Source of the DNA: a virus
Taxonomy: Duplodnaviria > Caudoviricetes
Length of the DNA stretch: 64,000 bases
Virus record (IMG/VR): IMGVR_UViG_3300005805_000002
Span: 1-64,000 of that record
Strand: one strand, 5' to 3'
Shown here: positions 1 to 64,000 of the stretch, piece by piece
Position numbering within the stretch: the stretch's first letter is position 1
Layout of the letters: the number at the start of each line of letters is the position of its first letter
Notes under the pieces: generated by a model
The model's input: only the letters and a program-made list of their open reading frames with translations
What the model was told of the DNA's origin: nothing
The model's database searches: none
Program-made: the position numbers and the translations under genes

Positions 1-1662
1 CACCCAACAGCTACGACTACAACGTCGGGGTTCATGTCGTCCAGTGACAAGACAAAGCTCGACGGCATTGCCAGCGGAGCCGAGGTCAACGTCAATGCGG
101 ATTGGACTGCAACTTCGGGGGACGCTCAGATTCTCAATAAGCCTACAATACCTCCAACCGCTGTTGTAGATGCAGAACTACACTTAACATCAGGAGGGTC
201 GCCTCCATTTTGGCCTCTCATCCGTTTAGGCCCATTCAGCGTCTATAGGGTCCGCATTTCTGAGCCGATTGAACTCGGAGTGTCGTTAGTAGGTGACCAA
301 TCTGAAGTTGGTGATATTGCTCAAGTGATTCTGACCCGCACGTCTAATGTAAGCGCGACTCTCAATATAGCTTATGCCGACGCTTCCGGCGGCGTTATGC
401 CAATCGGAGTCATTAGGCCCGGACACTCTGTATACTTTTATAATCTTACAGGTGACCGCTTTGGGTGGATGCCTTTGCAAACCCCTGTCGATTGGAATTT
501 GCCGTCTAGCGGTAACGCGTTCAATTCTATAGCAAATAAACCCTCAACCTTTCCTCCGTCCGCTCACGACCACAACGACCTTTATTATACGGAGAGCGAG
601 ACCGATACGCTTCTCTCGTCTAAACAAAACGCGCTTGTTCGCGCTACTGTTTCGTCAAGCACTAATCAGACGGTTAACTTATCGGAATCTCGGAATCGTG
701 AAGTCACCGTTAACAATTATAGTAATACGTTGACATTGGTTTTGCCGCGCATGGAGAATGCAAACTCCACGCACGACAATGCGAAAGACGGGGATAGATA
801 CGTTTTTAGGTCGGGCACACTGACTGGTGGCTCTACTACATTAGTCACTGCATATACGTGGACTGGTAGCGGGTATCAGAATACGACGTCCACGTTGCTT
901 ACGCTTACTGGTGGGACTTGGACATTCCTTTTGCGCTCCGGCGCGTGGGTTCTGGAGAGCGTTCAACCTCACGATCACGCCATAGCTAGCACATCTACTG
1001 CTGGCTTCATGTCTTCTGCCGACAAGGCTAAACTTGATGGAGTAGCTTCTGGTGCAGAGGTCAATGTTAATGCGGATTGGAATGCAACTTCGGGAGATGC
1101 ATTCATTTTGAATAAGCCGACGATTCCCACTATTACGCCAAATGCAGGACCTTCCTTTATTTATAGATACGGGGGCACTGGGACTGGGCAGTCTTTCAGT
1201 AACAGCGGATTCGTTGGACCCGGTAATGTGACGTTGAGTGATAGTGCAGCAAATGGGAGCCCCGTAGGAGGTTTTGGATTCTACGGTGGATGGGACGATT
1301 TAGAGTATACGCGTTTGTGGGTTAACCCAAAAGTGCTGTTCCCAAATCACAATCGTTTTAGGATTTACGCTCTTACAAAAGCTACGGGCCAGTTCGGTGA
1401 CGGGATTTGGACTATGGTAAGATTCCTGAGTCCTACAAACGTGCAGTCCACGGTGCCCGGTCTCCAAGCGTTCGGGGGTCTAGGCAATAATAGCTTAGGT
1501 GGCAATGTAGCTGGGGGTCTCTATGTCGGAACGTCCGATCTACTAGTGACGGATGACTACAACTTTTACACTACTTTCATAGCGTATTTTGCTGCTTACA
1601 ACGACGGAAACGGCGCATCTATAGGCCAGACCCAAATTCATTTACAAGGAGTCAATATATGA
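1..1662 (+). CDS. Tail fibre protein, 5'-truncated
   Basis: Frame is open from base 1 (HPTATTTTSGFM...). Contains a repeated 'GFMSSxDKxKLDGxASGAEVNVNADWxATSGDAxILNKPTIP' unit and 'KPSTFPPSAHDH..YYTESE' fibre motifs. Confidence 0.75.
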   Translation, partial: HPTATTTTSGFMSSSDKTKLDGIASGAEVNVNADWTATSGDAQILNKPTIPPTAVVDAELHLTSGGSPPFWPLIRLGPFSVYRVRISEPIELGVSLVGDQSEVGDIAQVILTRTSNVSATLNIAYADASGGVMPIGVIRPGHSVYFYNLTGDRFGWMPLQTPVDWNLPSSGNAFNSIANKPSTFPPSAHDHNDLYYTESETDTLLSSKQNALVRATVSSSTNQTVNLSESRNREVTVNNYSNTLTLVLPRMENANSTHDNAKDGDRYVFRSGTLTGGSTTLVTAYTWTGSGYQNTTSTLLTLTGGTWTFLLRSGAWVLESVQPHDHAIASTSTAGFMSSADKAKLDGVASGAEVNVNADWNATSGDAFILNKPTIPTITPNAGPSFIYRYGGTGTGQSFSNSGFVGPGNVTLSDSAANGSPVGGFGFYGGWDDLEYTRLWVNPKVLFPNHNRFRIYALTKATGQFGDGIWTMVRFLSPTNVQSTVPGLQAFGGLGNNSLGGNVAGGLYVGTSDLLVTDDYNFYTTFIAYFAAYNDGNGASIGQTQIHLQGVNI

Positions 1663-2102
1663 GTGTTGAAGAAAGTATTGCTCGGTTTTTTCCAGACCAG
1701 CTTGTGGTAAATGCTACCACGGTATGCGTTGTGGGGGACACTGTATCCCTATACAGCGGCGGAGAAGTACCAGTTGGCGGCACTGTCTATACATACAGTC
1801 GGGACTATGGGCGGGTCGAGATAAAGCCTGCTGCTAGTTACTCAGCCGAGGAGTGGATAACCCAGCGCGGTTTTGGCTCCATCCGGCTTGTTACTTTGTT
1901 GGACTTGGAAGCCAAGCTAAACAGTGCGAACCAGTCCGCTCCAAAACTTAACGCCACGCGACAATGGCTTGACAGTATAACGGTAAGCTACGCCGCAGAC
2001 CCGTCGCCCCGCTATAATTGGCCTATAGAACCTGAGTCTTTTGAAGAAGTTATCCAAGAAGCAGTGGGTATATTAGCGCAAATACAAGGAGGAGAAGTAT
2101 GA
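1659..2102 (+). CDS. Hypothetical protein, possible fibre assembly chaperone
   Basis: ATGA overlap with the fibre gene; assignment is by position only. Confidence 0.45.
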   Translation: MSVEESIARFFPDQLVVNATTVCVVGDTVSLYSGGEVPVGGTVYTYSRDYGRVEIKPAASYSAEEWITQRGFGSIRLVTLLDLEAKLNSANQSAPKLNATRQWLDSITVSYAADPSPRYNWPIEPESFEEVIQEAVGILAQIQGGEV

Positions 2103-2389
2103 GTACAGAAGTAATAGAAGCAGCAAACTACGCAGCCCAGCAGTCCGATAGATGGCTATTTGTCGCGCTGTTAGTAATTGGTCTTATGTGTATAGGGATT
2201 TTGTTTAAGTATTTCACTGGGAGGCTCGACCACCTTCAGTCGCGCATGGATACGCAGACTAGTGAATTTCTCAATCACTTGAAGACGGCCAACAAAGAGA
2301 TGTTGGACGTTATCGCGTTGGCAAATGCCACAATCACAAAAAACTCCACTTTGCTTGAGCGGCTGGAGCGCAAACTCGGAGGGGTTTAA
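2099..2389 (+). CDS. Single-TM membrane protein, holin-like
   Basis: N-terminal TM segment (WLFVALLVIGLMCIGILF) plus a coiled-coil tail; lies in the lysis cluster. Confidence 0.5.
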   Translation: MSTEVIEAANYAAQQSDRWLFVALLVIGLMCIGILFKYFTGRLDHLQSRMDTQTSEFLNHLKTANKEMLDVIALANATITKNSTLLERLERKLGGV

Positions 2390-2397
2390 GAACAATT

Positions 2398-2679
2398 ATG
2401 AAAACCATACTAACAAAACTGTTGGGAGTTACGTCGGCCGTTTGGAATTTTTACGGCCCAATTCTAAGAAGCATGGTTGTGAGTAGCGCTTCCGCACTTC
2501 TTCCAATCGCTTTGGAGATCGTTCGATCTCTGGCCCAGACCGACAAGTCCGGAGCGGAGAAGCGAGACGAGGCAATCGCGGCTCTCCGTTCTGCGGCAAT
2601 TCGTCAAGGAGTCGACGCTACAGAAAGCCTGATCCGGTGGACCGTGGAAAGCGCCGTTCAGCGCATGAAAGTGTCCTGA
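2398..2679 (+). CDS. Hypothetical lysis-cluster protein
   Basis: Hydrophobic N-terminal half; sits between holin-like genes. Confidence 0.45.
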   Translation: MKTILTKLLGVTSAVWNFYGPILRSMVVSSASALLPIALEIVRSLAQTDKSGAEKRDEAIAALRSAAIRQGVDATESLIRWTVESAVQRMKVS

Positions 2680-2681
2680 CC

Positions 2682-3017
2682 ATGAACTCGATCAAACTCA
2701 AAGCACTTCAGTTTTTGGTCTCCAAAGCCGGGGGACTTCTAACGCCCATTATAGCGTCGGCTGTGGCATGGGTGGTAGCTAAACTTGCTGCCATCGACCC
2801 TAGTTTGGCTGGCTCGGTAGACCAAACGGCCATCGTCGGTTTCGTTCTCGCGTTTGTTATGTCGGCGGTCAATTACTGGACCAACTCGGTACAGACTGAG
2901 GGGGTGAAACAGATTCAGGCCTTGGTTAACGCTAAGCAAGACGGCGTTCCCGGACCCGTGACCTACGTTGAAGTGCGTAAGGCTATTCCTGTTAAGAGGT
3001 CTACTCGCAAACGGTAG
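2682..3017 (+). CDS. Two-TM holin-like protein
   Basis: Likely ATG at 2682 (MNSIKLK...); two hydrophobic helices and a basic C-terminus; upstream of the endolysin. Confidence 0.5.
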   Translation: MNSIKLKALQFLVSKAGGLLTPIIASAVAWVVAKLAAIDPSLAGSVDQTAIVGFVLAFVMSAVNYWTNSVQTEGVKQIQALVNAKQDGVPGPVTYVEVRKAIPVKRSTRKR

Positions 3018-3197
3018 GTGACCGAGGAACAGCAGATTGAGCATGTGCTCAAGGAATGCCAGACCCCTCCAAGAGCAGAAGACCGTAGTCCGGCGTGGAT
3101 TCGTTTTTTGAAATCGCTACGAGTCGTTCTCAAACCCGGTTCTTCCCTGAAGAAGCCGCTAAAACAAGTCGTAATTAAAGGAGGCATAGATTTCTGA
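3018..3197 (+). CDS. Small hypothetical protein (59 aa, absent from the ORF track)
   Basis: GTG directly after the previous TAG; reads VTEEQQIEHVLKEC...VIKGGIDF; its TGA overlaps the endolysin ATG. Confidence 0.5.
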   Translation: MTEEQQIEHVLKECQTPPRAEDRSPAWIRFLKSLRVVLKPGSSLKKPLKQVVIKGGIDF

Positions 3198-3778
3198 TGA
3201 ATCAAACGCAGATAAAAATAATGCAAGAGACCGTTGGCGCTGAGCCTGACGGTTTTTGGGGGCCGAAGTCCATCGCAGCTTGTCAAAAGTATCTGCGATC
3301 CCTCATGCCCTCCCCACACGCTTTCCCAAGACAAGATCAAAAGAGTCTGTCCTCATTTTATGGAGCCCCGGGAAATGTGACGATGGTGCAAGTGCCAGTC
3401 CCCTACAAGATGTTCTTGTATGGAGGGCCCCAAACCGTTCGGACGATCCCTATTCACGAGAGGCTAGGACCAAGTTTGGAAAGGGTGCTCAAGGACTTGG
3501 GAAACAGGTACAGGACCGACGAGTCGAGATCAGAGGCTGGTATTAATCGATACTTTGGCACGTACGCTAACCGGAAAATGCGGGGAGGAAGTCTGCCCAG
3601 TTTGCACGCCCGGGCCGCAGCAATCGATTTCGATGCCAACCGTAACGGGAATCTTACGCACTGGCCTACCCGGGCTGTCATGCCACTAGACGTCATGGAG
3701 ATATTCGCACGAGAAGGCTGGCTTGCCGCCGGAGCGTTCTGGGCTAGGGACGCGATGCATTTCCAAGCAACTCAGTAG
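3197..3778 (+). CDS. Endolysin, M15-family Zn peptidase with N-terminal peptidoglycan-binding segment
   Basis: SLHARAAAIDFD and DAMHFQ Zn-ligand motifs; N-terminal 'VGAEPDGFWGPKSIAACQKYL'. Confidence 0.85.
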   Translation: MNQTQIKIMQETVGAEPDGFWGPKSIAACQKYLRSLMPSPHAFPRQDQKSLSSFYGAPGNVTMVQVPVPYKMFLYGGPQTVRTIPIHERLGPSLERVLKDLGNRYRTDESRSEAGINRYFGTYANRKMRGGSLPSLHARAAAIDFDANRNGNLTHWPTRAVMPLDVMEIFAREGWLAAGAFWARDAMHFQATQ

Positions 3779-3784
3779 ACTATT

Positions 3785-4114
3785 TTGAAGAAGCCGTACA
3801 ATGAGCAGAGGAGGCAACGCTACTTGGCTAAGAAGGCCCGACTCGTGGCGGAGAGAAAGTCTTCGGGGTGCCAAGTGTGCCGATACAAGGGCCACCCTAC
3901 GTCCCTTGATTTTCACCACATAGAACCCAGCCAAAAGAAAATGGGGATAAACCGGGGACTTCATTCTGGATCTTTGGCGAAGTTCACAGAAGAGCTTGGG
4001 AAGTGCGTTGTGTTATGCGCGAACTGCCACCGGAATGTTCACGCAGGAGAGATAAACCTGTCGTTTGCGAAGCTGAAGCGCCGTCGCAGGTTGCGCATCG
4101 AGCTTAATGTGTAG
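3785..4114 (+). CDS. HNH endonuclease
   Basis: CQVC...LDFHH...KCVVLCANCHRNVH. Confidence 0.85.
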   Translation: MKKPYNEQRRQRYLAKKARLVAERKSSGCQVCRYKGHPTSLDFHHIEPSQKKMGINRGLHSGSLAKFTEELGKCVVLCANCHRNVHAGEINLSFAKLKRRRRLRIELNV

Positions 4115-4126
4115 AAACTTCCTGAT

Positions 4127-4513
4127 ATGGCCCTTCGAGTATCCCAGATTCCCAAAGCCGTGGCGGAAGTCATGGCAGGTATATCTTCAGGACTTGAGGA
4201 GGCTCGTAATACCGTAGACGTCGTCCGTCCCCCTCCCAAAGTTGTGTTCTCTGGGGACATGGTAATTGCTCTGAATTCGCTCGAACGAATACAGACCGAA
4301 GTTCGCGGCCCCTCCGTTCGCACAACCGAGTTCGGTCCCCAAGTCACGGTGGATGTCGTGGAGCGGGACGGTGTTTATAGCCATACAGACACTACTACCC
4401 GGCTACCCTACTCTCGTACTGAAAGTGAGTTGGGGAGCGTAGTCACCAAGAGGGCCTACGAAGATCAGGCAATCGGTGTAGTTTTGGAGTACCCGGGACC
4501 GGAACCCAAATAA
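4127..4513 (+). CDS. Hypothetical structural protein; N-terminus paralogous to 5485..6294
   Basis: VSQIPKAVAEV versus LSQLPKAVSEV. Confidence 0.6.
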   Translation: MALRVSQIPKAVAEVMAGISSGLEEARNTVDVVRPPPKVVFSGDMVIALNSLERIQTEVRGPSVRTTEFGPQVTVDVVERDGVYSHTDTTTRLPYSRTESELGSVVTKRAYEDQAIGVVLEYPGPEPK

Positions 4514-4555
4514 GGTTTGATTTAGGTTGCAGACAACGTAAGCTGTTTCTCTACC

Positions 4556-5482
4556 ATGCACTGGAAGTTCGATATTGATCAAAGGGCGCTAACACGGGCT
4601 TTCGACGACCTGACTGTCAAAAGTGCGAAGATAGCGTTTCCCGACAAATACCCTGTCAAAATTGAGTTTTTGAGGGGTGCCACCCCCTTTGTTTTCACGG
4701 GTCTCGTTCGCGCCACGATCAAGCCAGTTAACCAGCAAACCTCCGGGGCTTTAGCTACCTCGAATATCACAGTTACTAATACGTCTGTAGCAGAGGGGAT
4801 TCTTAACACTAACACGCTACAGATGCTCGACTTCGTGAAGAAGTTCGGAGAGCGCCCGGTTGCTTTGGAACTCCTTGCTGTCGATAACGCTGGAGCAGAA
4901 GTGGCAAGTTGGACTGTTAACTGCGATCTCTCAAGACGGTACACTGACTCCAACGACATTGCCCAAGATCTACCCAGTCTAAAGGCCTCTCAGGCAGAGG
5001 CCGTTGCGGGGACCGACAACACCAAGTGGATGACCCCGCTCAGAACTTTTCAGGCTATCGCAGCCTACCTTTCGTCTGGTCTTCAGGTGACGTGGGCTAT
5101 GATCTCCGGTAAACCCAGTACTTTTCCCCCGGATTCTCATACGCACACTTGGTCCGAAGTGTTAGGTGTACCCAGCGTTTTTCCTCCTTCGGCACACACG
5201 CACGACGACCGTTATTACACTGAAACTGAGACTGATACACTTTTAAGTGGCAAAGCTAACGTTTCACATCAGCACTCCGTCTCAGATCTTCAACAGAGTG
5301 GCGCGTCAGTCGGCCAAGTTCTCAAGTGGAACGGTTCGGCGTGGGCTCCGGGAGTAGATAGCGCCGTAGTTGAATGGGATAGCGTCTTGAATAAGCCCTC
5401 AACGTTTACCCCAAGCTCACACACGCACACGCTCGCGGATATATCTGCGGCTCTTCTTTCCGCCGGGATTGATGTAGAGTAG
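4556..5482 (+). CDS. Tail/baseplate attachment protein with fibre repeats
   Basis: ASQAEAVAGTDNTKWMTPLRT motif; repeated KPSTFPPxxHTH and YYTETETDTLL shared with the ORF at 1..1662. Confidence 0.65.
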   Translation: MHWKFDIDQRALTRAFDDLTVKSAKIAFPDKYPVKIEFLRGATPFVFTGLVRATIKPVNQQTSGALATSNITVTNTSVAEGILNTNTLQMLDFVKKFGERPVALELLAVDNAGAEVASWTVNCDLSRRYTDSNDIAQDLPSLKASQAEAVAGTDNTKWMTPLRTFQAIAAYLSSGLQVTWAMISGKPSTFPPDSHTHTWSEVLGVPSVFPPSAHTHDDRYYTETETDTLLSGKANVSHQHSVSDLQQSGASVGQVLKWNGSAWAPGVDSAVVEWDSVLNKPSTFTPSSHTHTLADISAALLSAGIDVE

Positions 5483-5484
5483 TT

Positions 5485-6294
5485 ATGGCGAAAGTACTTC
5501 TATCCCAGCTACCGAAAGCGGTCTCCGAGGTAATTGGAAACATTTACCAAGGCGTCGTCGCAGCTAGGGATACGGGAATCGACTGGGCCAAAAGCCCCGA
5601 GAAAGTTGACTTTCAAGTCGAAGTCGTTCTGGGCCTCAATGAGTACCAGCGCCAGCAGATAGAGTCGGCAGATGGAGTTACCCGTATCGTCAACGAGGGG
5701 GCTCAGATAACTGTCCAACAACAGGGCGGCGGCGTCTCCGTAACAACCGAACAGTCAACTGACGTGTCTCAGGATGCGGAAAGTTCGGTTGGCAACAGCT
5801 CCAGCACAAGCTCTCGGACCTCCAGCGGGTCGAACACAAGTAACAGCACGCGCAGCTCAAGTGGGACCCGCAATTCTAATAGCAACTCGAATAGTAACGA
5901 GAATAGGAGTTCTAATAGCAACCGCAACTCTAATAGTAGCTCGAATAGCAGTGACTCTCGTAGTTCCAGTGGCAGCCGTAGCTCAACTGGTAATCGCAGC
6001 TCCAGCGGAAGCGGAACCAGTAGCGACTCCCGCAACTCCAGCGGTAGCCGTAGTTCCAGCGGCAGCCGCAGCTCCAGTGGTAGTTCTAGCCGGAGCGGCA
6101 GCGGGTCGAGTAGCGACTCCCGTAGTTCCAGCGGCAGCCGTTCCTCTAGCGGAAGTTCCAGCCGGAGCAGCACTTCGAGCAGCTCTAGGTCTACTTCCCG
6201 TAGCGGCAGCCAGACGAATTCCTCCTCCGAATCGTCTAGTTCTTCTAATAACGGCGGAGGATCGACAACTACTTACACTTATAACTGGGCTTAA
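5485..6294 (+). CDS. Ser-rich low-complexity protein (SxSx, Arg/Asn-rich)
   Basis: Globular N-terminus followed by about 150 aa of SGSRSS/NSNS repeats. Confidence 0.65.
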   Translation: MAKVLLSQLPKAVSEVIGNIYQGVVAARDTGIDWAKSPEKVDFQVEVVLGLNEYQRQQIESADGVTRIVNEGAQITVQQQGGGVSVTTEQSTDVSQDAESSVGNSSSTSSRTSSGSNTSNSTRSSSGTRNSNSNSNSNENRSSNSNRNSNSSSNSSDSRSSSGSRSSTGNRSSSGSGTSSDSRNSSGSRSSSGSRSSSGSSSRSGSGSSSDSRSSSGSRSSSGSSSRSSTSSSSRSTSRSGSQTNSSSESSSSSNNGGGSTTTYTYNWA

Positions 6295-6299
6295 ACGAA

Positions 6300-7004
6300 A
6301 TGGCGTATACTCCCGTCAATCTTCAAAGCGAGACCACGTCCCCTTCGGGAGGCGCGGATACAAGGACGTCTACAGGCACGTCTAATTCTGTATCTACTGA
6401 AACCTCCACGTCGACGGAGAATGGGAATTCTAACGAAAACGGGAATTCAACGGAGACGGGGACCAGTACGGAGACCTCTACTTCTACCGGAACTAATACT
6501 TCCACCGAGACCGGGACAAATACGGAAACCGGAACGAGTACGGAAACGGGCACCAATACTGAGACTTCTACTTCCACTGGGACAAATACGTCTACGGAAA
6601 CTGGGACGAGCACAGAAACCGGAACTAACACGGAGACCTCGACTTCCACGGGTACCAGCACCTCTACGGAAGCCGGAACCAGCGCAGAGACAGCTACTTC
6701 CTCTGGAACCAGCGCGTCTACGGAAGTCGGAACTACTGCGGAGAGCAGCACGGGCACGGAGACCTCCAACTCTTCGGAAACCGGAAACACCAGCGAGAAC
6801 GGAAACACTAGCGGAAACCGCAGCAGCACGGGTACACGCGTAGGGAACAGCACTCGAACTGTTACAGAGCAGGGCCGAGTTACGACGACAACTGCGAATC
6901 CGAGCACTCAAACGACAACGGAAACGCCCGGTGCAAGAACCGTCAGCTCGTCCGAAGACGAGTCAGTCGTAGTAGCTTTCTCGGTCCCCATAAAATTTGC
7001 ATGA
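6300..7004 (+). CDS. Thr-rich low-complexity protein (TxTx, Glu-rich)
   Basis: STETGTNTETSTST repeats; hydrophobic beta-like C-terminus VVVAFSVPIKFA. Confidence 0.65.
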   Translation: MAYTPVNLQSETTSPSGGADTRTSTGTSNSVSTETSTSTENGNSNENGNSTETGTSTETSTSTGTNTSTETGTNTETGTSTETGTNTETSTSTGTNTSTETGTSTETGTNTETSTSTGTSTSTEAGTSAETATSSGTSASTEVGTTAESSTGTETSNSSETGNTSENGNTSGNRSSTGTRVGNSTRTVTEQGRVTTTTANPSTQTTTETPGARTVSSSEDESVVVAFSVPIKFA

Positions 7005-8080
7005 TTAACATCTACGGTCTCGACGGGGACATTTCCTACGAAGAACTGGGAGCGGTCGAGCTGCTGAGATCTAACGGCTGCCGAGTCCGCAGTATTCTTC
7101 CGCCTTCCGCCACCGACGGGGAGCTTTTCGCAGCTAAAGCTGTCTTGTCTCATTTCGCGGTAGACGTAGTTCGTTACGAAGCTGGCATGTTCGCGTCCTT
7201 GCCCGGAATAGTTTGCTTTGGCAGATATGACTTGTTCGATGTTATTCGTACCCACAGCGACAAACCTACGAAAGTCGTGTACGGAGGAGAGAATACTGTG
7301 CCTTCGCAGGAAGAGATCAGCGCTTTATCCGAGGGCTTAATCGATGAGGTATTCACCAAAGGCGCGCATTACTCAGTACGATACATACGCAACTTAGTTT
7401 ACGCCGCGAATCGGGGTGTGGAGCACCGCCCCGGCTACTTGCCGTTCTGCAACCCGGACAGCAAATATGCAGGCTTTGAATTTTGCTCCCGGCGGGATAA
7501 GCAAAGTTCTTTTCGGGTCATCCGAGACACCCCTGACGACGAGTCTTACGTATTCCCGGATCATTGGAAAATGGTTGCGGGAATCGCAGTGCCTTCTGGA
7601 AGAGAGAAGCAATTCACGGCGCTAGGGTGGGGAGAGCGCCTTAGCTCGGTCGCGGGTAATCCGACCGACCCCCAAAACAAGTGGTTTGACGAACTACCAG
7701 TAGAGCTTGTTACGCCAAAGGAGGGTTTTCGTACTCGCCGCGAATTGTATGGTTCAGCGAGCGTGCTTCTCCATTACTTTCCCGCTTACGAGGCGTTCCC
7801 TTTCGCAGTAACCACAGCAATGTTAACCGGGGTAGCCGTCGTCAGCGGCCCTTCGCCATCCGTATTGGAAATCGTTGAGCACGGCGAATCCGGGTTTATA
7901 GCTGATTCAGCGGACGAAGCCGCTTACCGAACTTCTCGCCTAGCGTGGAGTCCGAGCAAGCGGGACGCCGTAGCCGTCCGGGCTTACAAGTGGCTCGTCT
8001 CGAAGGGGCCCGGTAATCCGGACATTTGTCTTAACTGGTGGAGGCCGATCATGTCATGGCAGACGACGACTACCCTTTAA
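7001..8080 (+). CDS. GT-B (GT4-like) glycosyltransferase
   Basis: C-terminal 'YEAFPFAVTTAMLTGVAVVS...LEIVEHGESGFIA' matches the Glycos_transf_1 signature. Confidence 0.7.
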   Translation: MINIYGLDGDISYEELGAVELLRSNGCRVRSILPPSATDGELFAAKAVLSHFAVDVVRYEAGMFASLPGIVCFGRYDLFDVIRTHSDKPTKVVYGGENTVPSQEEISALSEGLIDEVFTKGAHYSVRYIRNLVYAANRGVEHRPGYLPFCNPDSKYAGFEFCSRRDKQSSFRVIRDTPDDESYVFPDHWKMVAGIAVPSGREKQFTALGWGERLSSVAGNPTDPQNKWFDELPVELVTPKEGFRTRRELYGSASVLLHYFPAYEAFPFAVTTAMLTGVAVVSGPSPSVLEIVEHGESGFIADSADEAAYRTSRLAWSPSKRDAVAVRAYKWLVSKGPGNPDICLNWWRPIMSWQTTTTL

Positions 8081-11000
8081 GTTTTCTCCCGCCTATGAAG
8101 TTCGACCCCTTCATGGGTCGCTCGTTGATACGTAAAGGCGGTGCCGGGGGAAGCCCTTCTTTAACATGGAGAACTGGGTATCCATACGATTTAATGGAGG
8201 ATATTCCTCCACTCGGAGCAAAGAATTCTACAAGTGCTCGTGGCGGAGCTGTTAAGTACATAGATCCTAGCTATCCCGGAGTGTTCCCGCAGATAGACAG
8301 ATATTTTGCCTTTGTCGCTAAAGAAGAAGAGATAAGCCTGTGGGGCTACGTCAAACAAGCCGCCGAGTGGAACTGGCAGGTACGAATTCCGTATGACGGG
8401 AAAAGCGTGACTCAGGCTCTCTACAATACAGCCAGCGAGACATATCTGGCTGCGGTCATCAAAGACCAAAACAAAGAGTCTTCTGTATGGGGGTACAACG
8501 AGAACGCAAAGCGGAACTACCGAATTATCGCGGATCAAGACGAGGCTAAAGTCGAAGCGTGGGAGAATGACGGCGCGGAGTCTAAGTATATCATTGCGAC
8601 CACGAAGGACTTTCCCACTACAACGCCTAGCCATTCCAAAAACAAACGTTTGGTACTGGCTTCAGAGTCTTTCAAAAACACTAAGCCTCAACTTGTGAAG
8701 CTGCGTGAACTGGAACTGGACTTGCCAAAAGGGTGCCCTTTTGATCTGACATTCGCTGTTAACGAAAACACTGACTCATCGGTCGGCGCAGTAAAGCATA
8801 CTGGATGCACTATTGTAGATGGAGAAAACGTAGGCAACGGCGTCTTTGAACGCTATGCGGCAGCCGTTGCTGAAACGACCAACGCAGGGTTCACGGCGTA
8901 TTACGGCGTCTCGAATGAAGGGTACTTGGATGCCTCCACAAAAGGGCAGGCAGAGACATACGTTTGGGGATATGCGGATCAAGGAGAAACTAATTTCAGG
9001 AGCCAAGCCTTTGGGTACGACGCGAAAACGGAGATCTGGCATACCAATGGAAACGAGTACGCTTCGCTGAGCTATACCACGGCCGACTCGGGAGCCTACG
9101 GTTTTCACGGGTCCGACAAAAAGTACTGGAGGATTTACGCCACCAACACCCGGCCCGAAATGCAATTGTGGACAGGTGATGGCAGGGCATGGGCCTCCAC
9201 GTTCGCTCAACCAGCAGAGTCGGCTTTCTACGGCTGGTGCGACACGCAACAATCTTCTGCACGAATGCGCTGCATTCCATTCAAGGGGCAAGTAGAATTG
9301 TGGCGTTCCGACGGCATGAATTACGCCCTCATGGAGCAGAAGCCGGGCGAGGCCTCGTTTTACTGTTTCTCAAATAATCAGGCGTTCAATTTCAAGGCAG
9401 CCACAACTCCCGGCAATACCGACAAAGCGGAGATGTCTGTATGGGCAAATGGTGATTCCGGGTACGCCGTTGTCGGGACTAAGGGCCAAGCTGAAACTTA
9501 CTTATGGGGTTACGCGGACCAAGGAGATTCAAACGTAAGACTACGGGCTTTTGGCGCGGACGCTTCACTGGAAGCGTGGAATAATCAGCAAGAGCGTGGT
9601 ATTTACATCGACACCAAAGACTTTCCGTCTTCGTCGAGTGGCACAAAAAAGAAAAGGTTGGTCGCGGCTTCCGAGCAGTATAGTAACGGGGCCAAGCCCG
9701 AGATTGTAAAGCTGCGCGAACTAGAGTTAGGGATACCGCATGGCTGCCCTTATGATCTTACTTTTGATATAGCCGACAACGCCAATTCCGCCACAGGATC
9801 TGTCAAACATACGGGATGTATCAACCAAGACGGAGAACTGGTCGGCAACAACATTTACGACAGATACGCGGCCGCACGTTCAGACTCAGCTAAGACGGGT
9901 TTTGTCACTTATTTCGGCACGAGCAACGATGGCTATCTCGACATGTCCACAAAAGGACAAGCAGAGACCTATGTGTGGGGCTATGCGGACCAAGGAGAAA
10001 CTAATTTCAGGAGCCAAGCATTCGGTTACGAGGCTCGTACGGAGCTGTGGCATAACAACGGCGATGAGTACGCTATTCTGGGCTACACCACGACACAATC
10101 CCGAGTATACGGGTTTCATGGCTCCTCCAAAAAGTACTGGTTGGTGGGCGCGGACGGCACCAAAACGGAAGCTACTGTTTGGACTGATGGTAACGACGGG
10201 TATGCTAGCCTCGGCACCAAAGGGCAAGCGGAGTCGTATGCTTGGATCTACGCGGATCAAGGGGATTGTAATGCTCGGCTAAGGGCATTTGGAGCGGACG
10301 CTTCGTTGGAGGCGTGGAACAACCAACAAGACCGCGCTATTTATCTAAATACTAAGGAGTTTCCGAATACATCGTCTGGTACAAAGAAAAAACGTCTAGT
10401 AGCCGCTTCTGAGAGTTATAGCAACGGTGCGAAACCGACTATGGTTAAGCTGCGGGAGCTTGAACTATCGATTCCGCATGGATGTCCTTTTGACATTATT
10501 TTCAATGTAGCCGACAGCTCTAATTCGGCGTCCGGCGCTGTCAAACATACGGGATGTGTAAATCAAGACGGAGAGCTTGTCGGCAACGACGTGTACGAGC
10601 GATATGCTGCTGCGAGAGCGGAGTCCGCCCAAACGGGTTTTGTGGCTTACTGGGAGCCGTCGTCTCGCGTTTACCTAGACAACTCTGTTAAGACAGACGA
10701 GACATACACCTACGGGTACGCCGACAACGGCACATCGAGCCACAGGCTCCGATCAAAAGCCTTTCGCTCGGAGTTAGAGTTATGGCGAGATGACGGAGAA
10801 GGGTACGCGTTGTTGAGACAAGAATCGTTTGCTACCTCTCTGTGGTGCAACGCTGGGGGTGAAGTATACAACGTAAAAATGGCGGCGGATACCGGAGCCG
10901 ACAGCTCGTACTTCAGAGCCTACGGGTCTGGCTCGAACGTGTTCACCTCCATGCATACGGAGCCTGACAAGGCGTCCACGTGGGGCTACTCCAACAACCA

Positions 11001-12018
11001 GCAAAATCTTTATACAAATGAAGCGTCGGCCACCGCAGTGTTTTGGCGGGGCTCGATGTCGTCTGCGACTTACAACACGCTGGACGTAAAAGCCGCTGAA
11101 GCTGGCGCGTGGGGTTACTGCGCCAGCGCCACGAATCAGTATACCGCAGGTGCTAAAGCTACTGAGGTGTTTTATAGAACGCAGCTTTCTTCTACGTACA
11201 ACAGTATGGACGCGAAGTCGGCTGAAGCGGGTAACTGGGGCTACATTAGTAACGGGTCCAACCAGTATACTCTCGGGGCCAAATCTTCTGAGGTCTTCGT
11301 TAGAGCACAACTCTCTTCTACGTACAACAGTATGGACGCCAAGTCGTCCGAAGCGGGAAATTGGGGCTACATATCCGGCGGGTCTAACGCTTTTACGGCC
11401 GGAGCAAAATCTTCGGAGGTATTCTTCCGCGCGCAGCTCTCTTCCGTGTACAGCACGATAGACGCTAAGAGCATTGGAGCTGGGTGTTGGGGATACACAA
11501 ACAACGGAACTATTCAGTACACGCTCGGGGCCCAAAGTTCGGAGGCCTTTCTCAGAGGGCAGTACAGCCAGTCATACGTAGGAATTTCTGTGAAAAACGC
11601 GTCTGGCGATATCTGGGGGTATACGTCGGGAACTACCCAGTGGAAAGCAATCGCGACGTCAAGTAATGCCAAGATGCAGGTGTTTAACAGCTCCGGCTGG
11701 GCTGAGATATTTGCGTCTGGAAGCCAAGTCAACTTCGCCGCGTCGCTAAATAACGACTACGCGTACCTCACTCAAAACACGCTTAGTATCGAGTATGCGA
11801 ACGGAGATAGCGCTACAGTCAATCCCGGTGAGGCTTGGCTGAACTACAGCAGCGGTGCATGGCTTCAGTTGTATGGCGGCGGTGTCTACATGAACGACGG
11901 GTCAAATTATGTGGATATCCAGCCCCCCAGTGGTAAAGACGCTTACTTCAGGCAGGTGACTCTCTGCGTGAATGGCGAGTCAAAAACGGCATATTTCTTA
12001 ATGACTGAACCGGAGTAG
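8038..12018 (+). CDS. 1326-aa repetitive structural protein (fibre/spike-like)
   Basis: Three copies of KRLVxASE..VKLRELELxxPxGCPxD at 8695, 9706 and 10444; four TKGQAEtYxWxYADQG blocks; tandem AKSSEVFxRAQLSSTYNSMDAKS repeats near the C-terminus. Confidence 0.6.
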   Translation: MEADHVMADDDYPLSFLPPMKFDPFMGRSLIRKGGAGGSPSLTWRTGYPYDLMEDIPPLGAKNSTSARGGAVKYIDPSYPGVFPQIDRYFAFVAKEEEISLWGYVKQAAEWNWQVRIPYDGKSVTQALYNTASETYLAAVIKDQNKESSVWGYNENAKRNYRIIADQDEAKVEAWENDGAESKYIIATTKDFPTTTPSHSKNKRLVLASESFKNTKPQLVKLRELELDLPKGCPFDLTFAVNENTDSSVGAVKHTGCTIVDGENVGNGVFERYAAAVAETTNAGFTAYYGVSNEGYLDASTKGQAETYVWGYADQGETNFRSQAFGYDAKTEIWHTNGNEYASLSYTTADSGAYGFHGSDKKYWRIYATNTRPEMQLWTGDGRAWASTFAQPAESAFYGWCDTQQSSARMRCIPFKGQVELWRSDGMNYALMEQKPGEASFYCFSNNQAFNFKAATTPGNTDKAEMSVWANGDSGYAVVGTKGQAETYLWGYADQGDSNVRLRAFGADASLEAWNNQQERGIYIDTKDFPSSSSGTKKKRLVAASEQYSNGAKPEIVKLRELELGIPHGCPYDLTFDIADNANSATGSVKHTGCINQDGELVGNNIYDRYAAARSDSAKTGFVTYFGTSNDGYLDMSTKGQAETYVWGYADQGETNFRSQAFGYEARTELWHNNGDEYAILGYTTTQSRVYGFHGSSKKYWLVGADGTKTEATVWTDGNDGYASLGTKGQAESYAWIYADQGDCNARLRAFGADASLEAWNNQQDRAIYLNTKEFPNTSSGTKKKRLVAASESYSNGAKPTMVKLRELELSIPHGCPFDIIFNVADSSNSASGAVKHTGCVNQDGELVGNDVYERYAAARAESAQTGFVAYWEPSSRVYLDNSVKTDETYTYGYADNGTSSHRLRSKAFRSELELWRDDGEGYALLRQESFATSLWCNAGGEVYNVKMAADTGADSSYFRAYGSGSNVFTSMHTEPDKASTWGYSNNQQNLYTNEASATAVFWRGSMSSATYNTLDVKAAEAGAWGYCASATNQYTAGAKATEVFYRTQLSSTYNSMDAKSAEAGNWGYISNGSNQYTLGAKSSEVFVRAQLSSTYNSMDAKSSEAGNWGYISGGSNAFTAGAKSSEVFFRAQLSSVYSTIDAKSIGAGCWGYTNNGTIQYTLGAQSSEAFLRGQYSQSYVGISVKNASGDIWGYTSGTTQWKAIATSSNAKMQVFNSSGWAEIFASGSQVNFAASLNNDYAYLTQNTLSIEYANGDSATVNPGEAWLNYSSGAWLQLYGGGVYMNDGSNYVDIQPPSGKDAYFRQVTLCVNGESKTAYFLMTEPE

Positions 12019-12024
12019 AAAACA

Positions 12025-12525
12025 GTGGTCGTTCTTCCATCGCCTTATAACGATACTTGCAGCGAAGGCGGGTGCTGCTTGGACGAGGAGTGCAGCCTCA
12101 CGTTAATCCATGTAGACGAAAATCGCTGCGAAGATGATATATACGATATCTACGTGGTTAGAGGAGATGGGTCTTGGAGATACATAGAGCAAATTGACTT
12201 GGTGTCGTCCCCGGCTGGGTGCTGTTACGAAGACGAGGATGGTAATGAATGTCCGCAAACTGAAAAACAGGTTAGTTTGACGATATCTAATGATGATTTG
12301 AATGCTTGTTGTAGATTAAAAATAAGACTGGAACAAGTGGGCTCTAACTGCTGTGGTACGTACACGAGATTCAGTATAGAAGGCCCGTCAGGAGCAGAAG
12401 TATTTAGTTCGTATTTTAGTGGCACATTTGAGGAAGAGTTCGATGCCAGAGAACTGTGCGTGTCTAATAGCGGGGCAGCAGCAGCAGCCGTGCCGTTTAG
12501 CATGGGCGAAATTGGAATTGTGTAA
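12025..12525 (+). CDS. Cys-rich acidic hypothetical protein
   Basis: 13 Cys including four CC pairs; GTG start. Confidence 0.55.
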   Translation: MVVLPSPYNDTCSEGGCCLDEECSLTLIHVDENRCEDDIYDIYVVRGDGSWRYIEQIDLVSSPAGCCYEDEDGNECPQTEKQVSLTISNDDLNACCRLKIRLEQVGSNCCGTYTRFSIEGPSGAEVFSSYFSGTFEEEFDARELCVSNSGAAAAAVPFSMGEIGIV

Positions 12526-12528
12526 CGA

Positions 12529-13767
12529 ATGAAATTTCTACACAGCCTGTGCGTAGTGTCACCAGAGCCGATACCCGCGCCGGAAACGCTTTACGGATAC
12601 TGGGAAAATTTTGGAAGCATTCAAAGCGGTTTGTGCTGGACGCTGTCTTTCTTGCGGTTGAAAAACTTATGCACGGAACTTGGTGGGACTGTAGAGTTTT
12701 GGGGCAACGAGCAGGGTATAGACTTTATCAATGAACTCGGGCTTATCTACGATAAGATAGTACACATCAGCAACGAGGACACTGAGAGGTCGCCGGAGCG
12801 CTTCTGGAGCTTTGGAAAAGTGCTTACCTTGTCAAAGCAAACAGTGCCCTTTTTACACGTGGACGGAGATGCTTTCTTTGCGAAGCCGCCCCCGGAGCAG
12901 TGGCTAAACTCAGCGTTCATCGTTCAGGGGAGAGAGGAGTGGAACCCCAACCGAGCATGGTCGTGGTTTTACGGTTTGTTCGCCACGCTTTCTCGAATAG
13001 GAGTTCGCGATCCGTTAATGGACTTGGTGTGGGAGACGGCGCACTCTAGCAAGTGCCAAGGGGACACGAATACGTGGAATTTCGGAGTTGTAGGCGGGTC
13101 CAGTTCATTAATACCTGAAGCATGTGATCAAGTCGTCGAATTTGCTCGGAAGTTCGCGCCAGAAATAGATAAGTGTGGCGGAAAGATCTTCCCGGCCTGT
13201 GTGCTTGAACAGATGTGGGTTCCGCTGCTTCTTAGGGCGAGAGGAGTGGAACCTACCCCGCTTTTGTCGGAAAAAGATTACCAAAAGCAAGCCGTGGATC
13301 TTGGCTACGCTCATTACTTAGAGAATGCTAAAAAAAGCCCCTCTCACTTGAATCAAGTGCGAAATCGAGTGGCTGAGCTTTGGCCCGAGGCTCCCGTCCT
13401 GAAAAGCAAGTACGACATTCGTCCGAAAAGAATTGCAAAACAACTAGAGTATCGGGAACCTTCGTTGAGTAAGAAGGCCCAGTCGTTGTCTAAAGACATG
13501 GCCGCTTGGATGAAGCGCGGACTGCCAACGGTACCGGACTCGGTGTTTGAAAAGCGTCTGGCAATCTGCTCAGACTGTGAGTTCTGGGATGAGAAGGGCT
13601 TTTTTGGTACGGGTAAGTGCCTAAAATGTGGGTGCTCTTCCAAAGCTAAGCTAAAAATGGCGACATCAAAGTGCCCCGTTGACAAATGGGGCCCCGAAGA
13701 ATTTTATGCAAAACCAACAACCAACACCAATGGTGACAATAACAGTAACCCCGCAACAGCTAGTTGA
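12529..13767 (+). CDS. Nucleotide-sugar transferase-like protein (DUF6734-like) with C-terminal Cys cluster (DUF6171-like)
   Basis: FWSFGKVLTLSKQTVPFLHVDGDAFF (DxD-type); C-terminal RLAICSDC...KCLKCGC...KCPVDKW. Confidence 0.6.
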   Translation: MKFLHSLCVVSPEPIPAPETLYGYWENFGSIQSGLCWTLSFLRLKNLCTELGGTVEFWGNEQGIDFINELGLIYDKIVHISNEDTERSPERFWSFGKVLTLSKQTVPFLHVDGDAFFAKPPPEQWLNSAFIVQGREEWNPNRAWSWFYGLFATLSRIGVRDPLMDLVWETAHSSKCQGDTNTWNFGVVGGSSSLIPEACDQVVEFARKFAPEIDKCGGKIFPACVLEQMWVPLLLRARGVEPTPLLSEKDYQKQAVDLGYAHYLENAKKSPSHLNQVRNRVAELWPEAPVLKSKYDIRPKRIAKQLEYREPSLSKKAQSLSKDMAAWMKRGLPTVPDSVFEKRLAICSDCEFWDEKGFFGTGKCLKCGCSSKAKLKMATSKCPVDKWGPEEFYAKPTTNTNGDNNSNPATAS

Positions 13768-13912
13768 TCTCCGGACCTTTCTGGAGAGAACTGAACTGAA
13801 GGGATTCGAGAGCGTCCGGTTCCTTGAGCTGGCTCAGGCCATCGGCCGGGCCAAGGAAGAGCCTTCGGAAGACCGCCCGATTCCTGAATTAAAGGTTGAA
13901 GAAAAACGGTGA
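13706..13912 (+). CDS. Small hypothetical protein
   Basis: ATG at 13706; LERTELKGFES motif typical of small tail-region proteins. Confidence 0.5.
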   Translation: MQNQQPTPMVTITVTPQQLVDLRTFLERTELKGFESVRFLELAQAIGRAKEEPSEDRPIPELKVEEKR

Positions 13913-13915
13913 CGC

Positions 13916-13932
13916 GGTAAGATACCGCGACA
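13916..13932 (+). promoter_or_regulatory. Perfect 7-bp hairpin directly before the ATG at 13933
   Basis: cgcggta-aga-taccgcg. Confidence 0.35.
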
Positions 13933-14853
13933 ATGTTGACTCTTCAGCAAGCTGTAGAGCAGTTACCCCTGCTCAAGAAATCGCAGACCGCCGCTTATCA
14001 GGTCAATCTGGCCTGTGAGCGGTTGGTCGCGATGGGCAAATTCAAGGGCTGGGTTCTGCCCCTGAATTTACACGTTTACGAGAAAGGCACGGTAACCCTC
14101 CCGGGGGATTTCGAGACTATGCTAGGGGCTACTTTGAACGGCTCCGCTCAAGAGGTCAAAGACCCTTGGTACGAATTTGCCCCCAGACCCAACCGAGAGT
14201 ATAAGCCAGATCCGGAGTTCTATCCTGCGGATCTCGGCGACAAGCATGTGACTTACAGGTCGCCTGCCGGGGCTGCCGAGTTACGGGTTACGGCCGCTGA
14301 CGCGGGCGATGAAAACACGGAAATAACTGTCAAAATCCGACAGTCCAACGACCAAGGCGTCCGAGCCGAAACTTCCGAATGGACCGGGACAGTCGCGGAC
14401 GCCAACGGGTTGTTCAATACAGTACCCATCGACGAAGTGATCAGTTTCTCAAAACCCCGCACCAGCGGGCACCTTGTGCTGTCGGCTATGCTGAATGGTC
14501 TGTGGGTGGAGGTTGGTCGTTTCCAGCCGCGAGACACCGAGATTAGTTTCCGTAAGTATTCTATTCCCGCCGCCGAAGAAGGGGACACCGTTGTTGCCTA
14601 TTGCAAAAAGCGATTCCGCCCCGTGGAGGAGCTGACCGACGAACTTCCCGTAGAATCAATTTATGCCTTGCGTTTGGCGCTCGAAGCATTATTGTCCGAA
14701 ACGGAAGGTGACATCGAAAAAGCGTCTAATTTCTGGGCGCTCTCTCGAAAGGCTCTTTCCGACGCACTGTCAGAATTCCGCAGTTCAGCAGTGCGCACTG
14801 TGCCGATCTATTGTCGTGCCGCTGCGGGATCGAAACTTCGGGCTATCCGATAA
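13933..14853 (+). CDS. Putative head-tail adaptor / tail tubular protein
   Basis: Helical N- and C-termini (VNLACERL; ALRLALEALL...ASNFWALSRKAL) with 'VTLPGDFETML'; precedes the internal virion genes as in podoviruses. Confidence 0.45.
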   Translation: MLTLQQAVEQLPLLKKSQTAAYQVNLACERLVAMGKFKGWVLPLNLHVYEKGTVTLPGDFETMLGATLNGSAQEVKDPWYEFAPRPNREYKPDPEFYPADLGDKHVTYRSPAGAAELRVTAADAGDENTEITVKIRQSNDQGVRAETSEWTGTVADANGLFNTVPIDEVISFSKPRTSGHLVLSAMLNGLWVEVGRFQPRDTEISFRKYSIPAAEEGDTVVAYCKKRFRPVEELTDELPVESIYALRLALEALLSETEGDIEKASNFWALSRKALSDALSEFRSSAVRTVPIYCRAAAGSKLRAIR

Positions 14854-14871
14854 TTTCTCCATGCACGACTT

Positions 14872-15894
14872 ATGGCTGAACCATCACTTGATCAATTAGA
14901 AAAGCAAATTGCTGTGCTGCAAGCTCGCGCAGCGCAAATGCGGGGCGGTCAACAACCGACCGCGAACCCGTATAGCATAGCCACTCAGATGTCCACTGGG
15001 GCCAAGGCGGCAGCAGACGCCGCTGACGCGATGATGCCTCAAGCTCCCGGCGCTCCCGTACCACGTCCGGATTCTAGTCCCGTTCCGGTTCCCGGTCAGA
15101 TCGAGGTGTCTCCCGAGGAACAACGCGCTCGTCAGATCGAAGCAGCTCTCAGAAACGTGGGGTTCGCCGGGGCTATGCTGCAAATGGGACGCCCTCCTCG
15201 TAGACCGATCACGTCATCGAAGATGCCCAGAGACCCGTATGACGACTACGCTGCCGCTCAAATGCAGGGCGTGATTGCTCGTGAATTGGGGGGCATGGGA
15301 GGCATAGGTGGATTCGGCGGGATGCCAAATATCGCCATGCCGAAAGACCCGCAAAACATTTTCCCGCGCAGGCCCCCTGCTGGTGAAGGGGGCGAGGTAA
15401 TTCTGCTTGGGGCCGACCGCGCTAACTCGGCTTTTAATAACTTCTTGAGAAGCTCCCCAGCAGATCAAGCTAAACTGGAGCAGCGAGCCGCTTCGGCCGG
15501 AATGGACGTTCGCAACTTCCTTTCGCTTTCTAGTTTGGATCAATACAAAGCCATCAACGGAACGTTGGGTCAACCAACGCCCTCTTCAGTCGCTACAGGT
15601 CGTCCTAGAGAAACAACCAGATATACCGCCAATGGTGCCGAAACTGCTTTTACTAACACACCCCAGCAGTTCCCGGGCGCTGCCCAAACTCGCATTGACG
15701 CAAGAGGAGTCCAGATTACAAATTACCCCAGCGGGGCAGTCACGATGCTCGGACCGGGAGTCCGGGGAGCCGGGGTTCCCGCGAACTCGCCGCGAGCTAG
15801 CAGCGAAGTTGCTCGGGAACTGACCTATAGAAGCAACCTTGCAGGCGCAGCCCTCAACTCGCTAAATCGCCCGTCTATGCGATTTGGTTTCTAA
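14872..15894 (+). CDS. Putative internal virion protein
   Basis: Gly/Pro/Ala/Gln-rich; upstream of the giant protein. Confidence 0.5.
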   Translation: MAEPSLDQLEKQIAVLQARAAQMRGGQQPTANPYSIATQMSTGAKAAADAADAMMPQAPGAPVPRPDSSPVPVPGQIEVSPEEQRARQIEAALRNVGFAGAMLQMGRPPRRPITSSKMPRDPYDDYAAAQMQGVIARELGGMGGIGGFGGMPNIAMPKDPQNIFPRRPPAGEGGEVILLGADRANSAFNNFLRSSPADQAKLEQRAASAGMDVRNFLSLSSLDQYKAINGTLGQPTPSSVATGRPRETTRYTANGAETAFTNTPQQFPGAAQTRIDARGVQITNYPSGAVTMLGPGVRGAGVPANSPRASSEVARELTYRSNLAGAALNSLNRPSMRFGF

Positions 15895-17011
15895 GACTAT
15901 GCCACGAGGAGCCGGACGCAGCATTGACCCTCTGGATGACCGTCTTGTGGCGGTCGGCCAAGCTATGGACATCATGGGTTCCGTAATTGAGAGGGAGCAA
16001 AGCTACCGCCAAGAAGCTAGGGCCCAAGCCGCTCTAGCGCTAGACGCTCAGCGTATTGCTCTCGCCCGTTCTCAAGAAGATCGGATGATCATCGACCAGC
16101 AACGTCGGATCACGCAGGAACAAAATGCCCAGACTGCTTATCAAACGGCAGCGACTGGTCTCATGCAGATCGATCCGGATACTCCGCAGGCGGCACAAGA
16201 GGTCCTCGCGTGGAAATCCTTTGCTGGAAAACACCTAGACGGAAACCAAATGCGCGAACTCTTCGACCCTATCGAGAGCGCTATCGACGTAAACACGAGA
16301 ACCTTCGGAGAGTTGCGCGCGAAAACGGGTATCCGTGATCCGATCATCGGCCAAGACGGTCGTTATGACTGGGACGCTACGTTCGACGCTGCTCAGAGAA
16401 ATCTGGACGAGCTTAAACTTCGGACCGAGTCGTGGAGCGACGACGGGCGCTTTCTCTATCACAACCTTCGAGAAAAAGCGGGCTTTGGTGAATACGAGGC
16501 AATGAGCCTCGCTAATCAGAGCGAAGAAGCCCGCCGCTTGATTGAAGGGGCCCAAGCTGCGGCCAAGGAGCTGGGCCAGCCTCTGCTAATCGAAAAGGAT
16601 GACATGGAGCGTATGCGTCGAACCGTTCTTCCCAGCTCTTCCTATGGAGTAAGCGCGGTGCCCCCAGCCGGAGCTTTGGGCACTGACTTTGTGAATGCTC
16701 CCGGTCTCGGCAGCTACATTTATGATTTGGACGAAGTGAAAAACTGGCTCGCGGGCAAAGTAGATCCGGTCATCATCAAAGCGCAAAACGACAAACTAAA
16801 ACGTGCGGATGAAGCGCAAGACGTCTGGATGCAGGGTCAGAAAAACGACGCGGCCGAGTCCGCAGCTCGCGCCAATTACTACAATGCTCAAGCAGACAAA
16901 GCCCGCATGACCACCGTAACTCCCGACAGCCAGCCCTACGTTGATCCGCTCGCCCCGGACGGTGGACAACCAAACCGAGGAAACCTTCCTTTTGACCCTG
17001 TAGGACCCTAG
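15884..17011 (+). CDS. Putative internal virion (ejection) protein
   Basis: Coiled-coil N-terminus; operon position. The start may be ATG 15899 (MPRG). Confidence 0.5.
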   Translation: MVSKTMPRGAGRSIDPLDDRLVAVGQAMDIMGSVIEREQSYRQEARAQAALALDAQRIALARSQEDRMIIDQQRRITQEQNAQTAYQTAATGLMQIDPDTPQAAQEVLAWKSFAGKHLDGNQMRELFDPIESAIDVNTRTFGELRAKTGIRDPIIGQDGRYDWDATFDAAQRNLDELKLRTESWSDDGRFLYHNLREKAGFGEYEAMSLANQSEEARRLIEGAQAAAKELGQPLLIEKDDMERMRRTVLPSSSYGVSAVPPAGALGTDFVNAPGLGSYIYDLDEVKNWLAGKVDPVIIKAQNDKLKRADEAQDVWMQGQKNDAAESAARANYYNAQADKARMTTVTPDSQPYVDPLAPDGGQPNRGNLPFDPVGP

Positions 17012-17022
17012 CGGAGAACGTT

Positions 17023-20000
17023 ATGGCCTTTAACGAGTCCGCATTGGAACAACCCTACATGAGCTGGGACGACGTCGTGTCGTCCGAGGCTTACCGTTCG
17101 CGCAATAACGAAGAGCGGCTGGAGACCTTCGACAACTGGTCGGAGTACAATGTCGCTTATCGGCAGAAGCAAATGGGGGGCATGGACCCCGAAGCTATCA
17201 AGCAAGTTGAGCCCGCCTTGAAAGAGGAGGAAGAGTGGATGGTCTCCAAGCGCGAAGAGCTTGCAGGCCGCTATTCCATCCCCGGTCTCCTCGAACGGGA
17301 GGGCGTCCCTGCGGAAGACTCGGGCAGAGTCATTGACATCTTGCAAGACAGTAGCTCCCTCAAACAGCAGGGTTTCTCGGATAAACAAATCAGTGAAGCC
17401 CGGGAAAAAGTTTGGGACGCCTACGGCCAGTCATTCAAGTTTTCCCAGACCGGACCATCTGGAGAGCTTTCTGAGTCAGACGAAGAGTTGAAGAAGCGGT
17501 TTTGGGAAGACCCGACCGTAGGGGATAACCTCAACACGGTTTGGAATCAGTTCGCCAACAATACGTATACCGTTGCGCTTCGCACGCTCGCGGGCATTGC
17601 CGACTTTTCGGACCGGGGTTCCGCCATGCTCGCCAACGCAGGATCGATGCTCGGTCTACCCGAAGACGAGAAATACACGGACTTTGAGGGCAAAAAAGAC
17701 GAGCGCTTCTTTGGGAGTATCGCCAATTGGGCCCGAGGTTTGTCCGACGAGATCAGCGCGGGTCTACCTACAGACCCGAGGCTGGGACGGTACACGCAAG
17801 CGGCCATTGGAGGCGCTACCCAGATGCCCATCAACCTTGTCACGGCTCCGTTCACGGCGCTCAACGCCGTCACAAACTACGGGCAGATGTACGAGGACAA
17901 CTACCAAACGTTCAGGGACGCACACGCTCGTGCCATCTATGACGAAGCGGTAGATGCGGGACGAATCTCTCCCGAGACTTCGTTTGACTTGTGGGAGTCC
18001 CGTTTGACAGACGAGGAGAAAGCCGACATCAGCGGGGCAGCCGCGTGGAAAGCGGCCATTGTCGCGGTCCCGCAAGCGGCTCTTGAGACGGTAATGGATA
18101 AGTTTTTGGTCAACGGCATTCCACTTGAAGGTGTCCCGGGAGGCAAAGTCGTTGGCAGCCTTATGTCGTGGGGTAGGCGCAGTATGCCCAAGGTCACTGC
18201 GGCCACAGCCATATTCGGGTCAGCCACGGCAAAAGGCGTGGGAGAAGCTATTACCGAAGGCCTTCAAGACTTTCCCAAGAACGTCGTTGAGACGGCCATC
18301 GAAGGCAAGGCCACGGGCGTCGGTGATTTCGTTGCTCGCTCTTTCAAAGATTTGGACCTTTCAATGGTTGGCGGGTTTGCGGGCGGTACAACTGCTGGAG
18401 GCATCACGGCGAATACAACTCTCCGTCAGGAGCGCGCGGCTCAGTGGGCCATCGGCATGGTCGATCAGACCAGCGACGTTTATAAGAAAGCCGCCGAACG
18501 GGTTGAGCAGACCAAGCAGCAGGCCGGAGAGCAGTCGCTCCAATACAAAGAAGCCTCCCGCAATTTTGAGGCTCTTCAGGATCAAGCCCACTGGATCCTT
18601 AACAAACTCAGTGACCCCAAAGCGGATAGCACTCGTGCGGCAGTGGCCGAGGAGCGGGCTAAAGCAACCAAGACTTTCAGGGACGAGTTCACCAACTGGG
18701 CCAAGCAGAACGGATTCGAGAATGCTCTGGCTGCCGGAACCGAGGGTAACCGTGATTTCAACCGGAAGGTTGCTGAGATTCGCGGCAGGTTCGCCAACCT
18801 CCGTCGCGCTGCGCAATCTCAAGGTCTCACGCAGACTGCTCAAGCTATCAACGAAGCAGAGAGAACCCAAGTAGCCGAGGCTGCCAAAGAGCTGACCGAC
18901 AGGCAGAAAGAAGCCCAAGACGCCATCAATGCGTTCATCGGTTCCGTGGATCAGACGGGACCCGGTCGGGCGGCTTACGCTCGTTCGGAGATCATGCGCG
19001 TTTTTCCCGACTTTGCTTTCTCGGAAGATTTCAAAAATGATGACGTGGTCATTGGGATCTTGGATGCCTTGGAAAGCCGGGAGATCAACGCCGATACCGA
19101 CTTGGCTGCATGGCTGCAAAAGGAAATTCCTTCGGCCAAGGTTGAAGACAACGTCGCCAACCCGCCTTCAGAAACTGTTCAAGCCCCGACTGCCACACAA
19201 ACTCAAACCACTCCGCAAGACAATGGGCAGACAAGCACCGAAAATCAAACAAGCGGGGAGACTGCGGCGGTTCCTGATGCAGCAACAGATGGATCAGGAA
19301 CTGGAGTCGGATCTGAGACGGGGGGAACCGGAACAGTATCGGTCGTCGAGACCGCTACAGACACCGGAAACACCCAAGCTCCCGGAACGACTACGACCGC
19401 CAATGTTCCCGCCGTAAACCTAAGCGCAGACCCCGAACTAGAGACCGCAGTCACGCAAGCAAAGACGGCGGAAGAGTTCGAGGCTTGGGCCAAAAAGAAT
19501 AAACGCGACGCAATCCGGCCTCCTGAAGGCGGGATCTATTCTCCGCGAGTCTATTGGTCTACGCGGCAACAGCAGGCGGAAAACCAGACTCAACAAGCCC
19601 CCGAGGAGACTACTCAGAATGTCGAAACCACTGCCGAGACAGGAGCAACTGGAGAGACTACTCCAGAGTCTACTGCTAATGAGACGCAACCTACGCCGCC
19701 TCCGGCTGTTGACACGGCCGCAATCGTCGCAGAAGTCGAAGCCAACCCGCAAACGCACTCCCGTAAAGTTGGTCGCAAAACGGAAATCTCGCGTGAAGCG
19801 GCGGTCGCAGCGCTGAGCAAACTTCCCGAAGGGACCATCTCCCGCCGCCAAGCCATTGAGCTTGGAAAGTCGCTCAATTTGTCCGGTCCGAGAGTCGCGC
19901 GGCTGGCCGCTCTGCGTGGGGATGCTGCCGCTGCTTCCGACATTCTTGCCGGAAAGTACGACGCCGATCTCGGCCTGTTCGACCGCGCCACGGCTCCGGT

Positions 20001-23000
20001 TGCCGAAACGAAAAATGAGATAACGCCTGCTGCTGAAACGAAAAGTGAGATAGCGCCCCCAGCGGAGATAGACCAGACTCCGGATGAACGTTGGGTATCT
20101 ACCTCGCTGACAGCTTTCGAGCAGAAGCTCTCCGAGCTGTCAGGTAAGAAGTACGACAAGATCAAGGCCGCACTGAAAACCGAAGAAGGACGCGCGGAAC
20201 TCCGGAAAAAACTTGGCGGCATCTTCAGCAAGTCACTGAATCAGAACCTCCTCGATGAAGGGGTCAAAGATCCCGTGACCCGGGCCGAGGCCATCGAGAA
20301 CGCTCTGTACGGGAAAACCTCTGAAACCACCGGAGAGCTTACCAAGAACGTTCTGTCTGACCTGCTGACGAATTTAGAGAATACGGGAGATCCCTTCCAA
20401 GTAGCTAAGGGCGTTAACTATGACGCTTGGGGTGCGCGGGGTCGCGACCAGTATCGCCCCGGCATGGAACGCCAAAGCAAGCGAGGCAGCTTGGTAACGC
20501 AAGACGGCAGGACCCAAGAAGTCGCCGACGACGCTCAGGGCGGACGGACTCTTTCCTCCGGAACTGTTCTCGGGGGAGCAACCTCGACAGCGCAGCAAGA
20601 GCGAGAAGCTCGTTTGGCCGAATACGAGGCCCGTAAAAACGAGGCCGTTCAAGAAACGGCCTTGTCTATTGCCCAGAAATACGCGGCCCAGCTCGGAGAG
20701 TCTGTCGAGGATACCCGGCTGGCGATTGCCAAACTCTTGAAAGACAGCTTCGGAGTTGATGTCGACGTTGAAGCGCTGGGTTGGAGAACTCCGGGTTCCA
20801 AGACCCGCGTTAAGACCAAGCTGGTTGCCAAGCTCAAAGGACAGGGCGACCAGATCTTCAAGGACCTCGCGACCTCTCTCCGCACCAATCTCGCCGAGGT
20901 CACCGCCGCTGCCCGAGCGGACGGGTTGCTCCAGTCCGAACCCGCTTTCGTGAATTTGCGGCTCATCGATTTGGTCGAGCGCGAGATTGTCATCGGACTA
21001 GAGACAGCCGAGACCCTCAATGCGGCTGCTAACGAAGCCCGCCGTACGGGTTCGATTGCCCCGCTCGAAGCGGCCTTGCGCTACATTAAAGGGAACGAAG
21101 CCATCGGGTATGCGATTTCGGACGCCGTTGCTACGGTCCTGAATAATGGCAAGCCGCTGACCAATCCCGAACGACTTTCCTCCCTGACCAACGACGACCT
21201 ACGGGCAGTGGCTCAAAGCCCGCTGCTTCCGGAAGGTGTCGGCGCGGTTCTCTCGGCACTCACCGAAATCGGCGGCGATCCGCTCGACGTAGTCTCCAAG
21301 TCTTCTCGACCGGAGTTCCGGTTGCTTGCCGGGGTCCTCAAGGAAGCCCGGAAGGGAAGCCCCCGGGAGTCCTTGGTATACAACTTTGCGCTTCTGCCCC
21401 AACTCTTCGGCGAGCGCCAGACGGCACAGGGTTACTGGTGGGCCAGCAACAAAGATACCATCTACGTTTCTCCGTTCAGCGAGAGCGTCGAGGGCACGGC
21501 CCTCCACGAGTACCTTCACGCTTTGGTTAACGATAAGTTGGATATTTTCCTCCGCGACCCTGACAGCGAGCTTATCACCGAATCGGAGCGCGAAGCGTTT
21601 AACGAGCTGATCGAACTCAAGACCCAAGTCGAAGCCGAGGCCCTCCAACGGCTCGCAGATGCCGAAGCCCGGGGCATGTCGAAAGACGCGCTCCGTCAAA
21701 TGCGTCGCGACCTTCTCGGAGGTGTCAACAACACCAGTATCGATCTGTCTGAGTTTCTCAACGAGTCGCTGAACCACCAGCCGTTCCAGCAATTCCTCTC
21801 GGAACTCAAGTCCGACAAGGCAGGCAAGTCTCTCTACGCAAAAGTCCTCAACGCTATTCTCCGATTTGTCGTCGGCCGTAAAGTCGCAGCCGATTCAACG
21901 CTCCAACGGGCGTTTGAATTGACCGTTTCAATTGCTTCGGATACCCGCCAGAATCTGCCGATCCAGCAGCGCAATCCGACGCAGGTCCAGTTCATGCGCC
22001 GTTTGCAGACGAGACTCGGTCGTCCTCTTACTCCAGAGGAAACGAAACTAGCCGCCCAAGACTTTGCAGTTAAATACCCGCATCCGGCGTCCGTTGACAC
22101 CGAGGCTCAGGCTGCCGAGGCAGCCGGGCAACTTAACGAAGCGGGTATCGACTCGTTCAATGCGCTGGCTTTTGAGTTCGTCTCTCCCAATGAAAAGGAG
22201 GACGTGTCCTTTGAGCAGGCCCTTGCCGAGCTGAATGCCGAACAGCAGGGAGCTTTGAAAGAATTTGGAGACCGCGTCAACGAGGCGCTGGGGATCACAG
22301 GAGCCACTGCAACCGACGCCATCGGAGACTGGGCTGACGGCGCGGAACCGACCACAGTAACCGAGCATCAGAGCGACATCCCGTACGAGGATCTTAGAAT
22401 CTTGGCTGCCTTGAAAGCCGCCTTCGCTAACCAGAAGGCTGCTATTGCTTTCAAAGCAGATCCAACGGGAGAGCAGTTCCTGTACGAACTGATTATCCCC
22501 GGCACTATGGAGGAGGCGCGGGACATCCTTTCCGCCGCCGGAATCCAATATCGCACTTTGATTGAACAAGAGGGCAGCTCGCGTGTCATTATATTCGACG
22601 CTGACGGGTCGGCCTTTGATTCTTTCGCAGACCTAGTACAATCCAACAACTATGAATTCAACTTCTTCAACGGGCGCGGCGAGTTTATCGGAAGCGGAGA
22701 CTCCCGGACCCAAAGCAAGGAAATATACGCCGGAACAATTGCGGCAGAAATTGACCGCCTTGGGCGGCAAGGACAAAACGCTGGACCCGGCAGCCCCGAG
22801 AGCATTCGAGCTACCCGTCTCCGGGAACTCGCCGTCGAAGCCGGACTCGGAGACCAGCCTACCTTACAAGCGAGCGCCCAAGGGTTGGGACCCGATAGCG
22901 GAAGCAACCAAGTTCAAAGGCAAAACGTTCGGCCCAACGCCGAGCCAAACCCCTTCGTCCAAGAAGGCGTAAGCGGCTACAACCGGAAGTTCGGCTTAGG

Positions 23001-26000
23001 CCGAGTCATTCAGGGGCACTACGCCCCGGTCAACGAGCAGCGGGCCCGCAATATCGCCGCAGCCTACGAGGCTCTCCCGGTCCTCGACAACAGTCCGGAA
23101 ACACTAGAGGCCTATCGCCAACTAGCTTTGGAAATCCAGCGGCAGTGGGACTTTGCCATCAACGAGATGGGGGTCACCTTCGAGCCGTGGACTAGCGAAG
23201 GTCAGCCGTACGCCAACTCACGCGAGATGGTCCGCGACGTTCGCGACAATAAACATCTCTGGTTCTTCACAGGCGGGGAGCCCCATCCGCTTCTCAACGA
23301 GCCCGACGAGAACGGGCTCACGATGAACGACAAACTGCGCGCGATTCACGACCTCTTCGGTCACGCCGCAGAAGACTACCAGTTCGGCGCTCGTGGAGAG
23401 GAGAACGCTTGGATCAAGCATAGCCAAATGTTCTCGCCGCTGGCCCAACGCGCGCTCACGACCGAAACCCGTGGTCAAAATTCTTGGGTCAACTTCGGCC
23501 CGCAAAACTACGCTGCCGACGGCACGAAGATCAGCATTCCCGCCGCCGAGCGCCCGTTCGCCGTGCAAAAAGTGGCTCTGCTTCCCGAGCAGTTCATGGA
23601 CTGGCGAGGCGCACTTAATGAAAGCCCCGCGCCAAGTGCCAGCCAACCTACTACGCCTCCGAGGGCTGAGCTTTCCGAAGACGCTTTCGAGAGCATGATG
23701 GAAGCTCGGGAGTACGTTCGCCGCAGGTTCCTCCAAGCAGCGAAGGCCCTGAACACCGATATCTACCCGAATCTCGGAGGTTACACTGCCCATTACGTTT
23801 ATAGCGGTCCCAAGGGGTCTCATTTCATCGAGTACAATCCTTACGACTTGGTCGGCATGAACCCCGCTCAAGTGGACGCCATGATGCGTGAAGAGCTTAT
23901 TCACGCGGCCAGTGGTCTCGTTCTCCGACAAAAGGGAATAGACTGGGAAGACTTCTATGGTGACCTCGCCAACTCACTGACCAAAAAGCAACGGGCCCAG
24001 CTCAAGCAAGTTTACACATCGGCCAATACTGCGGTGGACGTGGGGGCTGAGTACTTTCGCGCGGGGGTTCAGAAACTCTTGTACGGAACGATCACCGAGC
24101 AGGAGATGAAAGAAACCGCGATGCAAAAAATCGTGGCTCTTCTCAAGGACGTCGTCGCCTATTTCACTAAGGCGAAAATGTCGCCCGCCGTACGGGAAGT
24201 TTACGATGAGACGGTCAAGATGGTACGCCGGGCGGATCCCAAGTTCGCCGCGAAGGGTCCTTCGGCTAGCGAGGCTCCGGGATTGTCGCCGCAAGCAGCC
24301 TTCACTTACCTAGACGGGTACCAGAGACTTTTGAAGAGCTTCCGCGACGCCGAGATTCGCAGCTTCAAAGAGAAATCGAAGTTCCTCACCGAGCCCGAGC
24401 GGGCCAAGTTCCGCGAAGATACCCGCAGGACTTTCTTGGAGATATACAAGTCGCTCCCCAGCGAAAAAGAATTCGCCGCCGTCGCTCTCGGTGGTCAGGC
24501 AAAGCGCGGATGGTACGAAAATTCGACCAAGGCCCTCGTCCAAGTATTCGGGGTGGACGCACCAAGATTCGCCGCACTGCTCGCCGCAACCAGCCCGCAG
24601 ACGAGTGTCGAAAACAACTTGGTCAATGCCCTCAACATCTGGAAAAACTGGGTAGCCGCAGGCCGTCCGACGGACCGGACCTCGATTGTTCGGGTCATGG
24701 GCGACTCGGTGATGGGGAATAAAGGTGAGGACAGTGTCTTGGACGCTTGGGTGAACAACAGCGTCCGGGCTCTGGCTTCCGAGTTCCCCGACGAGCTGAC
24801 CATCAGCGGGCCCAAGGTCAACTCGTTCATGCTGAACCTGCGCGGGTTCGTTAACGAAGTCACCAACGATGCGTGGATGGCGAACTTCGCTTTGGTTGAT
24901 CAAACGATCTTCAGCGGCAGCCTGAATGCGGATGGCACTGACCCCGGAAAACGCCCGGGATACCTAGCCATGTCTGCAAGAGTTCGGGCGGCGGCGGACT
25001 ACTTGACCAAACTGACCGGGGAAACTTGGACGCCTGCCGAAGTTCAAGAGACTGTGTGGTCTTGGGCTAAGACTCTTTACGAACTGCAAGAAAGAAAAGG
25101 TGAGACGCGTGACGCTCTGGAAATTCTCCAAGCCGGAGAACTGACCGACGAGGCCATTGCGGCGACACCGGACTTTGCTACATTACTAGACGATGGAGAC
25201 TACAGAAAAATCCTCGAAGAAGCCGGATACGGAGAAGCCCTTGCTGGACTCTCTGGACTCCGTTCTGGACCAGATGGAAGAACCGAGCGACGCTTTGCTC
25301 CAGAAACAGGCTCGCCTGTTGCAGAAGTTATACGAAAAGGCCAAGAGCGAGCAGCGGCCCGCCTAGCCAAGCTCTACCAAATCAGGGCGCAGGAAAGCGA
25401 AAAGAACCGGATTCCCGGACCGAAAGCCAGCGCCCCCAGTTTTGTCTCCGCCCCCGTTGCCGGGTTTATCCCCAGCACGTTCGGGCCGGATGCCCGTACC
25501 TCCAGTGAGGCCCTTTACCGTCTGAGGTTCATGTCTCCGGACTACGCTCCGATTGGACGGGCGCTTGCCGACAAAACCCACTTCAAGTGGACCGAGACTG
25601 AAACCAAGGATAAAGCCCTTGAGTTCATCGACGTTGCCCACAACGGAGACCTGAAGGCCGCTTTCTACTCCTCGCTAAACGGGGGAGGTTTGACCTCCGA
25701 ACAGGCCGTTATGGTACAGGGTTTTGTCCTGAAAAGAACTCAGGATGCCGCCAATGCCGCGCAAGCTGAAATTGCCAAGCTCGTCAACGCGGCCAGCACT
25801 TCAGTAGACGCCAGCGAGAAGAGCAAAATCTTGAAACGGGTTCGCGACTTGGAGCTTGTTCGAGACCTTCTCCAGCAGGACGCGGACGCTTTTGCTGACC
25901 GAGTTGCCGACTCCGCCAGCGCAGCGGGTTCGGAGCTAAGGGCCTTCCGCTTGCTGGCCGACACATTGGTTCCCCGCTCGTGGGTTCGCCAATACGTACG

Positions 26001-29000
26001 TCCGATCTCCAAGGTTCAGGAGAACGCCGTCAAGAAGGACAAGACTGGCCGAGACATCATGGCCGCGCTGATCAGCGCCCGTCGCGCAGCCGCGAATAAA
26101 GCAGCCAAGCGCATCGATTCGCTTCTCAAGCAAGCAGCCAAGAACTTCGTTCCCAAGAAACTGTCGCAGGAAGAAATCGAAGCGGCCACTCAAGTGGCTC
26201 GTATGCTGGCAGCTCCCATTCCGGTCCGGGATCAAATTGTTAATGCGGCGGTTGAAGACGCTGTCATACAAGGCTTGGAGACCATCAAGCGCGGAGTCAA
26301 CCCGCAGCAGAAAGACCTCCAGTCGATCTTGAACGTTTGGGAGAAACGTCTCCGGGATACCGCGACCGAGCAGCTCAACAAAGGCATTCAAGACAGGCTG
26401 ACTGGCGGCTTGGTTGCCTCGCCTCAGCCTACGCTCACCGAAGAAGAGAAGCGCGAAGCCGAGGCCAGAAAGCTCGCCGATTTCTGGAGAGAGTTCAGCG
26501 ATCTCCCGTTCGCCGAAACCGTGTTCAATATCGCGCAGTCGAAAATTTCGTCCGCAGATACCCCATACGCCAACTTGGTGAAGGGCGTGAAGTTTGATCC
26601 GGCAGCTAGCGCAATTCTTAAACGCACGGTGCGCGGCTCGATCAATATCGCCGAAGAGATCCGTAAGACAGCGGACGAGCGTGGGTTGACTCTCGATGTA
26701 CTGAAAGCCCGGTTAGCCCAGCATAACCCGAGCCTGACCGACACTCAGCTAGCCCGATTGGCCGAAGCTGTGGAGAAAGTTTACAACGCCGAAGTTCAGG
26801 AAGCCGCTAAGGCCGCGTTGGAACGCATCAAGAAAGCTGCCGTCACACCGGAAGCCAAGCGGATCGTGGACAACAACGTTATCCAGAGGCTTCTCCCGTT
26901 GGTCAACATGGGAGTCTTCTCTGATGAAGCCGCGTACAACGCCGTCGCCGAGAAATACGGCTTGCCGACCTACAACGAGGACGCCGTCAAACGTCTGGAA
27001 AAGATGGCGACCGAATTGCAGGCCCTGCCGGAGGGTTCGTTCCAGCGCCTCGAAGGCGGGCAACGTCTTGCCTTGGAAATTTTGAAAGCGCACTTCGGAA
27101 GCGCGAAAGGAAAGCAAAAACTTCGACACCTTAACAATGTCGCCAGCGCTTTCTGGACTGCGGCTATCCTGAGTGCTCCTCCCACTCAAATCGTCAACGC
27201 CTCAATGACGTCGGTCTCCGTATTCTTGGAATCTATGGCCGAAGCGACGGGTTACTACTTCGCTGGACGCAGGGCGGGCATGAGCCGTTCGGACGCACGA
27301 GAATTTTTCAAAGACGCAGCCCGCGCGTGGCTCTTCGCCTTCGGCAAGAACGCGTCGAATACTTCTCGTCGAGCCATCGACGAGGCCTACATGGCGCTCA
27401 AAAAAGGGACGACACGATTCAAAGCCGAGAAGATGGAAGATCTCGCTCCGCTGGAAATGTTCGACTTCGACCCGAAAGTGGCGATCCCGGGCAACGCGAT
27501 GATGGACGCGATCTCCTCCGGGGAATTCAAGAAGGCCGGAAAAGCAGCCAAAGAGACCGCCCAAGCTGTGGGCCGCACGATGGCGGGTCGGGCTAAGGGT
27601 GTTGCTCTTGGTCTAGTCTCCGGAGACATGAACCGCGCGGGCAGGTCAGCCAAAGACGCGCTGAAAGACTACGCGGCTACAATGAAAGTTGTCGGCCGCA
27701 TGATGCTCGCCGCTGATGCTGTCAATAGCACCTCTGCGACTTCCGCCAAACAGATGATGATGAAAAGGTATCTTATGGCGACGCAGGACGGCTTGTCCTC
27801 AAGCGAGATCGAAACCCAAATGACTGAAATCCGGAATGGCGGAAACCAGAATATCAAGGACATGGCTCTGGCTACGGCTGAGGATGAAGCCGTCCGGGGC
27901 GACTTCGGTCCTTCGGGAACACGTGAGCACGATATCGCCAAAGCCCGTCGGGTAGAACAGATCATTGAGCAACAGACGTACGGGCCAGAGGTAATGGATC
28001 GGGGGCGCGACTTTGCGGCCGTGGCTTCCTTCAATAGCGATCCGTACGGAGTAGTTGGATGGTTTATGACCTTTCTGTTCGGGAACATGAACAAGGTCGG
28101 GGGAGTAGTTCTCAAGCCGATCAACCCGTTTCCAAAGACCGTATCGAACCTACTTAACGCCGCACTTAACTACACGCCGTACGGAAACTTGCGGGCTATG
28201 GGCTGGAACATCAGCAACCAGTTAGTTTTTGATGAGGATAACAAGTTCTTCCGAGCCGCTCCCGAGACGCACTCACCGGAATGGTACGCCGCTCATGCGA
28301 GGGGATTAGCCGGAACGTCCGCGCTGGTCCTGCTGGGAGCGCTAATCAAAGGGGCTGCTGACGAGCGGGATGAAGGTCGAGTACCGTGGTTTGAAATTTT
28401 TGGAGCGGGCCCAAAGACAGCAAGAGAGCGCCGTCAATGGAGAGAGGCCGGAGGTGTTCAATTCAGTATTAAGATGGGTAATCTGGTCCTTCGGTACACC
28501 GACTGGCCGGGCTTGAGTATCGCGCTTGGGGTGCTTGGAACCCTTTACGACAACCATGTGTGGGGCAACAAAGAGCAGACCTTCGTAGACAAGCTCTTCG
28601 TTGGCATGACTTCCGTGATCGGCACGACGCTAAACAGGAACATGCTCGGCGGAGCCAGTGTTGTTTTCGATATGGTGTCTTCGAGTACCTCTGACGACCA
28701 GAAGCAGGCGGCGTGGGCGCGGTATTTAGCAAGCTATCCGCAGGGATTTATTCGTCCCGCGCTCGTCCGCTGGGCGGAGACAATCGCTACTGGAACATAT
28801 CAGGAGAACCGCAGTTTGCCGGGCTGGATCCTTTCCCAGATGCCTGTGGTCGGAGCTTTCCGTGGCCGACCTTCACTCAACGTTCTCGGCGAACCAATAC
28901 AAATAACCGCATGGGATGCGACAGCAGGGAGACTTGTATCGTTAAAGGATACACACCCGATTCTCTCCCCGCTTACGGACGCCAATTTGTTTATCAATCC

Positions 29001-29268
29001 GGCGCAGGCCTACAAGCTAGTCGATTCCTCCTCTGAAGTGGGCCTGCGGGAGATGTCGCAGTCGGAGCTGTACGACTACGCGAAGATTTACGGAGAAGAA
29101 CTTCGCAGGGTTTTGACCCCGTCTTTGGTGGACAACCTCGTCAAGATGGCCCGACAGAACCCCGAAGCAGCGCAGGACACTCTTAACGAGTTTGCTCTCG
29201 CTGCCAGAAACCGCGCGCAGGCTGCCATGCGGTCGCAACGGAACTTTCAAAAAGCGCCGAACCGATGA
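17023..29268 (+). CDS. 4081-aa polyvalent internal virion / DNA-ejection protein
   Basis: Gly/Ala hydrophobic N-terminal region; HEYLH zincin (21505); HDLFGH domain (23347); EELIH (23890); WY..ALLAATSPQ..GPKVNSF..VTNDAWM domain (from 24511); long helical C-terminus. Confidence 0.8.
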   Translation: MAFNESALEQPYMSWDDVVSSEAYRSRNNEERLETFDNWSEYNVAYRQKQMGGMDPEAIKQVEPALKEEEEWMVSKREELAGRYSIPGLLEREGVPAEDSGRVIDILQDSSSLKQQGFSDKQISEAREKVWDAYGQSFKFSQTGPSGELSESDEELKKRFWEDPTVGDNLNTVWNQFANNTYTVALRTLAGIADFSDRGSAMLANAGSMLGLPEDEKYTDFEGKKDERFFGSIANWARGLSDEISAGLPTDPRLGRYTQAAIGGATQMPINLVTAPFTALNAVTNYGQMYEDNYQTFRDAHARAIYDEAVDAGRISPETSFDLWESRLTDEEKADISGAAAWKAAIVAVPQAALETVMDKFLVNGIPLEGVPGGKVVGSLMSWGRRSMPKVTAATAIFGSATAKGVGEAITEGLQDFPKNVVETAIEGKATGVGDFVARSFKDLDLSMVGGFAGGTTAGGITANTTLRQERAAQWAIGMVDQTSDVYKKAAERVEQTKQQAGEQSLQYKEASRNFEALQDQAHWILNKLSDPKADSTRAAVAEERAKATKTFRDEFTNWAKQNGFENALAAGTEGNRDFNRKVAEIRGRFANLRRAAQSQGLTQTAQAINEAERTQVAEAAKELTDRQKEAQDAINAFIGSVDQTGPGRAAYARSEIMRVFPDFAFSEDFKNDDVVIGILDALESREINADTDLAAWLQKEIPSAKVEDNVANPPSETVQAPTATQTQTTPQDNGQTSTENQTSGETAAVPDAATDGSGTGVGSETGGTGTVSVVETATDTGNTQAPGTTTTANVPAVNLSADPELETAVTQAKTAEEFEAWAKKNKRDAIRPPEGGIYSPRVYWSTRQQQAENQTQQAPEETTQNVETTAETGATGETTPESTANETQPTPPPAVDTAAIVAEVEANPQTHSRKVGRKTEISREAAVAALSKLPEGTISRRQAIELGKSLNLSGPRVARLAALRGDAAAASDILAGKYDADLGLFDRATAPVAETKNEITPAAETKSEIAPPAEIDQTPDERWVSTSLTAFEQKLSELSGKKYDKIKAALKTEEGRAELRKKLGGIFSKSLNQNLLDEGVKDPVTRAEAIENALYGKTSETTGELTKNVLSDLLTNLENTGDPFQVAKGVNYDAWGARGRDQYRPGMERQSKRGSLVTQDGRTQEVADDAQGGRTLSSGTVLGGATSTAQQEREARLAEYEARKNEAVQETALSIAQKYAAQLGESVEDTRLAIAKLLKDSFGVDVDVEALGWRTPGSKTRVKTKLVAKLKGQGDQIFKDLATSLRTNLAEVTAAARADGLLQSEPAFVNLRLIDLVEREIVIGLETAETLNAAANEARRTGSIAPLEAALRYIKGNEAIGYAISDAVATVLNNGKPLTNPERLSSLTNDDLRAVAQSPLLPEGVGAVLSALTEIGGDPLDVVSKSSRPEFRLLAGVLKEARKGSPRESLVYNFALLPQLFGERQTAQGYWWASNKDTIYVSPFSESVEGTALHEYLHALVNDKLDIFLRDPDSELITESEREAFNELIELKTQVEAEALQRLADAEARGMSKDALRQMRRDLLGGVNNTSIDLSEFLNESLNHQPFQQFLSELKSDKAGKSLYAKVLNAILRFVVGRKVAADSTLQRAFELTVSIASDTRQNLPIQQRNPTQVQFMRRLQTRLGRPLTPEETKLAAQDFAVKYPHPASVDTEAQAAEAAGQLNEAGIDSFNALAFEFVSPNEKEDVSFEQALAELNAEQQGALKEFGDRVNEALGITGATATDAIGDWADGAEPTTVTEHQSDIPYEDLRILAALKAAFANQKAAIAFKADPTGEQFLYELIIPGTMEEARDILSAAGIQYRTLIEQEGSSRVIIFDADGSAFDSFADLVQSNNYEFNFFNGRGEFIGSGDSRTQSKEIYAGTIAAEIDRLGRQGQNAGPGSPESIRATRLRELAVEAGLGDQPTLQASAQGLGPDSGSNQVQRQNVRPNAEPNPFVQEGVSGYNRKFGLGRVIQGHYAPVNEQRARNIAAAYEALPVLDNSPETLEAYRQLALEIQRQWDFAINEMGVTFEPWTSEGQPYANSREMVRDVRDNKHLWFFTGGEPHPLLNEPDENGLTMNDKLRAIHDLFGHAAEDYQFGARGEENAWIKHSQMFSPLAQRALTTETRGQNSWVNFGPQNYAADGTKISIPAAERPFAVQKVALLPEQFMDWRGALNESPAPSASQPTTPPRAELSEDAFESMMEAREYVRRRFLQAAKALNTDIYPNLGGYTAHYVYSGPKGSHFIEYNPYDLVGMNPAQVDAMMREELIHAASGLVLRQKGIDWEDFYGDLANSLTKKQRAQLKQVYTSANTAVDVGAEYFRAGVQKLLYGTITEQEMKETAMQKIVALLKDVVAYFTKAKMSPAVREVYDETVKMVRRADPKFAAKGPSASEAPGLSPQAAFTYLDGYQRLLKSFRDAEIRSFKEKSKFLTEPERAKFREDTRRTFLEIYKSLPSEKEFAAVALGGQAKRGWYENSTKALVQVFGVDAPRFAALLAATSPQTSVENNLVNALNIWKNWVAAGRPTDRTSIVRVMGDSVMGNKGEDSVLDAWVNNSVRALASEFPDELTISGPKVNSFMLNLRGFVNEVTNDAWMANFALVDQTIFSGSLNADGTDPGKRPGYLAMSARVRAAADYLTKLTGETWTPAEVQETVWSWAKTLYELQERKGETRDALEILQAGELTDEAIAATPDFATLLDDGDYRKILEEAGYGEALAGLSGLRSGPDGRTERRFAPETGSPVAEVIRKGQERAAARLAKLYQIRAQESEKNRIPGPKASAPSFVSAPVAGFIPSTFGPDARTSSEALYRLRFMSPDYAPIGRALADKTHFKWTETETKDKALEFIDVAHNGDLKAAFYSSLNGGGLTSEQAVMVQGFVLKRTQDAANAAQAEIAKLVNAASTSVDASEKSKILKRVRDLELVRDLLQQDADAFADRVADSASAAGSELRAFRLLADTLVPRSWVRQYVRPISKVQENAVKKDKTGRDIMAALISARRAAANKAAKRIDSLLKQAAKNFVPKKLSQEEIEAATQVARMLAAPIPVRDQIVNAAVEDAVIQGLETIKRGVNPQQKDLQSILNVWEKRLRDTATEQLNKGIQDRLTGGLVASPQPTLTEEEKREAEARKLADFWREFSDLPFAETVFNIAQSKISSADTPYANLVKGVKFDPAASAILKRTVRGSINIAEEIRKTADERGLTLDVLKARLAQHNPSLTDTQLARLAEAVEKVYNAEVQEAAKAALERIKKAAVTPEAKRIVDNNVIQRLLPLVNMGVFSDEAAYNAVAEKYGLPTYNEDAVKRLEKMATELQALPEGSFQRLEGGQRLALEILKAHFGSAKGKQKLRHLNNVASAFWTAAILSAPPTQIVNASMTSVSVFLESMAEATGYYFAGRRAGMSRSDAREFFKDAARAWLFAFGKNASNTSRRAIDEAYMALKKGTTRFKAEKMEDLAPLEMFDFDPKVAIPGNAMMDAISSGEFKKAGKAAKETAQAVGRTMAGRAKGVALGLVSGDMNRAGRSAKDALKDYAATMKVVGRMMLAADAVNSTSATSAKQMMMKRYLMATQDGLSSSEIETQMTEIRNGGNQNIKDMALATAEDEAVRGDFGPSGTREHDIAKARRVEQIIEQQTYGPEVMDRGRDFAAVASFNSDPYGVVGWFMTFLFGNMNKVGGVVLKPINPFPKTVSNLLNAALNYTPYGNLRAMGWNISNQLVFDEDNKFFRAAPETHSPEWYAAHARGLAGTSALVLLGALIKGAADERDEGRVPWFEIFGAGPKTARERRQWREAGGVQFSIKMGNLVLRYTDWPGLSIALGVLGTLYDNHVWGNKEQTFVDKLFVGMTSVIGTTLNRNMLGGASVVFDMVSSSTSDDQKQAAWARYLASYPQGFIRPALVRWAETIATGTYQENRSLPGWILSQMPVVGAFRGRPSLNVLGEPIQITAWDATAGRLVSLKDTHPILSPLTDANLFINPAQAYKLVDSSSEVGLREMSQSELYDYAKIYGEELRRVLTPSLVDNLVKMARQNPEAAQDTLNEFALAARNRAQAAMRSQRNFQKAPNR

Positions 29269-29930
29269 AGGAGATGCGGTTGGTTGACGTGGCCCGCGTA
29301 CCCGGCGAAGGCTGGAAAGCCAAGCAGCCGGAGACCGGATTTGTGGTTAAAGGCCAAAGCCTTCCCGGACTTATCCGGAATGTGCTGGTTTACCGGAATG
29401 CCAATCAGCTTCCGTGTCCGGCAAACTATAAGCGCATGGTAGAAAGCCAAGTTTGCGCGACCATGCCCGCCGACGAAGCTCTCGAAAAATGCATGGCTTT
29501 GGCGAAAGACGACCAGCAAAACCCGCCCGAGCTTCGACAGCGGCGGTCCTCTATAGAAGACCTAAAGAACTTTGCCTTGGCCGTGGAAGGTCTCATTGAA
29601 TCCAGAGCCACGGGTACGCGTGTCCATGTGGACAAGGAAGAAGCTGAGCGCCGTGCGGAGATCTGCGCCAAGTGCCCCAAGAATCTTCCGGTCGGAAACT
29701 GCTGGGGATGCGGGGTTCTTGGAAACCTTTACCGCAAGCTGCTTGGGCACCTTTCCTCGTCCAAAGATCCGGTGCTCCAATCCTGCGACGTATGCGGATG
29801 CGACAACAAGGTCAGCGTTCACCTCGCCGACGATGTCCACGCTTTAGTTGCCGAGAAGCAGGGGCTTTCGGCCGACGAGTTTCCAAGCCCGTGTTGGAAG
29901 AAAGACATACTTAGAGGGGGTGCCGTATGA
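29265..29930 (+). CDS. Cys-rich hypothetical protein
   Basis: RAEICAKC...CWGC...SCDVCGC...PCW; resembles the C-terminal Cys module of 12529..13767. Confidence 0.6.
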   Translation: MKEMRLVDVARVPGEGWKAKQPETGFVVKGQSLPGLIRNVLVYRNANQLPCPANYKRMVESQVCATMPADEALEKCMALAKDDQQNPPELRQRRSSIEDLKNFALAVEGLIESRATGTRVHVDKEEAERRAEICAKCPKNLPVGNCWGCGVLGNLYRKLLGHLSSSKDPVLQSCDVCGCDNKVSVHLADDVHALVAEKQGLSADEFPSPCWKKDILRGGAV

Positions 29931-31426
29931 GCACTCCCCGCAGAGCCACTGTTCGTATCCAGCTTCCTCCCCGCTCGGGGCTGCGACCGATAAGCCCAGA
30001 TACTATTTTCGACCCCAGACTCCGTGGAGCAGACCTCCCGCCGCCTCCCGAAATCTCTAACCCAGAGCTAGCAAGGCAGCAGCAAGCATACGCGGCAGAT
30101 AAATCGGCTGCAAGGAACGCGAGATACCAAAACCCAACAATAGTAGACCCAGCGCTGGTTCCGGCGTCTCGACCCCCTGTCGGGGAAGGTGTAACTACAG
30201 ACGCTAGGGGCAACATGATTCGCGTGCCCGTAGAGCCAGACCCGTCGACATCCAAAAACAAGTCTAAGCCAGACGTAGTGCTTCGACGGCAGTTAATCCG
30301 TGCTGGCGACGGCACCGTTAGGCCAGTCCCGAAGGGGACTCGAACGCTGGCTGTCGTGGCGAAAGAAGCGGCCCAAGCAGGTGGAGATCTTCCCGTTTCA
30401 GGGACCCTTAAATACTACCCAACCCCTGTCAGTAAGGACTCCTCTTTGCCAAAGTGGCTCGGCGGCAAGCCGACCGTACAGCAAATGCTGGGCATAGACT
30501 ATATGCGCTCTTACGAAAAGGGTTCGGCTTTCACCGCGTTCCAGAAGTTGGTCGAGCTGTCCGAGAGATCGGGTCGGCCGATCTACTCCGGAACAATAGT
30601 TCCGCAGTTGTCCAAAGCGACACCCCCTCTTTTGTCCCAGTCGCCGCTGCTGGACGTGGGGAAAGCTCTCGGAGAAAAGGCTACAACGTACGACGTTCTC
30701 AAGAAAGACTACCCGCAACTCAGGTACCGCGAAGTCCCGGGACTAACAACGTCTGGGAGATTCTGGGCCAACGTATACCCGCCCATCAGCGGAAGGGCCG
30801 AAGCTACGGTTAACGATGGCCCCGGACCGTACCAGATCGGGGGCAAGTTCAGAACTTTGGACGAGTTCCGCTCAATCGTAAACCAGATCCCGAAAGAGAG
30901 CTTATACAACCGCAACACCAGCTTTAAGATTGACGGGCTTGTCTCCACAACCAGACCGGACATGGTGCAGCGGGCGCTCAACGTGGGATACCAAGTTGGC
31001 CCCGTCGCTGCCGAGACAGTCCCGAAACTTGTACGGGGCGGTCTCCCGATAGCAGCTCAAGTTGCCGCCGAAGACGTTATCCGAGCTGGGCTTAACCAAG
31101 CCCCCGCCGCAGCGGGATACGCTGCCACTCAGAGCGGATCCGGTACGGTGGCCGACCGCTTGAACCGATTTGCATCGAGGGTCACCGCAGGCGCAGCAGT
31201 TGGCGGGGCCGTGGGAATAGGTACGGGACCCGGCGCTCTCGCTACGGCTACGACGGGAGCAGTGGCAGCAGGCGCTTACGACTTGGCCGAAACAGGGGTA
31301 GAGCTAGCTCGTCGGTACTACCAGAACGTTGAAGTTCCCGTGAGGGAACGATTGAACACCCGGCCTAGCTTTACGGCTCAAATGTACCCGAACGGGTATC
31401 CCGGACTTCCTACCAACATTCGTTGA
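29927..31426 (+). CDS. Hypothetical protein with C-terminal glycine-zipper hydrophobic segment
   Basis: AGAAVGGAVGIGTGPGALATATTGAVAAG. Confidence 0.55.
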   Translation: MSTPRRATVRIQLPPRSGLRPISPDTIFDPRLRGADLPPPPEISNPELARQQQAYAADKSAARNARYQNPTIVDPALVPASRPPVGEGVTTDARGNMIRVPVEPDPSTSKNKSKPDVVLRRQLIRAGDGTVRPVPKGTRTLAVVAKEAAQAGGDLPVSGTLKYYPTPVSKDSSLPKWLGGKPTVQQMLGIDYMRSYEKGSAFTAFQKLVELSERSGRPIYSGTIVPQLSKATPPLLSQSPLLDVGKALGEKATTYDVLKKDYPQLRYREVPGLTTSGRFWANVYPPISGRAEATVNDGPGPYQIGGKFRTLDEFRSIVNQIPKESLYNRNTSFKIDGLVSTTRPDMVQRALNVGYQVGPVAAETVPKLVRGGLPIAAQVAAEDVIRAGLNQAPAAAGYAATQSGSGTVADRLNRFASRVTAGAAVGGAVGIGTGPGALATATTGAVAAGAYDLAETGVELARRYYQNVEVPVRERLNTRPSFTAQMYPNGYPGLPTNIR

Positions 31427-31429
31427 CCT

Positions 31430-31651
31430 ATGAAGCGCGACTACAAGAAAGAGTATCGAGAGTACCACGGGACAGCCGAGCAAATCCGCCGCAGATCTTC
31501 GCGTAATAAAGCTAGGCGGCGTCTGGCAAAAGACGGCCTAGTCCGCAAAGGAGATAATCGCGACGTTCATCACCGCGACAATAATCCCCTGAACAACTCT
31601 AGGCGGAATCTTCGGGCGACGAGTCGGTCGTGGAATCGGGCTCAGAAATAA
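31430..31651 (+). CDS. Small HNH-type protein
   Basis: RDYKKEY...RNKARR...KGDNRDVHH...NNSRRNLR...WNR. Confidence 0.7.
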   Translation: MKRDYKKEYREYHGTAEQIRRRSSRNKARRRLAKDGLVRKGDNRDVHHRDNNPLNNSRRNLRATSRSWNRAQK

Positions 31652-32654
31652 TAGGGTAAGCCCCCAAGAGGTCCGCGTAAAAAGCGGCATCCGCCAAATC
31701 TTTTTCTCTATTGTAACAGCATTTCATATGCAACACATGGTGGGGATTATTAACTTTTAAGGTAAAACCCAAAATGTCGGTGTAAATAGCGTTATCGAGA
31801 CAGCTTGGATACGCATAGTCAACACATACACCCTGCGGAAAATTTTGTCTTTCACGGCTGCACCACAAGTCAAGCGTCAGCCGTGAAATGCGATGCCGAA
31901 AGTTCCATCGAAGATTAAGAAGACTAGCGCCCAATCGAACTCTGTAAAATAAACCTCCGTAGTCGGACAAAGAAAGACGGGGCGAGCACCAAAAAGCGAG
32001 AACTTTACCCCGCACTTCTCCATCGTGGTGCCACATACTTTGAACGACTTTTACTGGGGACCCCGTCTCCGTGTCGTAAAATATTACGAGCACCTCTCTG
32101 TGACGCGCTACTTGGTTTGTGGCTACCCAAAGTGTAAAACTCCCGTCTTCGTGAAGCTGGCAAAAGGGCTCTCCTGTATCCGTAGTAAGATGCGGGCTGT
32201 GAATAGCGAATAAAATATCCCCAACCGGAGGAATATTTAGAGGCGCGGGATCAAACACGCACGCGAAAGATCCTGAGTGGGATACAGCAAACAGTGCGGA
32301 AGAGCTTTCATCGAAGCGGCATTTAGGAGGCGTGGGTCCGGCATATATTAAGTCACGACCCTCAACAAAGGCTTTAAGGACTTCTTCGTGTTTGTAGTTA
32401 AGGTCCCACTGCCAAGAAGAGTTCAGTTTACCTAAAAACGGAAGAATGTGCTGGCTTCCCACCATGATATCCAAGTCATTTGGTGGGCGATAGTACCGCT
32501 TTGAAAGGAGAATGAGACTAGTGAGGCCAAGAACAGTGAAAGGCAGCCCGAATAAAGCAAGCTCCTCTAGAGCGTCATAGACCCGATCTAACGATCCGGG
32601 CGACGGCTCCTGTAAATCTTGGAAAGACTGCGGACGTATGGCTTCGCGTCCCAT
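31599..32654 (-). CDS. Nucleotidyltransferase-fold protein (Pol-beta superfamily, AbiEii/MNT-like)
   Basis: N-terminal 'FTVLGLTSLILL..RPPNDLDIMV' and C-terminal 'HMK...REKDLAD'; visibly lower GC than its flanks. Confidence 0.5.
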   Translation of the reverse strand: MGREAIRPQSFQDLQEPSPGSLDRVYDALEELALFGLPFTVLGLTSLILLSKRYYRPPNDLDIMVGSQHILPFLGKLNSSWQWDLNYKHEEVLKAFVEGRDLIYAGPTPPKCRFDESSSALFAVSHSGSFACVFDPAPLNIPPVGDILFAIHSPHLTTDTGEPFCQLHEDGSFTLWVATNQVARHREVLVIFYDTETGSPVKVVQSMWHHDGEVRGKVLAFWCSPRLSLSDYGGLFYRVRLGASLLNLRWNFRHRISRLTLDLWCSRERQNFPQGVCVDYAYPSCLDNAIYTDILGFTLKVNNPHHVLHMKCCYNREKDLADAAFYADLLGAYPIISEPDSTTDSSPEDSA

Positions 32655-32663
32655 TGTTCTGCG

Positions 32664-32915
32664 TTACTGATCCGCTCCCAAATCAGGCCCAGAAATAACT
32701 ACGGGAGACTCGATAACTTCCGGCAGGACCTGAAGCGACGGCGCTACTTTCTGATGGATCATAGCTGAAGCATCCAGCAGTGCATTCCAGATATCCTCGG
32801 AAGGATTCGACGTGCGGTCGGCTACAACCGAAGTGATCTGATTTTCGTCGAGATCAGCGATGGCAACAGCCGAAGCATTTTCTAGTTCTTCTATACGAAG
32901 TAAAAATTTTCTCAT
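32664..32915 (-). CDS. Hypothetical protein
   Basis: Clean ORF within the - strand operon. Confidence 0.55.
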   Translation of the reverse strand: MRKFLLRIEELENASAVAIADLDENQITSVVADRTSNPSEDIWNALLDASAMIHQKVAPSLQVLPEVIESPVVISGPDLGADQ

Positions 32916-32920
32916 AGGTA

Positions 32921-33457
32921 TTAATCTAGCTCAGAAAGCTGTTTCGCCAAGGACTTACATTCGGCTTTAACATATTCAAACGTCCGGTATTCAGCTTCCG
33001 GCACTTTGGGTATCTCGGGGTTCGGAGACAGGTCGTCCATGTGGTTACAATCGAAACCCCACCACCACCCGTTGAGGATCTCGTCATCCGACATCATACC
33101 GGGCCCCGCGTAAGTGACGCCACCGTGAACGTCCACAAGGAGACCAGCGTGGATATGGCCCTCTATCACACTTATGAGAACCTGCGCTGGGGGGCGATTG
33201 CCAAGGGGCTCCTCTAACATCTGCTCTTCACGATCCCGCAACCTGCCCGGCACGGGGGCGTTGGGCTCTACTCGAAACAGGGGGTGATCGCCGGGTATCC
33301 GGACGTAACCGCACAGATGACCAAAGTAATGGCGGGCAACCCTGCAATCGTACCCAGTCTCGGGATCAGTCCATTCCTCAAAGCTGGGCTCGTCTGACCA
33401 AGGGCCTGCGGGGCACGAGCACGAGAAACAAGAGCATGTGACGTTGCTGGTCTTCAT
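32921..33457 (-). CDS. Conserved phage hypothetical protein (HLCGYV / VHGGVTY / GFDCNH family)
   Basis: Recognisable motifs; likely start MKTSNV at 33457. Confidence 0.7.
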   Translation of the reverse strand: MKTSNVTCSCFSCSCPAGPWSDEPSFEEWTDPETGYDCRVARHYFGHLCGYVRIPGDHPLFRVEPNAPVPGRLRDREEQMLEEPLGNRPPAQVLISVIEGHIHAGLLVDVHGGVTYAGPGMMSDDEILNGWWWGFDCNHMDDLSPNPEIPKVPEAEYRTFEYVKAECKSLAKQLSELD

Positions 33458-33609
33458 TTGGATCCGTAGAGGCAGATGAAAAGGAATCCGGCGTTCCCGA
33501 TTGTGTATCCAAGGAAGGCTATCCCGAGACCTATTTGGCCTTCTCTGAAGAAGCCTATCGAAGTCAGGACATAGCAAGCGGTGCAGATTGCGAGAGGAAT
33601 GAGAGTCAT
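33454..33609 (-). CDS. Small two-TM membrane protein
   Basis: MTLIPLAICTACYVLTSIGFF...LGIAFLGYTIGNAGFLFICLY. Confidence 0.55.
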   Translation of the reverse strand: MTLIPLAICTACYVLTSIGFFREGQIGLGIAFLGYTIGNAGFLFICLYGSK

Positions 33610-33824
33610 GTAAAGGGGTGCTGGTTTATACGCAGAGCCAGCGTGCGCCACTTGTCCTACTACCCACTTAAAAACTAATACGGGTCGAAACAGGGCCGGA
33701 GAACGTGGGATGCTCCGGTAGTGAATAGGTTGTAGGCTTCTCCTGCTGCGCCGAACGGAAGAGGGCCCATCCGGCTGCGGATAGAAGAAGCGATAGAAGT
33801 AGCAAAAGTAGTGTCTTTCTTGTC

Positions 33825-34031
33825 CTACTTGTCGTGGCTAGCTTCGAGTTCGACCGCTTCGGCCCAGTCCAGCAGGCAGTTGATAAGCCACTGGTTAAAA
33901 TCAATCGGTTGCTTCGAGATGTGCTCGATATCGTATTGGTATGCACTAATAATTCGTTCATAGGTTGGTCGGTCAAAGTTAAGGGTGAGCGAGTGGGAGG
34001 TTTTGGCGGGTGAGCTTTGTACTACTTCCAT
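33825..34031 (-). CDS. Hypothetical protein
   Basis: ATG preceded by an A/C-rich leader. Confidence 0.5.
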   Translation of the reverse strand: MEVVQSSPAKTSHSLTLNFDRPTYERIISAYQYDIEHISKQPIDFNQWLINCLLDWAEAVELEASHDK

Positions 34032-34158
34032 ATAGGTGGGATGTGTTTTTGATTGTTTTGTTTTGGTTACAGGGTGCTTGCTTTCCTTTAGGGCGTAGTG
34101 AGTTCGTAATTAGACATCATCTTAAACCCAATGTTCAACGGAAATTTTGTGTTTAGTG

Positions 34159-34395
34159 TCATAAACCGACTCTTAATGCTGAGAGCGCAGGATTAAATCG
34201 CGTCCCTCCAGCAACGATTTTTGACATCCAGATCTTACCAAGCCAGAGATTGAACTCCCGATCCCGGGCCCAGTCCCTTGGCTTCTTGGTCGTCGACTTG
34301 CCAACCGCCCCGGGCAGGGCGGCAATCCGGCGGGAGCCAACGTACAAGTCACAGGAGTAGTGGGTCGATTTGACATGGACGGCGTTGGGTTTCAT
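34159..34395 (-). CDS. Hypothetical protein
   Basis: Likely start MKPNAVH, with an ATGA overlap. Confidence 0.45.
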   Translation of the reverse strand: MKPNAVHVKSTHYSCDLYVGSRRIAALPGAVGKSTTKKPRDWARDREFNLWLGKIWMSKIVAGGTRFNPALSALRVGL

Positions 34396-34658
34396 GGGTG
34401 CGGCTTGAATTGAAGGTCTGTGAACTCGCCCATAAACTCGGCGACGGTGACGTGGACGGCCTGACCTTGCAGGTCGCGATGTGTGTATACGGCGTCGCGT
34501 ATGTTCAAGTCGGCGGCGTATGTGTCGGCTTCGGCGAGAACGAAGCCCGCTTTCTCCAGCAGGTTTCGGACTTGGTCGAAGTGATTGCCCTCGGCCATCC
34601 AAGAGTGCTGGTCTCGGATAGCCGTGCGCACGGTTTTGCCTACAGTTTGTTTGGTCAT
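34392..34658 (-). CDS. Hypothetical protein
   Basis: Start MTKQTVG preceded by ACGACTACC. Confidence 0.55.
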   Translation of the reverse strand: MTKQTVGKTVRTAIRDQHSWMAEGNHFDQVRNLLEKAGFVLAEADTYAADLNIRDAVYTHRDLQGQAVHVTVAEFMGEFTDLQFKPHP

Positions 34659-34671
34659 GGTAGTCGTGTGA

Positions 34672-35085
34672 TTAAACGGGCCAGACGTACGGGAGATCGT
34701 CGGGTACGTTGGGGAAGTGCGGAGTGTAGTGCTCCGGCAGTTTCCGGAGTAAGTTGGATTGATGGGACGTGCATAGCTCGTCGTTGAGCCACGGTATACG
34801 CGCGGCCCCGTTCGGATACAGCTTGTGGAACTCGGAGATCTTGCCGAAACAAGTATCCTTGAATCCACGGCTGACCCATTCGAGACAGACAGCGTAACCG
34901 TAGACGACAAGCTGGTGCTCGAACCCGCGCCACATCTTGACGGCCGGATGGTTTTGCCAGCCGTAAGACGGGAGCGTTAGAGCTTTGAGGATCTGGAGAC
35001 ACTCGACGCGTTGTTTGCCAAGGCGCTTGGAATCCAAGACTCGGGCCGAGTCGGTGAACGATGGGAATGGTAGGAATGTTTGCAT
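34672..35085 (-). CDS. Pyrimidine-dimer DNA glycosylase / endonuclease V-like (MSMEG_6728 type)
   Basis: MQTFLP...LDSKRLGKQRVECLQI...WQNHPAVKMWRG. Confidence 0.85.
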   Translation of the reverse strand: MQTFLPFPSFTDSARVLDSKRLGKQRVECLQILKALTLPSYGWQNHPAVKMWRGFEHQLVVYGYAVCLEWVSRGFKDTCFGKISEFHKLYPNGAARIPWLNDELCTSHQSNLLRKLPEHYTPHFPNVPDDLPYVWPV

Positions 35086-35291
35086 TAGTGCTGCGCGTGT
35101 TTTAGCGGTCGGTGGATTTCTTCTTTGATATCAAGAAGCTGTCGGTTGGATTTGTATTTAGGAATGTACGTAAGTACGGAACTCTCCTCGTGACGGGAGA
35201 AAAACTTTCGTATGGGGTTGCCCGGCCAATCGACGTAATCGTGCTGGTAGTGATCATCGAGAGAGTCTCGGTCGTATTGTTGCTGGTTCAT
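35085..35291 (-). CDS. Hypothetical protein
   Basis: Translationally coupled ORF. Confidence 0.5.
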   Translation of the reverse strand: MNQQQYDRDSLDDHYQHDYVDWPGNPIRKFFSRHEESSVLTYIPKYKSNRQLLDIKEEIHRPLKHAQH

Positions 35292-35353
35292 TGAAAGGGT
35301 TGCCCGCCCCGCCTAACCGGAATCTTGGTTAAGCGGGGCAAGGCGGGTTTGGT

Positions 35354-37000
35354 TCAGTTATGCACGGCTTCCATCTGAACGGCGTGGAAGTTAACGAACT
35401 TGCCGAAGGGCATACGGTAGTTGTCCCCTCCGTACAGATACCTTTGACAAGTATTGATCCAGAGCGTGGGGATACCGGGATCCGGCGTACGCCACCAGCT
35501 CCACTGCATGTCGGAGACAACGACGATCCAGTCGTACTCGGACCTGCGGTTCTTGGCCCAGTTGAAGGCGGGCATGAGGTCGGTCGCACCGCGTCCGGCC
35601 CAGCCTTGGAACTCGGTGATCGGGAAGTCACAGGACCTGTAGTCGCGTGACGCCCGAACGGAGGTGTCGCAATGCAGCAACGTGACGGTCGACTGCGGGA
35701 ACAGCGACAGCACTTTGCCGAGATGCGTCAGGGCTTGGTTGCAGTCCGCGTCGCTCATCGAGCCGGACGTATCTACAATGAAGAGACCACGGGTCTTGCT
35801 ACGGGCGCGGCGAGCCGGAAGCAGCAGGTCCTTACGATGGCTGTGCCTGCGGGACGGCCTGTCGTATTTCCAGCCTGCGGCGTGTTGGGTCCGGAGAAAC
35901 TTCTCCAGTTCCTTGCGCCAGTTGATCGACGCGGCCAACTCGGGGTCTCCCTCGATGCGCTCCTTGTACTGGGAGATGATATCACCCAGACCAGTCGGGC
36001 TGTAGGTCGAGCTACCGAGCAGCGCTTCGAGGATGAGCTTGGCCTCGTCTTCGCGAAGCGTGACTTCTTCGGGCGCGTCTTCAATGCCGCCGCCGAAGGT
36101 CTCGGTCGGATCGGGCATGTTGGCGAAGGGGTCGTGCTCGGCGTTGGAGTCGGAGCCCGCCTTGGCGGGGTCGCCGCTCTCGGAGTCGGAGTCGGAGTCG
36201 TCAGCGTCCTCGAAGTCCGACCCGTCGAAGGGTTGGCTGTCGTTGCCTGAGCCAGAGGAATCCTCGTCGTCACCGTCCTCGTCCTTGTCGGATTCGCCGG
36301 AGCCAGAGGAGTCATCGTCTGAGTCATCGGAGTCGGAGTCGCCGACCTCGTTCTCGTCCCAGTCGTGGACGCCATCGTCATCCTCATCATCGGAGGAGCC
36401 GGGCTTATCCTTGTTGGATCGAGTCTTGGTCACTTGGGTGCCTTCCTGACCTTCCTCGCCTTCCTCGCAGGGCTCGCCGTCGACAGGTACCTCGTTGGTA
36501 GGAGGCTGAGGCGGCGGAGGCGGGTTGAGCTGCTTGAGCAGGTCGTAGTACTCCTCGGCGCTCTTGTTGTACGGGAGACCCTCGAAGGATTTGAAGCCGA
36601 CGAAGCAGCCGCCCGAGACTTTCGAGTCGATCAGCTCGGCTTGCAGTTTGACGGTGTCGCCTTGGAACGCCTCACGGTAGCCCTTGTAGAGCATACAGTT
36701 GAGCGCGAGATCGGCGGCGATGTTGTAACCCTTGGGGTTTCGTTTGCCACGGCGGTGCTGGTGATTGGACAGCACGTGACCGACCTCGTGCAGCACGATG
36801 GCCTTGGCGGCGGACAAGGACAGCTTGTCGACGAACGAGGGATTGTACGTGAGAGTCCGGCCGTTGGTCGCCATCGTGGACAAGGAGCCGGACGGCTTGA
36901 CCGACCAGCGTGACAGCACGACTGGTATGGCTATGGGTTCGAGCCGAGCGACCCAGTCGAGTGCGACTTTGATCTTTTCAGCAGAGGTAAGTTGAGTCAT
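35354..37000 (-). CDS. Metallopeptidase-vWA protein (DUF2201-like)
   Basis: TMATNG..YNPSFV..VLHEVGH..NIAADLALN; acidic D/S linker; MIDAS 'IVDTSGSMS'. Confidence 0.85.
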   Translation of the reverse strand: MTQLTSAEKIKVALDWVARLEPIAIPVVLSRWSVKPSGSLSTMATNGRTLTYNPSFVDKLSLSAAKAIVLHEVGHVLSNHQHRRGKRNPKGYNIAADLALNCMLYKGYREAFQGDTVKLQAELIDSKVSGGCFVGFKSFEGLPYNKSAEEYYDLLKQLNPPPPPQPPTNEVPVDGEPCEEGEEGQEGTQVTKTRSNKDKPGSSDDEDDDGVHDWDENEVGDSDSDDSDDDSSGSGESDKDEDGDDEDSSGSGNDSQPFDGSDFEDADDSDSDSESGDPAKAGSDSNAEHDPFANMPDPTETFGGGIEDAPEEVTLREDEAKLILEALLGSSTYSPTGLGDIISQYKERIEGDPELAASINWRKELEKFLRTQHAAGWKYDRPSRRHSHRKDLLLPARRARSKTRGLFIVDTSGSMSDADCNQALTHLGKVLSLFPQSTVTLLHCDTSVRASRDYRSCDFPITEFQGWAGRGATDLMPAFNWAKNRRSEYDWIVVVSDMQWSWWRTPDPGIPTLWINTCQRYLYGGDNYRMPFGKFVNFHAVQMEAVHN

Positions 37001-37074
37001 GGTTGGATTGTTCTAACGTGGTAGTTGGGACGATGTGTCAGGGGGCCCCCGCAAGGAGGCCCCCTGATCTTTGG

Positions 37075-38202
37075 TTAGCCGACGATGGCCTTGTAGGCAT
37101 CGAGGCCTGCGAGGCTGGGCAGCTTGGCCCCGGCCACGCGGAACCACCAAGCCACAGCCTCACGGCAGGCGGGGTTCTCGGTAGCGCAGCGGGCGAAGTA
37201 GTCAGCCACAGCCTTGGTGTGCGCCGGATTGACCTCGGGCGAGAGGTTGCGCTTGGCCTGCTCGGGGTCGAGCAAGCGGACAGCGAACGACTCACCGAGT
37301 GCGTACAGGACGCCGATCTGGTCGGCCGGAGGAGTCGGCGCGGAGGCCGGATCCTTGACGACTTTCTCGAAGGTCGGGCACTGCGAGAGGACCTCGCGGT
37401 ACGCGATGTATTCGCGGCCAGCGGTCTGACCGACCAAGCCGAAGACGATGGCGTCTCCGACCTCCGGTGTGAGCGGGGTCTGGGCCAGCACGTCGAGAGC
37501 CGCCGCAGCCCACGTGAAGGTACGAGGGTTAGGACGTTGCTGCTCGATGTACTCGTGTTTGCCGCCGCCGAAGATGTTCGGGCGGAAGCGGGCATAGCCA
37601 ACCAGAGCGGCATCAATGCCGTTGCCGTTAGCCCAGTCGATCCAGTGGTCCAAGGCGCGGGGGCCGTGGGTGTCCACGTAGAAGTGGGCCAGACGGGTAG
37701 CCGCCGCAGTGGTCAGCTCGGTCGTGCCCGTGTCGGTCGTGCCGTTGCCAGCGCAAACAATGTGCGTCAGCTTGGACAGCTTGCGGCCGTTGACGCCACG
37801 GTCGAGCAGGATCTGCAAGGCCACGTTGAGGACGTCGATGGACGTGCGGTCGACCTCGTCGAAGAACAGGATGCACTCATAGTCGTCTCCGTAGAGATCG
37901 GCCCACGGGAGCAACGAGTTGGCGAGGTAGGACAGGACCTTGCGGACCTCGCCATCGATCTCCTGATCCACGGGGTACGGGATGCCGCCGAGATCGGTGG
38001 GCTCCTTGTCCGACAGGCGGACGTCATGGAGCGGCAGGCCGAGATCGGCGGTGAGCGACTTGATCGTAGCGGACTTGGTCCAGCCGACCGGACCCCAGAT
38101 TACGGGGACCAGATCGAGTGTGGGGACCCAGCACACGGCGATGCACTGCTTGATGGTGGACAGCGGAAAAGCCGCTGCGGGGACAGGTTTATGATTTTGC
38201 AT
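37075..38202 (-). CDS. MoxR-like AAA+ ATPase
   Basis: WGPVGWTKS (variant Walker A); ILFFDEVDR (Walker B); LQILLDR; start MQNHKP after the conserved leader. Confidence 0.8.
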   Translation of the reverse strand: MQNHKPVPAAAFPLSTIKQCIAVCWVPTLDLVPVIWGPVGWTKSATIKSLTADLGLPLHDVRLSDKEPTDLGGIPYPVDQEIDGEVRKVLSYLANSLLPWADLYGDDYECILFFDEVDRTSIDVLNVALQILLDRGVNGRKLSKLTHIVCAGNGTTDTGTTELTTAAATRLAHFYVDTHGPRALDHWIDWANGNGIDAALVGYARFRPNIFGGGKHEYIEQQRPNPRTFTWAAAALDVLAQTPLTPEVGDAIVFGLVGQTAGREYIAYREVLSQCPTFEKVVKDPASAPTPPADQIGVLYALGESFAVRLLDPEQAKRNLSPEVNPAHTKAVADYFARCATENPACREAVAWWFRVAGAKLPSLAGLDAYKAIVG

Positions 38203-38285
38203 GGTGGTAGTTGTGTGGTTGTGGTGGTTGGGAAAAGGGGCCCTCCGGCTAACCGGAGATCGGGTTAACCGGAGGGCGGATCGGG

Positions 38286-38504
38286 CTAGAGCGTCGAGCC
38301 CTTGCTCGGGAAGCCGTTGACGTGATTGATGATCCACTGGCGGACCATCCCGTTGAGTTTGTCGAGCGTTTGGCGGGACACCCGAGTGAACTTGTGGTGA
38401 CGCGTCTTCTTGGCGTGGTCCAGCATGAAGGTGCGGACCTTGCTTTCGACGATGAGAGACGCGCTGATGCGCGCTACGACTTGATCGAGTTCGGATTCAG
38501 ACAT
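38286..38504 (-). CDS. Candidate bacterial-type histone-fold protein
   Basis: LIVESKVRTFM / RVSRQTLDKLNGMVRQWI / KGSTL aligns by eye with Bdellovibrio Bd0055 (LVVTSKVKKLI / TSAETIDVLSKAIEQLC / GRKTV). Confidence 0.6.
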   Translation of the reverse strand: MSESELDQVVARISASLIVESKVRTFMLDHAKKTRHHKFTRVSRQTLDKLNGMVRQWIINHVNGFPSKGSTL

Positions 38505-38533
38505 GGTGGTAGTTGTGTGGTTGTGGTTGTGGT

Positions 38534-39466
38534 TTAGGAGACCTGAGCTTTGACGGCTCCGGCCTTGAGCTTGGACAGGATGTCGCCAGCCTGCTTGGCA
38601 ATCTCCGACCGGACCTCGGTGCCCTTGTCGGTCTTCTTGTCGCGGAGGACATTGGACTGAGCGGCTTTGACGAGTCCGGCGACGAGGTCGCGGGCACGGG
38701 TCACGGCAGCGGTGATGGTGCGGTCGTTGTTGACGTTGAGCGCAGGCAGGGCCTCGACCAGTTCTTCGAGGTTGGTGACCATCGTGTCCTCGAAGCGGGC
38801 GATCTTACCGGAGTTGAACTCGGTAAGACTGCTGACGACACGGGACAGCGCGGCCTCCAGCCTCTCGACGACAGTCTTGTGCAGGTCCTTGACCTTGTCC
38901 GCGTATTCCTTGCGGGTGCTGTCCTCGATGGCAGCGCGGGCCTTGGCCGACACGTGGTTGAGGCGGATGTCGTCGGGGTGCGTGATGGCGCTCTGCTTGA
39001 TCTCGAACTTGTAGCGTTCACGCACCTCGTCCTCGGTCGGGAAACCGAGTCGGTCGAAGGCTCCGTTGAGATCGACCCGGGCTTGGTCGCGGAGTTTAGG
39101 GAGGCTCTTGCAGAGCTTGTCGACGGAGTCGTAGAACTCGGCGCGGAAGGCTTCGAGTTTCTGGACAACCGAGTCGAGCTTGGTGTTAACGACTGCGAAC
39201 GAACCCTTGCCGTCCCAGCGGAAGCCCGTGGGGAAGTCAAGGTAGCGGCGAGCCTCGGAGAGCTTCTGCTGCGGAGGCAGGCGGTCCTCCTTGGTCAGTC
39301 GCTGCACGTAGGCAGTGAAACGGTCGGAGGCAGCGTGATCGGCGCTGGCCGCGTTGGCGGCAGCTTGGTCGTCGCGTTTGCTCCACGGGAACAGCGAGCC
39401 CTCGATGCTGACGAGGGTGCAGTCACGGGCGATGTCGAATGCGTTGGTAGTTTTGTATTCAGTCAT
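38534..39466 (-). CDS. DUF3150-like protein
   Basis: Helical protein with 'FPTEDEVRERYKF'; in the usual neighbourhood of the AAA and vWA genes. Confidence 0.6.
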   Translation of the reverse strand: MTEYKTTNAFDIARDCTLVSIEGSLFPWSKRDDQAAANAASADHAASDRFTAYVQRLTKEDRLPPQQKLSEARRYLDFPTGFRWDGKGSFAVVNTKLDSVVQKLEAFRAEFYDSVDKLCKSLPKLRDQARVDLNGAFDRLGFPTEDEVRERYKFEIKQSAITHPDDIRLNHVSAKARAAIEDSTRKEYADKVKDLHKTVVERLEAALSRVVSSLTEFNSGKIARFEDTMVTNLEELVEALPALNVNNDRTITAAVTRARDLVAGLVKAAQSNVLRDKKTDKGTEVRSEIAKQAGDILSKLKAGAVKAQVS

Positions 39467-39516
39467 GGTGGTAGTTGGTTGTGTGGTTGATGGCGAACGC
39501 CGACGTCGTCTTAAAC

Positions 39517-39603
39517 CTACCGATCAAAATATGAGCGGGAGATGAACAAGGCGACGAGCAGCGAGGCCAGAAGGTAGAGAACGAAGTGGGCTTCGGGAAT
39601 CAT
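39517..39603 (-). CDS. 28-aa single-TM micropeptide
   Basis: MIPEAHFVLYLLASLLVALFISRSYFDR. Confidence 0.5.
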   Translation of the reverse strand: MIPEAHFVLYLLASLLVALFISRSYFDR

Positions 39604-39656
39604 GGCGGCAATATAGTTAGACAACTCTCGGAGCAATTCGTTCAAATTATTTTTCG

Positions 39657-40049
39657 TCAGTGTTTCCAAAGGGGCGGTTTGACGCGCAGCTTCACGGGGT
39701 AGCGGTGCTCTCCGGCACGCTCGGCGGGTCGGATGAAACAGAAGTCATACTTCTTTCCATTGTAGACATAGTTGAAGCCGCCGTGCTCGTCGTGTTCTAC
39801 ATTGACGCTGCCGTGGTTGTCGTGCTCGTTCGAGTAGAACTCCAAGACCGAGTACGGTCGCTGAGTCTTCTCATCCTTGTATCCGAGCGGTTCGACGTAG
39901 CCTGCGAAGAAGTAGACGCAGTCTTTGGTCGTGAGTTTGCTGGCGTTGCTCGCAGTCGGATCCACGTCGCAGTTGCGAAGGAAGACCATGAGCTTGTCGT
40001 CGGGATGGGGTATGTTGGTTTTGTATTTCATGGTTATTTCTCGGGCCAA
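39657..40049 (-). CDS. Hypothetical protein
   Basis: ORF within the early cluster. Confidence 0.5.
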   Translation of the reverse strand: MAREITMKYKTNIPHPDDKLMVFLRNCDVDPTASNASKLTTKDCVYFFAGYVEPLGYKDEKTQRPYSVLEFYSNEHDNHGSVNVEHDEHGGFNYVYNGKKYDFCFIRPAERAGEHRYPVKLRVKPPLWKH

Positions 40050-40324
40050 GCCGAGTAGATGGGTTTCAATCCTTTGTCATCGAAGAAGCTGACTACGCGG
40101 CCTCGGTGAGTGAGGCGACTGGCGTGGGCTCCGACTGAACGGGGTCGCACTTCACAGGTAGGGTAGCCCCTATAAAATCCCGTGAACTTGCTTTCCAATA
40201 ACACCTCGATGTTGTGCTCTTTGGCGCTACCGCAGCGGGACTTTATGTATCCCGTGCCGCTATGCTTTCCTTTCGGGTCGTCGAAGTAGACGCGTTGCAG
40301 GACGAATGTGTCTGAGAATTTCAT
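40034..40324 (-). CDS. Hypothetical protein
   Basis: Coupled ORF. Confidence 0.5.
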   Translation of the reverse strand: MKFSDTFVLQRVYFDDPKGKHSGTGYIKSRCGSAKEHNIEVLLESKFTGFYRGYPTCEVRPRSVGAHASRLTHRGRVVSFFDDKGLKPIYSAWPEK

Positions 40325-40662
40325 TAGTGTTTGATCAGATCGTGGAGCGCGTCATCGGCGCTAATGAGAGGGACATTTTCGAGTACGTAGGTGTCGTTGA
40401 CTCTTATGCCCACGAGTAAGCCGTGGGAGCCGTCGAGACACTGGGCTACTGCTCGCATTCCGCAGAGCGTGTCCTCAGCGCCCGAAAGGCCCAGACCGGA
40501 ACCGGAGTTGTAAACGGCGTTGGCTTTGGCGGCGTCTTCATAAGACGCGTAAACGTGCGGGTTCCATACCCAGAAGTTGACGTCTTCGATCTCGATAGCT
40601 CGGTCGAAAGGCTTCTGGTCAGGTGGAACCGGATAGGGAATGTGAATGTGTTGTGAGTTCAT
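40324..40662 (-). CDS. Hypothetical protein
   Basis: Preceded by the palindrome and conserved leader. Confidence 0.6.
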   Translation of the reverse strand: MNSQHIHIPYPVPPDQKPFDRAIEIEDVNFWVWNPHVYASYEDAAKANAVYNSGSGLGLSGAEDTLCGMRAVAQCLDGSHGLLVGIRVNDTYVLENVPLISADDALHDLIKH

Positions 40663-40711
40663 AATGGTAGTTGGTTGTGGTAGTTAACTTATGGGTTAAC
40701 CGGATATCCGG

Positions 40712-41302
40712 TTAAGCAGAGGGGACTTCGCAATACTTCAACAAGAAGGGGAAAAACCATTCCTCGGCTACCCTTTCAAGTTCTCGAAAGGCTTGAAGAG
40801 TCTGGTCCTGCTCAAGCGGTTCTTCATTGTGAAACGTGACGTCAATCCCGTGTATCGGGCGCTCAAGCCACGTGCCCTCGTAGCGGTCAACCATATTGGA
40901 ACGAAGGTAAACGGTGCTCGCGTAGTCGCCCTTGGCATGTTCGGTGTAAATGACCAGTGTCTGCGAGGTGCTGAGGAGGAAATCGAACGAGTGGTCTTTT
41001 CGCCACTCGTTACTGACGCTCAGATGCTTTCTGCTCTCGGTAAGCCACGTCTCCAGAGTCATCCACGCGGGGCGTCGGAAGTGCGGGTCTTTTATGTGCA
41101 GAGCGTGGTAAACCTTTTCAGCTACATCAGGTTTTAAGCGGAGATGTCGAGTATCGAGGTAGAGCTTATACACCGGACCGAATGCGACTCGAACGCGGTA
41201 ATCGCGAGCGCGTTGCATTTTGTCCTTCTGTCGCTGCTCTTCATCTTGTTGCTGTTTCGCGGAGACGAGGCGAGCAAGAGTGGGGTTAGTGGATTCTTTC
41301 AT
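40712..41302 (-). CDS. Hypothetical protein
   Basis: Flanked by two perfect palindromes; its stop lies inside one of them. Confidence 0.6.
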   Translation of the reverse strand: MKESTNPTLARLVSAKQQQDEEQRQKDKMQRARDYRVRVAFGPVYKLYLDTRHLRLKPDVAEKVYHALHIKDPHFRRPAWMTLETWLTESRKHLSVSNEWRKDHSFDFLLSTSQTLVIYTEHAKGDYASTVYLRSNMVDRYEGTWLERPIHGIDVTFHNEEPLEQDQTLQAFRELERVAEEWFFPFLLKYCEVPSA

Positions 41303-41337
41303 AGTGGTAGTTGTGTGGTTGTTAACCGGATATCCGG

Positions 41338-41553
41338 TTAAAGTTCGTAGGAAGCGTCGAGGTTATCGACAAACTCCCGCATGGATGAGGTGAGATCTGC
41401 TTCGGAGATGGCAACGTGCATGGCACGTATACCTTCGCCGTCCGGTGTCTTGTATAAACAGACGACTCGGAAGTTGGTGAGCTGTAGACCAAGGGCCAGC
41501 ATTCTCATGCCGACCCAGTCACAGATGGCGGTGTAAGTGCGTTCGAGGATCAT
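41338..41553 (-). CDS. Hypothetical protein
   Basis: Stop lies inside the palindrome at 41322. Confidence 0.55.
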   Translation of the reverse strand: MILERTYTAICDWVGMRMLALGLQLTNFRVVCLYKTPDGEGIRAMHVAISEADLTSSMREFVDNLDASYEL

Positions 41554-41708
41554 TCTTCGTTTTCGGCGGGGTAGACGACGAGCTTGGCCTGATTGCCTTC
41601 GCCTATGGCGAAATCCAGTCCATACTCATACCAGTTGTAGTCTTGCACGATGATCTCCGACTCGGGGTCGTGCTTCTGTAAGTGATCGATGAGTTCTTTA
41701 ACTTTCAT
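41550..41708 (-). CDS. Small hypothetical protein (52 aa, absent from the ORF track)
   Basis: MKVKELIDHLQKHDPESEIIV..., a common phage N-terminal motif. Confidence 0.6.
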   Translation of the reverse strand: MKVKELIDHLQKHDPESEIIVQDYNWYEYGLDFAIGEGNQAKLVVYPAENEE

Positions 41709-41710
41709 GG

Positions 41711-41956
41711 TCAGTTGATGGTTGCGTGGAAGTAGACGCCGCGTTCATCGTTCCGGTCTTGGAGTTGAATGCTCCGAGCTTTGCCGGAGATGACGCAGCG
41801 GGGTTGCGACTTTCGGTCGCGGGTTGCGGTTGGGACGTTGCAGGACAGACTCTCGACAAAGAGGCAGGCCCCCTTGTAGTGAATCGACAGCACGTTGCGG
41901 CCCCACTTTTGTGATAGAGGCTTGTTGTAGTGGTAGAAGAATGTGAATGGTTTCAT
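41711..41956 (-). CDS. Conserved phage hypothetical protein
   Basis: FFYHYNKP...SIHYKGAC...QPRCVISG. Confidence 0.6.
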   Translation of the reverse strand: MKPFTFFYHYNKPLSQKWGRNVLSIHYKGACLFVESLSCNVPTATRDRKSQPRCVISGKARSIQLQDRNDERGVYFHATIN

Positions 41957-42291
41957 TGGTCTTCGAGTTTGGAATTGATGAGGGCGCGAACGTCCGGTTC
42001 GATCTTGGCGAAAGCCAATCGCAGGCTTTTGGGCACTTGATCGGGTGCTGGTCCGTCGTCGAAGGTGTCAATGCGGTTGCGGGAATACCGGATGCATCCT
42101 TCCTCGAAGGGACCAACGAACGGTGAGCGGCGGGCATCTTCGCGATAAACGCGGAGCAAATACTCCTCGTCGGTCGGCATGACCGCGTATATGTCGCAGT
42201 CAATGTAACCGTCGCAGTTGATGATGGCCCAGTCGAAGCGGATGCCAGTGCCCGGATCGGTGAATGTTGTTCTGTTTTTCATTGCGGTCAT
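41953..42291 (-). CDS. Hypothetical protein
   Basis: Likely start MTAMKNR, with an ATGA overlap. Confidence 0.5.
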   Translation of the reverse strand: MTAMKNRTTFTDPGTGIRFDWAIINCDGYIDCDIYAVMPTDEEYLLRVYREDARRSPFVGPFEEGCIRYSRNRIDTFDDGPAPDQVPKSLRLAFAKIEPDVRALINSKLEDQ

Positions 42292-42524
42292 AGGGCTCCT
42301 CTTTCTCCTCCGGTCGGCGGGTTGATGAGTCCGGCTTCGATCATGCGGACAGCCGTGCGTCCGTAGAATCCCTGCAACGTCCATGCCATTCCCGTATCTA
42401 CGAGGTATTGGAATAGGCGGAGGGTCCCTTCGGTGCTGAGGCTGCCTTGCTCGAAGTCGATGAGTTCGGTGGTGAGATCGAATGATTCGGTGGTGTTCAC
42501 GGGTGGTAAGGAATCGATGTGCAT
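42288..42524 (-). CDS. Conserved phage hypothetical protein (FQYLVDTG.AW.LQG.YGR family)
   Basis: Recognisable motif. Confidence 0.7.
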   Translation of the reverse strand: MHIDSLPPVNTTESFDLTTELIDFEQGSLSTEGTLRLFQYLVDTGMAWTLQGFYGRTAVRMIEAGLINPPTGGERGAL

Positions 42525-42530
42525 GGTGTG

Positions 42531-43007
42531 TTAAGCGAGTGCGCGTTGCAGGCCAGCGTGCAGGACGCCGCCATACCACGCGGGGTTCTTTTCTTTGAGG
42601 ATGGTGAGGGGAGCTTTACCCGCGTCTAACTCGGCGAAGTATTGCTCCGGTGTGTGACTGGCGATCAGCTCTTTGCGGAACTTCGCCAGCGTGAAAGGTC
42701 CCCCGTGTTTGAAACGGGCGACGAACTTGCGGTCGGGTCCGAAGAGCAGGTATTGCCCCTCTCGGAACAGTTGATCTTTGGTGAACTTGGTCATGGTAGT
42801 TGGTGGTTTGGTGACGTAGAGAAGCGGGGGATACTCGTTCCGCTTCTCCAACTTGGTGGTCAGATGAGTGCCCCTGCAATGGGGGCAGGAGTAGACTCCG
42901 TATTGCTTGTTGCGCTTCCGGCGGAAGCGTTCCGCGTGTTCTTCGTAATCGGACCAGCCAAGATTGATTTTGCCTCGGCATCCTCGTTCCAAGCTGGGTG
43001 GTTTCAT
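42531..43007 (-). CDS. Hypothetical protein: Zn-ribbon N-terminal part fused to a second unit starting at ATG 42794
   Basis: YSCPHCRGTHLT in the N-terminal part; internal leader AAACCACCAACTACC-ATG. Confidence 0.55.
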   Translation of the reverse strand: MKPPSLERGCRGKINLGWSDYEEHAERFRRKRNKQYGVYSCPHCRGTHLTTKLEKRNEYPPLLYVTKPPTTMTKFTKDQLFREGQYLLFGPDRKFVARFKHGGPFTLAKFRKELIASHTPEQYFAELDAGKAPLTILKEKNPAWYGGVLHAGLQRALA

Positions 43008-43014
43008 GGATGCC

Positions 43015-43197
43015 TTAACCGAGATTCGGGTTAGGCTCGGCGAGCTTGATGGCCGCGCGGAGTTCCTTGATGGTAATCCACGCGGGGTGTTCGCGGTCTC
43101 CGCTCGGCTCGAACTCGGGCATGATACCTTCGAGATCGGCGAGCGCGCATTTGGCAGCGTCGAGCAGCATTTTGAATGATCGAGTGTGTTTTTTCAT
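43015..43197 (-). CDS. Hypothetical protein
   Basis: The last codons (PNPNLG*) are the palindrome. Confidence 0.55.
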   Translation of the reverse strand: MKKHTRSFKMLLDAAKCALADLEGIMPEFEPSGDREHPAWITIKELRAAIKLAEPNPNLG

Positions 43198-43544
43198 TGG
43201 GTGATGGTTGAGGTTTCGTAAGGGACGCAGTCGTTATCCAAGCCGAACTTGGACAGCATCTCGTCCGAGCAGTATCCGTTGTCATTGGGCGCGCAGTTGG
43301 GATGCCCGTAAATGCAGGAGCAGGGATGCTCGGCGACCATTTGCAGGTAACGCTTTGCGTATGCCTGTCGCTTGCGGTCGCAGATCTCGACGAGATCCTT
43401 CTGGGTAATACGGGTCCCGCATACTGCGGTGTAATCGATGAGCTGGTCGGGGAAGACCGGACTCGTGACACGCTTGCCGTCGAAGAGGACTTCAAACTCC
43501 TCTCCGGCGATGTTGAGGATGATGGGTATGGGATCGATGGTCAT
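43194..43544 (-). CDS. Hypothetical protein
   Basis: Likely start MTIDPIP; C-terminal CSC..C..C. Confidence 0.5.
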   Translation of the reverse strand: MTIDPIPIILNIAGEEFEVLFDGKRVTSPVFPDQLIDYTAVCGTRITQKDLVEICDRKRQAYAKRYLQMVAEHPCSCIYGHPNCAPNDNGYCSDEMLSKFGLDNDCVPYETSTITQ

Positions 43545-43546
43545 GG

Positions 43547-44116
43547 TTAATTCCTTCCGGACATTTGCTTCCACACACCGAGATCGAACTCGGCGAACGT
43601 GAGATGGGGGAACTTGGTCCGCACCATGCGCTTCGCCTTCTCCTCGATCTTGAGGTAGGTCGGCGACAGCTTATTCGGCGTGGTCGCAGGGATGCCCCTC
43701 ATGCGGCACTCCTCGCGGAGATAGCGCAGCATATGGACGTCGAGGACCACGAGTTCCTCGTCCGGTCGGCTATGCAGCAGGAACATCCGCGCGGTCTTGT
43801 GCCCAATCCCGTGGATGGACAGCAGGTCGTGCAAGGTGCAAGTGCGGAGGTTCAAGTTAAGAACCCCGGCCACAGCGGGAGCGTTCTTGTTGTAAGGTGC
43901 GAGATGCCACTCTTCGAGAATCTCGGCAATGCTCATGCCGTGATACGGAGAGCGGAACGCATCGAACAGCGATCCGTTGGTGCGGGCGATGAGTCGATTG
44001 ACCAGTCGCGCAGTGGAGTCGGAGTTGTGTCCGGCCACGGCGATGCAGAAGAGCATGAACTCTTCCAGTTCCTCGTCGCTGCGGTGGTAGTTGGTGACTT
44101 GTGTGGGTTCGATCAT
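43547..44116 (-). CDS. HhH-GPD superfamily DNA glycosylase
   Basis: LLSIHGIGHKTARMFLL (HhH) plus VVLDVHMLR. Confidence 0.8.
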   Translation of the reverse strand: MIEPTQVTNYHRSDEELEEFMLFCIAVAGHNSDSTARLVNRLIARTNGSLFDAFRSPYHGMSIAEILEEWHLAPYNKNAPAVAGVLNLNLRTCTLHDLLSIHGIGHKTARMFLLHSRPDEELVVLDVHMLRYLREECRMRGIPATTPNKLSPTYLKIEEKAKRMVRTKFPHLTFAEFDLGVWKQMSGRN

Positions 44117-44150
44117 GGGTGGTGTGGTAGTTGGTTAACCGGAATTCCGG

Positions 44151-44660
44151 TTAAGCAGCCTCCCGCCAGTCGTGGGGTCGGCTGTAGAATCCGAACGAGG
44201 GATCGTCCTCGCTCGGGGTGAAGGTGGCGGTGAAGGTGACACGCTTGCCGTCCTCGGTGGCCGCGCGGGAGGGTTTGGATCCCCAGACCTTGGCCCCGTC
44301 CGGCAATTGGATGAGGCACTTGATCGAGTCGCCGAACTTGGTCGCAACGAGCTTCTGCTTGAGGATCACGCCCGTGACCTCGGTCCGGCCGAGCGGGGCG
44401 CGGATGCCAGCGGCAACCCGTTTGGCCCGTTCCTCGGCGCGCTCGTCGGCCCACTTCATTTTCTGAAGCGACTCCTTGTGGAGTTTGATAGCGAAGGCTG
44501 CCTGTTTTGGAGTCAACGACTTATACCGGACGAGCTTGACGGCCATGTCCTGTAGGATGTTGACGCCCCATGAGATGCGGTCCCACGCGGGGTGCGACTG
44601 CAATGACGAGTCCGCGCCAAAGTGGAGCGCGGCATTCAACTCGGAGTTATTGGTATCCAT
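44151..44660 (-). CDS. Conserved phage protein with OB-like C-terminus
   Basis: LTPKQ...EVTGVILKQK..KFG..K...RVTFTATF...GFYSRP. Confidence 0.65.
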   Translation of the reverse strand: MDTNNSELNAALHFGADSSLQSHPAWDRISWGVNILQDMAVKLVRYKSLTPKQAAFAIKLHKESLQKMKWADERAEERAKRVAAGIRAPLGRTEVTGVILKQKLVATKFGDSIKCLIQLPDGAKVWGSKPSRAATEDGKRVTFTATFTPSEDDPSFGFYSRPHDWREAA

Positions 44661-44707
44661 AGTGGTAGTTGGTGGTGGTGGTGAAAAAGCCTCTATCACG
44701 TTTCCGG

Positions 44708-44797
44708 TCAGTCGGTTACGAGGCAGATGGCGATCCCGAGCAGGGTGAGTCCGCAGAAGATTTCCAGTGCGGTCTGGAGAATGTCGTAGGGTATCAT
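44708..44797 (-). CDS. 29-aa single-TM micropeptide
   Basis: MIPYDILQTALEIFCGLTLLGIAICLVTD. Confidence 0.5.
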   Translation of the reverse strand: MIPYDILQTALEIFCGLTLLGIAICLVTD

Positions 44798-44907
44798 ACT
44801 GATGCGAGTATATGTAGACGTCTTAAACCTTGGGTTGTTCAATCTTGGGTGCTTGGAATCCTCGGCCCCCGAACGGATGGGACGTAGCGGGAACGAGGTG
44901 ATGGGAC

Positions 44908-45096
44908 CTAACGGATGGACTGCGGGTCGTCGGTCTTGCGGATCTCGACTTTCGTCGTGGGATCCCAGTTCGCCTTGACGCGAAGCCAAAGCTCCGCCTC
45001 GGACGAGGCCGACTCATGCGTCCGGTGGTTCGTTGAGGAGACGCGGCGTTTGTCGCGCGTCACCACGTAGACGAACTCCTTTTCGTAGTTGGGCAT
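44908..45096 (-). CDS. Hypothetical protein
   Basis: Preceded by the palindrome and leader. Confidence 0.6.
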   Translation of the reverse strand: MPNYEKEFVYVVTRDKRRVSSTNHRTHESASSEAELWLRVKANWDPTTKVEIRKTDDPQSIR

Positions 45097-45128
45097 GGTG
45101 GTAGTTGGTCGGGTTGTTGCGGTGGTGG

Positions 45129-45299
45129 TTAACCGGAAATCGGGTTAGCGGAGAGCTTCACGTTGTGAAACTCCTCGAACAGGCGTTGATACTCCTTGGC
45201 CTTCTCGTCGGTATTGATCGGGCCGAGAGCGATGATTGCGTTCAAGTATTGCCGGAAGCTCGGGTCGTCGTAGCTGGGTGGTGCAGGATTGTAAGGCAT
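45129..45299 (-). CDS. Small hypothetical protein (56 aa)
   Basis: MPYNPAPP...ANPISG*; ends in the palindrome. Confidence 0.5.
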   Translation of the reverse strand: MPYNPAPPSYDDPSFRQYLNAIIALGPINTDEKAKEYQRLFEEFHNVKLSANPISG

Positions 45300-45349
45300 A
45301 AGAAAGGGGCGGGGCTTTTTCGGCTAACCCCAAGCCGCGTTGCGGTTGG

Positions 45350-45550
45350 TTAGATGAAGTCGTCGTGCGAGACTTCAGCGGAGGGACGCCATTCGTTGAA
45401 ACGATTGCGGTAGGCGTTGAACGCGTCGAAGCACTGGTCGAGGGCCTTGGGATCGTAGGCCGTGAGAAACTTGCGTATCTCCGGCGACAGGACGATGACC
45501 GAGACGGCCTTGTTCAGTTGTTCGAGCAGCAGTTGTGTTGCGTTTTCCAT
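45350..45550 (-). CDS. Hypothetical protein
   Basis: Preceded by the palindrome and leader. Confidence 0.6.
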   Translation of the reverse strand: MENATQLLLEQLNKAVSVIVLSPEIRKFLTAYDPKALDQCFDAFNAYRNRFNEWRPSAEVSHDDFI

Positions 45551-45647
45551 GCGGTAGTTGGTGTTGTTGTGTTGGTTAACCGGAGATCCGGTTAGGAAAG
45601 GGGCATCCCTTGTAGGCGTGTAATGACGCCTCGTTAGTTGTCAGAGC

Positions 45648-45805
45648 AGACGGCGAGGGGAATCGAACCCCCATCTCCCATAACTCCATCTCGCGGTGAT
45701 CAGCCGAGAGTCATCGTCTGTCTGCGACCGAGATCACGCGTAATCCAGTGCAGGTCGGCGATGAATTCATGGAGGGGCGTGTTACCAGTTGAACACTACG
45801 CCGCC
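45648..45805 (-). ncRNA. tRNA-like RNA with a ~95-nt structured insert replacing the anticodon arm
   Basis: Acceptor GGCGGCG/CGCCGTC; T8A9; D arm GTGT-TCAACTGGTA-ACAC; T arm GGGGG-TTCGATT-CCCCT; no encoded CCA. Confidence 0.7.
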
Positions 45806-45958
45806 ATCGTTGATCGATTTCCCTCTGACCTCTGGGATGAGTGGGGCTTTGTTGCCTGACCCCAAGGCAGGGACCGCTAACGCGTGATCCCTATTACGGA
45901 CAATCTGGTGACCCCGATTGACAGGGGGCCATTCGGAATTCGCGAATGGCGAAAGTGG

Positions 45959-46384
45959 TTAGCCCCAGCAGAGCCCGCCGAAGTCGTCGGGCGAGAATCC
46001 GGCGGGGAGTTCGACTCCCTGCAACAAGAGGATGTTCCGGCAGAAGTCAATATCGTCGCAGGACGCGCAGTAGATGTCGTCCCCATCGACCATGTCGGGG
46101 TGCTTCTTGAGCAAATCCCAGACAGGTCCGCGCAGCTTGCCCCAGCCGAAGGTGAGGAACGAGTCGAGGGAAGCGAGAGCCTCGACGCGGTGGACCTCCT
46201 TGTAGAGCCGATACGAGAGCCGCTCGCAGCGGAGGAAGGCGGACTCGTCGGTCGGAAGTTGACTGGCGAGGTTGGAGTAACGGCCTTGAAGTGCCGTCAG
46301 CCGGGCGTAAGTGCCGGGATGGACTTGAGCCAGACGCTCAAGGATTTCGGGGTTGGTGGTTTTCGGATACAGGCGTGTTCCCAT
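45959..46384 (-). CDS. Hypothetical protein
   Basis: Preceded by the palindrome and leader. Confidence 0.6.
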   Translation of the reverse strand: MGTRLYPKTTNPEILERLAQVHPGTYARLTALQGRYSNLASQLPTDESAFLRCERLSYRLYKEVHRVEALASLDSFLTFGWGKLRGPVWDLLKKHPDMVDGDDIYCASCDDIDFCRNILLLQGVELPAGFSPDDFGGLCWG

Positions 46385-46425
46385 AGGTGTTGGTGTGGTT
46401 GTGGTTAGATTAACCGGAGATCCGG

Positions 46426-46527
46426 TTAACGGAGAGCGAGGAGAAGGCAGGGAGCGACTCCGACAATTGCGGCCAAGATATACAGGGCCAAAAGCCAGAG
46501 GGGCTCGCGTTGGTTTTGATTTTTCAT
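46426..46527 (-). CDS. 33-aa single-TM micropeptide
   Basis: MKNQNQREPLWLLALYILAAIVGVAPCLLLALR; stop lies within the palindrome. Confidence 0.55.
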   Translation of the reverse strand: MKNQNQREPLWLLALYILAAIVGVAPCLLLALR

Positions 46528-46596
46528 GGAGTTGGGGGAGGTGTAAGCCTCGCTTCTACTCCCCGTCACGGGCACGGGGAGCAGGTGCGATTCCAA

Positions 46597-46683
46597 TCAC
46601 CAGTCGAGCAGGCTACGAATGAATCCGTAGATCAGCAGGAATGATCCGATCAGAGTCATGGAGACCAAGATGTCTGGACTCAT
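46597..46683 (-). CDS. 28-aa single-TM micropeptide
   Basis: MSPDILVSMTLIGSFLLIYGFIRSLLDW. Confidence 0.5.
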   Translation of the reverse strand: MSPDILVSMTLIGSFLLIYGFIRSLLDW

Positions 46684-46690
46684 GGCTGCC

Positions 46691-46831
46691 TTACTCGTTG
46701 AAGTCGTCGGCCGAGATCGGGGCCTCGACCCAGACCCAGTGCAGCGGGCTATGGTCGTCCTCGGTGAAGGACGGGGCCACGTTGACACGGGCGGGGACTT
46801 GATCGACGGGTTGGTTGTAGTTGTCTTCCAT
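46691..46831 (-). CDS. 46-aa acidic peptide
   Basis: MEDNYNQPVDQ...; preceded by the palindrome and leader. Confidence 0.55.
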   Translation of the reverse strand: MEDNYNQPVDQVPARVNVAPSFTEDDHSPLHWVWVEAPISADDFNE

Positions 46832-46965
46832 AGTGGTAGTTGGATGGTTGTTATGGTTGTGGTTGTGTTAACCGGAGATCCGGTTAACGAGAGCGGAGTC
46901 ACTCCAACACCTGCACCAGTGGTTGGCAGTCCCACTGGTGAGGTGCTGACGCGAACCCGTTCCGG

Positions 46966-47433
46966 TTAGGACTGGGCCTTGGCCTGCTTGGTCAGCCAAG
47001 CGCGGCGGAGAGCAGAGACCGCGTCCTCGCCAGCCTCGGCCTCGGCGAGAGCGATGAGCTTCTCGATGACGGGGGCGAGCTTTGCGTCCTTCTCTTTCTT
47101 GCTCTTGCTCTCGGACTTCTGGGCACGTTCGCGGAGGCCCAGAGCAACGAACGCATCGGAGGCACGGCGTTCGGACTCGGCCTTGGCCTGCTTCTCGGTC
47201 TTGCCGTCAGCGAGGTAGGCCTCGACCAGCGCGGCTTTGACTTGCGCCTTGAGGTCCTTGATTGCGGCTTTGCGGTCCGCGCCAGAGGCGGCGATCTCGC
47301 TGGAGATGCGCGCCTTGATTGCGTCTTTCAACGCGGCGAGGTTGGAGTTCGCCACGGCGAACGTGACGATGTCGGTGATGACGTCCTCGGTGAAGGAGAG
47401 GACGCTGCGGAGGTTGGCAATGATGTTGCTCAT
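46966..47433 (-). CDS. Ala/Lys-rich helical protein, first gene of the early block
   Basis: Strong C/G third-position codon bias; preceded by the palindrome and leader. Confidence 0.7.
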   Translation of the reverse strand: MSNIIANLRSVLSFTEDVITDIVTFAVANSNLAALKDAIKARISSEIAASGADRKAAIKDLKAQVKAALVEAYLADGKTEKQAKAESERRASDAFVALGLRERAQKSESKSKKEKDAKLAPVIEKLIALAEAEAGEDAVSALRRAWLTKQAKAQS

Positions 47434-47489
47434 AGTGGTAGTTGTGGTTAGTCGCTGGATCACGATGCTTAACCGGAAACTCGGTTAGC

Positions 47490-48380
47490 CACGGGTCGGT
47501 CGTCGTCAGCACTCGGAGACCAATCCGAATGGACAGGGGAGATGAATCCGCAATGGGTAGTTCACGATCCCCTGTTTCGACCTTTATTCAGCAGTCAGCG
47601 CACGTTCAGCAGAGGAAGCGATTGGCGAGTGGGATGCGGACAAGTGGAGCCGCAAAGTTATAAGTGCCGTTCGTATCTGCTCGTCCCGATTCGGTGTTCT
47701 ACCGACATACCTCGAAAGGCATGACCGCAAACCAATGCGGTGGCAGGCTTGACTACCTGCTGCTCCGTTACCGGACCGAGCGCACGCCCCGTTTGAGGCG
47801 TTGCTGGTCTATGGTCGGAGAGGACTGCAACTGACTTCAGTCTTGCGCCCGTTTGTAATCACGGGCATCCGTTCGCGCTACGTTTCCTCACGCTACAAGG
47901 CAATCCACAAGGGGACGAACCCCTTGGCCGGAACTGGTCTGCACCAGTGTCGCGTCCGGTCTGCCAACCCCGCCCTTACGCACCTCTACTCGGGGACTCC
48001 AAAGCCTAACTCCCATCCCGCTGGAGACGATCCAGCGCGGCGAGAGGTCAGCAAACCCCTTTCGGGCCTCGATCAGTGTTGGCCTGATTTCGCGTCTGCT
48101 CGCGCACCTTGAGGGGTCTCGTCTCCCGTCCACGATCCTCGCCGCGCGGCCCTTCATCAGTAGCCCCTATGCGGTTCAACGGATCATCCAACTGGTGGAC
48201 TTCGTTTCGATACCTCCCCTCGCCTTGCGGTCGAGTCTGAATGTCAAAGAACTGAAGGCTGCCTCGATCCCTTCTGCTGTCGGTCGGGAGTCGATCCCGT
48301 CTCGCGCTTCTGGTCTCTCGGTCTGCTACCTATTGGGGACCTCGGAGGAATTAGGTTGCCAACAGAGTAAGAAAGGGTAT
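47490..48380 (-). ncRNA. Putative large structured non-coding RNA or genome-terminus region
   Basis: No credible gene; more than 10 hairpins; GNRA/UUCG loops on the - strand; 10-bp long-range helix 48035-48044/48138-48147. Confidence 0.45.
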
Positions 48381-48409
48381 GTTGGCTAACCGGAACACTG
48401 GTTTACTGG

Positions 48410-48934
48410 ATGCCTGCCTCGCACGATCCCAAGCTGAAAGAAGAAGCTCGCCGCCTCATGGAGGAGGAAGGCTTTACTCTGACCGAGACCGCTCGGCGGG
48501 TAGGAGTGTCGAAGGCAGTGATCAGTGACTGGGCGACAGCAGGTGAATGGAGGAGGACAGAAGTCGTTCGACAGGTTAGGATACAGGAACAGAAACTGGT
48601 AACTGATCCGGTGTTAGATGCTGCGATCAAGCGACTTACGACAATGCCGAGAGGTCAACGGGAAGCGGAGTATGATGAGGCAATGCACCTTTGGGCTACC
48701 TCGATCCCGATTCTGTTGAAGCAAATCCCTCACAATGAATTAGTTACAAAGGCCGACAAGGTTGCAAAGCTCATCGAGGTATCGAGGAAAGTGCTTGGAA
48801 AAGAGGAAGGCAAATCGAAACCTGCCATGCTATCTGTCGGAATCCTGTCGTCGTCTCCCATCCCCAGCAGGATTCCCCAGCCGCTGGAAATCCTTGATGC
48901 ACAGGTGGATACGCTAACCGAAGATGCGGTTTAG
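48410..48934 (+). CDS. HTH protein, probably terminase small subunit
   Basis: N-terminal HTH 'FTLTETARRVGVSKAVISDWA..GEW'; helical 'KLIEVSRKVLG' C-terminus. Confidence 0.55.
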   Translation: MPASHDPKLKEEARRLMEEEGFTLTETARRVGVSKAVISDWATAGEWRRTEVVRQVRIQEQKLVTDPVLDAAIKRLTTMPRGQREAEYDEAMHLWATSIPILLKQIPHNELVTKADKVAKLIEVSRKVLGKEEGKSKPAMLSVGILSSSPIPSRIPQPLEILDAQVDTLTEDAV

Positions 48935-49210
48935 GTAGCGGGTTGCCTACCTGCTACCGGAAAAAGGATTCTTTTTCTGGCGGACACTGACGGCAGGGGT
49001 CTCCCCCCGGACCCTGTTCCGCAACCCACTACATTATATGTACGAAGGTTATAAAAAAGTGCCCGTTTTTCTAACAGGGCCCTCTCTGTAGCCTCTCTGT
49101 AGCCGGGTTCATCGACACGTCGCGAGAACATGTCGACGTTCGACCACTTTATCGACATGTCGCCGAACGACCACACCCGCCGGAGGGCTTCGCCACGAAC
49201 GGGTGGCCGT

Positions 49211-49527
49211 TAGGGGGAAACTCAGGGGGAAAGGGGGAAACTGTTTTTGGTAGTTTCCCCCCATCCAAAACCGCTCCGTTTACTCTGTTATTTTAGGGGG
49301 TAGGGGGGAAAGGGGGGAAACTATTTCTCTATTTCTACGGGAAGATGAAAATAAATAGATACGATGTAAAAAAAACCCGTATTATGTATTTTAGGTAGAC
49401 TTTTCAAAACATCTCCCCCTTTCCCCCCTTTCCCCCCAGTTGGACGCCAAGCCGTTCGTAAGCAGGTGCTTACGCCGAAAAATTTCGGAAAAATCCTTCC
49501 CCCCGCCGAAAAGTTTCCCCCGGTTAG
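49211..49527. repeat. Iteron-like GGGGGAAAC repeats and inverted copies flanking an AT-rich core; putative origin
   Basis: Direct copies at 49213, 49225/49233 and 49296-49321; inverted copies at 49253, 49415-49437 and 49513; AT-rich 49321-49412. Confidence 0.55.
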
Positions 49528-49555
49528 TGGTAACCAAGTACTAAGGAACCCCTAA

Positions 49556-49774
49556 TTAGTGGATCCTAAGACCCCGGTCATTGAGGATCTCCCAAAGCCG
49601 ATCCCACACCCGCTCGAAGGTCCTGTACTCCTCAATCGTATTCTCCCCGTGCTTGATCTGCGACCGGAGGTAGTTCTGGAGGTCGTCCATTGCGAACTTC
49701 CAGTCCGAGCCCTTGAGGGCGTCGAGATGGGCGTCTTCGTCTTCGGGTAGCTCGAACTCAAGGGTCGCTTTCAT
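49556..49774 (-). CDS. Conserved phage hypothetical protein
   Basis: MKATLEFELPEDEDAH...DW..AM..L..YLR..IKHG. Confidence 0.7.
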   Translation of the reverse strand: MKATLEFELPEDEDAHLDALKGSDWKFAMDDLQNYLRSQIKHGENTIEEYRTFERVWDRLWEILNDRGLRIH

Positions 49775-49793
49775 AGATTAACACATAGGATAA

Positions 49794-50207
49794 CTACGGC
49801 AGGTGAACTGGCAGTTCATCAGTGCAAAGGGGGTCACGGATTCCTGCTATCTCTACAGCTTTCAGGAAAGCCTGCTTTGTCCCCCCTGATTTCCACAGCA
49901 AGCTCGCAAAGGCTACGCGTTGCTTGTTTTCTATGGGCCTCCAAAGGTCCGTGAAGAAAGCCTCCATCAGCCTCAAGAAAGCCGCCCCGTTCTTGTAGTC
50001 CATGCCTTCCATGTGCTTGTTACCCACCCACGCGAAGAAGTGGCTGTACTTGTGGAAGCGGTCCCTGTGTGCCCGAACGCGGGAGAAAATGCACGTGGCC
50101 TTGCCGACGTACATGCACTCTTTTTCTTTGAAGAACGCGTAGCATCCCGTGAGGCCCCGGTAGCGCTCGAATTCTTGAAGGTAGGAGTTTAGGGGCTTGT
50201 GCTTCAT
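49794..50207 (-). CDS. GIY-YIG nuclease-domain protein
   Basis: GCYAF...MYVGKATCIFSRVRAH. Confidence 0.7.
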   Translation of the reverse strand: MKHKPLNSYLQEFERYRGLTGCYAFFKEKECMYVGKATCIFSRVRAHRDRFHKYSHFFAWVGNKHMEGMDYKNGAAFLRLMEAFFTDLWRPIENKQRVAFASLLWKSGGTKQAFLKAVEIAGIRDPLCTDELPVHLP

Positions 50208-50632
50208 GGGATGTGGCGAAGCTGGATCCCAAGATGCCGGGCTACTTGGATGCATTGAGCCGGGTCTCCAAATCTTGGGACCGTGGAGTAATAGACATCC
50301 GAGATCCTGTACGACGCGATCAGGGTGAGGCAGTTGGTACAGGGGAGCAGGGTTACCGCCAGCAGCTCACCCTCGCCGGGGCTGATATACCGCAGAGCAT
50401 TGGTCTCGGCATGGATCACATACTGGCGGCGGGTGTCCCGATCCGACCAGTCGATCTGGACTCCGGTGGGCCCTCCGTTGTACCCGACACCCCCGACGCT
50501 GTAGTCTTTTCTCAAGACGCAGGCTCCCACTTTGACGTAGGGGTCCTCGGACCGGGTGCAGGCAGCGTAAGCCAGTTTCATGGCGAACTCGGGCCAACTG
50601 GGTCTCTTCATTCCGTCCATAGTCGTCACCAA
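50204..50632 (-). CDS. dCMP deaminase
   Basis: HAETNAL...PCTNC; VGAC..GYNG. Confidence 0.9.
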   Translation of the reverse strand: MVTTMDGMKRPSWPEFAMKLAYAACTRSEDPYVKVGACVLRKDYSVGGVGYNGGPTGVQIDWSDRDTRRQYVIHAETNALRYISPGEGELLAVTLLPCTNCLTLIASYRISDVYYSTVPRFGDPAQCIQVARHLGIQLRHIP

Positions 50633-50659
50633 AAGTGCGCAGTTTGTGTTACTTCGTGT

Positions 50660-50908
50660 TTAGTCCCAGTATCTTTGGCTCCCGGTCAGATGGCCCGAAA
50701 ACATCCGTTCAAGAACGGCTTCGACGTCCCACGCGTAGGGGCCCCCGGCGAACATGGTTTGGATACCGAACATTTCCCCGAATCGCTTCCGGTCGATGTT
50801 TGCGTCGGCGAGTTTCTCATCCAGCTCGGTCCACGTGACGTGGGCTATGGGGTTCTTCCGAACCTCGCAGCCTATCTGTTTGAGACGGGGGAACTCGGTT
50901 GCGGTCAT
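50660..50908 (-). CDS. Hypothetical protein
   Basis: Likely start MTATE. Confidence 0.5.
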   Translation of the reverse strand: MTATEFPRLKQIGCEVRKNPIAHVTWTELDEKLADANIDRKRFGEMFGIQTMFAGGPYAWDVEAVLERMFSGHLTGSQRYWD

Positions 50909-51192
50909 AAGGGGAGAAGAATAGGAACGATCCACTTCACCTTATTTGCCCAATATGCCGCACTCATCTTACCCTTCTTGATGTTGCTGGCGTGACGAGC
51001 TTTGAACGACTCCCGGCGTTTGCGATACGATGCGGACTCTCCGGCTTTCTTCGGCGATCCGCTTACTCCCTGCTGCCCGAAGCGAATGATTTTCTCCTGA
51101 CCGCCGGAGCACGCTTTAACGACGTGACTCTTGGTCGGATGACTCGGCGTTCGCTTCGGCGAGTTGCACTTCATTTTGGATTTGTTGATCAT
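50905..51192 (-). CDS. Basic conserved phage protein (KSHVV..IRFGQQG..FKARH..AYWANKVKW family)
   Basis: Recognisable motif; strongly basic. Confidence 0.7.
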   Translation of the reverse strand: MINKSKMKCNSPKRTPSHPTKSHVVKACSGGQEKIIRFGQQGVSGSPKKAGESASYRKRRESFKARHASNIKKGKMSAAYWANKVKWIVPILLPL

Positions 51193-51196
51193 AAGT

Positions 51197-51283
51197 TTAG
51201 TCTCTCCAATCCCAGACGAGGACGAGGAGGCTGACGACCGTAGCGCTTGCAACGATCAGAGCCGCCCAGTCCCCCGCGTTCAC
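51197..51283 (-). CDS. 28-aa single-TM micropeptide
   Basis: GTG start; VNAGDWAALIVASATVVSLLVLVWDWRD. Confidence 0.45.
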   Translation of the reverse strand: MNAGDWAALIVASATVVSLLVLVWDWRD

Positions 51284-51672
51284 GGGTTCTCCTCCTTGTC
51301 GCGCCAGTCGGCGTATTGCACGAGGTTCGGGAAGTACATGTCGGTCACCTCGTCGTACTCGTAGACCATCCCATCGATTGTCTTCTTGCGTGGAGTTGTC
51401 AGTTTTCGCCAGTTGTCGACAGCGTTCTGCCAGCTCGTCTCCATTGGTTGGTTCCATTCACGAGCCGGAGGAAAGTTCCACGGGTAGGGGCGAGGAGCTG
51501 CTGCGCAACCGCCAAAAGCCACAAGACCGAAGCAAGCGTAGAGCGCGGCCAGTGTTACGGCAGCCCGGTGACCGGGCCGCTGAGGAATCCCGGCGATCAA
51601 GGAGCGAATAGCCCTCGGAATATCTTCTAGGACTTCGTCAAGCCCCTTACTCTGCGCCATCCGTCTTTCCAT
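51280..51672 (-). CDS. Membrane/lipoprotein-like hypothetical protein
   Basis: Hydrophobic stretch ending FGGC. Confidence 0.5.
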   Translation of the reverse strand: MERRMAQSKGLDEVLEDIPRAIRSLIAGIPQRPGHRAAVTLAALYACFGLVAFGGCAAAPRPYPWNFPPAREWNQPMETSWQNAVDNWRKLTTPRKKTIDGMVYEYDEVTDMYFPNLVQYADWRDKEENP

Positions 51673-51902
51673 AAAATTGTTGTCAGTCGTTTAGCGATCC
51701 CCCGGACCTGCATCTCGTTTAGCTTTGGAAACAGAATGTGCGTTGCTTCGTGCAGCATTGTGTCCAGCCGTTCTTTTTCGCCTTGTCTTGGGTCGATTTC
51801 GACCAGCGGCTTTGTTCCGTCCCACGCCAGACCGTCGGCTTTTTCCCGGCCGAGCTTTCGCTCCCTGACCCGGATTCTCTTCGGAAGTTTCTTTGCAATC
51901 AT
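51627..51902 (-). CDS. Mini-zincin (HExxH) protein
   Basis: EIDPRQ...DTMLHEATH. Confidence 0.65.
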   Translation of the reverse strand: MIAKKLPKRIRVRERKLGREKADGLAWDGTKPLVEIDPRQGEKERLDTMLHEATHILFPKLNEMQVRGIAKRLTTILWKDGWRRVRGLTKS

Positions 51903-52035
51903 GTCTCGGCTCTGGCGCGGTTTGTGCTATCGTCTTAAACCATGAAAGGAGGTGTTTCCAAATGTATTTCATTAGTGCTTCGGGGTTGGTTTACGGCCCC
52001 TATGGTGGAATAGGTATAGTCCCCAAGCGGGCTCG

Positions 52036-52350
52036 TCAAGGGGGTGTCGTGACTCCCTCTCGATTTTCCCGTTTGGTTCGGAATATAACCCGTGCCACTC
52101 TGCGTATAATGCGGATGATGTAGTTACCGCCCTGCGGTTTCTCCACCACCTCCGGTTCGTCCACGATATCCAGCGTTCCGTTGGGCAACGCTCGAATCTG
52201 GTCCGACCGGAGGTGGACAATTCCCCCGCCCTTCTCCAGCGCTACCGTCCAGATATCGTTCGCTAAGTGGCTTTCTTTACAGACGTAGATTGTCCAGCCG
52301 TACCCCAGAGGGGTCCATACGCAGAACGGTTTCTGAAACTCCAGCATCAT
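52036..52350 (-). CDS. Hypothetical protein
   Basis: MMLEFQKPFCVWTPLGYG...DIWTV. Confidence 0.55.
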   Translation of the reverse strand: MMLEFQKPFCVWTPLGYGWTIYVCKESHLANDIWTVALEKGGGIVHLRSDQIRALPNGTLDIVDEPEVVEKPQGGNYIIRIIRRVARVIFRTKRENREGVTTPP

Positions 52351-52868
52351 GGGGTTACTTGATCCCATCGAACTTGGACCAAAAGTTCCCGGCCGACTTT
52401 GAGGATTTCTACGCCGGGAAGCCTCTTGGCTACGGCCTTCATGGCCCGCGTTACCTGCGTGGAGAACGGCACGCCCGTCATTGGGTAGAGAACGGTCCGG
52501 TGGAATTCCTCTAATTTTCCGCTCCAAGTTAAAACGTTCGTTTCCTCGTAACCGGAATCGGAATAGACCTGAATGGCTTCGATGAATTGGTCGGCCAAGG
52601 TCTTCTCTTTCTTGGTTCCACCGACTTCAATAGACGCGATCAGGTGGTCCTCAGCCGAGAGACTGTAGTTTTGCAAGAACGCCGACGCCTCCGTCGCGTT
52701 CCAGTATCGGATCGTGCCGCGACGTGCAGCGAAGGCCCCTACCACGGCCGATCCTGCTGGACCTCCCGGCGCAAACTCCACGCTTATACCGTGCTTCTCG
52801 GCTTTGAAGACGACGTAGTCCCCCTCTTTGACGATAGCGGCCAGCGTTCCTGCTTCAGATATTTTCAT
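52347..52868 (-). CDS. Hypothetical protein
   Basis: Coupled ORF. Confidence 0.55.
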   Translation of the reverse strand: MKISEAGTLAAIVKEGDYVVFKAEKHGISVEFAPGGPAGSAVVGAFAARRGTIRYWNATEASAFLQNYSLSAEDHLIASIEVGGTKKEKTLADQFIEAIQVYSDSGYEETNVLTWSGKLEEFHRTVLYPMTGVPFSTQVTRAMKAVAKRLPGVEILKVGRELLVQVRWDQVTP

Positions 52869-53259
52869 CGGATCTTTCCAAGAACATTGGGGTTGACGGG
52901 CCCACGTAAGCTCCCGCCGTGTTGTACTCGAAATACTCTTCGGCCTCTTCCAAAGATGTGCCTAAATTTTTGGCGAGAATTTCGATGCACTTGGCCCGGT
53001 CGTAGACGGCAATCGGGTCTCCGTTGAGCCGCCACCGATCCCGTATGATACCGACTAGCGCTCCCTCAAGCCCGTCGGCTAGCAGCGGAGGGGTCTCACC
53101 TTCTCCCAGTAACCACTCGATAGTTGGGGTGCTTCGAGTGTTTCGGCCACGGGCTCGATCTAAATCTTGCCGGAGTTCTTCGATCTTCCAGTTCAAACGG
53201 TCGTTTTCCATGCGCGCTTCACTAAGCTGAACTTGAAGCTGCATCTCTTGCGCGGTCAT
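52855..53259 (-). CDS. Conserved phage hypothetical protein
   Basis: ADGLEGALVG..VYDRAKCIEIL..EAEEYFEYN..GAYVG..TPMF. Confidence 0.7.
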   Translation of the reverse strand: MTAQEMQLQVQLSEARMENDRLNWKIEELRQDLDRARGRNTRSTPTIEWLLGEGETPPLLADGLEGALVGIIRDRWRLNGDPIAVYDRAKCIEILAKNLGTSLEEAEEYFEYNTAGAYVGPSTPMFLERSDENI

Positions 53260-53636
53260 ATGCTTCCCTCCATTGTGTTGATTTCTCCTCCACAGGCGGC
53301 GTAGCCCGCGAGGTCGATCCAGTTGTCTTCTTTCGGAACGTGCGCCTGACGCCCCAACTTCACGCAGCACATAATGGCCGCGATGTCTGACGCCGTGACT
53401 TTGACCTCTTTTCCGTTGGTGCGGGACAGATACGCCGAGATCATTGCGGCCTGACATTTGAAGTCTTCGATTGGAGGACCGTAACTGTCGTTGCGGGGTC
53501 CGCATACCGCGTTGACGGCTTTGCTCAAGATGATCTCCGCCGGGCGCGGGTCTCTGCTTTGATCCTCAAAGAGAAGGGTCTCTATAAACTTTTTCGCTTT
53601 TGAGGGACGCTGGGTTTGTTCGGATTTAGGTGCCAT
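53256..53636 (-). CDS. DUF6378-like protein
   Basis: RNDSYGPPIEDF...MCCVKLGR...DNWIDLAGYAA. Confidence 0.75.
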   Translation of the reverse strand: MAPKSEQTQRPSKAKKFIETLLFEDQSRDPRPAEIILSKAVNAVCGPRNDSYGPPIEDFKCQAAMISAYLSRTNGKEVKVTASDIAAIMCCVKLGRQAHVPKEDNWIDLAGYAACGGEINTMEGSI

Positions 53637-53641
53637 AGTGT

Positions 53642-55861
53642 TTAATCGTCATGCAGGCTGGGCGGATGGATCGTGTAACGGACCGAGTGCTTCTTGCTCT
53701 TGGACTTCGTCTCGACCACGACCCCGCTTCCTTTGGTTTTTGAGAGTTTGTTGAGGCGCATCCCCACGGCTCGGACGTTGAGAGAACTCATCGTCGGAGC
53801 GAGGTTGCGGTGGGCCACGATCAGGGCAGTTAGTTCGGCAGCAGTGCCCGTCCACGGCTGTTTCTGGTTGCGCAGGCTGACCAGCTCGTCGTCCGTGTCC
53901 CACAGGATGGTCAGGACTCCAAGGATATCGGAGTCGAAGGAGTTGATGGCCGCATCCCGACGCGTAGCTTCGTGAATGTAGTTGCGCATCCCGAGCCGAT
54001 ACTTCGGGTTTACCAACCACGTCGGGGGAGTCCACTCCTCCAACCAATGGCAAAGCATCTTGAGTTCAGCTTTGAGTATCTTTTTGACCTGATCTTGCCC
54101 CGGGAATCTGAATGGGGAGTCTGGACTGCAACGAAGTACAATGACCTTGTCCTCATTGTTCATGTCCAAGTCCGGGATCATAAGGAGGCTGTTTGGATCC
54201 TCGTTGAGAGAGATCATAATCCTTCCGTTGAACGGGATCTGAATGGGATCGGTGTACATCGGTCGGTACATGATGTTCGGATTGGCGATAAGTGCTTTTA
54301 GGATTTCCGAGAACTGTGTGTGCTCAGTTTTGTTCGCCGCTGCCATGTTGTCGTCGATGTGCCAGTGCCCCACTTCGAGCATGTTCTTGTTGAAGGGTTC
54401 TCGGCCGAGCAGGTACTTACCCGCATCGAATCCGCCGCCCATGATCTGGGGTATAATCACGGCGTTCAGCAGGGTCTTTCCTTTGTTGGTTCCTCCCACG
54501 AGGAAGACAGCGTGGCCCCGTCTTGGGTTGCCCTGCCTTGCGCCGACATACATCGTCTTCAACCACGCCAATAAATAAACGAGCTGTTTACGGGGAGCGA
54601 ACATGTGCCAGAGAAATTCGGCCAACCACGGGAAGCCGTCACCGAATTTGGGGTTGGGGATCGACTTGTCCGGCTCCATAGGCCGAACGCGGGACGTGTT
54701 GAGGTATTTCTGCCCGGCCATCTCCACGACTTCCCGTTTGTCGAAGATGAAGGGCACCGCCCCGTCGATAATACGCGTTTGCTGGACGTACATCAGAGCC
54801 ATTTCGATTTCTGAGGGCCCCATGTTTGAGGCTTTGGTGCGGTTCAACTGCTGGTTGCACATGAGGTGCAGCGAAAGGTCTTCTTTGTTCTGAGATCGCC
54901 AGTGTCCGTCGGGCCACTTGCGGTAGTAGCCGATTTTAGGTTGGTAGTAGACACCGTCGGTAGCCGCGCCGATTTTGTTCTCTTCCCACTTGCGCGTGAA
55001 GTCCGCCCCAAGGATTTCTTTCCAAGGTTTGAACAGCTTTTCTTCGGCAGAGAAGCAGTAGACACCGTGAGCGCGGAACACTGTGCTTCGAGGATTGGTG
55101 GCATCCGGATCCCAGAAGGCTGGGCCTTGGCAACCGTCTTTGAACTCAACGTCGGCGGGCCACTTGCCGGGGTACGCCTTGTCGATCTGCGCTTTAATTT
55201 CGGGAAAAGGGATCTCCGGAAGGCCTCCTGAATTTTTACCCCGGGAGCCTTTTTTGACAGCTCGGACGAAAGCACCTTTCGCTTCATCCAAGTTCAGCGC
55301 ATCCGGATTGAATCGATCCCACGTTCCGCCGATATCGTAGTAGGTCGAGGTCTTCTTGAGAGCCCCCTCGTCGAGTCCCGCTAACAGAAGATCGAGCTTC
55401 AGCAGTTTGCGCATTTCGTCGATAAAGTGCGGCAGAAAGATGTCCGGCGCGTCTCCCACGTTGAAGGGTTCGTTGAATTCCCAAACAAGGCGCATGTTGC
55501 CACTGGGGCTGATCACTACCCACTGGGGAATCAGTGCTGGAGTAGCCGAGAGGATCTGTTCGATGTTCGCCTTGATCTGGGGGATGGTCCCGGGTGACGG
55601 GGCATCGTAGTCAGTCACCAAACCGTGCATCCGGAATACGGGGTTGCCCGCCTTCGCGTTAATACGCTGCTCCGGGTTCACGCCTTCCCAGATCGAGAAG
55701 ATGCAGGCGTCGCTCTTTTCCGAAGCGAGCCACTTGCGTCGAGTTTCTTTATCAATTAAGCCGGGCGGCTCTTTTGTTTTGGAGGCCGCGCACTCAGCTT
55801 GAGGGTCCGAGAACGTATAGACGTCTGAGGCCCGGAGGTTTTTGATGGCGAAGTAGGTCAT
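53642..55861 (-). CDS. Primase-helicase (AEP-like N-terminus, SF3/DUF5906-like ATPase C-terminus)
   Basis: LVTDYD and SPSGN motifs; Walker A GGTNKGKT; Walker B WHIDD. Confidence 0.75.
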   Translation of the reverse strand: MTYFAIKNLRASDVYTFSDPQAECAASKTKEPPGLIDKETRRKWLASEKSDACIFSIWEGVNPEQRINAKAGNPVFRMHGLVTDYDAPSPGTIPQIKANIEQILSATPALIPQWVVISPSGNMRLVWEFNEPFNVGDAPDIFLPHFIDEMRKLLKLDLLLAGLDEGALKKTSTYYDIGGTWDRFNPDALNLDEAKGAFVRAVKKGSRGKNSGGLPEIPFPEIKAQIDKAYPGKWPADVEFKDGCQGPAFWDPDATNPRSTVFRAHGVYCFSAEEKLFKPWKEILGADFTRKWEENKIGAATDGVYYQPKIGYYRKWPDGHWRSQNKEDLSLHLMCNQQLNRTKASNMGPSEIEMALMYVQQTRIIDGAVPFIFDKREVVEMAGQKYLNTSRVRPMEPDKSIPNPKFGDGFPWLAEFLWHMFAPRKQLVYLLAWLKTMYVGARQGNPRRGHAVFLVGGTNKGKTLLNAVIIPQIMGGGFDAGKYLLGREPFNKNMLEVGHWHIDDNMAAANKTEHTQFSEILKALIANPNIMYRPMYTDPIQIPFNGRIMISLNEDPNSLLMIPDLDMNNEDKVIVLRCSPDSPFRFPGQDQVKKILKAELKMLCHWLEEWTPPTWLVNPKYRLGMRNYIHEATRRDAAINSFDSDILGVLTILWDTDDELVSLRNQKQPWTGTAAELTALIVAHRNLAPTMSSLNVRAVGMRLNKLSKTKGSGVVVETKSKSKKHSVRYTIHPPSLHDD

Positions 55862-56073
55862 ACAGATAGGGGAATGTTGGGGATTGGGCCGTGAAAGAAT
55901 GCTTTGTCTCCATAGATTCTGTGGGTGGGGTCGTCTTCTCCCCCGTAATAAAGGACGTCGAAACCAAATCCTCGCTCCCACACCAAGTAGAATCCGGGTG
56001 TGGTCGGTTTTGTTCGGCTCCAGCTTTTTTCTATCTGCATACCCGGCGGGTCTTTTGCTTCAGATGGGGTCAT
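55858..56073 (-). CDS. Small hypothetical protein
   Basis: WSRTKPTTPGFYLV motif. Confidence 0.55.
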   Translation of the reverse strand: MTPSEAKDPPGMQIEKSWSRTKPTTPGFYLVWERGFGFDVLYYGGEDDPTHRIYGDKAFFHGPIPNIPLSV

Positions 56074-57983
56074 TTTGCGTTTGAGTATTTGTCTGCGATG
56101 GTGGCTTCCGCCTCGACAGGAAGACGTTTCGCCCACGACGGGGATTGGCCCATGATTTTGAGCACGTCTTCTTTGGCGGTGTCTGCTTTGTGTTTTGGAA
56201 CTTCCAGCACAAGCTCGTCGTGAACGTGGAAAATTACTTTGTAGCCTGCCTCGGACACGTTGATTAGGCAGTCCCTAAATGCATCTCTGGCGATACTTTG
56301 GCAGAGGTTTTCGATCAGTATCCCTTGGTGAATCCGACTGGTTTGAACCATGCCATTCCGGATGATGTCTGCGACTACTTCGGTGGTTTTACCGTTTTTC
56401 TGGCCTGTGACTTTTCTGTTGCGCGCGTGTTTGTAGACCAGCGTACGACCGCTCGGCAGTTCTAGCTCGATATGCTCAGCTTTGTTCGCCGAGTATTTGG
56501 CTAATTCGCCTAGACGCTTCCACAGAGCAACTAGTTTGGGCCGTCCGCGCCGGAATTGTTGGATAATCTCCCAGCTTCTGAGGAGTTTTGCCTGCAATAC
56601 GGCGTCCGCTTCTCTCCACAGCTTGATCCATTCAGCGTTTCCGACCGTTTCGAGGTACTCTTCGTAGTCCTCCTTGGTCTCATCGTGTTCGGGACCCGAC
56701 TCTAGAATATCTTCCATGCCCACAGCGCGCAGAAGATCACAAAAACGGTGGTGACCTGCACAGTAACTGGCCCCCAAAACGGACATTTTTGCGATCTTGT
56801 AACGCGGATCGGACTTATCCCATGTCTCATTCTCCCCTAAACCCATCGCTTGCCGCGCGTAAACAATGTACGGAGACACCCCAGCCGCCATTTGGGCCAG
56901 TTCTTTGTCCTCACCCGCCAAAAATGACGCAACTCGGGGCTCAATTTGGGCCAAGTCGGCCGCGATGATCACGTGACCCGGGGGTGCAACCAGCATGTCC
57001 CGCATATTGACCCCGTAAAGCTCTTTGGAGCTGAAATTCTGTACATTTACGCCTCCGGCTCCGCTCCAGCGAAGGGTCATTCCGGCTCCGTAGGTCTTGA
57101 TTTCGTACCGGAACCTCCCGTCGATGACTCGGACTTGCATGGCCTCAAGTTTTTTCAAAATCGCATTGGCTCTGCGCCAATCTCGCATGGCGCTAACCCA
57201 CTTGTACGTGTCTCCGTACTTTTCCATCCACTGGTCACACTCTTCGTCTCCAATAGCTAGAGATTTAGGTGTCGGGATACCCGCTTTGCGGCACTCTAAG
57301 GCCAAAGCCTTGGGGGAAAGCGGGGCTGCGTCGTCGCTAACAACCCACGGAAGCTCTCTGGCAGCGCTCCAGATAACGTGTTTGAGACTCGCCACGGCCT
57401 TATCCATTGCGTCTTGGTCAACGTGGATGCCCTCGGCTGCCCATTCTCTAGCTAGTCTGGAAATTAAGCGCTCTTCGTCAGGCCACCTTGGCGAAAGTTC
57501 GTCCCACAAGCGTAAGGTCAGCCGAGCGTCTTCGAGAGCGTACTCTTTTACCTCTTTTTGAAGATCTTCAGGCATGTCGTTCCATGCCTTGTCCTTCATT
57601 GCTTTGTCCCGGATGTCTTTGTCGACTACTTTACCCCACATAGCAAAAGCTGCGTTTTTCAAACCACGTGGAATGCCGCAATAAGCTGCTAAATCGGCTG
57701 AGTCTTCCGTGACAGCGGGAAGGGGTATTTGCAGTCCCAGCTCCCGCAGACGGCGCATAGCTTCTTCGTCGAAACCTGCGTTGTGGTGAATTACCCGGCT
57801 GTCTTTTACAAAGCCCCAGTTAAGCGTCTTCGGGCTACCTACGTACTCAAACCCTTCTCCGCAGACGCTGACCAGATAGATTTGGTCCAGAGACAAACGC
57901 TTGAAGTACTGCTTGGAGCCTAGCGTCCGGACACTCAATTCCCCGCCGTATTCTGTCTCAAAGTCTATTGCGTAGGTTTTCAT
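56070..57983 (-). CDS. Family A DNA polymerase with 3'-5' exonuclease
   Basis: IDFET, HNAGFD and YALED (exonuclease); ADLAQIEPR (motif A); KMSVLGASY (motif B); HVHDE (motif C). Confidence 0.92.
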   Translation of the reverse strand: MKTYAIDFETEYGGELSVRTLGSKQYFKRLSLDQIYLVSVCGEGFEYVGSPKTLNWGFVKDSRVIHHNAGFDEEAMRRLRELGLQIPLPAVTEDSADLAAYCGIPRGLKNAAFAMWGKVVDKDIRDKAMKDKAWNDMPEDLQKEVKEYALEDARLTLRLWDELSPRWPDEERLISRLAREWAAEGIHVDQDAMDKAVASLKHVIWSAARELPWVVSDDAAPLSPKALALECRKAGIPTPKSLAIGDEECDQWMEKYGDTYKWVSAMRDWRRANAILKKLEAMQVRVIDGRFRYEIKTYGAGMTLRWSGAGGVNVQNFSSKELYGVNMRDMLVAPPGHVIIAADLAQIEPRVASFLAGEDKELAQMAAGVSPYIVYARQAMGLGENETWDKSDPRYKIAKMSVLGASYCAGHHRFCDLLRAVGMEDILESGPEHDETKEDYEEYLETVGNAEWIKLWREADAVLQAKLLRSWEIIQQFRRGRPKLVALWKRLGELAKYSANKAEHIELELPSGRTLVYKHARNRKVTGQKNGKTTEVVADIIRNGMVQTSRIHQGILIENLCQSIARDAFRDCLINVSEAGYKVIFHVHDELVLEVPKHKADTAKEDVLKIMGQSPSWAKRLPVEAEATIADKYSNAK

Positions 57984-58127
57984 TAAGAAATTTGGTGCGC
58001 TTCCGGAGTTTCCGACGACTGCGCACAGGTCGCTTGTGGGTGAAATCGGATCAGCCAACTACCACAGGAGCTGACCCTAAAAGACCCTCGGTTTTTAACG
58101 GGCACTTCCGGCTTGCCCGATGTGGCC

Positions 58128-58361
58128 CTATCGGGCCGCAGTAAGTTCTTTGATTTCGGAAGCTCTGAGCGTCTCGAAAGCCGCCCAAAACTCATATCCC
58201 CCCGGGAGATCTTCCCAGATTTCTGGAAAGTCTTTCGCCGTCATGGCGATTTCCCACAAGTCTTCCGCAGGGACGTTACAACTTTCGGAGAACTCCCTCA
58301 GCCTTGCCTCCGCTTTTAGGCGGAGGAGGCCGAGAGGATCTCTTGTAAGGGACGCCGTCAT
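58128..58361 (-). CDS. Hypothetical protein
   Basis: Coupled ORF. Confidence 0.5.
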   Translation of the reverse strand: MTASLTRDPLGLLRLKAEARLREFSESCNVPAEDLWEIAMTAKDFPEIWEDLPGGYEFWAAFETLRASEIKELTAAR

Positions 58362-58615
58362 GCTGCTCGGGCTAAGCTATTCGCTAGGTCTTCGAGTGTG
58401 CCGCCGTGCCCCATCAGCTCTTTGACTGTCACAGTACCGAACACTGCTGCGCGCACCCTCGGGATGACAGGCAGGTCAAGCTGCTCAGTCGCGATTCGGT
58501 GCGCTTGAAATCGCAGCCACTGGAACCGGATATTCGGCCCCTTATCTACGATTTCAAGGCCCGGATAGCGCTTCTGGACTTTCGCGAGCGTGATGTGGTC
58601 TTTCGCCTTTCGCAT
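58358..58615 (-). CDS. Hypothetical protein
   Basis: Likely start MRKAK. Confidence 0.5.
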   Translation of the reverse strand: MRKAKDHITLAKVQKRYPGLEIVDKGPNIRFQWLRFQAHRIATEQLDLPVIPRVRAAVFGTVTVKELMGHGGTLEDLANSLARAA

Positions 58616-58616
58616 A

Positions 58617-59369
58617 TTAGGACCCCAGTTTACGGAGGTACTCTGCCAAGGCTTCCGATGTTTTCCCTGCGGGACGCAGACGCGGCAAAAGCCACGAGTT
58701 GCCATTACGAGTTTCCTTAGTTGCGTACATGTCCCACCACTGCATTACTAGACCTCCACGGGCTTTGCTCAGATTCGTTTGTTTCGCGTGAGACAACGTT
58801 TTTCCTACCGTTCCATGCGTTGTGCGAGCTGCGAAGAACTTGGCGATTGTGCCGGGCCCTTCGGGTCCATCCATCACGAACACGTGAGGCGCGTCAACTC
58901 CTTCGGGTTGCGGAATCCAGAATAACGTTCTGAGCGCTTCTGCGGCTGCACCGGGCGCTTTCCAGTCCTCAAGTTGTAGCCCCGCTTTGTAGACTTCTTC
59001 ACTCGTCTTGAAAATGCGGGGGCGTCCTGCGCCGAACGGCAACACTTCTTGGTAAACTTTTTGGATCCACACGGCCACGAGCTTTAGCGGGTCCTTGTTT
59101 ACGTTTCCTACCGGAGTCTCTTTGTTCAAAACCCAAGTCCCGATTCCGAGTGTTTCCGCGTTAGCAGAAGTCTTGGTGACGAGGCTTAGAGAGGGCCAGA
59201 TGATATCGCGTGCGGAGAACTCTCCCTCGGCGTCTTCATCTTCGATGTATATGGCCGGGCTACGCGTTGCGGCCACGGCTACTGCTTTGCTGGACGGCTC
59301 TTCGACTAGTTCGGCCTCGATTACTTTTGCAGACGCCTTGTCGGCGTCACTGAATGACATGCTACCCAT
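58617..59369 (-). CDS. Putative ssDNA-binding protein
   Basis: 'DIIWPSLSLV..TS' start and OB-like beta pattern; lies between the nuclease and polymerase genes. Confidence 0.55.
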   Translation of the reverse strand: MGSMSFSDADKASAKVIEAELVEEPSSKAVAVAATRSPAIYIEDEDAEGEFSARDIIWPSLSLVTKTSANAETLGIGTWVLNKETPVGNVNKDPLKLVAVWIQKVYQEVLPFGAGRPRIFKTSEEVYKAGLQLEDWKAPGAAAEALRTLFWIPQPEGVDAPHVFVMDGPEGPGTIAKFFAARTTHGTVGKTLSHAKQTNLSKARGGLVMQWWDMYATKETRNGNSWLLPRLRPAGKTSEALAEYLRKLGS

Positions 59370-59400
59370 ATATGTTTATTCTATGATTTATGTTCTATGT

Positions 59401-61866
59401 TTACTTGAGTTCCCGAAGCATATGCACCGGGGCCCCCGAACTGACGGCGTCGTAGTCTGTTAAACGACCCATCAGTTCTTTCTTCGCCGCAGCTTTGCCG
59501 CCTTTCGGGGCTTTAGCTGCGTAGAGATCTTCCAAAGCGGTTATCTGCACATCGCAGGCCGTGATAAAGTCTTCGACATTGACTCGGTCTTTGACGGCTT
59601 CGTAAGCCGCGTGGGGATCCCGGATAACGCGAGTTCCCCGCCGCTCCACGAGTTCTAGACCCGGTATGTCTTCTCCTTCCAAGCGCTTGGCGAGGGCTGC
59701 TTTACGCCACCCGTCAGCCGCTTTTTGTACAAGAGGGGCCAACCGCCACAGGACAGCCAACGTCTCCGGATCCCCAATATCCGAACCGTGGACTGAGCCC
59801 TGCGGCAGTTGAAATTTTTTCCCCTGTTCTATGTACCTGTTTGCGATCTCGACGCCCAACTCGGCCCACTTTCGACAGGACTTGAGACGGCCGCAATAGG
59901 TGCAATGCTTGCCGATCTTAAACGAGTCAGGGTTCGGGTCCTCTGCGCTGCGGATGATTCTGGCTACGGTTGCTGAGAGGCGGTCGTAGTCGTCGTCCCG
60001 CGTGAAAGTCTCGATGTCGATGTGATCTAAGAATGGGTGGAGGACCCATACTTTTATTTCATTGATCTCAGGGAACTTATCCCAAACCCCGAGCGAGTAC
60101 GCCCAGAACTGCGCCGTGTCAGCGCCGTAGATGTTTCGCGCAAATTTGAGGTCGACGAGGTCGGCGGTCCCGTCTTTATGTACGAAGAGGTGATCAAGGT
60201 GTCCGTACTGGTCTAGAATTTGCAGTCGGAGTTCTTTGTAGTGCTTGGACTCTGGCTTATAAAAGCGTTGCAGGAACGAGTGGCATGTTTTCGCCGCAGA
60301 CGTTAGCTCTAGATCGTTCGGAGCGAGGTCAAAGTCTTCTTTCTCGACCATCTCGTGACCCAAGGTCCCCCGATCCGCTGCCGTAGTGTCACGATTCGGG
60401 TCAGGATCATTGAACCATCCCTCGCACTTCGCTTTGTTTTCCAAAGACGACGGCGAGTGTTTAGAGTGACTGCGCTCGGCATGGGCCGGAGGCTGTGTGG
60501 TAGTGGGAACAGACGTCATATGTATTCGTTTTAAACCCGGCGCAGTATGAGACACGGGATCGTGCGAGTCGTTCAAATTTTTTTCGGACATTTCGAGGTC
60601 TCCGTCATTTAGTAAGTCTAGGCGTTTGAGTTTTGATTGAACGCGCATACACACTTTCTCTTCTATGGTACTCGCCGCGAACAAGATACGCTGGAGAGAC
60701 TTTCCCCCGCCTGCTCGATGAACTCGTCCGAGAGCTTGCCGCAAATCGGTAGCCGAGAAAGTCGGACAGATCAAAGCGACGCGGGGACTCTTTCCGCTTT
60801 CATCGTGAAGGCTCAGAGACACTCCGCCCGCTTGAATGTTCACGACAATTATTCGCTCCTTGTTTTTCTGGAACGCTTCGATGCATTGCTGCCTAACGAC
60901 GGGGGATTGGTCCCCGTAGATCGCGCAGTCGGTGTCTAGCTTTTCGCAAAGTGCGTCTAGCGTAGCGCGGAAATTCGTGAAGATAGCAACCGACTCACCG
61001 CTTTCGACGAAGTCCTTGGCGAGCGATACGATACCGGGGACTTTGCACAGCTCGACCCGTTGTCTCGCTCGCAGTTGAATTGTGAGTTGCTGTGCGGGTT
61101 TGTCTGTTGCCTCTGCCTCTTCGAGGGCCGACAGCTCCTTCTCCATTTCTTGGTAGATCGAGTCGATTTGATCTCCGAAGTCCAAAGCCTCTGCCGAGAT
61201 TTGTGTCTCGGGAAACTTATCCCCAAGGTCAGCAATGCGGATGCGACTGCCGCGCTTTTTGAAAAACTCGGTATGCAAGGCAGACAGGACGTCCGTCCGG
61301 CGTTTGTCGAAACTGATACCGAAGCGTCCTTTGTAGCACCCGTTGTGTCTGGCCCATCCCCAGAATGCGTACCAATCCGCTAGTCCAGCTACATGGCTCG
61401 CCGCCCTAAGATCAAGAGGGCTTTCGGCAAGTGTTGCCGAGAGGATCAGATTACGTTGCCCCTTGGAGTCCCGGAGCATTTTAGCATTCTGTGAGTCTTG
61501 CCCCTTGCAGCGGTGCGCTTCGTCCCAGATAAGCAGGGTCTTTTCCGGAAGGGTCCATTCAAACGACCGTTTGCTTTTCCATTGTCCGTATCCGGTATTC
61601 CCCATGCGCAGTTTCTCATAGTTGACTACGTCTAGCACGGGCACGCCGAACCCGCTCAAGACTCGTTTCCACACGGGTATAGATACCTTTGGGACAATCG
61701 CTAACACCCGCTCGATGCGGTTTTCCGAGTGCAGCGCTTTTGCAGCGAACGAGGCCACGAAAGTTTTGCCCGTTCCCGGGTCGCTTCCATCAAACGCGAG
61801 CCCGTCCCTTCGGAGAGCGCTCGTTATGATTTCCGCGTGGGGTTTCTGGTAGTCGAGAAGGTTCAA
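59401..61866 (-). CDS. SNF2-family helicase fused to a Cas4-like PD-(D/E)xK nuclease (DUF2800-like)
   Basis: DPGTGKT, DEAH, SAT, QALGRVHR; then HSPSS, GTLGH, GHLD..VDLKFA and HCTYC..C. No stop between the parts; TTG start overlaps the RuvC-like stop. Confidence 0.8.
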   Translation of the reverse strand: MNLLDYQKPHAEIITSALRRDGLAFDGSDPGTGKTFVASFAAKALHSENRIERVLAIVPKVSIPVWKRVLSGFGVPVLDVVNYEKLRMGNTGYGQWKSKRSFEWTLPEKTLLIWDEAHRCKGQDSQNAKMLRDSKGQRNLILSATLAESPLDLRAASHVAGLADWYAFWGWARHNGCYKGRFGISFDKRRTDVLSALHTEFFKKRGSRIRIADLGDKFPETQISAEALDFGDQIDSIYQEMEKELSALEEAEATDKPAQQLTIQLRARQRVELCKVPGIVSLAKDFVESGESVAIFTNFRATLDALCEKLDTDCAIYGDQSPVVRQQCIEAFQKNKERIIVVNIQAGGVSLSLHDESGKSPRVALICPTFSATDLRQALGRVHRAGGGKSLQRILFAASTIEEKVCMRVQSKLKRLDLLNDGDLEMSEKNLNDSHDPVSHTAPGLKRIHMTSVPTTTQPPAHAERSHSKHSPSSLENKAKCEGWFNDPDPNRDTTAADRGTLGHEMVEKEDFDLAPNDLELTSAAKTCHSFLQRFYKPESKHYKELRLQILDQYGHLDHLFVHKDGTADLVDLKFARNIYGADTAQFWAYSLGVWDKFPEINEIKVWVLHPFLDHIDIETFTRDDDYDRLSATVARIIRSAEDPNPDSFKIGKHCTYCGRLKSCRKWAELGVEIANRYIEQGKKFQLPQGSVHGSDIGDPETLAVLWRLAPLVQKAADGWRKAALAKRLEGEDIPGLELVERRGTRVIRDPHAAYEAVKDRVNVEDFITACDVQITALEDLYAAKAPKGGKAAAKKELMGRLTDYDAVSSGAPVHMLRELK

Positions 61867-62330
61867 AGTTTTTCTGCGAAGTCCAAAATGAGTAGGGCGT
61901 CTGCCGTCGCTAGCGTCGCGTTGGCCCCGGGAAATTTTCGCTGTGCCAGACTCTTGAGCTTGTTCTTCCACTCCTGCTGGGAGACGCAGGCTGAAGCCGT
62001 GCCGATACCCAGATGTTTTTGCCATTTCTGGGGAGTCACCATTTCCAGAGGAATCTCCAAGGACATTATAACACCGATCAGGAAGCCGTTGTGCCTTCCA
62101 AATTTGAACATGGCGGAACCGGGCTGGGGTCTCCCTATGTAGCCGCCTACTTGTTCTAAGAAAATGACATCACACGAAGTCTTCAACCCGCGCAACAAGG
62201 AGAGGATGTCTCCTTCTGTGTCCGGCATTTTTTGCGCTTGGATCTGGCCCGCTTCGGCTCTCCAAGCAATACCTCCACTAGATCCGGGGTCGATTGCGAC
62301 GATTCGTTTTTTGAGTGTGTCTGAAACCAT
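61863..62330 (-). CDS. RuvC-like Holliday junction resolvase
   Basis: IVAIDPG, FLEQV, FKFG, TPQKWQK, ADALLI. Confidence 0.85.
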   Translation of the reverse strand: MVSDTLKKRIVAIDPGSSGGIAWRAEAGQIQAQKMPDTEGDILSLLRGLKTSCDVIFLEQVGGYIGRPQPGSAMFKFGRHNGFLIGVIMSLEIPLEMVTPQKWQKHLGIGTASACVSQQEWKNKLKSLAQRKFPGANATLATADALLILDFAEKL

Positions 62331-62470
62331 CTCTGCAAGTCTGAGGGCTCCACCCTAACAGTTGCACCGATCTTATAGTGTCTTAAACCCCTCCGCAACC
62401 AGTTAGCCACGGTTCGGGGAGAAACTTTTGCGATTTCAGCCACGTCTTTTGGCGTTAAGTACTTATCCAA
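62183..62470 (-). CDS. Excisionase-like winged-HTH protein
   Basis: YLTPKDVAEIAKVSPRTVANW...KIGATVRV..SDL. Confidence 0.75.
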   Translation of the reverse strand: MDKYLTPKDVAEIAKVSPRTVANWLRRGLRHYKIGATVRVEPSDLQRWFQTHSKNESSQSTPDLVEVLLGEPKRARSKRKKCRTQKETSSPCCAG

Positions 62471-62473
62471 GGT

Positions 62474-62818
62474 TTACCTCCTTTTTTGGTTTGCTAGGTA
62501 TGCATAAACCGCCTTGCGAACGACCGCCGACAAGTCCTGTCGGTTGTCTTTGGCGAAGGCTAGCAGAATGTCTGCTACGTCCGACCATTCCGCGTAGGAC
62601 ACGCGCTTGATCGGCGCGTCTGGGTCGAGCGGTTTTTCATAGTCGACTGGTTTCCACGTCTTTCGTTTTAGAGCGAGCACAAACTCCTGTGTTGCTTGCC
62701 GTAGTACCGAACTTCGATCAGTTCGGGTTCTATGAGCGAATTTGTTTACTTCGTCGAACACATCGGAGAATTCCGTGTAGGTTATCCGGCGTTTCGATGG
62801 GCTTAGCATGTTAGGCAT
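62474..62818 (-). CDS. Tandem ribbon-helix-helix DNA-binding protein
   Basis: Two RHH-like units: KRRITYTE..RSSVLRQA and KRVSYAE..LSAVVRKA. Confidence 0.65.
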   Translation of the reverse strand: MPNMLSPSKRRITYTEFSDVFDEVNKFAHRTRTDRSSVLRQATQEFVLALKRKTWKPVDYEKPLDPDAPIKRVSYAEWSDVADILLAFAKDNRQDLSAVVRKAVYAYLANQKRR

Positions 62819-64000
62819 CTTGTGCCTCCTTTCCGTTCAATTTACTTTCTTCTCGGTCTTTTGGTTTTATCTCGAACCACGCTTTAGCTTGGCTGAGAGG
62901 GATAAGTTTGAGATAGCAAGTGAGCAAAGTATCGAGGCTGTGTCCGGAAGTCTTGCATGTACGAGGCGGGTCTTTGTGGACTTCTAAATGAGCGCTGACG
63001 AAGGTGTGACGCAGGCAGTTGTGCCCCCACTTGACGCCTTGTTTATCGCAGAGTTTTGCAAGGCCCTTGTAAAGGTAGAAGTATTTGTCTTCAGGATATG
63101 TGATCAAATCGTCGTCGTTCCCGCGCAAGTCTTTTACCCACAACTTGAGGTTGTCCGCAACCTCGGCAAGCCGTCTCCTTTTGGTTTTGGTTTTATCGGA
63201 GCCGAGAATGACACAGTCGTCTTTGATGTCCCGCCACCGGAGCCGTTGGATCTCAGCAGACCGGATGCCGGAGAACGCTCCAACAACCAGAAACGCTTTG
63301 ATTTTCTTGTCCTCGCACCCTTCCAGCATTTTCGCTAAATCCGACGGGGACAGGGTCGGGGGGTCTGCGGGCTCCGTGCGAGGCGACTCAGTGCGGTCAG
63401 CGGCAGTCGGCCCGTGGGGTAGGAAGCCCTTTCGCTGAGCGAACTTGAAGACACTGCAAATGGTACCCCTGTGGTTCTTCCGTGTCTTAGGGTGCTCCAT
63501 AGTAAGGAGGTAGTCATCCAGCGCAGCGACCGTGACCTTTTGGATGGGCCCTGAGAAAGCGGCCTTGAACTTCTTCAGGTGCCCTTTGACTGACTTCTTG
63601 TGCTTAGCGCTACGCCCGGCAATCGACGTCTCGAAGGCCTCGCATATGTCCGTCACGCTGACTGTCTGATGCTGAGCGTGCTCGCGGTAGAACTTAGCCA
63701 AATCGATAAGGTTCACACCCTGAAGGAGGGCGTCCGCTTGAAGGAATTCTTTGATTCTCTCTTGGTTGATGCTAGCGTGTGACGATGTCTCCTCATTTAC
63801 GGCGAGGGCCCCGACGACTTTTTTGGCTTGGTGGAGAGCTTTCTCGGGGTCTGTGGTCTCAAAGCGTTTACGCTCGCTTCCCGAGTACCACACGACGGTA
63901 AAACGCGGCCTAACACCACCACTTGAATAGACCTTGACCTTACTTTGACCGACCCTTACTGAAACCGAAATACCTTGCTGAATGGCTGATTCAATTTTGG
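62811..64000 (-). CDS. int: Tyrosine integrase, 5'-truncated by the window edge
   Basis: GIRSAEI (R), KTK, HNCLRH, GHS and Y catalytic residues; the frame stays open from 63893 to base 64000. Confidence 0.9.
   Translation of the reverse strand, partial: KIESAIQQGISVSVRVGQSKVKVYSSGGVRPRFTVVWYSGSERKRFETTDPEKALHQAKKVVGALAVNEETSSHASINQERIKEFLQADALLQGVNLIDLAKFYREHAQHQTVSVTDICEAFETSIAGRSAKHKKSVKGHLKKFKAAFSGPIQKVTVAALDDYLLTMEHPKTRKNHRGTICSVFKFAQRKGFLPHGPTAADRTESPRTEPADPPTLSPSDLAKMLEGCEDKKIKAFLVVGAFSGIRSAEIQRLRWRDIKDDCVILGSDKTKTKRRRLAEVADNLKLWVKDLRGNDDDLITYPEDKYFYLYKGLAKLCDKQGVKWGHNCLRHTFVSAHLEVHKDPPRTCKTSGHSLDTLLTCYLKLIPLSQAKAWFEIKPKDREESKLNGKEAQDA

Follow-up and report, generated by a model that had tools for sequence, protein, structure and literature searches.

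A palindrome and a C/A-only leader as a putative intercistronic expression signal in the early operon of an uncultured lake phage

The early genes of an uncultured lake phage are separated by copies of a 20-bp palindrome which, together with a leader composed only of C and A, may form a portable intercistronic expression signal acting mainly at the RNA level, a reading to which we give about an even chance. Overall, the evidence speaks more for a signal formed by an RNA hairpin than for a repressor site or a site dedicated to recombination. The window analysed covers 64,000 nucleotides of the 74,189-bp genome. A pattern scan of this window gave 11 exact matches to YTAACC-N8-GGTTAR, versus 0.00 expected from shuffles, starting at 35313, 38249, 40696, 41322, 43015, 44135, 45129, 45576, 46410, 46868, and 47469. 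Together with three degenerate copies, at 48386-48405, 46950, and 48914, they span 35.3-48.9 kb, in the gaps between leftward (minus-strand) genes, and all exact copies fall within one transcription unit. An earlier note on this DNA had counted 12 copies confined to 35.3-48.4 kb. That count is recovered with the copy at 48386-48405 as the twelfth, and the perfect copies that it quoted are correct; a scan of the rest of the genome found no further copies. The degenerate copy at 48914..48933 (strand not assigned) lies at the 3' end of a divergent HTH gene.

The sequences show or strongly indicate a single leftward operon divided into translational units, which starts beside the HTH gene at the promoter-like bipartite motif CTAATT-N13-CAATAGG (48329..48354, minus strand); the same motif also stands at the operon head in the related phages L059, L064, and L066. 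Within the long leader at its 5' end, the operon has a predicted type II hammerhead ribozyme (47491..47582, minus strand; Rfam RF02276, 30.7 bits). The same model matches at the same syntenic place in L059 (38.5 bits), L064 (33.3), and L066 (29.6), with only the L059 match exceeding the gathering score of 37. The predicted cut, after GUC near 47532, would create a 5' end about 43 nt away from the first palindrome. This first gene-linked copy (47469..47488, minus strand) comes shortly after the hammerhead and precedes the conserved first early gene (155 aa, ATG 47433), whose protein gave no informative fold match. A tRNA is present inside the L059 operon and, like the conserved hammerhead, fits a setting of RNA processing.

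Each unit opens, as is shown or strongly indicated, with a sense-strand RNA stem-loop of 8 bp and a 4-nt loop, after which an unstructured, near-G-free leader runs to the start codon. In agreement with the earlier observation that a conserved leader and an ATG follow most copies, a start codon lies 5-46 nt after 9 of the 11 exact copies, and most of these gaps are C/A-only leaders with the end AACTACCACYATG (also given as AACTACCAC). An example is the perfect palindrome at 46868..46887, followed by a 36-nt G-free leader (46832..46867) with the end CCAACTACCACT before ATG 46831; these and the following features are on the minus strand. Equivalent leaders follow the perfect palindromes at 46410..46429 (25 nt, G-free, 46385-46409, ATG 46384) and 41322..41341 (19 nt, G-free, 41303-41321, ATG 41302), the copy with a GAATTC centre at 44135..44154 (18 nt, G-free, 44117-44134, ATG 44116), and the copies at 45576..45595 (25 nt, 45551-45575, ATG 45550), 45129..45148 (45097-45128), and 47469 (47434-47468). 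After the perfect palindrome at 40696..40715, the leader measures 33 nt and leads to ATG 40662. The degenerate palindrome at 43015..43034 precedes the 7-nt leader GGCATCC and ATG 43007, an arrangement, including its stop codon, that is also kept in L059 and L060. Junctions with the leader and no palindrome occur before ATG 39466, 38504, and 44660. The G content of the leaders is 10% versus a background of 25%, with many lacking G over 12-38 nt, and no promoter-like hexamer pair was found in the palindrome-to-start-codon intervals.

The stop codons attributed to the palindromes were all recovered. The proximal TAA is the stop at 40712 (196-aa gene), 41338 (71-aa gene), 44151 (169-aa gene), and 46426, and at 46966 in the half-degenerate copy at 46950..46969 (minus strand, CTAACCGGAAC arm only), where it ends the 155-aa first early gene. 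The distal TAA is the stop at 43015 (60-aa gene) and 45129 (56-aa gene), to which 45576 can be added. Only the TTAACC variant of the arm supplies stops, however, and relatives of the TTATCC type have mostly lost this feature; judging from the sequences compared, the in-palindrome stop codon is a by-product of a TAA-bearing arm.

One indication of an RNA role comes from the borders of the conserved DUF3150/MoxR/VWA module, where the stem-loop is shown or strongly indicated to be lengthened by GC-rich flanks into a hairpin of 15-17 bp. The copy at 35313..35332 (minus strand), downstream of the DUF2201/VWA gene, caps such a hairpin (~35301-35344; RNA fold -33.4 kcal/mol, z -5.9) and is part of the covariation alignment. 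That at 38249..38268 (minus strand), between a 72-aa gene and the MoxR-like gene, caps another (~38237-38280; -31 kcal/mol, z -7.3), and its orthologues in relatives keep the stem with different flank sequences. The palindromes around these genes cap longer stems, in which the flanking sequences vary and remain complementary. In the alignment of extended copies (n=11), 91.4% of cells are paired, versus 38-51% in slid registers, and nine pairs have changes on both sides. The covariation score of 0.529, versus 0.19, was matched by 0/500 shuffles; because the phages are related, not every cell represents an independent event. The flanks contain 15 G-U pairs when read as the sense strand versus 2 as the antisense strand, and a C-A closing pair occurs at 0/13 extended sites versus 17/54 simple sites. 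The earlier argument that non-compensatory inner changes point to a DNA site thus fails with the relatives included, the flanks being compensatory and the wobble pairs on the sense strand.

Simple copies also fold as RNA, at -10 to -12 kcal/mol (z -3 to -5), for example -10.4 kcal/mol (z -3.1) at 40696 and -11.7 kcal/mol (z -4.8) at 46410. The degenerate copy at 48386..48405 is on the plus strand, 4 nt 5' of the HTH gene ATG and just after a predicted -10 box, and it folds well only on this HTH-sense strand (-13.3 kcal/mol, z -2.7, versus -4.5 kcal/mol, z 0.2, on the minus strand); the HTH-proximal copy of L065, its site sequence read by eye, shows the same strand preference. In the simple copies, inner pairs (positions 7 and 8) vary without compensation, and A-C is commoner than G-U on the sense strand, indicating that the stem is not the sole constraint. 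No U-tract follows any hairpin, which leaves classical intrinsic termination unsupported.

The palindrome is a family-wide element. The motif scan of genome and relatives that had been proposed found it in six related uncultured phages, at early-gene junctions and followed by C/A leaders, with 4 (G004) to ~15 (L066) copies each. The arms are TAACC in L059 and L060, TATCC in L064, L065, and L066, and TGTCC in G004, being uniform within each phage and switching in concert between phages. Within any phage, core positions 2-6 and 14-19 show nearly no deviation. The downstream half is near-invariant, as had been claimed, in this phage (10 vs 3 deviations) and in L059 (10 vs 4), but not across the family (40 vs 30, p=0.28). 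The positions before the MoxR gene and beside the HTH gene are kept despite protein identities of 45-60% between phages, the latter in L059, L064, L065, and L066. The motif was not a repeat in any of ~186,000 species genomes searched.

The identical core, perfect dyad, copy at a regulator gene start, and concerted change are what a dimeric DNA-binding protein would also give. The copies may then be duplex operators for a dimeric phage regulator, such as the divergent 174-aa HTH protein (48410..48934, plus strand; weak Pfam HTH_3 and HTH_31 matches), a candidate regulator conserved across the family. In the manner of stoperators, occupied copies would keep the accessory and early operon silent in the lysogen or act as roadblocks in it, and the regulator gene would be under its own control; the earlier note had proposed a multi-operator or stoperator array that silences the host-takeover region in the lysogen. 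The hairpins would then be a by-product of transcribed palindromes, some co-opted as terminator tips. The two-fold symmetry, the invariant 5+5 core with variable centre and flanks, the single arm type per phage, and the family-wide position of one copy at +1 of the predicted HTH-gene promoter are consistent with such sites, as is an integrase-like gene, which suggests that the phage may be temperate. The non-compensatory inner substitutions of simple copies point the same way, and Pope et al. reasoned likewise for ESAS repeats (PMC3203893). However, the separation of the half-sites varies between N6, N7, and N8 across the phages, and between N7 and N8 even within L066, a change that preserves the stem and a loop of 4-5 nt but would rotate the half-sites on duplex DNA. 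A duplex site also leaves the compensatory flanking stems and sense-strand wobble pairs unexplained, and the copy by the operon promoter sits ~30 nt 5' of the promoter-like motif, a poor place for repression. An alignment of the HTH proteins across the family gave no clear covariation with arm type: the recognition helix is not cleanly sorted, the HTH protein of L060 (TAACC) is the most divergent from that of the window, and that of L069 (TATCC) is 61% identical to it. We consider operators rather unlikely.

The second proposal of the earlier note was that the palindromes are minimal recombination sites that let genes be shuffled as cassettes, possibly by the phage tyrosine recombinase. Such site-specific sites would resemble integron attC/attI or tyrosine-recombinase cores, and promoterless cassettes would enter, leave, and change order at them behind one promoter. 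As in integron arrays, a divergent gene and a single promoter precede promoterless units of one orientation with palindromes between them, and several indels are exactly bounded by palindromes or leaders. Gene swaps between relatives often break at the repeats. Two indels between L064 and L066, which also differ in gene order, are each delimited exactly by two copies. A 237-bp unit, the 56-aa gene with the 45129 copy, is missing from L059. Homology with L059 stops 3 nt past the 44135 palindrome, where a gene replacement begins, and a block of homology with it starts 8 nt upstream of the 45576 copy. In contigs from other runs, ATG 41956 stands behind the leader at 44123 (with short sides of 22-30 nt), and some indels or replacements end at the leader rather than the palindrome. 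Many other breakpoints lie at palindrome-free gene ends (e.g., 46691 and 45953), and while 32/215 HSP ends fall near palindromes versus 12 expected at random, ~10/16 L064 junctions carry a copy, so that this enrichment is not above the gene-junction expectation. Gene content therefore breaks at palindromes in several cases, with no excess over junctions in general.

Nothing indicates a tyrosine-recombinase reaction. The central spacers differ from copy to copy and many are symmetric, features that would prevent such an exchange or leave its direction random, and comparison of the relatives revealed no inversions. Integron attC sites are 57-141 bp long and imperfect, their structure but not their sequence is conserved, and a neighbouring IntI acts on them, whereas these palindromes are 20 bp and near-identical, with a translation leader in each unit and no recombinase alongside; the neighbour is the HTH protein, and the integrase-like gene, just under its Pfam cut-off, is 14 kb away. 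Homologous or microhomology recombination between repeats gives the same outcomes (compare a microhomology deletion in L068), and the repeat-bounded indels fit ordinary homologous exchange between repeats of 30-50 nt. Dedicated recombination sites thus appear very improbable.

The range of copy numbers, and junctions reduced to the leader or a solo TAACC remnant, would suit a selfish or neutral REP- or MITE-like linker with no dedicated function, spread by recombination and harmless in intergenic gaps. Strict placement and orientation relative to start codons, a core invariant in at least 60 copies, and the conserved pre-MoxR and HTH-adjacent positions speak against it, while compensatory flank evolution indicates selection. 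No transposase-like partner was found, and the species-genome search noted above gave no repeat. We regard this as the least likely of the explanations considered, with hardly any weight.

The nearest analogue known is the set of SAS/ESAS repeats in Cluster K mycobacteriophages, described in 2011 (PMC3203893) and surveyed in 188 genomes (PMC12699233). SAS are short conserved sequences that adjoin the start codons of some genes, restricted to the non-structural half and to a single orientation. An inverted repeat, its spacer short and variable, precedes about half of them; the repeat consensus differs by sub-lineage, and the function of these elements is unknown (PMC3203893, PMC12699233). The start-codon-abutting element with an inverted repeat, the single orientation, and the lineage-specific consensus are shared, while the phages and repeat sequences are unrelated. 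SAS has a Shine-Dalgarno-like GGAG, whereas the leader here lacks G. The arms of ESAS are imperfect and 17 bp long, with an RNA stem unsupported according to its authors (PMC3203893), whereas the arms here are 8 bp and near-perfect, with compensatory change in extended copies. Cluster A stoperators (L5, Bxb1) likewise occur in many copies in intergenic gaps, often over stop codons, with a consensus particular to each phage lineage, but they are asymmetric 13-bp sites for a monomeric repressor, 20-30 genome-wide, oriented with transcription (PMC6550527, PMC9283540). The palindromes here are symmetric, are restricted to one 13-kb operon, and show evidence of sense-strand folding.

The conserved inverted repeats (CIRs) of Streptomyces phage phiC31 are duplex operators bound by repressor isoforms, beside phage-specific promoters, and resemble the palindromes in their recurrence at numerous sites across a temperate phage's early region. 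RNase III sites in the T7 early region are intercistronic processing signals of early transcripts, again repeated structured RNA between genes of one long early transcript; the simple copies have only 8 bp, less than a classical RNase III substrate needs. The same likeness holds for hammerhead ribozymes that flank genes in prophages and are proposed to cut the transcript into gene-length mRNAs (PMC3088659). The operon here has its own predicted hammerhead; the simple copies are not ribozymes.

As an RNA-level expression signal, the hairpins would divide the polycistronic RNA into segments and make it more stable, serving as barriers at 3' ends, marks for processing, or partial terminators. Those with extended stems may be terminators; in L064 and L066, the promoter-like motif is repeated directly after the extended pre-MoxR hairpin. 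The G-free leader, which cannot pair with itself and contains no start codon, could be a landing pad on which ribosomes load independently of a Shine-Dalgarno sequence. The invariance of the 5+5 core in each phage and its concerted change between phages make a sequence-specific reader probable, which would probably recognise the base of the stem. As a side effect, the repeat units would provide short homologies at gene borders between relatives, through which genes may be gained, lost, and reordered as repeat-bounded units.

It is clear that the palindrome YTAACC-N8-GGTTAR is a genuine repeated element, given that 11 exact copies are found against none in shuffled sequences, with further degenerate copies at 46950, 48386 and 48914. 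A whole-genome motif scan places the 11-14 copies at 35.3-48.9 kb and none in the rest of the genome; the earlier note's observation of an element restricted to the early region is thus confirmed, and it extends to a phage family. On the sense strand, each unit runs from the end of the upstream gene through TTAACCGG-NNNN-CCGGTTAA and a leader of C and A to the ATG, the leader usually closing with AACTACCAC(Y). The stop codons that had been assigned to the palindrome do sit within it. Internal stops are expected from tight packing, however, because TAA is present in two of the three frames of the element, which directly adjoins coding sequence, and the proximal TAA is absent in relatives with TTATCC-type arms, so that the supply of stop codons is not a conserved property. 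Exact-motif scans of viral, one-genome-per-species and metagenome collections returned single chance matches only, plus one contig (L016), and Rfam has no family for the palindrome itself. This 2.8-kb contig of a Blastocatellia (Acidobacteriota) MAG is near-identical to window 46.8-48.4 kb; its binning points to the host only weakly, if at all, and is not taken as host evidence.

The two ends of the 74,189-bp contig that contains the window overlap and, therefore, it represents a complete phage genome, circular or circularly permuted. The structural genes run rightward (0-31 kb), while the replication genes (62 to 50 kb) and the palindrome region (48.4 to 34 kb) run leftward, the sole rightward gene between these two blocks being that of a 174-aa HTH protein (48410-48934, plus strand). 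The sense strand of the operon (34000-48000) is C-rich and G-poor, with a plus-strand GC skew of about +0.12 to +0.18 compared with about 0 in the structural half. In every relative the operon ends with a conserved trio encoding a DUF3150 protein, a MoxR-like AAA ATPase and a DUF2201 metallopeptidase-VWA protein (35354-39466, minus strand, in the window). Outside this trio the region is hypervariable, and no other part of it is strongly conserved. The conserved 155-aa first protein of the operon has no HUH motif, and its predicted fold consists of helices only (pLDDT 75), without a match in the PDB at E<=0.001. The curated phage collection holds no close relative and gave no nucleotide match by megablast, its best matches to the DNA polymerase being 22-32% identical; in the distant polymerase relatives L002-L004 the palindrome motif is not above control. 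Near-identical DNA is present in lake-water metagenomes, with diverged variants in other lake and marine runs.

Relatives were found from the MoxR-like protein and the 155-aa protein. The latter is 91% identical to that of the window in L059, 62% in L060/L061, 54% in L066-L068, 53% in L069, 52% in L062-L064 and 45% in L065, and the 66-kb G004 has about 66% identity in MoxR. All of them share the operon layout, with 4-15 junction copies of the 20-bp palindrome followed by C/A leaders, which often carry CCAACTACC before the ATG. The arm is TTAACCGG in the window, L059 and L060, TTATCCGC or CTATCCGG in L062-L069 and a variant contig of run X7, and TTGTCCG in G004. Inside each phage, core positions 2-6 and 14-19 are almost without deviation, and variation falls on the flanks, the four central nucleotides and positions 1, 7-8 and 13. 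The nearly invariant downstream half noticed earlier is seen in the window and L059 but does not extend to the family (40 versus 30 deviations, p=0.28). The recognition helix of the HTH protein was considered as a tracker of arm type, and clean covariation is absent.

In every phage, the copies around the DUF3150, MoxR-like and DUF2201/VWA genes lie within longer GC-rich stems, which in the window are those at 38249 and 35313. The sequence of the flanks of these extended stems varies by site and by phage while their complementarity is kept. In an alignment of 11 extended sites, 91.4% of the cells are paired and both sides have changed in 9 of 17 pairs, with a covariation score of 0.529 versus 0.19 when shuffled (none of 500 shuffles reaches the observed value); registers that were slid give only 38-51% pairing. 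Non-compensatory inner substitutions had been taken as a sign of a DNA site. They are indeed uncompensated in the simple copies, which have the 8-bp stem only, but the flanks of the extended stems are compensated. The strand also matters, since G-U cells in the flanks and closing pair number 15 on the sense strand versus 2 on the antisense, and C-A as the closing pair is seen in 17 of 54 simple copies versus none of 13 extended copies. Given that the wobble-pair cells are not all independent events, we rate this strand evidence as moderate. At the HTH-adjacent copy of the window, the HTH-sense strand folds at -13.3 kcal/mol (z -2.7) and the opposite strand at -4.5 (z 0.2); at the corresponding site of L065, as we read its sequence, the HTH-sense strand pairs with two G-U wobbles where the opposite strand has two mismatches. 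We conclude that the element forms an RNA structure kept by selection, and its sequence appears to be read by some factor, acting on RNA, DNA or both. The reading that fits best, to which we give about an even chance, is that of an RNA-level punctuation signal made of hairpin plus leader, whose repeats double as crossover points.

The main rival is that the palindromes form an array of DNA operators. The uncompensated inner-pair changes of the simple copies agree with it, an invariant symmetric core with lineage-specific variants is also expected from a dimeric DNA-binding protein, and the HTH-adjacent copy sits on the predicted +1 of the HTH gene promoter. Nonetheless, most phages have N8 between the half-sites, while G004 and the X7 variant have N6 and a single L066 site has N7. 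Such differences would distort a duplex dimer site, and a stem with a 4-5-nt loop is maintained at all of these spacings. An operator array is considered unlikely.

Gene-content differences coincide with palindromes in four clear cases. Two indels that separate the close pair L064/L066 end exactly at a palindrome on each side, with one copy left in the other genome, namely an 878-bp segment with a two-gene unit and a 232-bp non-coding unit, which in L068 amounts to 19 nt after a microhomology deletion. A 237-bp unit of one gene and its palindrome is found only in the window when compared with L059, and the HhH gene of the window (44116-43547) stands in place of two other genes in L059, the replacement beginning 3 nt past palindrome 44135. 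Other breakpoints lie elsewhere, at the palindrome-free gene ends 46691 and 45953. In the comparison of nine pairs of genomes, the 215 homology-block ends include 32 that come within 25 nt of the centre of a palindrome, compared with 12 expected at random; given that about 10 of the 16 junctions of L064 have a palindrome, this enrichment is no higher than gene junctions alone give. L062, L063 and L064 differ from one another only at 100-N scaffold gaps, and these differences were left out of the breakpoint analysis. Two small genes stand in reversed order in L064 and L066, and fragmentary contigs from four other runs contain a joint of 44123 to 41956 that, with sides of only 22-30 nt, is only a hint.

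Dedicated recombination sites would account for the exact boundaries, but the breaks at palindrome-free gene ends and the lack of an excess over gene junctions make this explanation very improbable. The pattern fits homologous exchange at the palindrome-plus-leader repeats together with selection for intact junctions, and it neither requires nor excludes a dedicated recombinase. The genome has only one integrase-like gene (62811-63893), which scores 26.3 bits against a cut-off of 27.1. Integron attC arrays have an adjacent IntI-type tyrosine recombinase and an attI site, and the attC sites are long imperfect palindromes (R''-L''/L'-R') with conserved structure rather than sequence. The palindrome operon resembles such arrays in layout, but the nature of the sites differs, given that they are 20 bp long and near-identical within a genome, and the divergent neighbor of the array is the HTH gene instead of a recombinase gene.

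On the side of the start codon, 12 leftward starts at 37.0-47.4 kb, and none in the structural half, have AACTACCAC, exact or with one mismatch, directly next to them or no more than 18 nt away, and a palindrome stands upstream of 9 of about 13 leaders. With stem extensions included, the leaders contain 10% G versus 25% in the background, and G is missing altogether from 18 leaders of 5-36 nt. RNA made of C and A only cannot pair with itself and cannot contain ATG, GTG or TTG. The leader has no Shine-Dalgarno match and no GGAG, and since GGAG-type sites are present at some late genes of the same phage, it is a feature of this operon and not merely a habit of the host. We infer a role for it in translation start. 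Some leaders resemble microsatellites, such as (AC)n in G004 (66086-66140) and (CAACAC)n in L065 (14446-14472 and 15650-15697), which means that leader length can drift by slippage and still remain G-free. The leader was also considered as a -10 box for leaderless mRNAs, an idea abandoned given that the T lies at varying distances from the ATG. Its perfect 11-nt complement GTGGTAGTTGG is unique, at 58055-58065 (minus strand), and lies across the putative TTG start codon of the DNA polymerase gene; five relatives lack it at that place, and an anti-leader RNA was discarded as this match is probably due to chance.

No sigma-70-type hexamer pair was found between any palindrome and its start codon, which means that the units are co-transcribed. 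A promoter-like bipartite motif unlike the sigma-70 consensus, CTAATT-N13-CAATARG, is found at the head of the operon in the window (48329-48354, minus strand), L059, L064 and L066, on the operon strand only. It occurs again directly after the extended pre-MoxR hairpin in L064 and L066. Its coordinates are 3120 and 9951 in L064, 9209 and 15835 in L066 and 15396 in L060. Given this order of hairpin and then promoter, I read the extended hairpins as putative terminators or strong 3'-end structures. An intrinsic terminator consists of a GC-rich stem-loop and a U-tract. The hairpins lack a U-tract and have C/A-rich 3' flanks, with a TTTT run only at 38249, 4 nt past the stem, so that none of the extended ones is a classical intrinsic terminator, and no palindrome was among the matches of the terminator scan. 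The palindromes share their intercistronic position with the RNase III sites of phage early mRNAs, but their stems of 8 bp (simple) or 15-17 bp (extended) compare with about two turns of double-stranded RNA in those sites. The structural block contains a single ORF of 4081 aa (17023-29268, plus strand) that matches only two uncharacterised families, DUF7178 and phrog_3170. Such a large virion protein led us to consider N4-like hairpin promoters for a virion RNA polymerase, which were rejected because it has no match to a polymerase family or signature and the hairpins favor the non-template strand.

The hammerhead ribozyme has a core of CUGAUGA, GAAA and GUC with three stems. A type II hammerhead (RF02276, gathering score 37) is predicted at 47491-47582 (minus strand, 30.7 bits) and at syntenic positions in L059 (2079-2151, 38.5 bits), L064 (3812-3907, 33.3) and L066 (9851-9941, 29.6), so that L059 alone exceeds the Rfam threshold and the other three fall slightly short of it, with a full-model match in each. 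It lies in the long untranslated leader of the operon, directly upstream of the first gene-linked palindrome, and in the window within an ORF-poor stretch of about 890 nt. Hammerheads have been proposed to cut long phage transcripts into gene-length mRNAs (Perreault et al., PMC3088659). Other RNA features were seen in the same operons. L059, the closest relative, carries a canonical tRNA gene (3138-3209, 65 bits, anticodon loop CAU), where the content of the window differs, and a 95-bp non-coding block of the window (45859-45953) is 94.7% identical to L059 between flanking genes of 76-85% and may be a conserved small RNA. The units at 4440-4651 in L064 and 10484-10800 in L060, the latter with a T-arm-like GGTTCAAATC, lie between two palindromes without a C/A leader or a credible ORF, which suggests that palindromes may also flank non-coding RNAs.

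The closest match in grammar is the SAS/ESAS system of Cluster K mycobacteriophages, start-linked motifs with upstream inverted repeats that have been known since 2011 (PMC3203893) and whose function was unresolved in the literature as of 2025 (PMC12699233). The SAS consensus GGGATAGGAGCCC, of an actinobacteriophage lineage, includes the ribosome-binding site, and about half of the SAS have upstream inverted repeats whose spacer is short and variable and whose consensus depends on the sub-lineage (PMC3203893). Like SAS, the leader is a conserved short sequence that adjoins the starts of some non-structural genes and keeps a single orientation, and like ESAS, the palindromes are inverted repeats upstream of part of the leaders, with arms TAACC, TATCC or TGTCC by lineage. 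The two systems are nonetheless unrelated in sequence and host; SAS contains a Shine-Dalgarno sequence whereas the leader is G-free, and the palindromes show RNA-type covariation whereas the ESAS authors found none. Given the leader without GGAG, the missing nucleotide match in the phage collection and the distant polymerase, the present element is an analogue and not a member, and the grammar is found separately in uncultured aquatic phages of an unrelated family. Stoperators of Cluster A mycobacteriophages are asymmetric 13-bp sites in 20-30 copies genome-wide, oriented with transcription, and bound by the immunity repressor as a monomer, which blocks elongation (PMC6550527). Their intergenic, stop-overlapping placement is shared by the palindromes, which are instead symmetric, 20 bp long and restricted to the early region. 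REP elements with RAYT occur in hundreds of copies in host chromosomes with an associated HUH transposase. Membership in this class was rejected, given that the one-genome-per-species scan gave chance matches and the fragment of this same phage, and that the 155-aa gene has no HUH motif.

It is possible, though doubtful, that the hairpin core is an address tag for a putative phage-encoded reader of specific RNA hairpins. Such a reader would be an endonuclease or a translational/antitermination regulator and would place the whole accessory operon under post-transcriptional control, with TAACC, TATCC and TGTCC as the tags of the different lineages. With a separate tag in each lineage, the tag, the G-free leader and the reader would together make a private plug-and-play expression standard; any gene that came to lie between two tags would immediately be expressed and placed under regulation, in an RNA-level counterpart of the integron cassette. 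Compared with SAS/ESAS, the present family is more tractable through its RNA-pointing compensatory changes and strand-specific wobbles, its leader free of Shine-Dalgarno sequence and its lineage-specific arm variants. If hairpin plus leader is a self-contained expression adaptor, it would serve as a compact and portable intercistronic part in hosts not dependent on Shine-Dalgarno pairing, and would explain how genes in hypervariable accessory regions can be swapped freely while their expression is kept.

What the first reader, a model, noticed from the sequence alone, without database searches (positions are those of the whole stretch)
38286..38504. Candidate phage-encoded histone expressed as an early gene
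Seen: a 72-aa basic protein with helix1 (ESKVRTFMLDHAKK), an L1 'RVS' motif as in HMfB, a ~25-aa helix2 and an L2 'KGSTL', ending without helix3. It aligns by eye with the Bdellovibrio histone Bd0055. It has its own conserved leader. Established: bacterial and phage histone-fold families with truncated alpha3 exist, but their function in infection is essentially untested. Inference: it coats or bridges phage DNA to shield it from nucleases, or remodels the host nucleoid.
Basis: partly seen in the sequence, partly recalled or inferred. Interest (0 to 1): 0.8.

Follow-up and report, generated by a model that had tools for sequence, protein, structure and literature searches.

The report
Minimal two-helix histone gene in phage
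An uncultured lake-water phage carries a real, conserved 72-codon gene for a very basic, stripped-down histone-fold protein. It has no third helix, very probably pairs up like a histone and probably binds DNA, and belongs to a large unnamed phage family that nobody has tested at the bench.

Summary
The ORF at 38286-38504 (minus strand, 72 aa, pI 10.6) is real. It has 7 close and over 400 distant homologue clusters and is under purifying selection (dN/dS 0.14-0.35).

AlphaFold2 (pLDDT 91.5) gives alpha0, alpha1, a 9-residue L1 (with RVS), a 20-residue alpha2 and an L2 (PSKGSTL), then stops. The best structural matches among 48,161 PDB chains are histone folds. The alpha3-truncated histones HTkC, HLp and HBb align at rmsd 1.7-1.9 A over 50-52 residues with 24-27% identity. 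A family profile finds HTkC as its only significant PDB hit (E 1.8e-4). A homodimer model passes its controls (0.69 vs 0.02) with handshake-type contacts.

The histone-fold reading is therefore supported by prediction. DNA binding is inferred, and 'early gene' is unproven.

The family has no Pfam or PHROG match and no alpha3 or RD clamp. It has a 6-residue L1 insertion and lacks the FtF tetramer arginine. It is almost wholly from uncultured phages, with no hit in cultured phages or plasmids and 3 of 401 genomes in one phylum sample.

Its neighbours (DUF3150, MoxR-like ATPase, VWA) are not conserved with it. In relatives it sits by a mini DNA ligase and RusA.

The scan has reported other phage alpha3 histones on other DNA. 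I class this as a new variant of a known kind.

The parts
38286..38504 (-). 72-aa basic histone-fold gene. Predicted elements: alpha0 3-15, alpha1 20-34, L1 35-43 (R-H-H-K-F-T-R-V-S), alpha2 44-63, L2 64-72 (..P-S-K-G-S-T-L), no alpha3.
   Evidence: ORF; homologues; dN/dS 0.14-0.35; AF2 pLDDT 91.5; histone-fold matches; profile hit to HTkC; dimer model.
38505..38533 (-). 29-nt AC-rich spacer and leader with no Shine-Dalgarno, between the TAA of the DUF3150 gene and the ATG. It is predicted to be unstructured.
   Evidence: Sequence; exact 26-nt repeat at 38200 and 38502; shared core before at least 11 genes; MFE -1.2 kcal/mol, with 195 of 200 shuffles folding at least as well.
38241..38276 (-). 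Strong stem-loop 10 nt after the stop codon: 15-bp stem and 8-nt loop. It contains the 20-bp palindrome 38249-38268 and is followed by CCCCUUUUCCC. It probably marks the 3' end of the transcript or a processing or stabilising site.
   Evidence: MFE -31 kcal/mol, z -6.2, 0 of 200 shuffles as good; palindrome family.
38534..39466 (-). Upstream gene, a DUF3150-family protein of 310 aa. It is probably co-transcribed with the histone-fold gene, but it is not a conserved partner.
   Evidence: Pfam PF11348, E 2.9e-6; absent next to the homologues.
37075..38202 (-). Downstream gene, a MoxR/AAA-type ATPase. It has the same 26-nt leader and is not a conserved partner.
   Evidence: PF00004 and bpMoxR, both weak; phrog_1297 ATPase, E 1.7e-50; absent next to the homologues.
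35354..37000 (-). DUF2201 protein (metallopeptidase-like domain plus VWA-like domain), the usual partner of the ATPase. It is listed for context only.
   Evidence: PF13203 E 2.1e-25 and PF09967 E 6e-14.

Best explanation
The gene encodes a minimal histone-fold protein made only of alpha1, L1, alpha2 and L2, with a subfamily-specific N-terminal helix.

Two chains cross their alpha2 helices antiparallel in the histone 'handshake'. L1 of one chain then lies against L2 of the other. This creates two strongly basic composite sites (R35, H37, K38, R41 with S67, K68, T71) and a central site at the paired alpha1 N-termini (K22, R24).

Through these sites the dimer binds the phosphate backbone of double-stranded DNA without sequence specificity, and bends or coats it, as the alpha3-truncated histones HBb, HLp and HTkC do.

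It lacks alpha3, the RD clamp and the FtF tetramer arginine. It is therefore expected to act as a dimer, or through a new dimer-dimer contact, not as an HLp/HTkC-type toroidal tetramer.

In the phage it most likely serves as a phage-made nucleoid-associated protein in DNA metabolism (replication, recombination, repair or condensation). It is made from a DUF3150-histone transcript that uses an SD-less AC-rich leader.

Status of each step:
- Shown: a real, conserved, basic gene.
- Predicted: the fold and the dimer.
- Inferred: DNA binding and the role in infection.
For: - Real gene under purifying selection.
- AF2 pLDDT is 91.5 for this protein and 94.8 for a 58-aa family member, with the same helix-loop-long helix-loop layout.
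- All-against-all structural search of 48,161 PDB chains, this protein: HTkC 9f2c_A Z 5.1, rmsd 1.8 A, 52 aligned, 27% id; HLp 9qt0_A Z 4.8, 1.9 A, 50 aligned; HBb 8cmp_A Z 4.7, 1.7 A, 50 aligned. The remaining top-7 rows are TAF and H3-type histone folds.
- For the 58-aa member, the first 14 rows are all histone folds.
- Family profiles find HTkC as the only significant PDB sequence, at E 1.2e-3 and E 1.8e-4 across alpha1 to L2.
- ESM features give a PF00808-bearing cluster at 0.87, which is a lead only.
- Homodimer model: score 0.69, best of 3 controls 0.02. That mark was reached by 20 of 30 proteins solved as pairs of one chain and by 1 of 23 solved as single chains. The runs agree in at least 95% of contacts, and partner pLDDT is at least 82. 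Contacts are 54:54, 50:57/58/61, alpha1 with alpha2', and residues 34-43 and 67-72 in the interface, which is the handshake pattern.
- Because histone dimers are solved, that pass shows likeness and may come from memory.
- The most conserved columns of the family are exactly L1 and L2 (R35, F39, R41, V42, P66, S67, G69, T71).
- Family median pI is 10.6 and median net charge is +8.
- In relatives the gene recurs beside DNA-metabolism genes: a roughly 200-aa ATP-dependent ligase-like gene (phrog_114) and a RusA-like gene.
- HLp, HBb and HTkC bind and compact DNA in vitro (PMC12701072; PMC10627809; 10.64898/2025.12.06.692711).
Against: - No experiment exists on any member of the family.
- Z-scores of 4.7-5.6 are low in absolute terms, and the tool warns that Z under 8 can be a common arrangement. 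Foldseek E-values are 2-3.
- Pfam PF00808 does not match this protein or any of 103 relatives.
- Loss of alpha3 and of the RD clamp removes elements that stabilise L2 in known histones.
- Many histone folds (TAFs, NF-Y, CENP-S/X) work mainly as protein-protein modules, and TAF4/TAF12 score as well as the DNA-binding histones here.
- Gene neighbourhood is not conserved, so context gives only weak functional hints.
Confidence: 0.6

Rival explanations
1. A histone-fold dimerisation module used for protein-protein interaction, not DNA binding. For example, it could heterodimerise with, titrate or displace a host alpha3 histone or another host factor. The likely hosts (PVC bacteria) belong to groups in which alpha3 histones are reported.
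For: - TAF4/TAF12-type folds score as high as the DNA-binding histones.
- Bacterial alpha3 histones occur in Planctomycetota and Chlamydiota (PMC11390915; PMC12701072).
- Cellular relatives of this family lie in Verrucomicrobiota MAGs and in a contig with a PF07638-type ECF sigma factor.
- The N-terminal helix 3-15 is outside the dimer interface and free for a partner.
Against: - The family is very basic (median net charge +8).
- Its best-conserved residues are the basic and polar L1/L2 residues that contact DNA in known histones.
- No conserved neighbour suggests a fixed protein partner.
- The host is not identified.
Confidence: 0.12
2. Not a histone homologue in function: a small basic helical dimer that only resembles the fold and does something else, such as anti-defence, transcription-factor mimicry or RNA binding.
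For: - Low absolute Z and poor Foldseek E-values.
- No Pfam or PHROG family.
- It sits among many small unknown genes typical of phage accessory regions.
Against: - The profile-to-sequence hit to HTkC is the only significant PDB hit, it improves with a more diverse profile (E 1.2e-3 to 1.8e-4), and it spans alpha1 to L2.
- The RVS and G-x-T-[LI] loop motifs coincide.
- The first 14 structural hits of the minimal member are all histone folds.
Confidence: 0.15
3. An adaptor or substrate of the adjacent DUF3150 / MoxR-like ATPase / VWA module.
For: - It lies between DUF3150 and the ATPase.
- It is 29 nt from the former and shares an identical 26-nt leader with the latter.
Against: - None of 8 IMG/VR relatives (46-62% id) has these neighbours.
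- Neither of the two closest relatives with flanking DNA (81% and 88% id) has them.
- A strong hairpin separates it from the ATPase gene.
Confidence: 0.04
4. A sequence-specific regulator that binds the 20-bp palindromes (YTAACC-N8-GGTTAR) that punctuate the 35-48 kb region.
For: A dimeric DNA binder and 11 dyad-symmetric sites occur in the same region.
Against: - Phages carrying homologues (L002-L009) have no such palindrome arrays.
- Histone folds contact the backbone, not the bases.
- The palindrome after this gene is part of a 15-bp RNA stem.
Confidence: 0.03

Closest known systems
HTkC of Thermococcus kodakarensis (face-to-face alpha3 histone, PDB 9F2C; 10.64898/2025.12.06.692711)
   Same: - It is the only significant PDB sequence match of the family profile (E 1.8e-4, alpha1 to L2).
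- It is the best or near-best structural match (Z 5.1-5.5, rmsd 1.8-2.0 A over 52 of 58 residues, 23-27% id).
- It shares the same alpha1 start (L-[VI]-x-x-[SK]-K-V-[KR]-x-F), the RVS in L1 and the G in L2.
   Different: - HTkC has a short alpha3 and forms a toroidal tetramer that depends on R45. The aligned position here is G64, and it varies in the family.
- The phage family has 6 extra residues in L1 and ends at L2.
HLp of Leptospira perolatii (bacterial FtF alpha3 histone, PDB 9QT0-2; PMC12701072)
   Same: - Fold match: Z 4.8-5.3, rmsd 1.9-2.1 A over 50 of 56 residues.
- HLp contacts DNA through the alpha1 N-terminus, L1 and L2 threonines. These are the elements conserved here.
   Different: - HLp tetramerises through alpha2-C, L2 and alpha3 (R49, N53, R55, T61, F63) and has an R55-D62 clamp. 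The phage protein has no alpha3 and so has neither.
- There is no direct sequence hit.
HBb / Bd0055 of Bdellovibrio bacteriovorus ('bacterial dimer' alpha3 histone; PDB 8CMP, 8FVX, 9EZZ; PMC10627809, PMC11317129)
   Same: - Small, basic and dimer-only.
- Fold match: Z 4.7-5.3, rmsd 1.7-2.0 A over 50-51 of 58 residues.
- The predicted oligomeric state here is also a dimer.
   Different: - HBb keeps a short alpha3 and the RD clamp.
- It is not hit by the family profile at E<=10.
- HBb is a chromosomal, highly expressed host protein, whereas this family is almost wholly phage-borne.
Catalogued phage histone-fold proteins: 'phage histones' (Schwab 2024, PMC11390915) and the VTTHFP/VHHHFP/BBVHFP/VFFHFP clusters (Liu 2025, PMC13681535)
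   Same: Alpha3-type histone folds encoded by uncultured tailed phages, predicted only and never tested.
   Different: - The described 'phage histones' and VTTHFPs carry a C-terminal tetramerising helix and conserved K10/G17/R30/K49.
- BBVHFPs end in a helix.
- This family ends at L2, has no conserved Gly in that place, and has the R-x-H-K-F-T-R-V-S loop.
- I could not check whether any of their 289 sequences belong to this family, because the supplements are not held.

Membership tests
Histone-fold superfamily | Layout of alpha1, L1, long alpha2, L2 | tested here: met
   AF2 gives H20-34, loop 35-43, H44-63, tail 64-72 at pLDDT 91.5. The 58-aa member gives H5-19 and H29-49 at pLDDT 94.8. This is a prediction, not an experiment.
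Histone-fold superfamily | Structural similarity to solved histone folds | tested here: met
   Six of the top 7 and all of the top 14 of 48,161 chains are histone folds, at rmsd 1.7-2.4 A over 49-58 residues. Absolute Z is only 4.5-5.6.
Histone-fold superfamily | Antiparallel 'handshake' dimer with L1-L2' pairing | tested here: met
   Homodimer score 0.69 against a best control of 0.02. Contacts are 54:54, alpha1-alpha2', and 34-43 with 67-72 in the interface. It is a model only and may reflect memory of solved histone dimers.
Histone-fold superfamily | Third helix alpha3 | tested here: not met
   The protein stops at L72, straight after G-S-T-L. Of 240 family members, 135 end at the motif and 91 have one more residue.
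Pfam PF00808 (CBFD_NFYB_HMF) | Match to the family HMM | tested here: not met
   No hit at E<=10 for the protein. No hit for any of 103 relatives at E<=1. No hit in the six-frame genome search.
alpha3-truncated histones (Schwab et al. 2024) | alpha3 reduced to 3-4 residues | tested here: not met
   Only 0-1 residues follow L2 in 226 of 240 members, so this is further truncated than the definition.
alpha3-truncated histones (Schwab et al. 2024) | alpha2 shorter than in nucleosomal histones | tested here: met
   alpha2 is 20-21 residues.
alpha3-truncated histones (Schwab et al. 2024) | Detectable sequence relationship to family members | tested here: met
   The profile hits HTkC at E 1.8e-4 over profile positions 3-56. 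HBb and HLp are not hit.
alpha3-truncated histones (Schwab et al. 2024) | RD clamp / RxTxxxD motif | tested here: not met
   The K/S-T of L2 is present, but the Asp would lie in the missing alpha3.
Face-to-face (FtF) histones | Tetramerisation arginine (HTkC R45; HLp R49/N53/R55) | tested here: not met
   In the HMM alignment HTkC R45 falls on G64 of this protein, a variable column of the family.
'Phage histones' / VTTHFP | C-terminal tetramerising helix after the fold | tested here: not met
   It is absent here and in about 94% of the family. A few members, such as P0072 (111 aa), have a C-terminal extension.
Any DNA-binding histone | Binds double-stranded DNA | not testable with these tools
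   Only charge (pI 10.6) and conserved basic L1/L2 residues speak for it.

The most novel reading that the evidence does not exclude
This is the founding example of an unrecognised phage-specific histone lineage. It would be the smallest histone fold known (about 57 residues: alpha1, L1, alpha2, L2, no alpha3, no RD clamp, enlarged basic L1). It has escaped Pfam and possibly the published phage-histone catalogues. It would organise phage or host DNA in phages of PVC bacteria through a dimer or a new oligomer, with a DNA-binding geometry different from HBb, HLp and HTkC.
Probability: 0.3. Interest if true: 0.65.

Novelty: new variant of a known kind. Interest (0 to 1): 0.5.

Why it matters
Histones in bacteria and their viruses are a young field. 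Only HBb, HLp and HTkC of the short alpha3 type have been studied, and no phage histone-fold protein has been tested.

This family shows how far the fold can be pared down: two helices and two loops, 57 residues in its shortest members. It is abundant in uncultured phages yet invisible to standard annotation.

If it binds DNA, it would give a minimal model for histone-DNA recognition. It would also be a first handle on what phage 'chromatin' proteins do during infection. If it does not bind DNA, it would be a case of a histone fold re-used by a virus for another purpose.

Tried and rejected
- Pfam, PHROG and single-sequence PDB searches of the protein gave nothing meaningful. The Arc protein hit (7r24, E 0.008) is a chance helix match.
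- Foldseek gave no E<=0.001 match against PDB or BFVD, although histones lead the PDB list.
- tblastn against 50,697 cultured or deposited phage records gave no match, with this protein and with the 58-aa member P0098.
- tblastn against 72,556 plasmids gave no match.
- The search for related loci with the wide alignments failed for lack of a conserved stretch.
- No handles were available for known histone genomes, so no profile-profile (hhalign) test against an alpha3-histone alignment could be run.
- A functional link to DUF3150/MoxR/VWA is rejected because synteny is not conserved.
- A link to the TTAACCGG palindromes is rejected because they are absent from other phages carrying the gene.
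- Expression: no RNA holder is listed among public runs for 37000-40100, so timing could not be examined.
- The supplementary sequence tables of Liu et al. 2025 are not held. The Schwab supplement gives only logo positions. Overlap with their catalogues could therefore not be settled.
- The 4081-aa ORF is not recognisably an N4-type virion RNA polymerase in Pfam or PHROGs, so the N4-like early-promoter idea for the palindromes was dropped.

Full report
**Where the window lies.** The window is bases 1-64000 of a 74,189-bp IMG/VR virus record. Its source looks like lake-water metagenomes. The 'direct terminal repeat' is only 99 bp, so it is more likely an assembly overlap of a circular or permuted genome than a true DTR. 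Plus-strand genes from about 64.3 kb, through the ends, to 31.4 kb include the large structural genes and a 4081-aa ORF. A minus-strand block runs from 64.0 kb down to 31.6 kb. That block begins with replication genes: an SNF2-type helicase fused to DUF2800, a family A DNA polymerase, and a DUF5906 primase-helicase. It continues with many small genes.

**The observation.** The ORF at 38286-38504 (minus strand) encodes 72 residues. It has 12 K+R against 6 D+E, and pI 10.6. It is a real gene:
- Seven homologue clusters at 57-94% identity were found in other metagenomes.
- An exhaustive phmmer search gave 157 representatives at E<=1e-3.
- A profile search gave 447 clusters.
- dN/dS against two natural relatives (88% and 81% identical) is 0.14 and 0.34, with dS about 0.8.
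- There is one copy in the genome.

**Fold.** AlphaFold2 with a 103-sequence alignment gives pLDDT 91.5. The elements are helix 3-15, helix 20-34, a 9-residue loop ending in R41-V42-S43, helix 44-63, and the tail F-P-S-K-G-S-T-L, after which the protein stops. A 58-aa member (P0098) folded with an independent 105-sequence alignment gives the same core at pLDDT 94.8.
- Foldseek E-values are poor (2-3), as is usual for proteins this short. Even so, its list is led by histones.
- The all-against-all VIA-align search of 48,161 PDB representatives puts HTkC first (Z 5.1, rmsd 1.8 A, 52 of 58 residues, 27% identity). HLp follows (Z 4.8, 1.9 A, 50 of 56), then HBb/Bd0055 (Z 4.7, 1.7 A, 50 of 58). TAF and H3-type folds lie between them.
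- For the 58-aa member, the first 14 rows are all histone folds.
- These Z values are low in absolute terms and would not be convincing alone.

**Sequence support.** Sequence evidence backs the structural matches. The family profile finds HTkC as its only significant hit among 177,635 PDB sequences, at E 1.2e-3. With a more diverse profile of minimal members the hit improves to E 1.8e-4 and spans alpha1 to L2. That alignment shows two things:
- The phage family has six extra residues in L1, the conserved R-x-H-K-F-T.
- HTkC R45, which its authors report as critical for tetramer formation (10.64898/2025.12.06.692711), falls on G64 here, a variable column.

ESM-Atlas features mostly find unnamed viral clusters. 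One cluster in which 17% of members carry PF00808 scores 0.87, which is a lead only.

**Dimer.** A two-copy model scored 0.69 against a best control of 0.02. That mark was reached by 20 of 30 proteins solved as pairs of one chain and by 1 of 23 solved as single chains. The runs agree in at least 95% of contacts, and pLDDT is at least 82. The contacts are those of the histone handshake:
- 54:54 and 50:57/58/61, the antiparallel alpha2 crossing;
- alpha1 residues 23-31 on alpha2' residues 54-62;
- 17-19 with 17-19, the paired alpha1 N-termini;
- both loops (34-43 and 67-72) in the interface.

Because histone dimers are solved, the pass shows likeness and not proof.

**What distinguishes the family.** Its consensus is L-I-N-x3-V-R-x-F-L-L-x2-A-x3-R-x-H-K-F-T-R-V-S-x2-T-L-x3-E-x3-R-x6-V-x3-P-S-K-G-K-T-[LI].
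- The near-invariant columns are in L1 and L2.
- Of 240 members, 135 end exactly at the L2 motif and 91 have one more residue. The whole family therefore lacks alpha3, and with it the Asp of the RD clamp that stabilises L2 in HMfB, HBb and HLp (PMC12701072).
- No member matches any Pfam family. This protein matches no PHROG.
- Median pI is 10.6 and median net charge is +8.
- Rare variants exist: one with a C-terminal helical extension (P0072), one with an internal duplication (P0044), and several with long N-terminal extensions that may be over-called starts.

**Distribution.**
- Eight IMG/VR contigs of 18-69 kb carry relatives.
- So do large phage-like contigs of 80-236 kb.
- A 672-kb bacterial contig carries one in a cluster of small, mostly unannotated genes. 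That contig has a PF07638-type ECF sigma factor and Pkinase-TPR genes.
- Among 185,579 species genomes, one exact pattern (TR[AH]HKFTRV) found only two loci, both in Verrucomicrobiota MAGs on short contigs.
- A profile search of 401 genomes of that phylum found 3, two of them the seed genomes.
- Nothing was found in cultured or deposited phages or in plasmids.

The family is thus essentially phage-borne. The hosts are probably PVC bacteria, which is inference.

**Context.** In the window the gene lies between a DUF3150 gene and a MoxR-like ATPase plus DUF2201/VWA pair. This neighbourhood is not conserved in the eight IMG/VR relatives. It is not conserved in the 81%- and 88%-identical relatives either. 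In one clade the gene is followed by a 220-aa unknown gene, a 201-aa ATP-dependent-ligase-like gene (phrog_114) and a RusA-like gene. Ligase-like genes also lie 1-2 genes away in two unrelated contigs. That is weak but repeated guilt-by-association with DNA metabolism.

**Expression signals.**
- The gene starts 29 nt after the DUF3150 stop. This spacer is the AC-rich leader and contains no palindrome.
- The leader is identical over 26 nt to the one before the ATPase gene. Its core precedes at least 11 genes between 37.0 and 47.4 kb, but not the replication or structural genes.
- It is predicted to be unstructured. No Shine-Dalgarno is evident anywhere in the genome.
- Ten nucleotides after the stop lies a 15-bp stem-loop of -31 kcal/mol (z -6.2). 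It embeds one of the 11 YTAACC-N8-GGTTAR palindromes, which are confined to 35.3-47.5 kb.
- The simplest reading is a DUF3150-histone transcript that ends or is processed at this hairpin.

Nothing shows that the gene is early. It is distal to the replication genes, and no RNA data exist.

**Comparison and novelty.** Alpha3-truncated histones are established (PMC11390915). Phage histone-fold proteins have been catalogued in silico (PMC11390915; PMC13681535), and none has been tested. This scan has also reported other phage alpha3 histones on other DNA. One was an alpha3-less gene on an ICE, and I could not compare it with this family.

This protein works like those histones by every prediction made here. 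It fails several of their defining features: no alpha3 at all, no RD clamp, no FtF arginine, no C-terminal helix and no PF00808 match. It also has its own L1 insertion. I therefore class it as a new variant of a known kind and rate it of moderate interest. I could not rule out that some members are already in the 2025 catalogue.

Noticed in passing
window 35313-47488 (11 sites: 35313, 38249, 40696, 41322, 43015, 44135, 45129, 45576, 46410, 46868, 47469): 20-bp palindromes of the form YTAACC-N8-GGTTAR occur only in this part of the whole 74-kb genome. Most lie 7-45 nt upstream of a gene's AC-rich leader. The copy after the histone gene is embedded in a 15-bp RNA stem (-31 kcal/mol). They could be terminators, RNase processing sites or stabilising hairpins, not promoters. 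This is already the subject of another finding.
   Followed up: partly
window 37000-47433, minus strand, just upstream of ATGs: A class-specific AC-rich leader with no Shine-Dalgarno, ending CAACTACCAC[CT]-ATG, precedes at least 11 genes. It is absent from the replication and structural genes. No Shine-Dalgarno motif is evident anywhere in the genome.
   Followed up: partly
G000 ends (window 1-99 and genome 74091-74189): The record's 'direct terminal repeat' is exactly 99 bp. It looks like an assembler k-mer overlap of a circular or permuted genome, not a biological DTR.
   Followed up: partly
window 17023-29268 (+): A 4081-aa ORF has only DUF7178, phrog_3170 and phrog_3842 matches over short stretches. 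It is not recognisable as an N4-type virion RNA polymerase.
   Followed up: partly
window 35354-39466 (-): A module of DUF3150, a MoxR-like AAA ATPase, and DUF2201 (metallopeptidase-like plus VWA) sits in a phage. The VWA protein has a roughly 130-residue D/E/S-rich insert. PHROG labels its family (phrog_1314) 'HNH endonuclease', which looks like a mis-annotation.
   Followed up: no
window 59401-62025 (-): An SNF2/DEAD-type helicase is fused to a DUF2800 domain at the head of the replication block.
   Followed up: no
L002-L007, L016 and L014: A conserved trio in related phages: the histone-fold gene, a 220-aa unknown gene, and a 201-aa ATP-dependent DNA-ligase-like protein with the adenylation domain only. 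A RusA-like gene is often nearby. The window phage lacks the 220-aa and ligase genes.
   Followed up: partly
L008 6001-6180 and 9327-9515; proteins P0044, P0072: One phage contig carries two diverged copies of the family. P0044 (118 aa) is a tandem duplication that keeps L1 in the first repeat and L2 in the second, which is the pair that would meet in a handshake. P0072 (111 aa) has a C-terminal helical extension reminiscent of the published 'phage histones'.
   Followed up: no
L015 1-80 and L014 about 4500-4572: In the 88%- and 81%-identical relatives the histone-fold gene has its own upstream palindrome: TATCCGGAAATCCGGATA in L015 and TCCGAAATTTCGGA in L014. L015 also has an AC-rich leader ending CAACTACCACC-ATG. 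The gene therefore moves as an independent cassette.
   Followed up: partly
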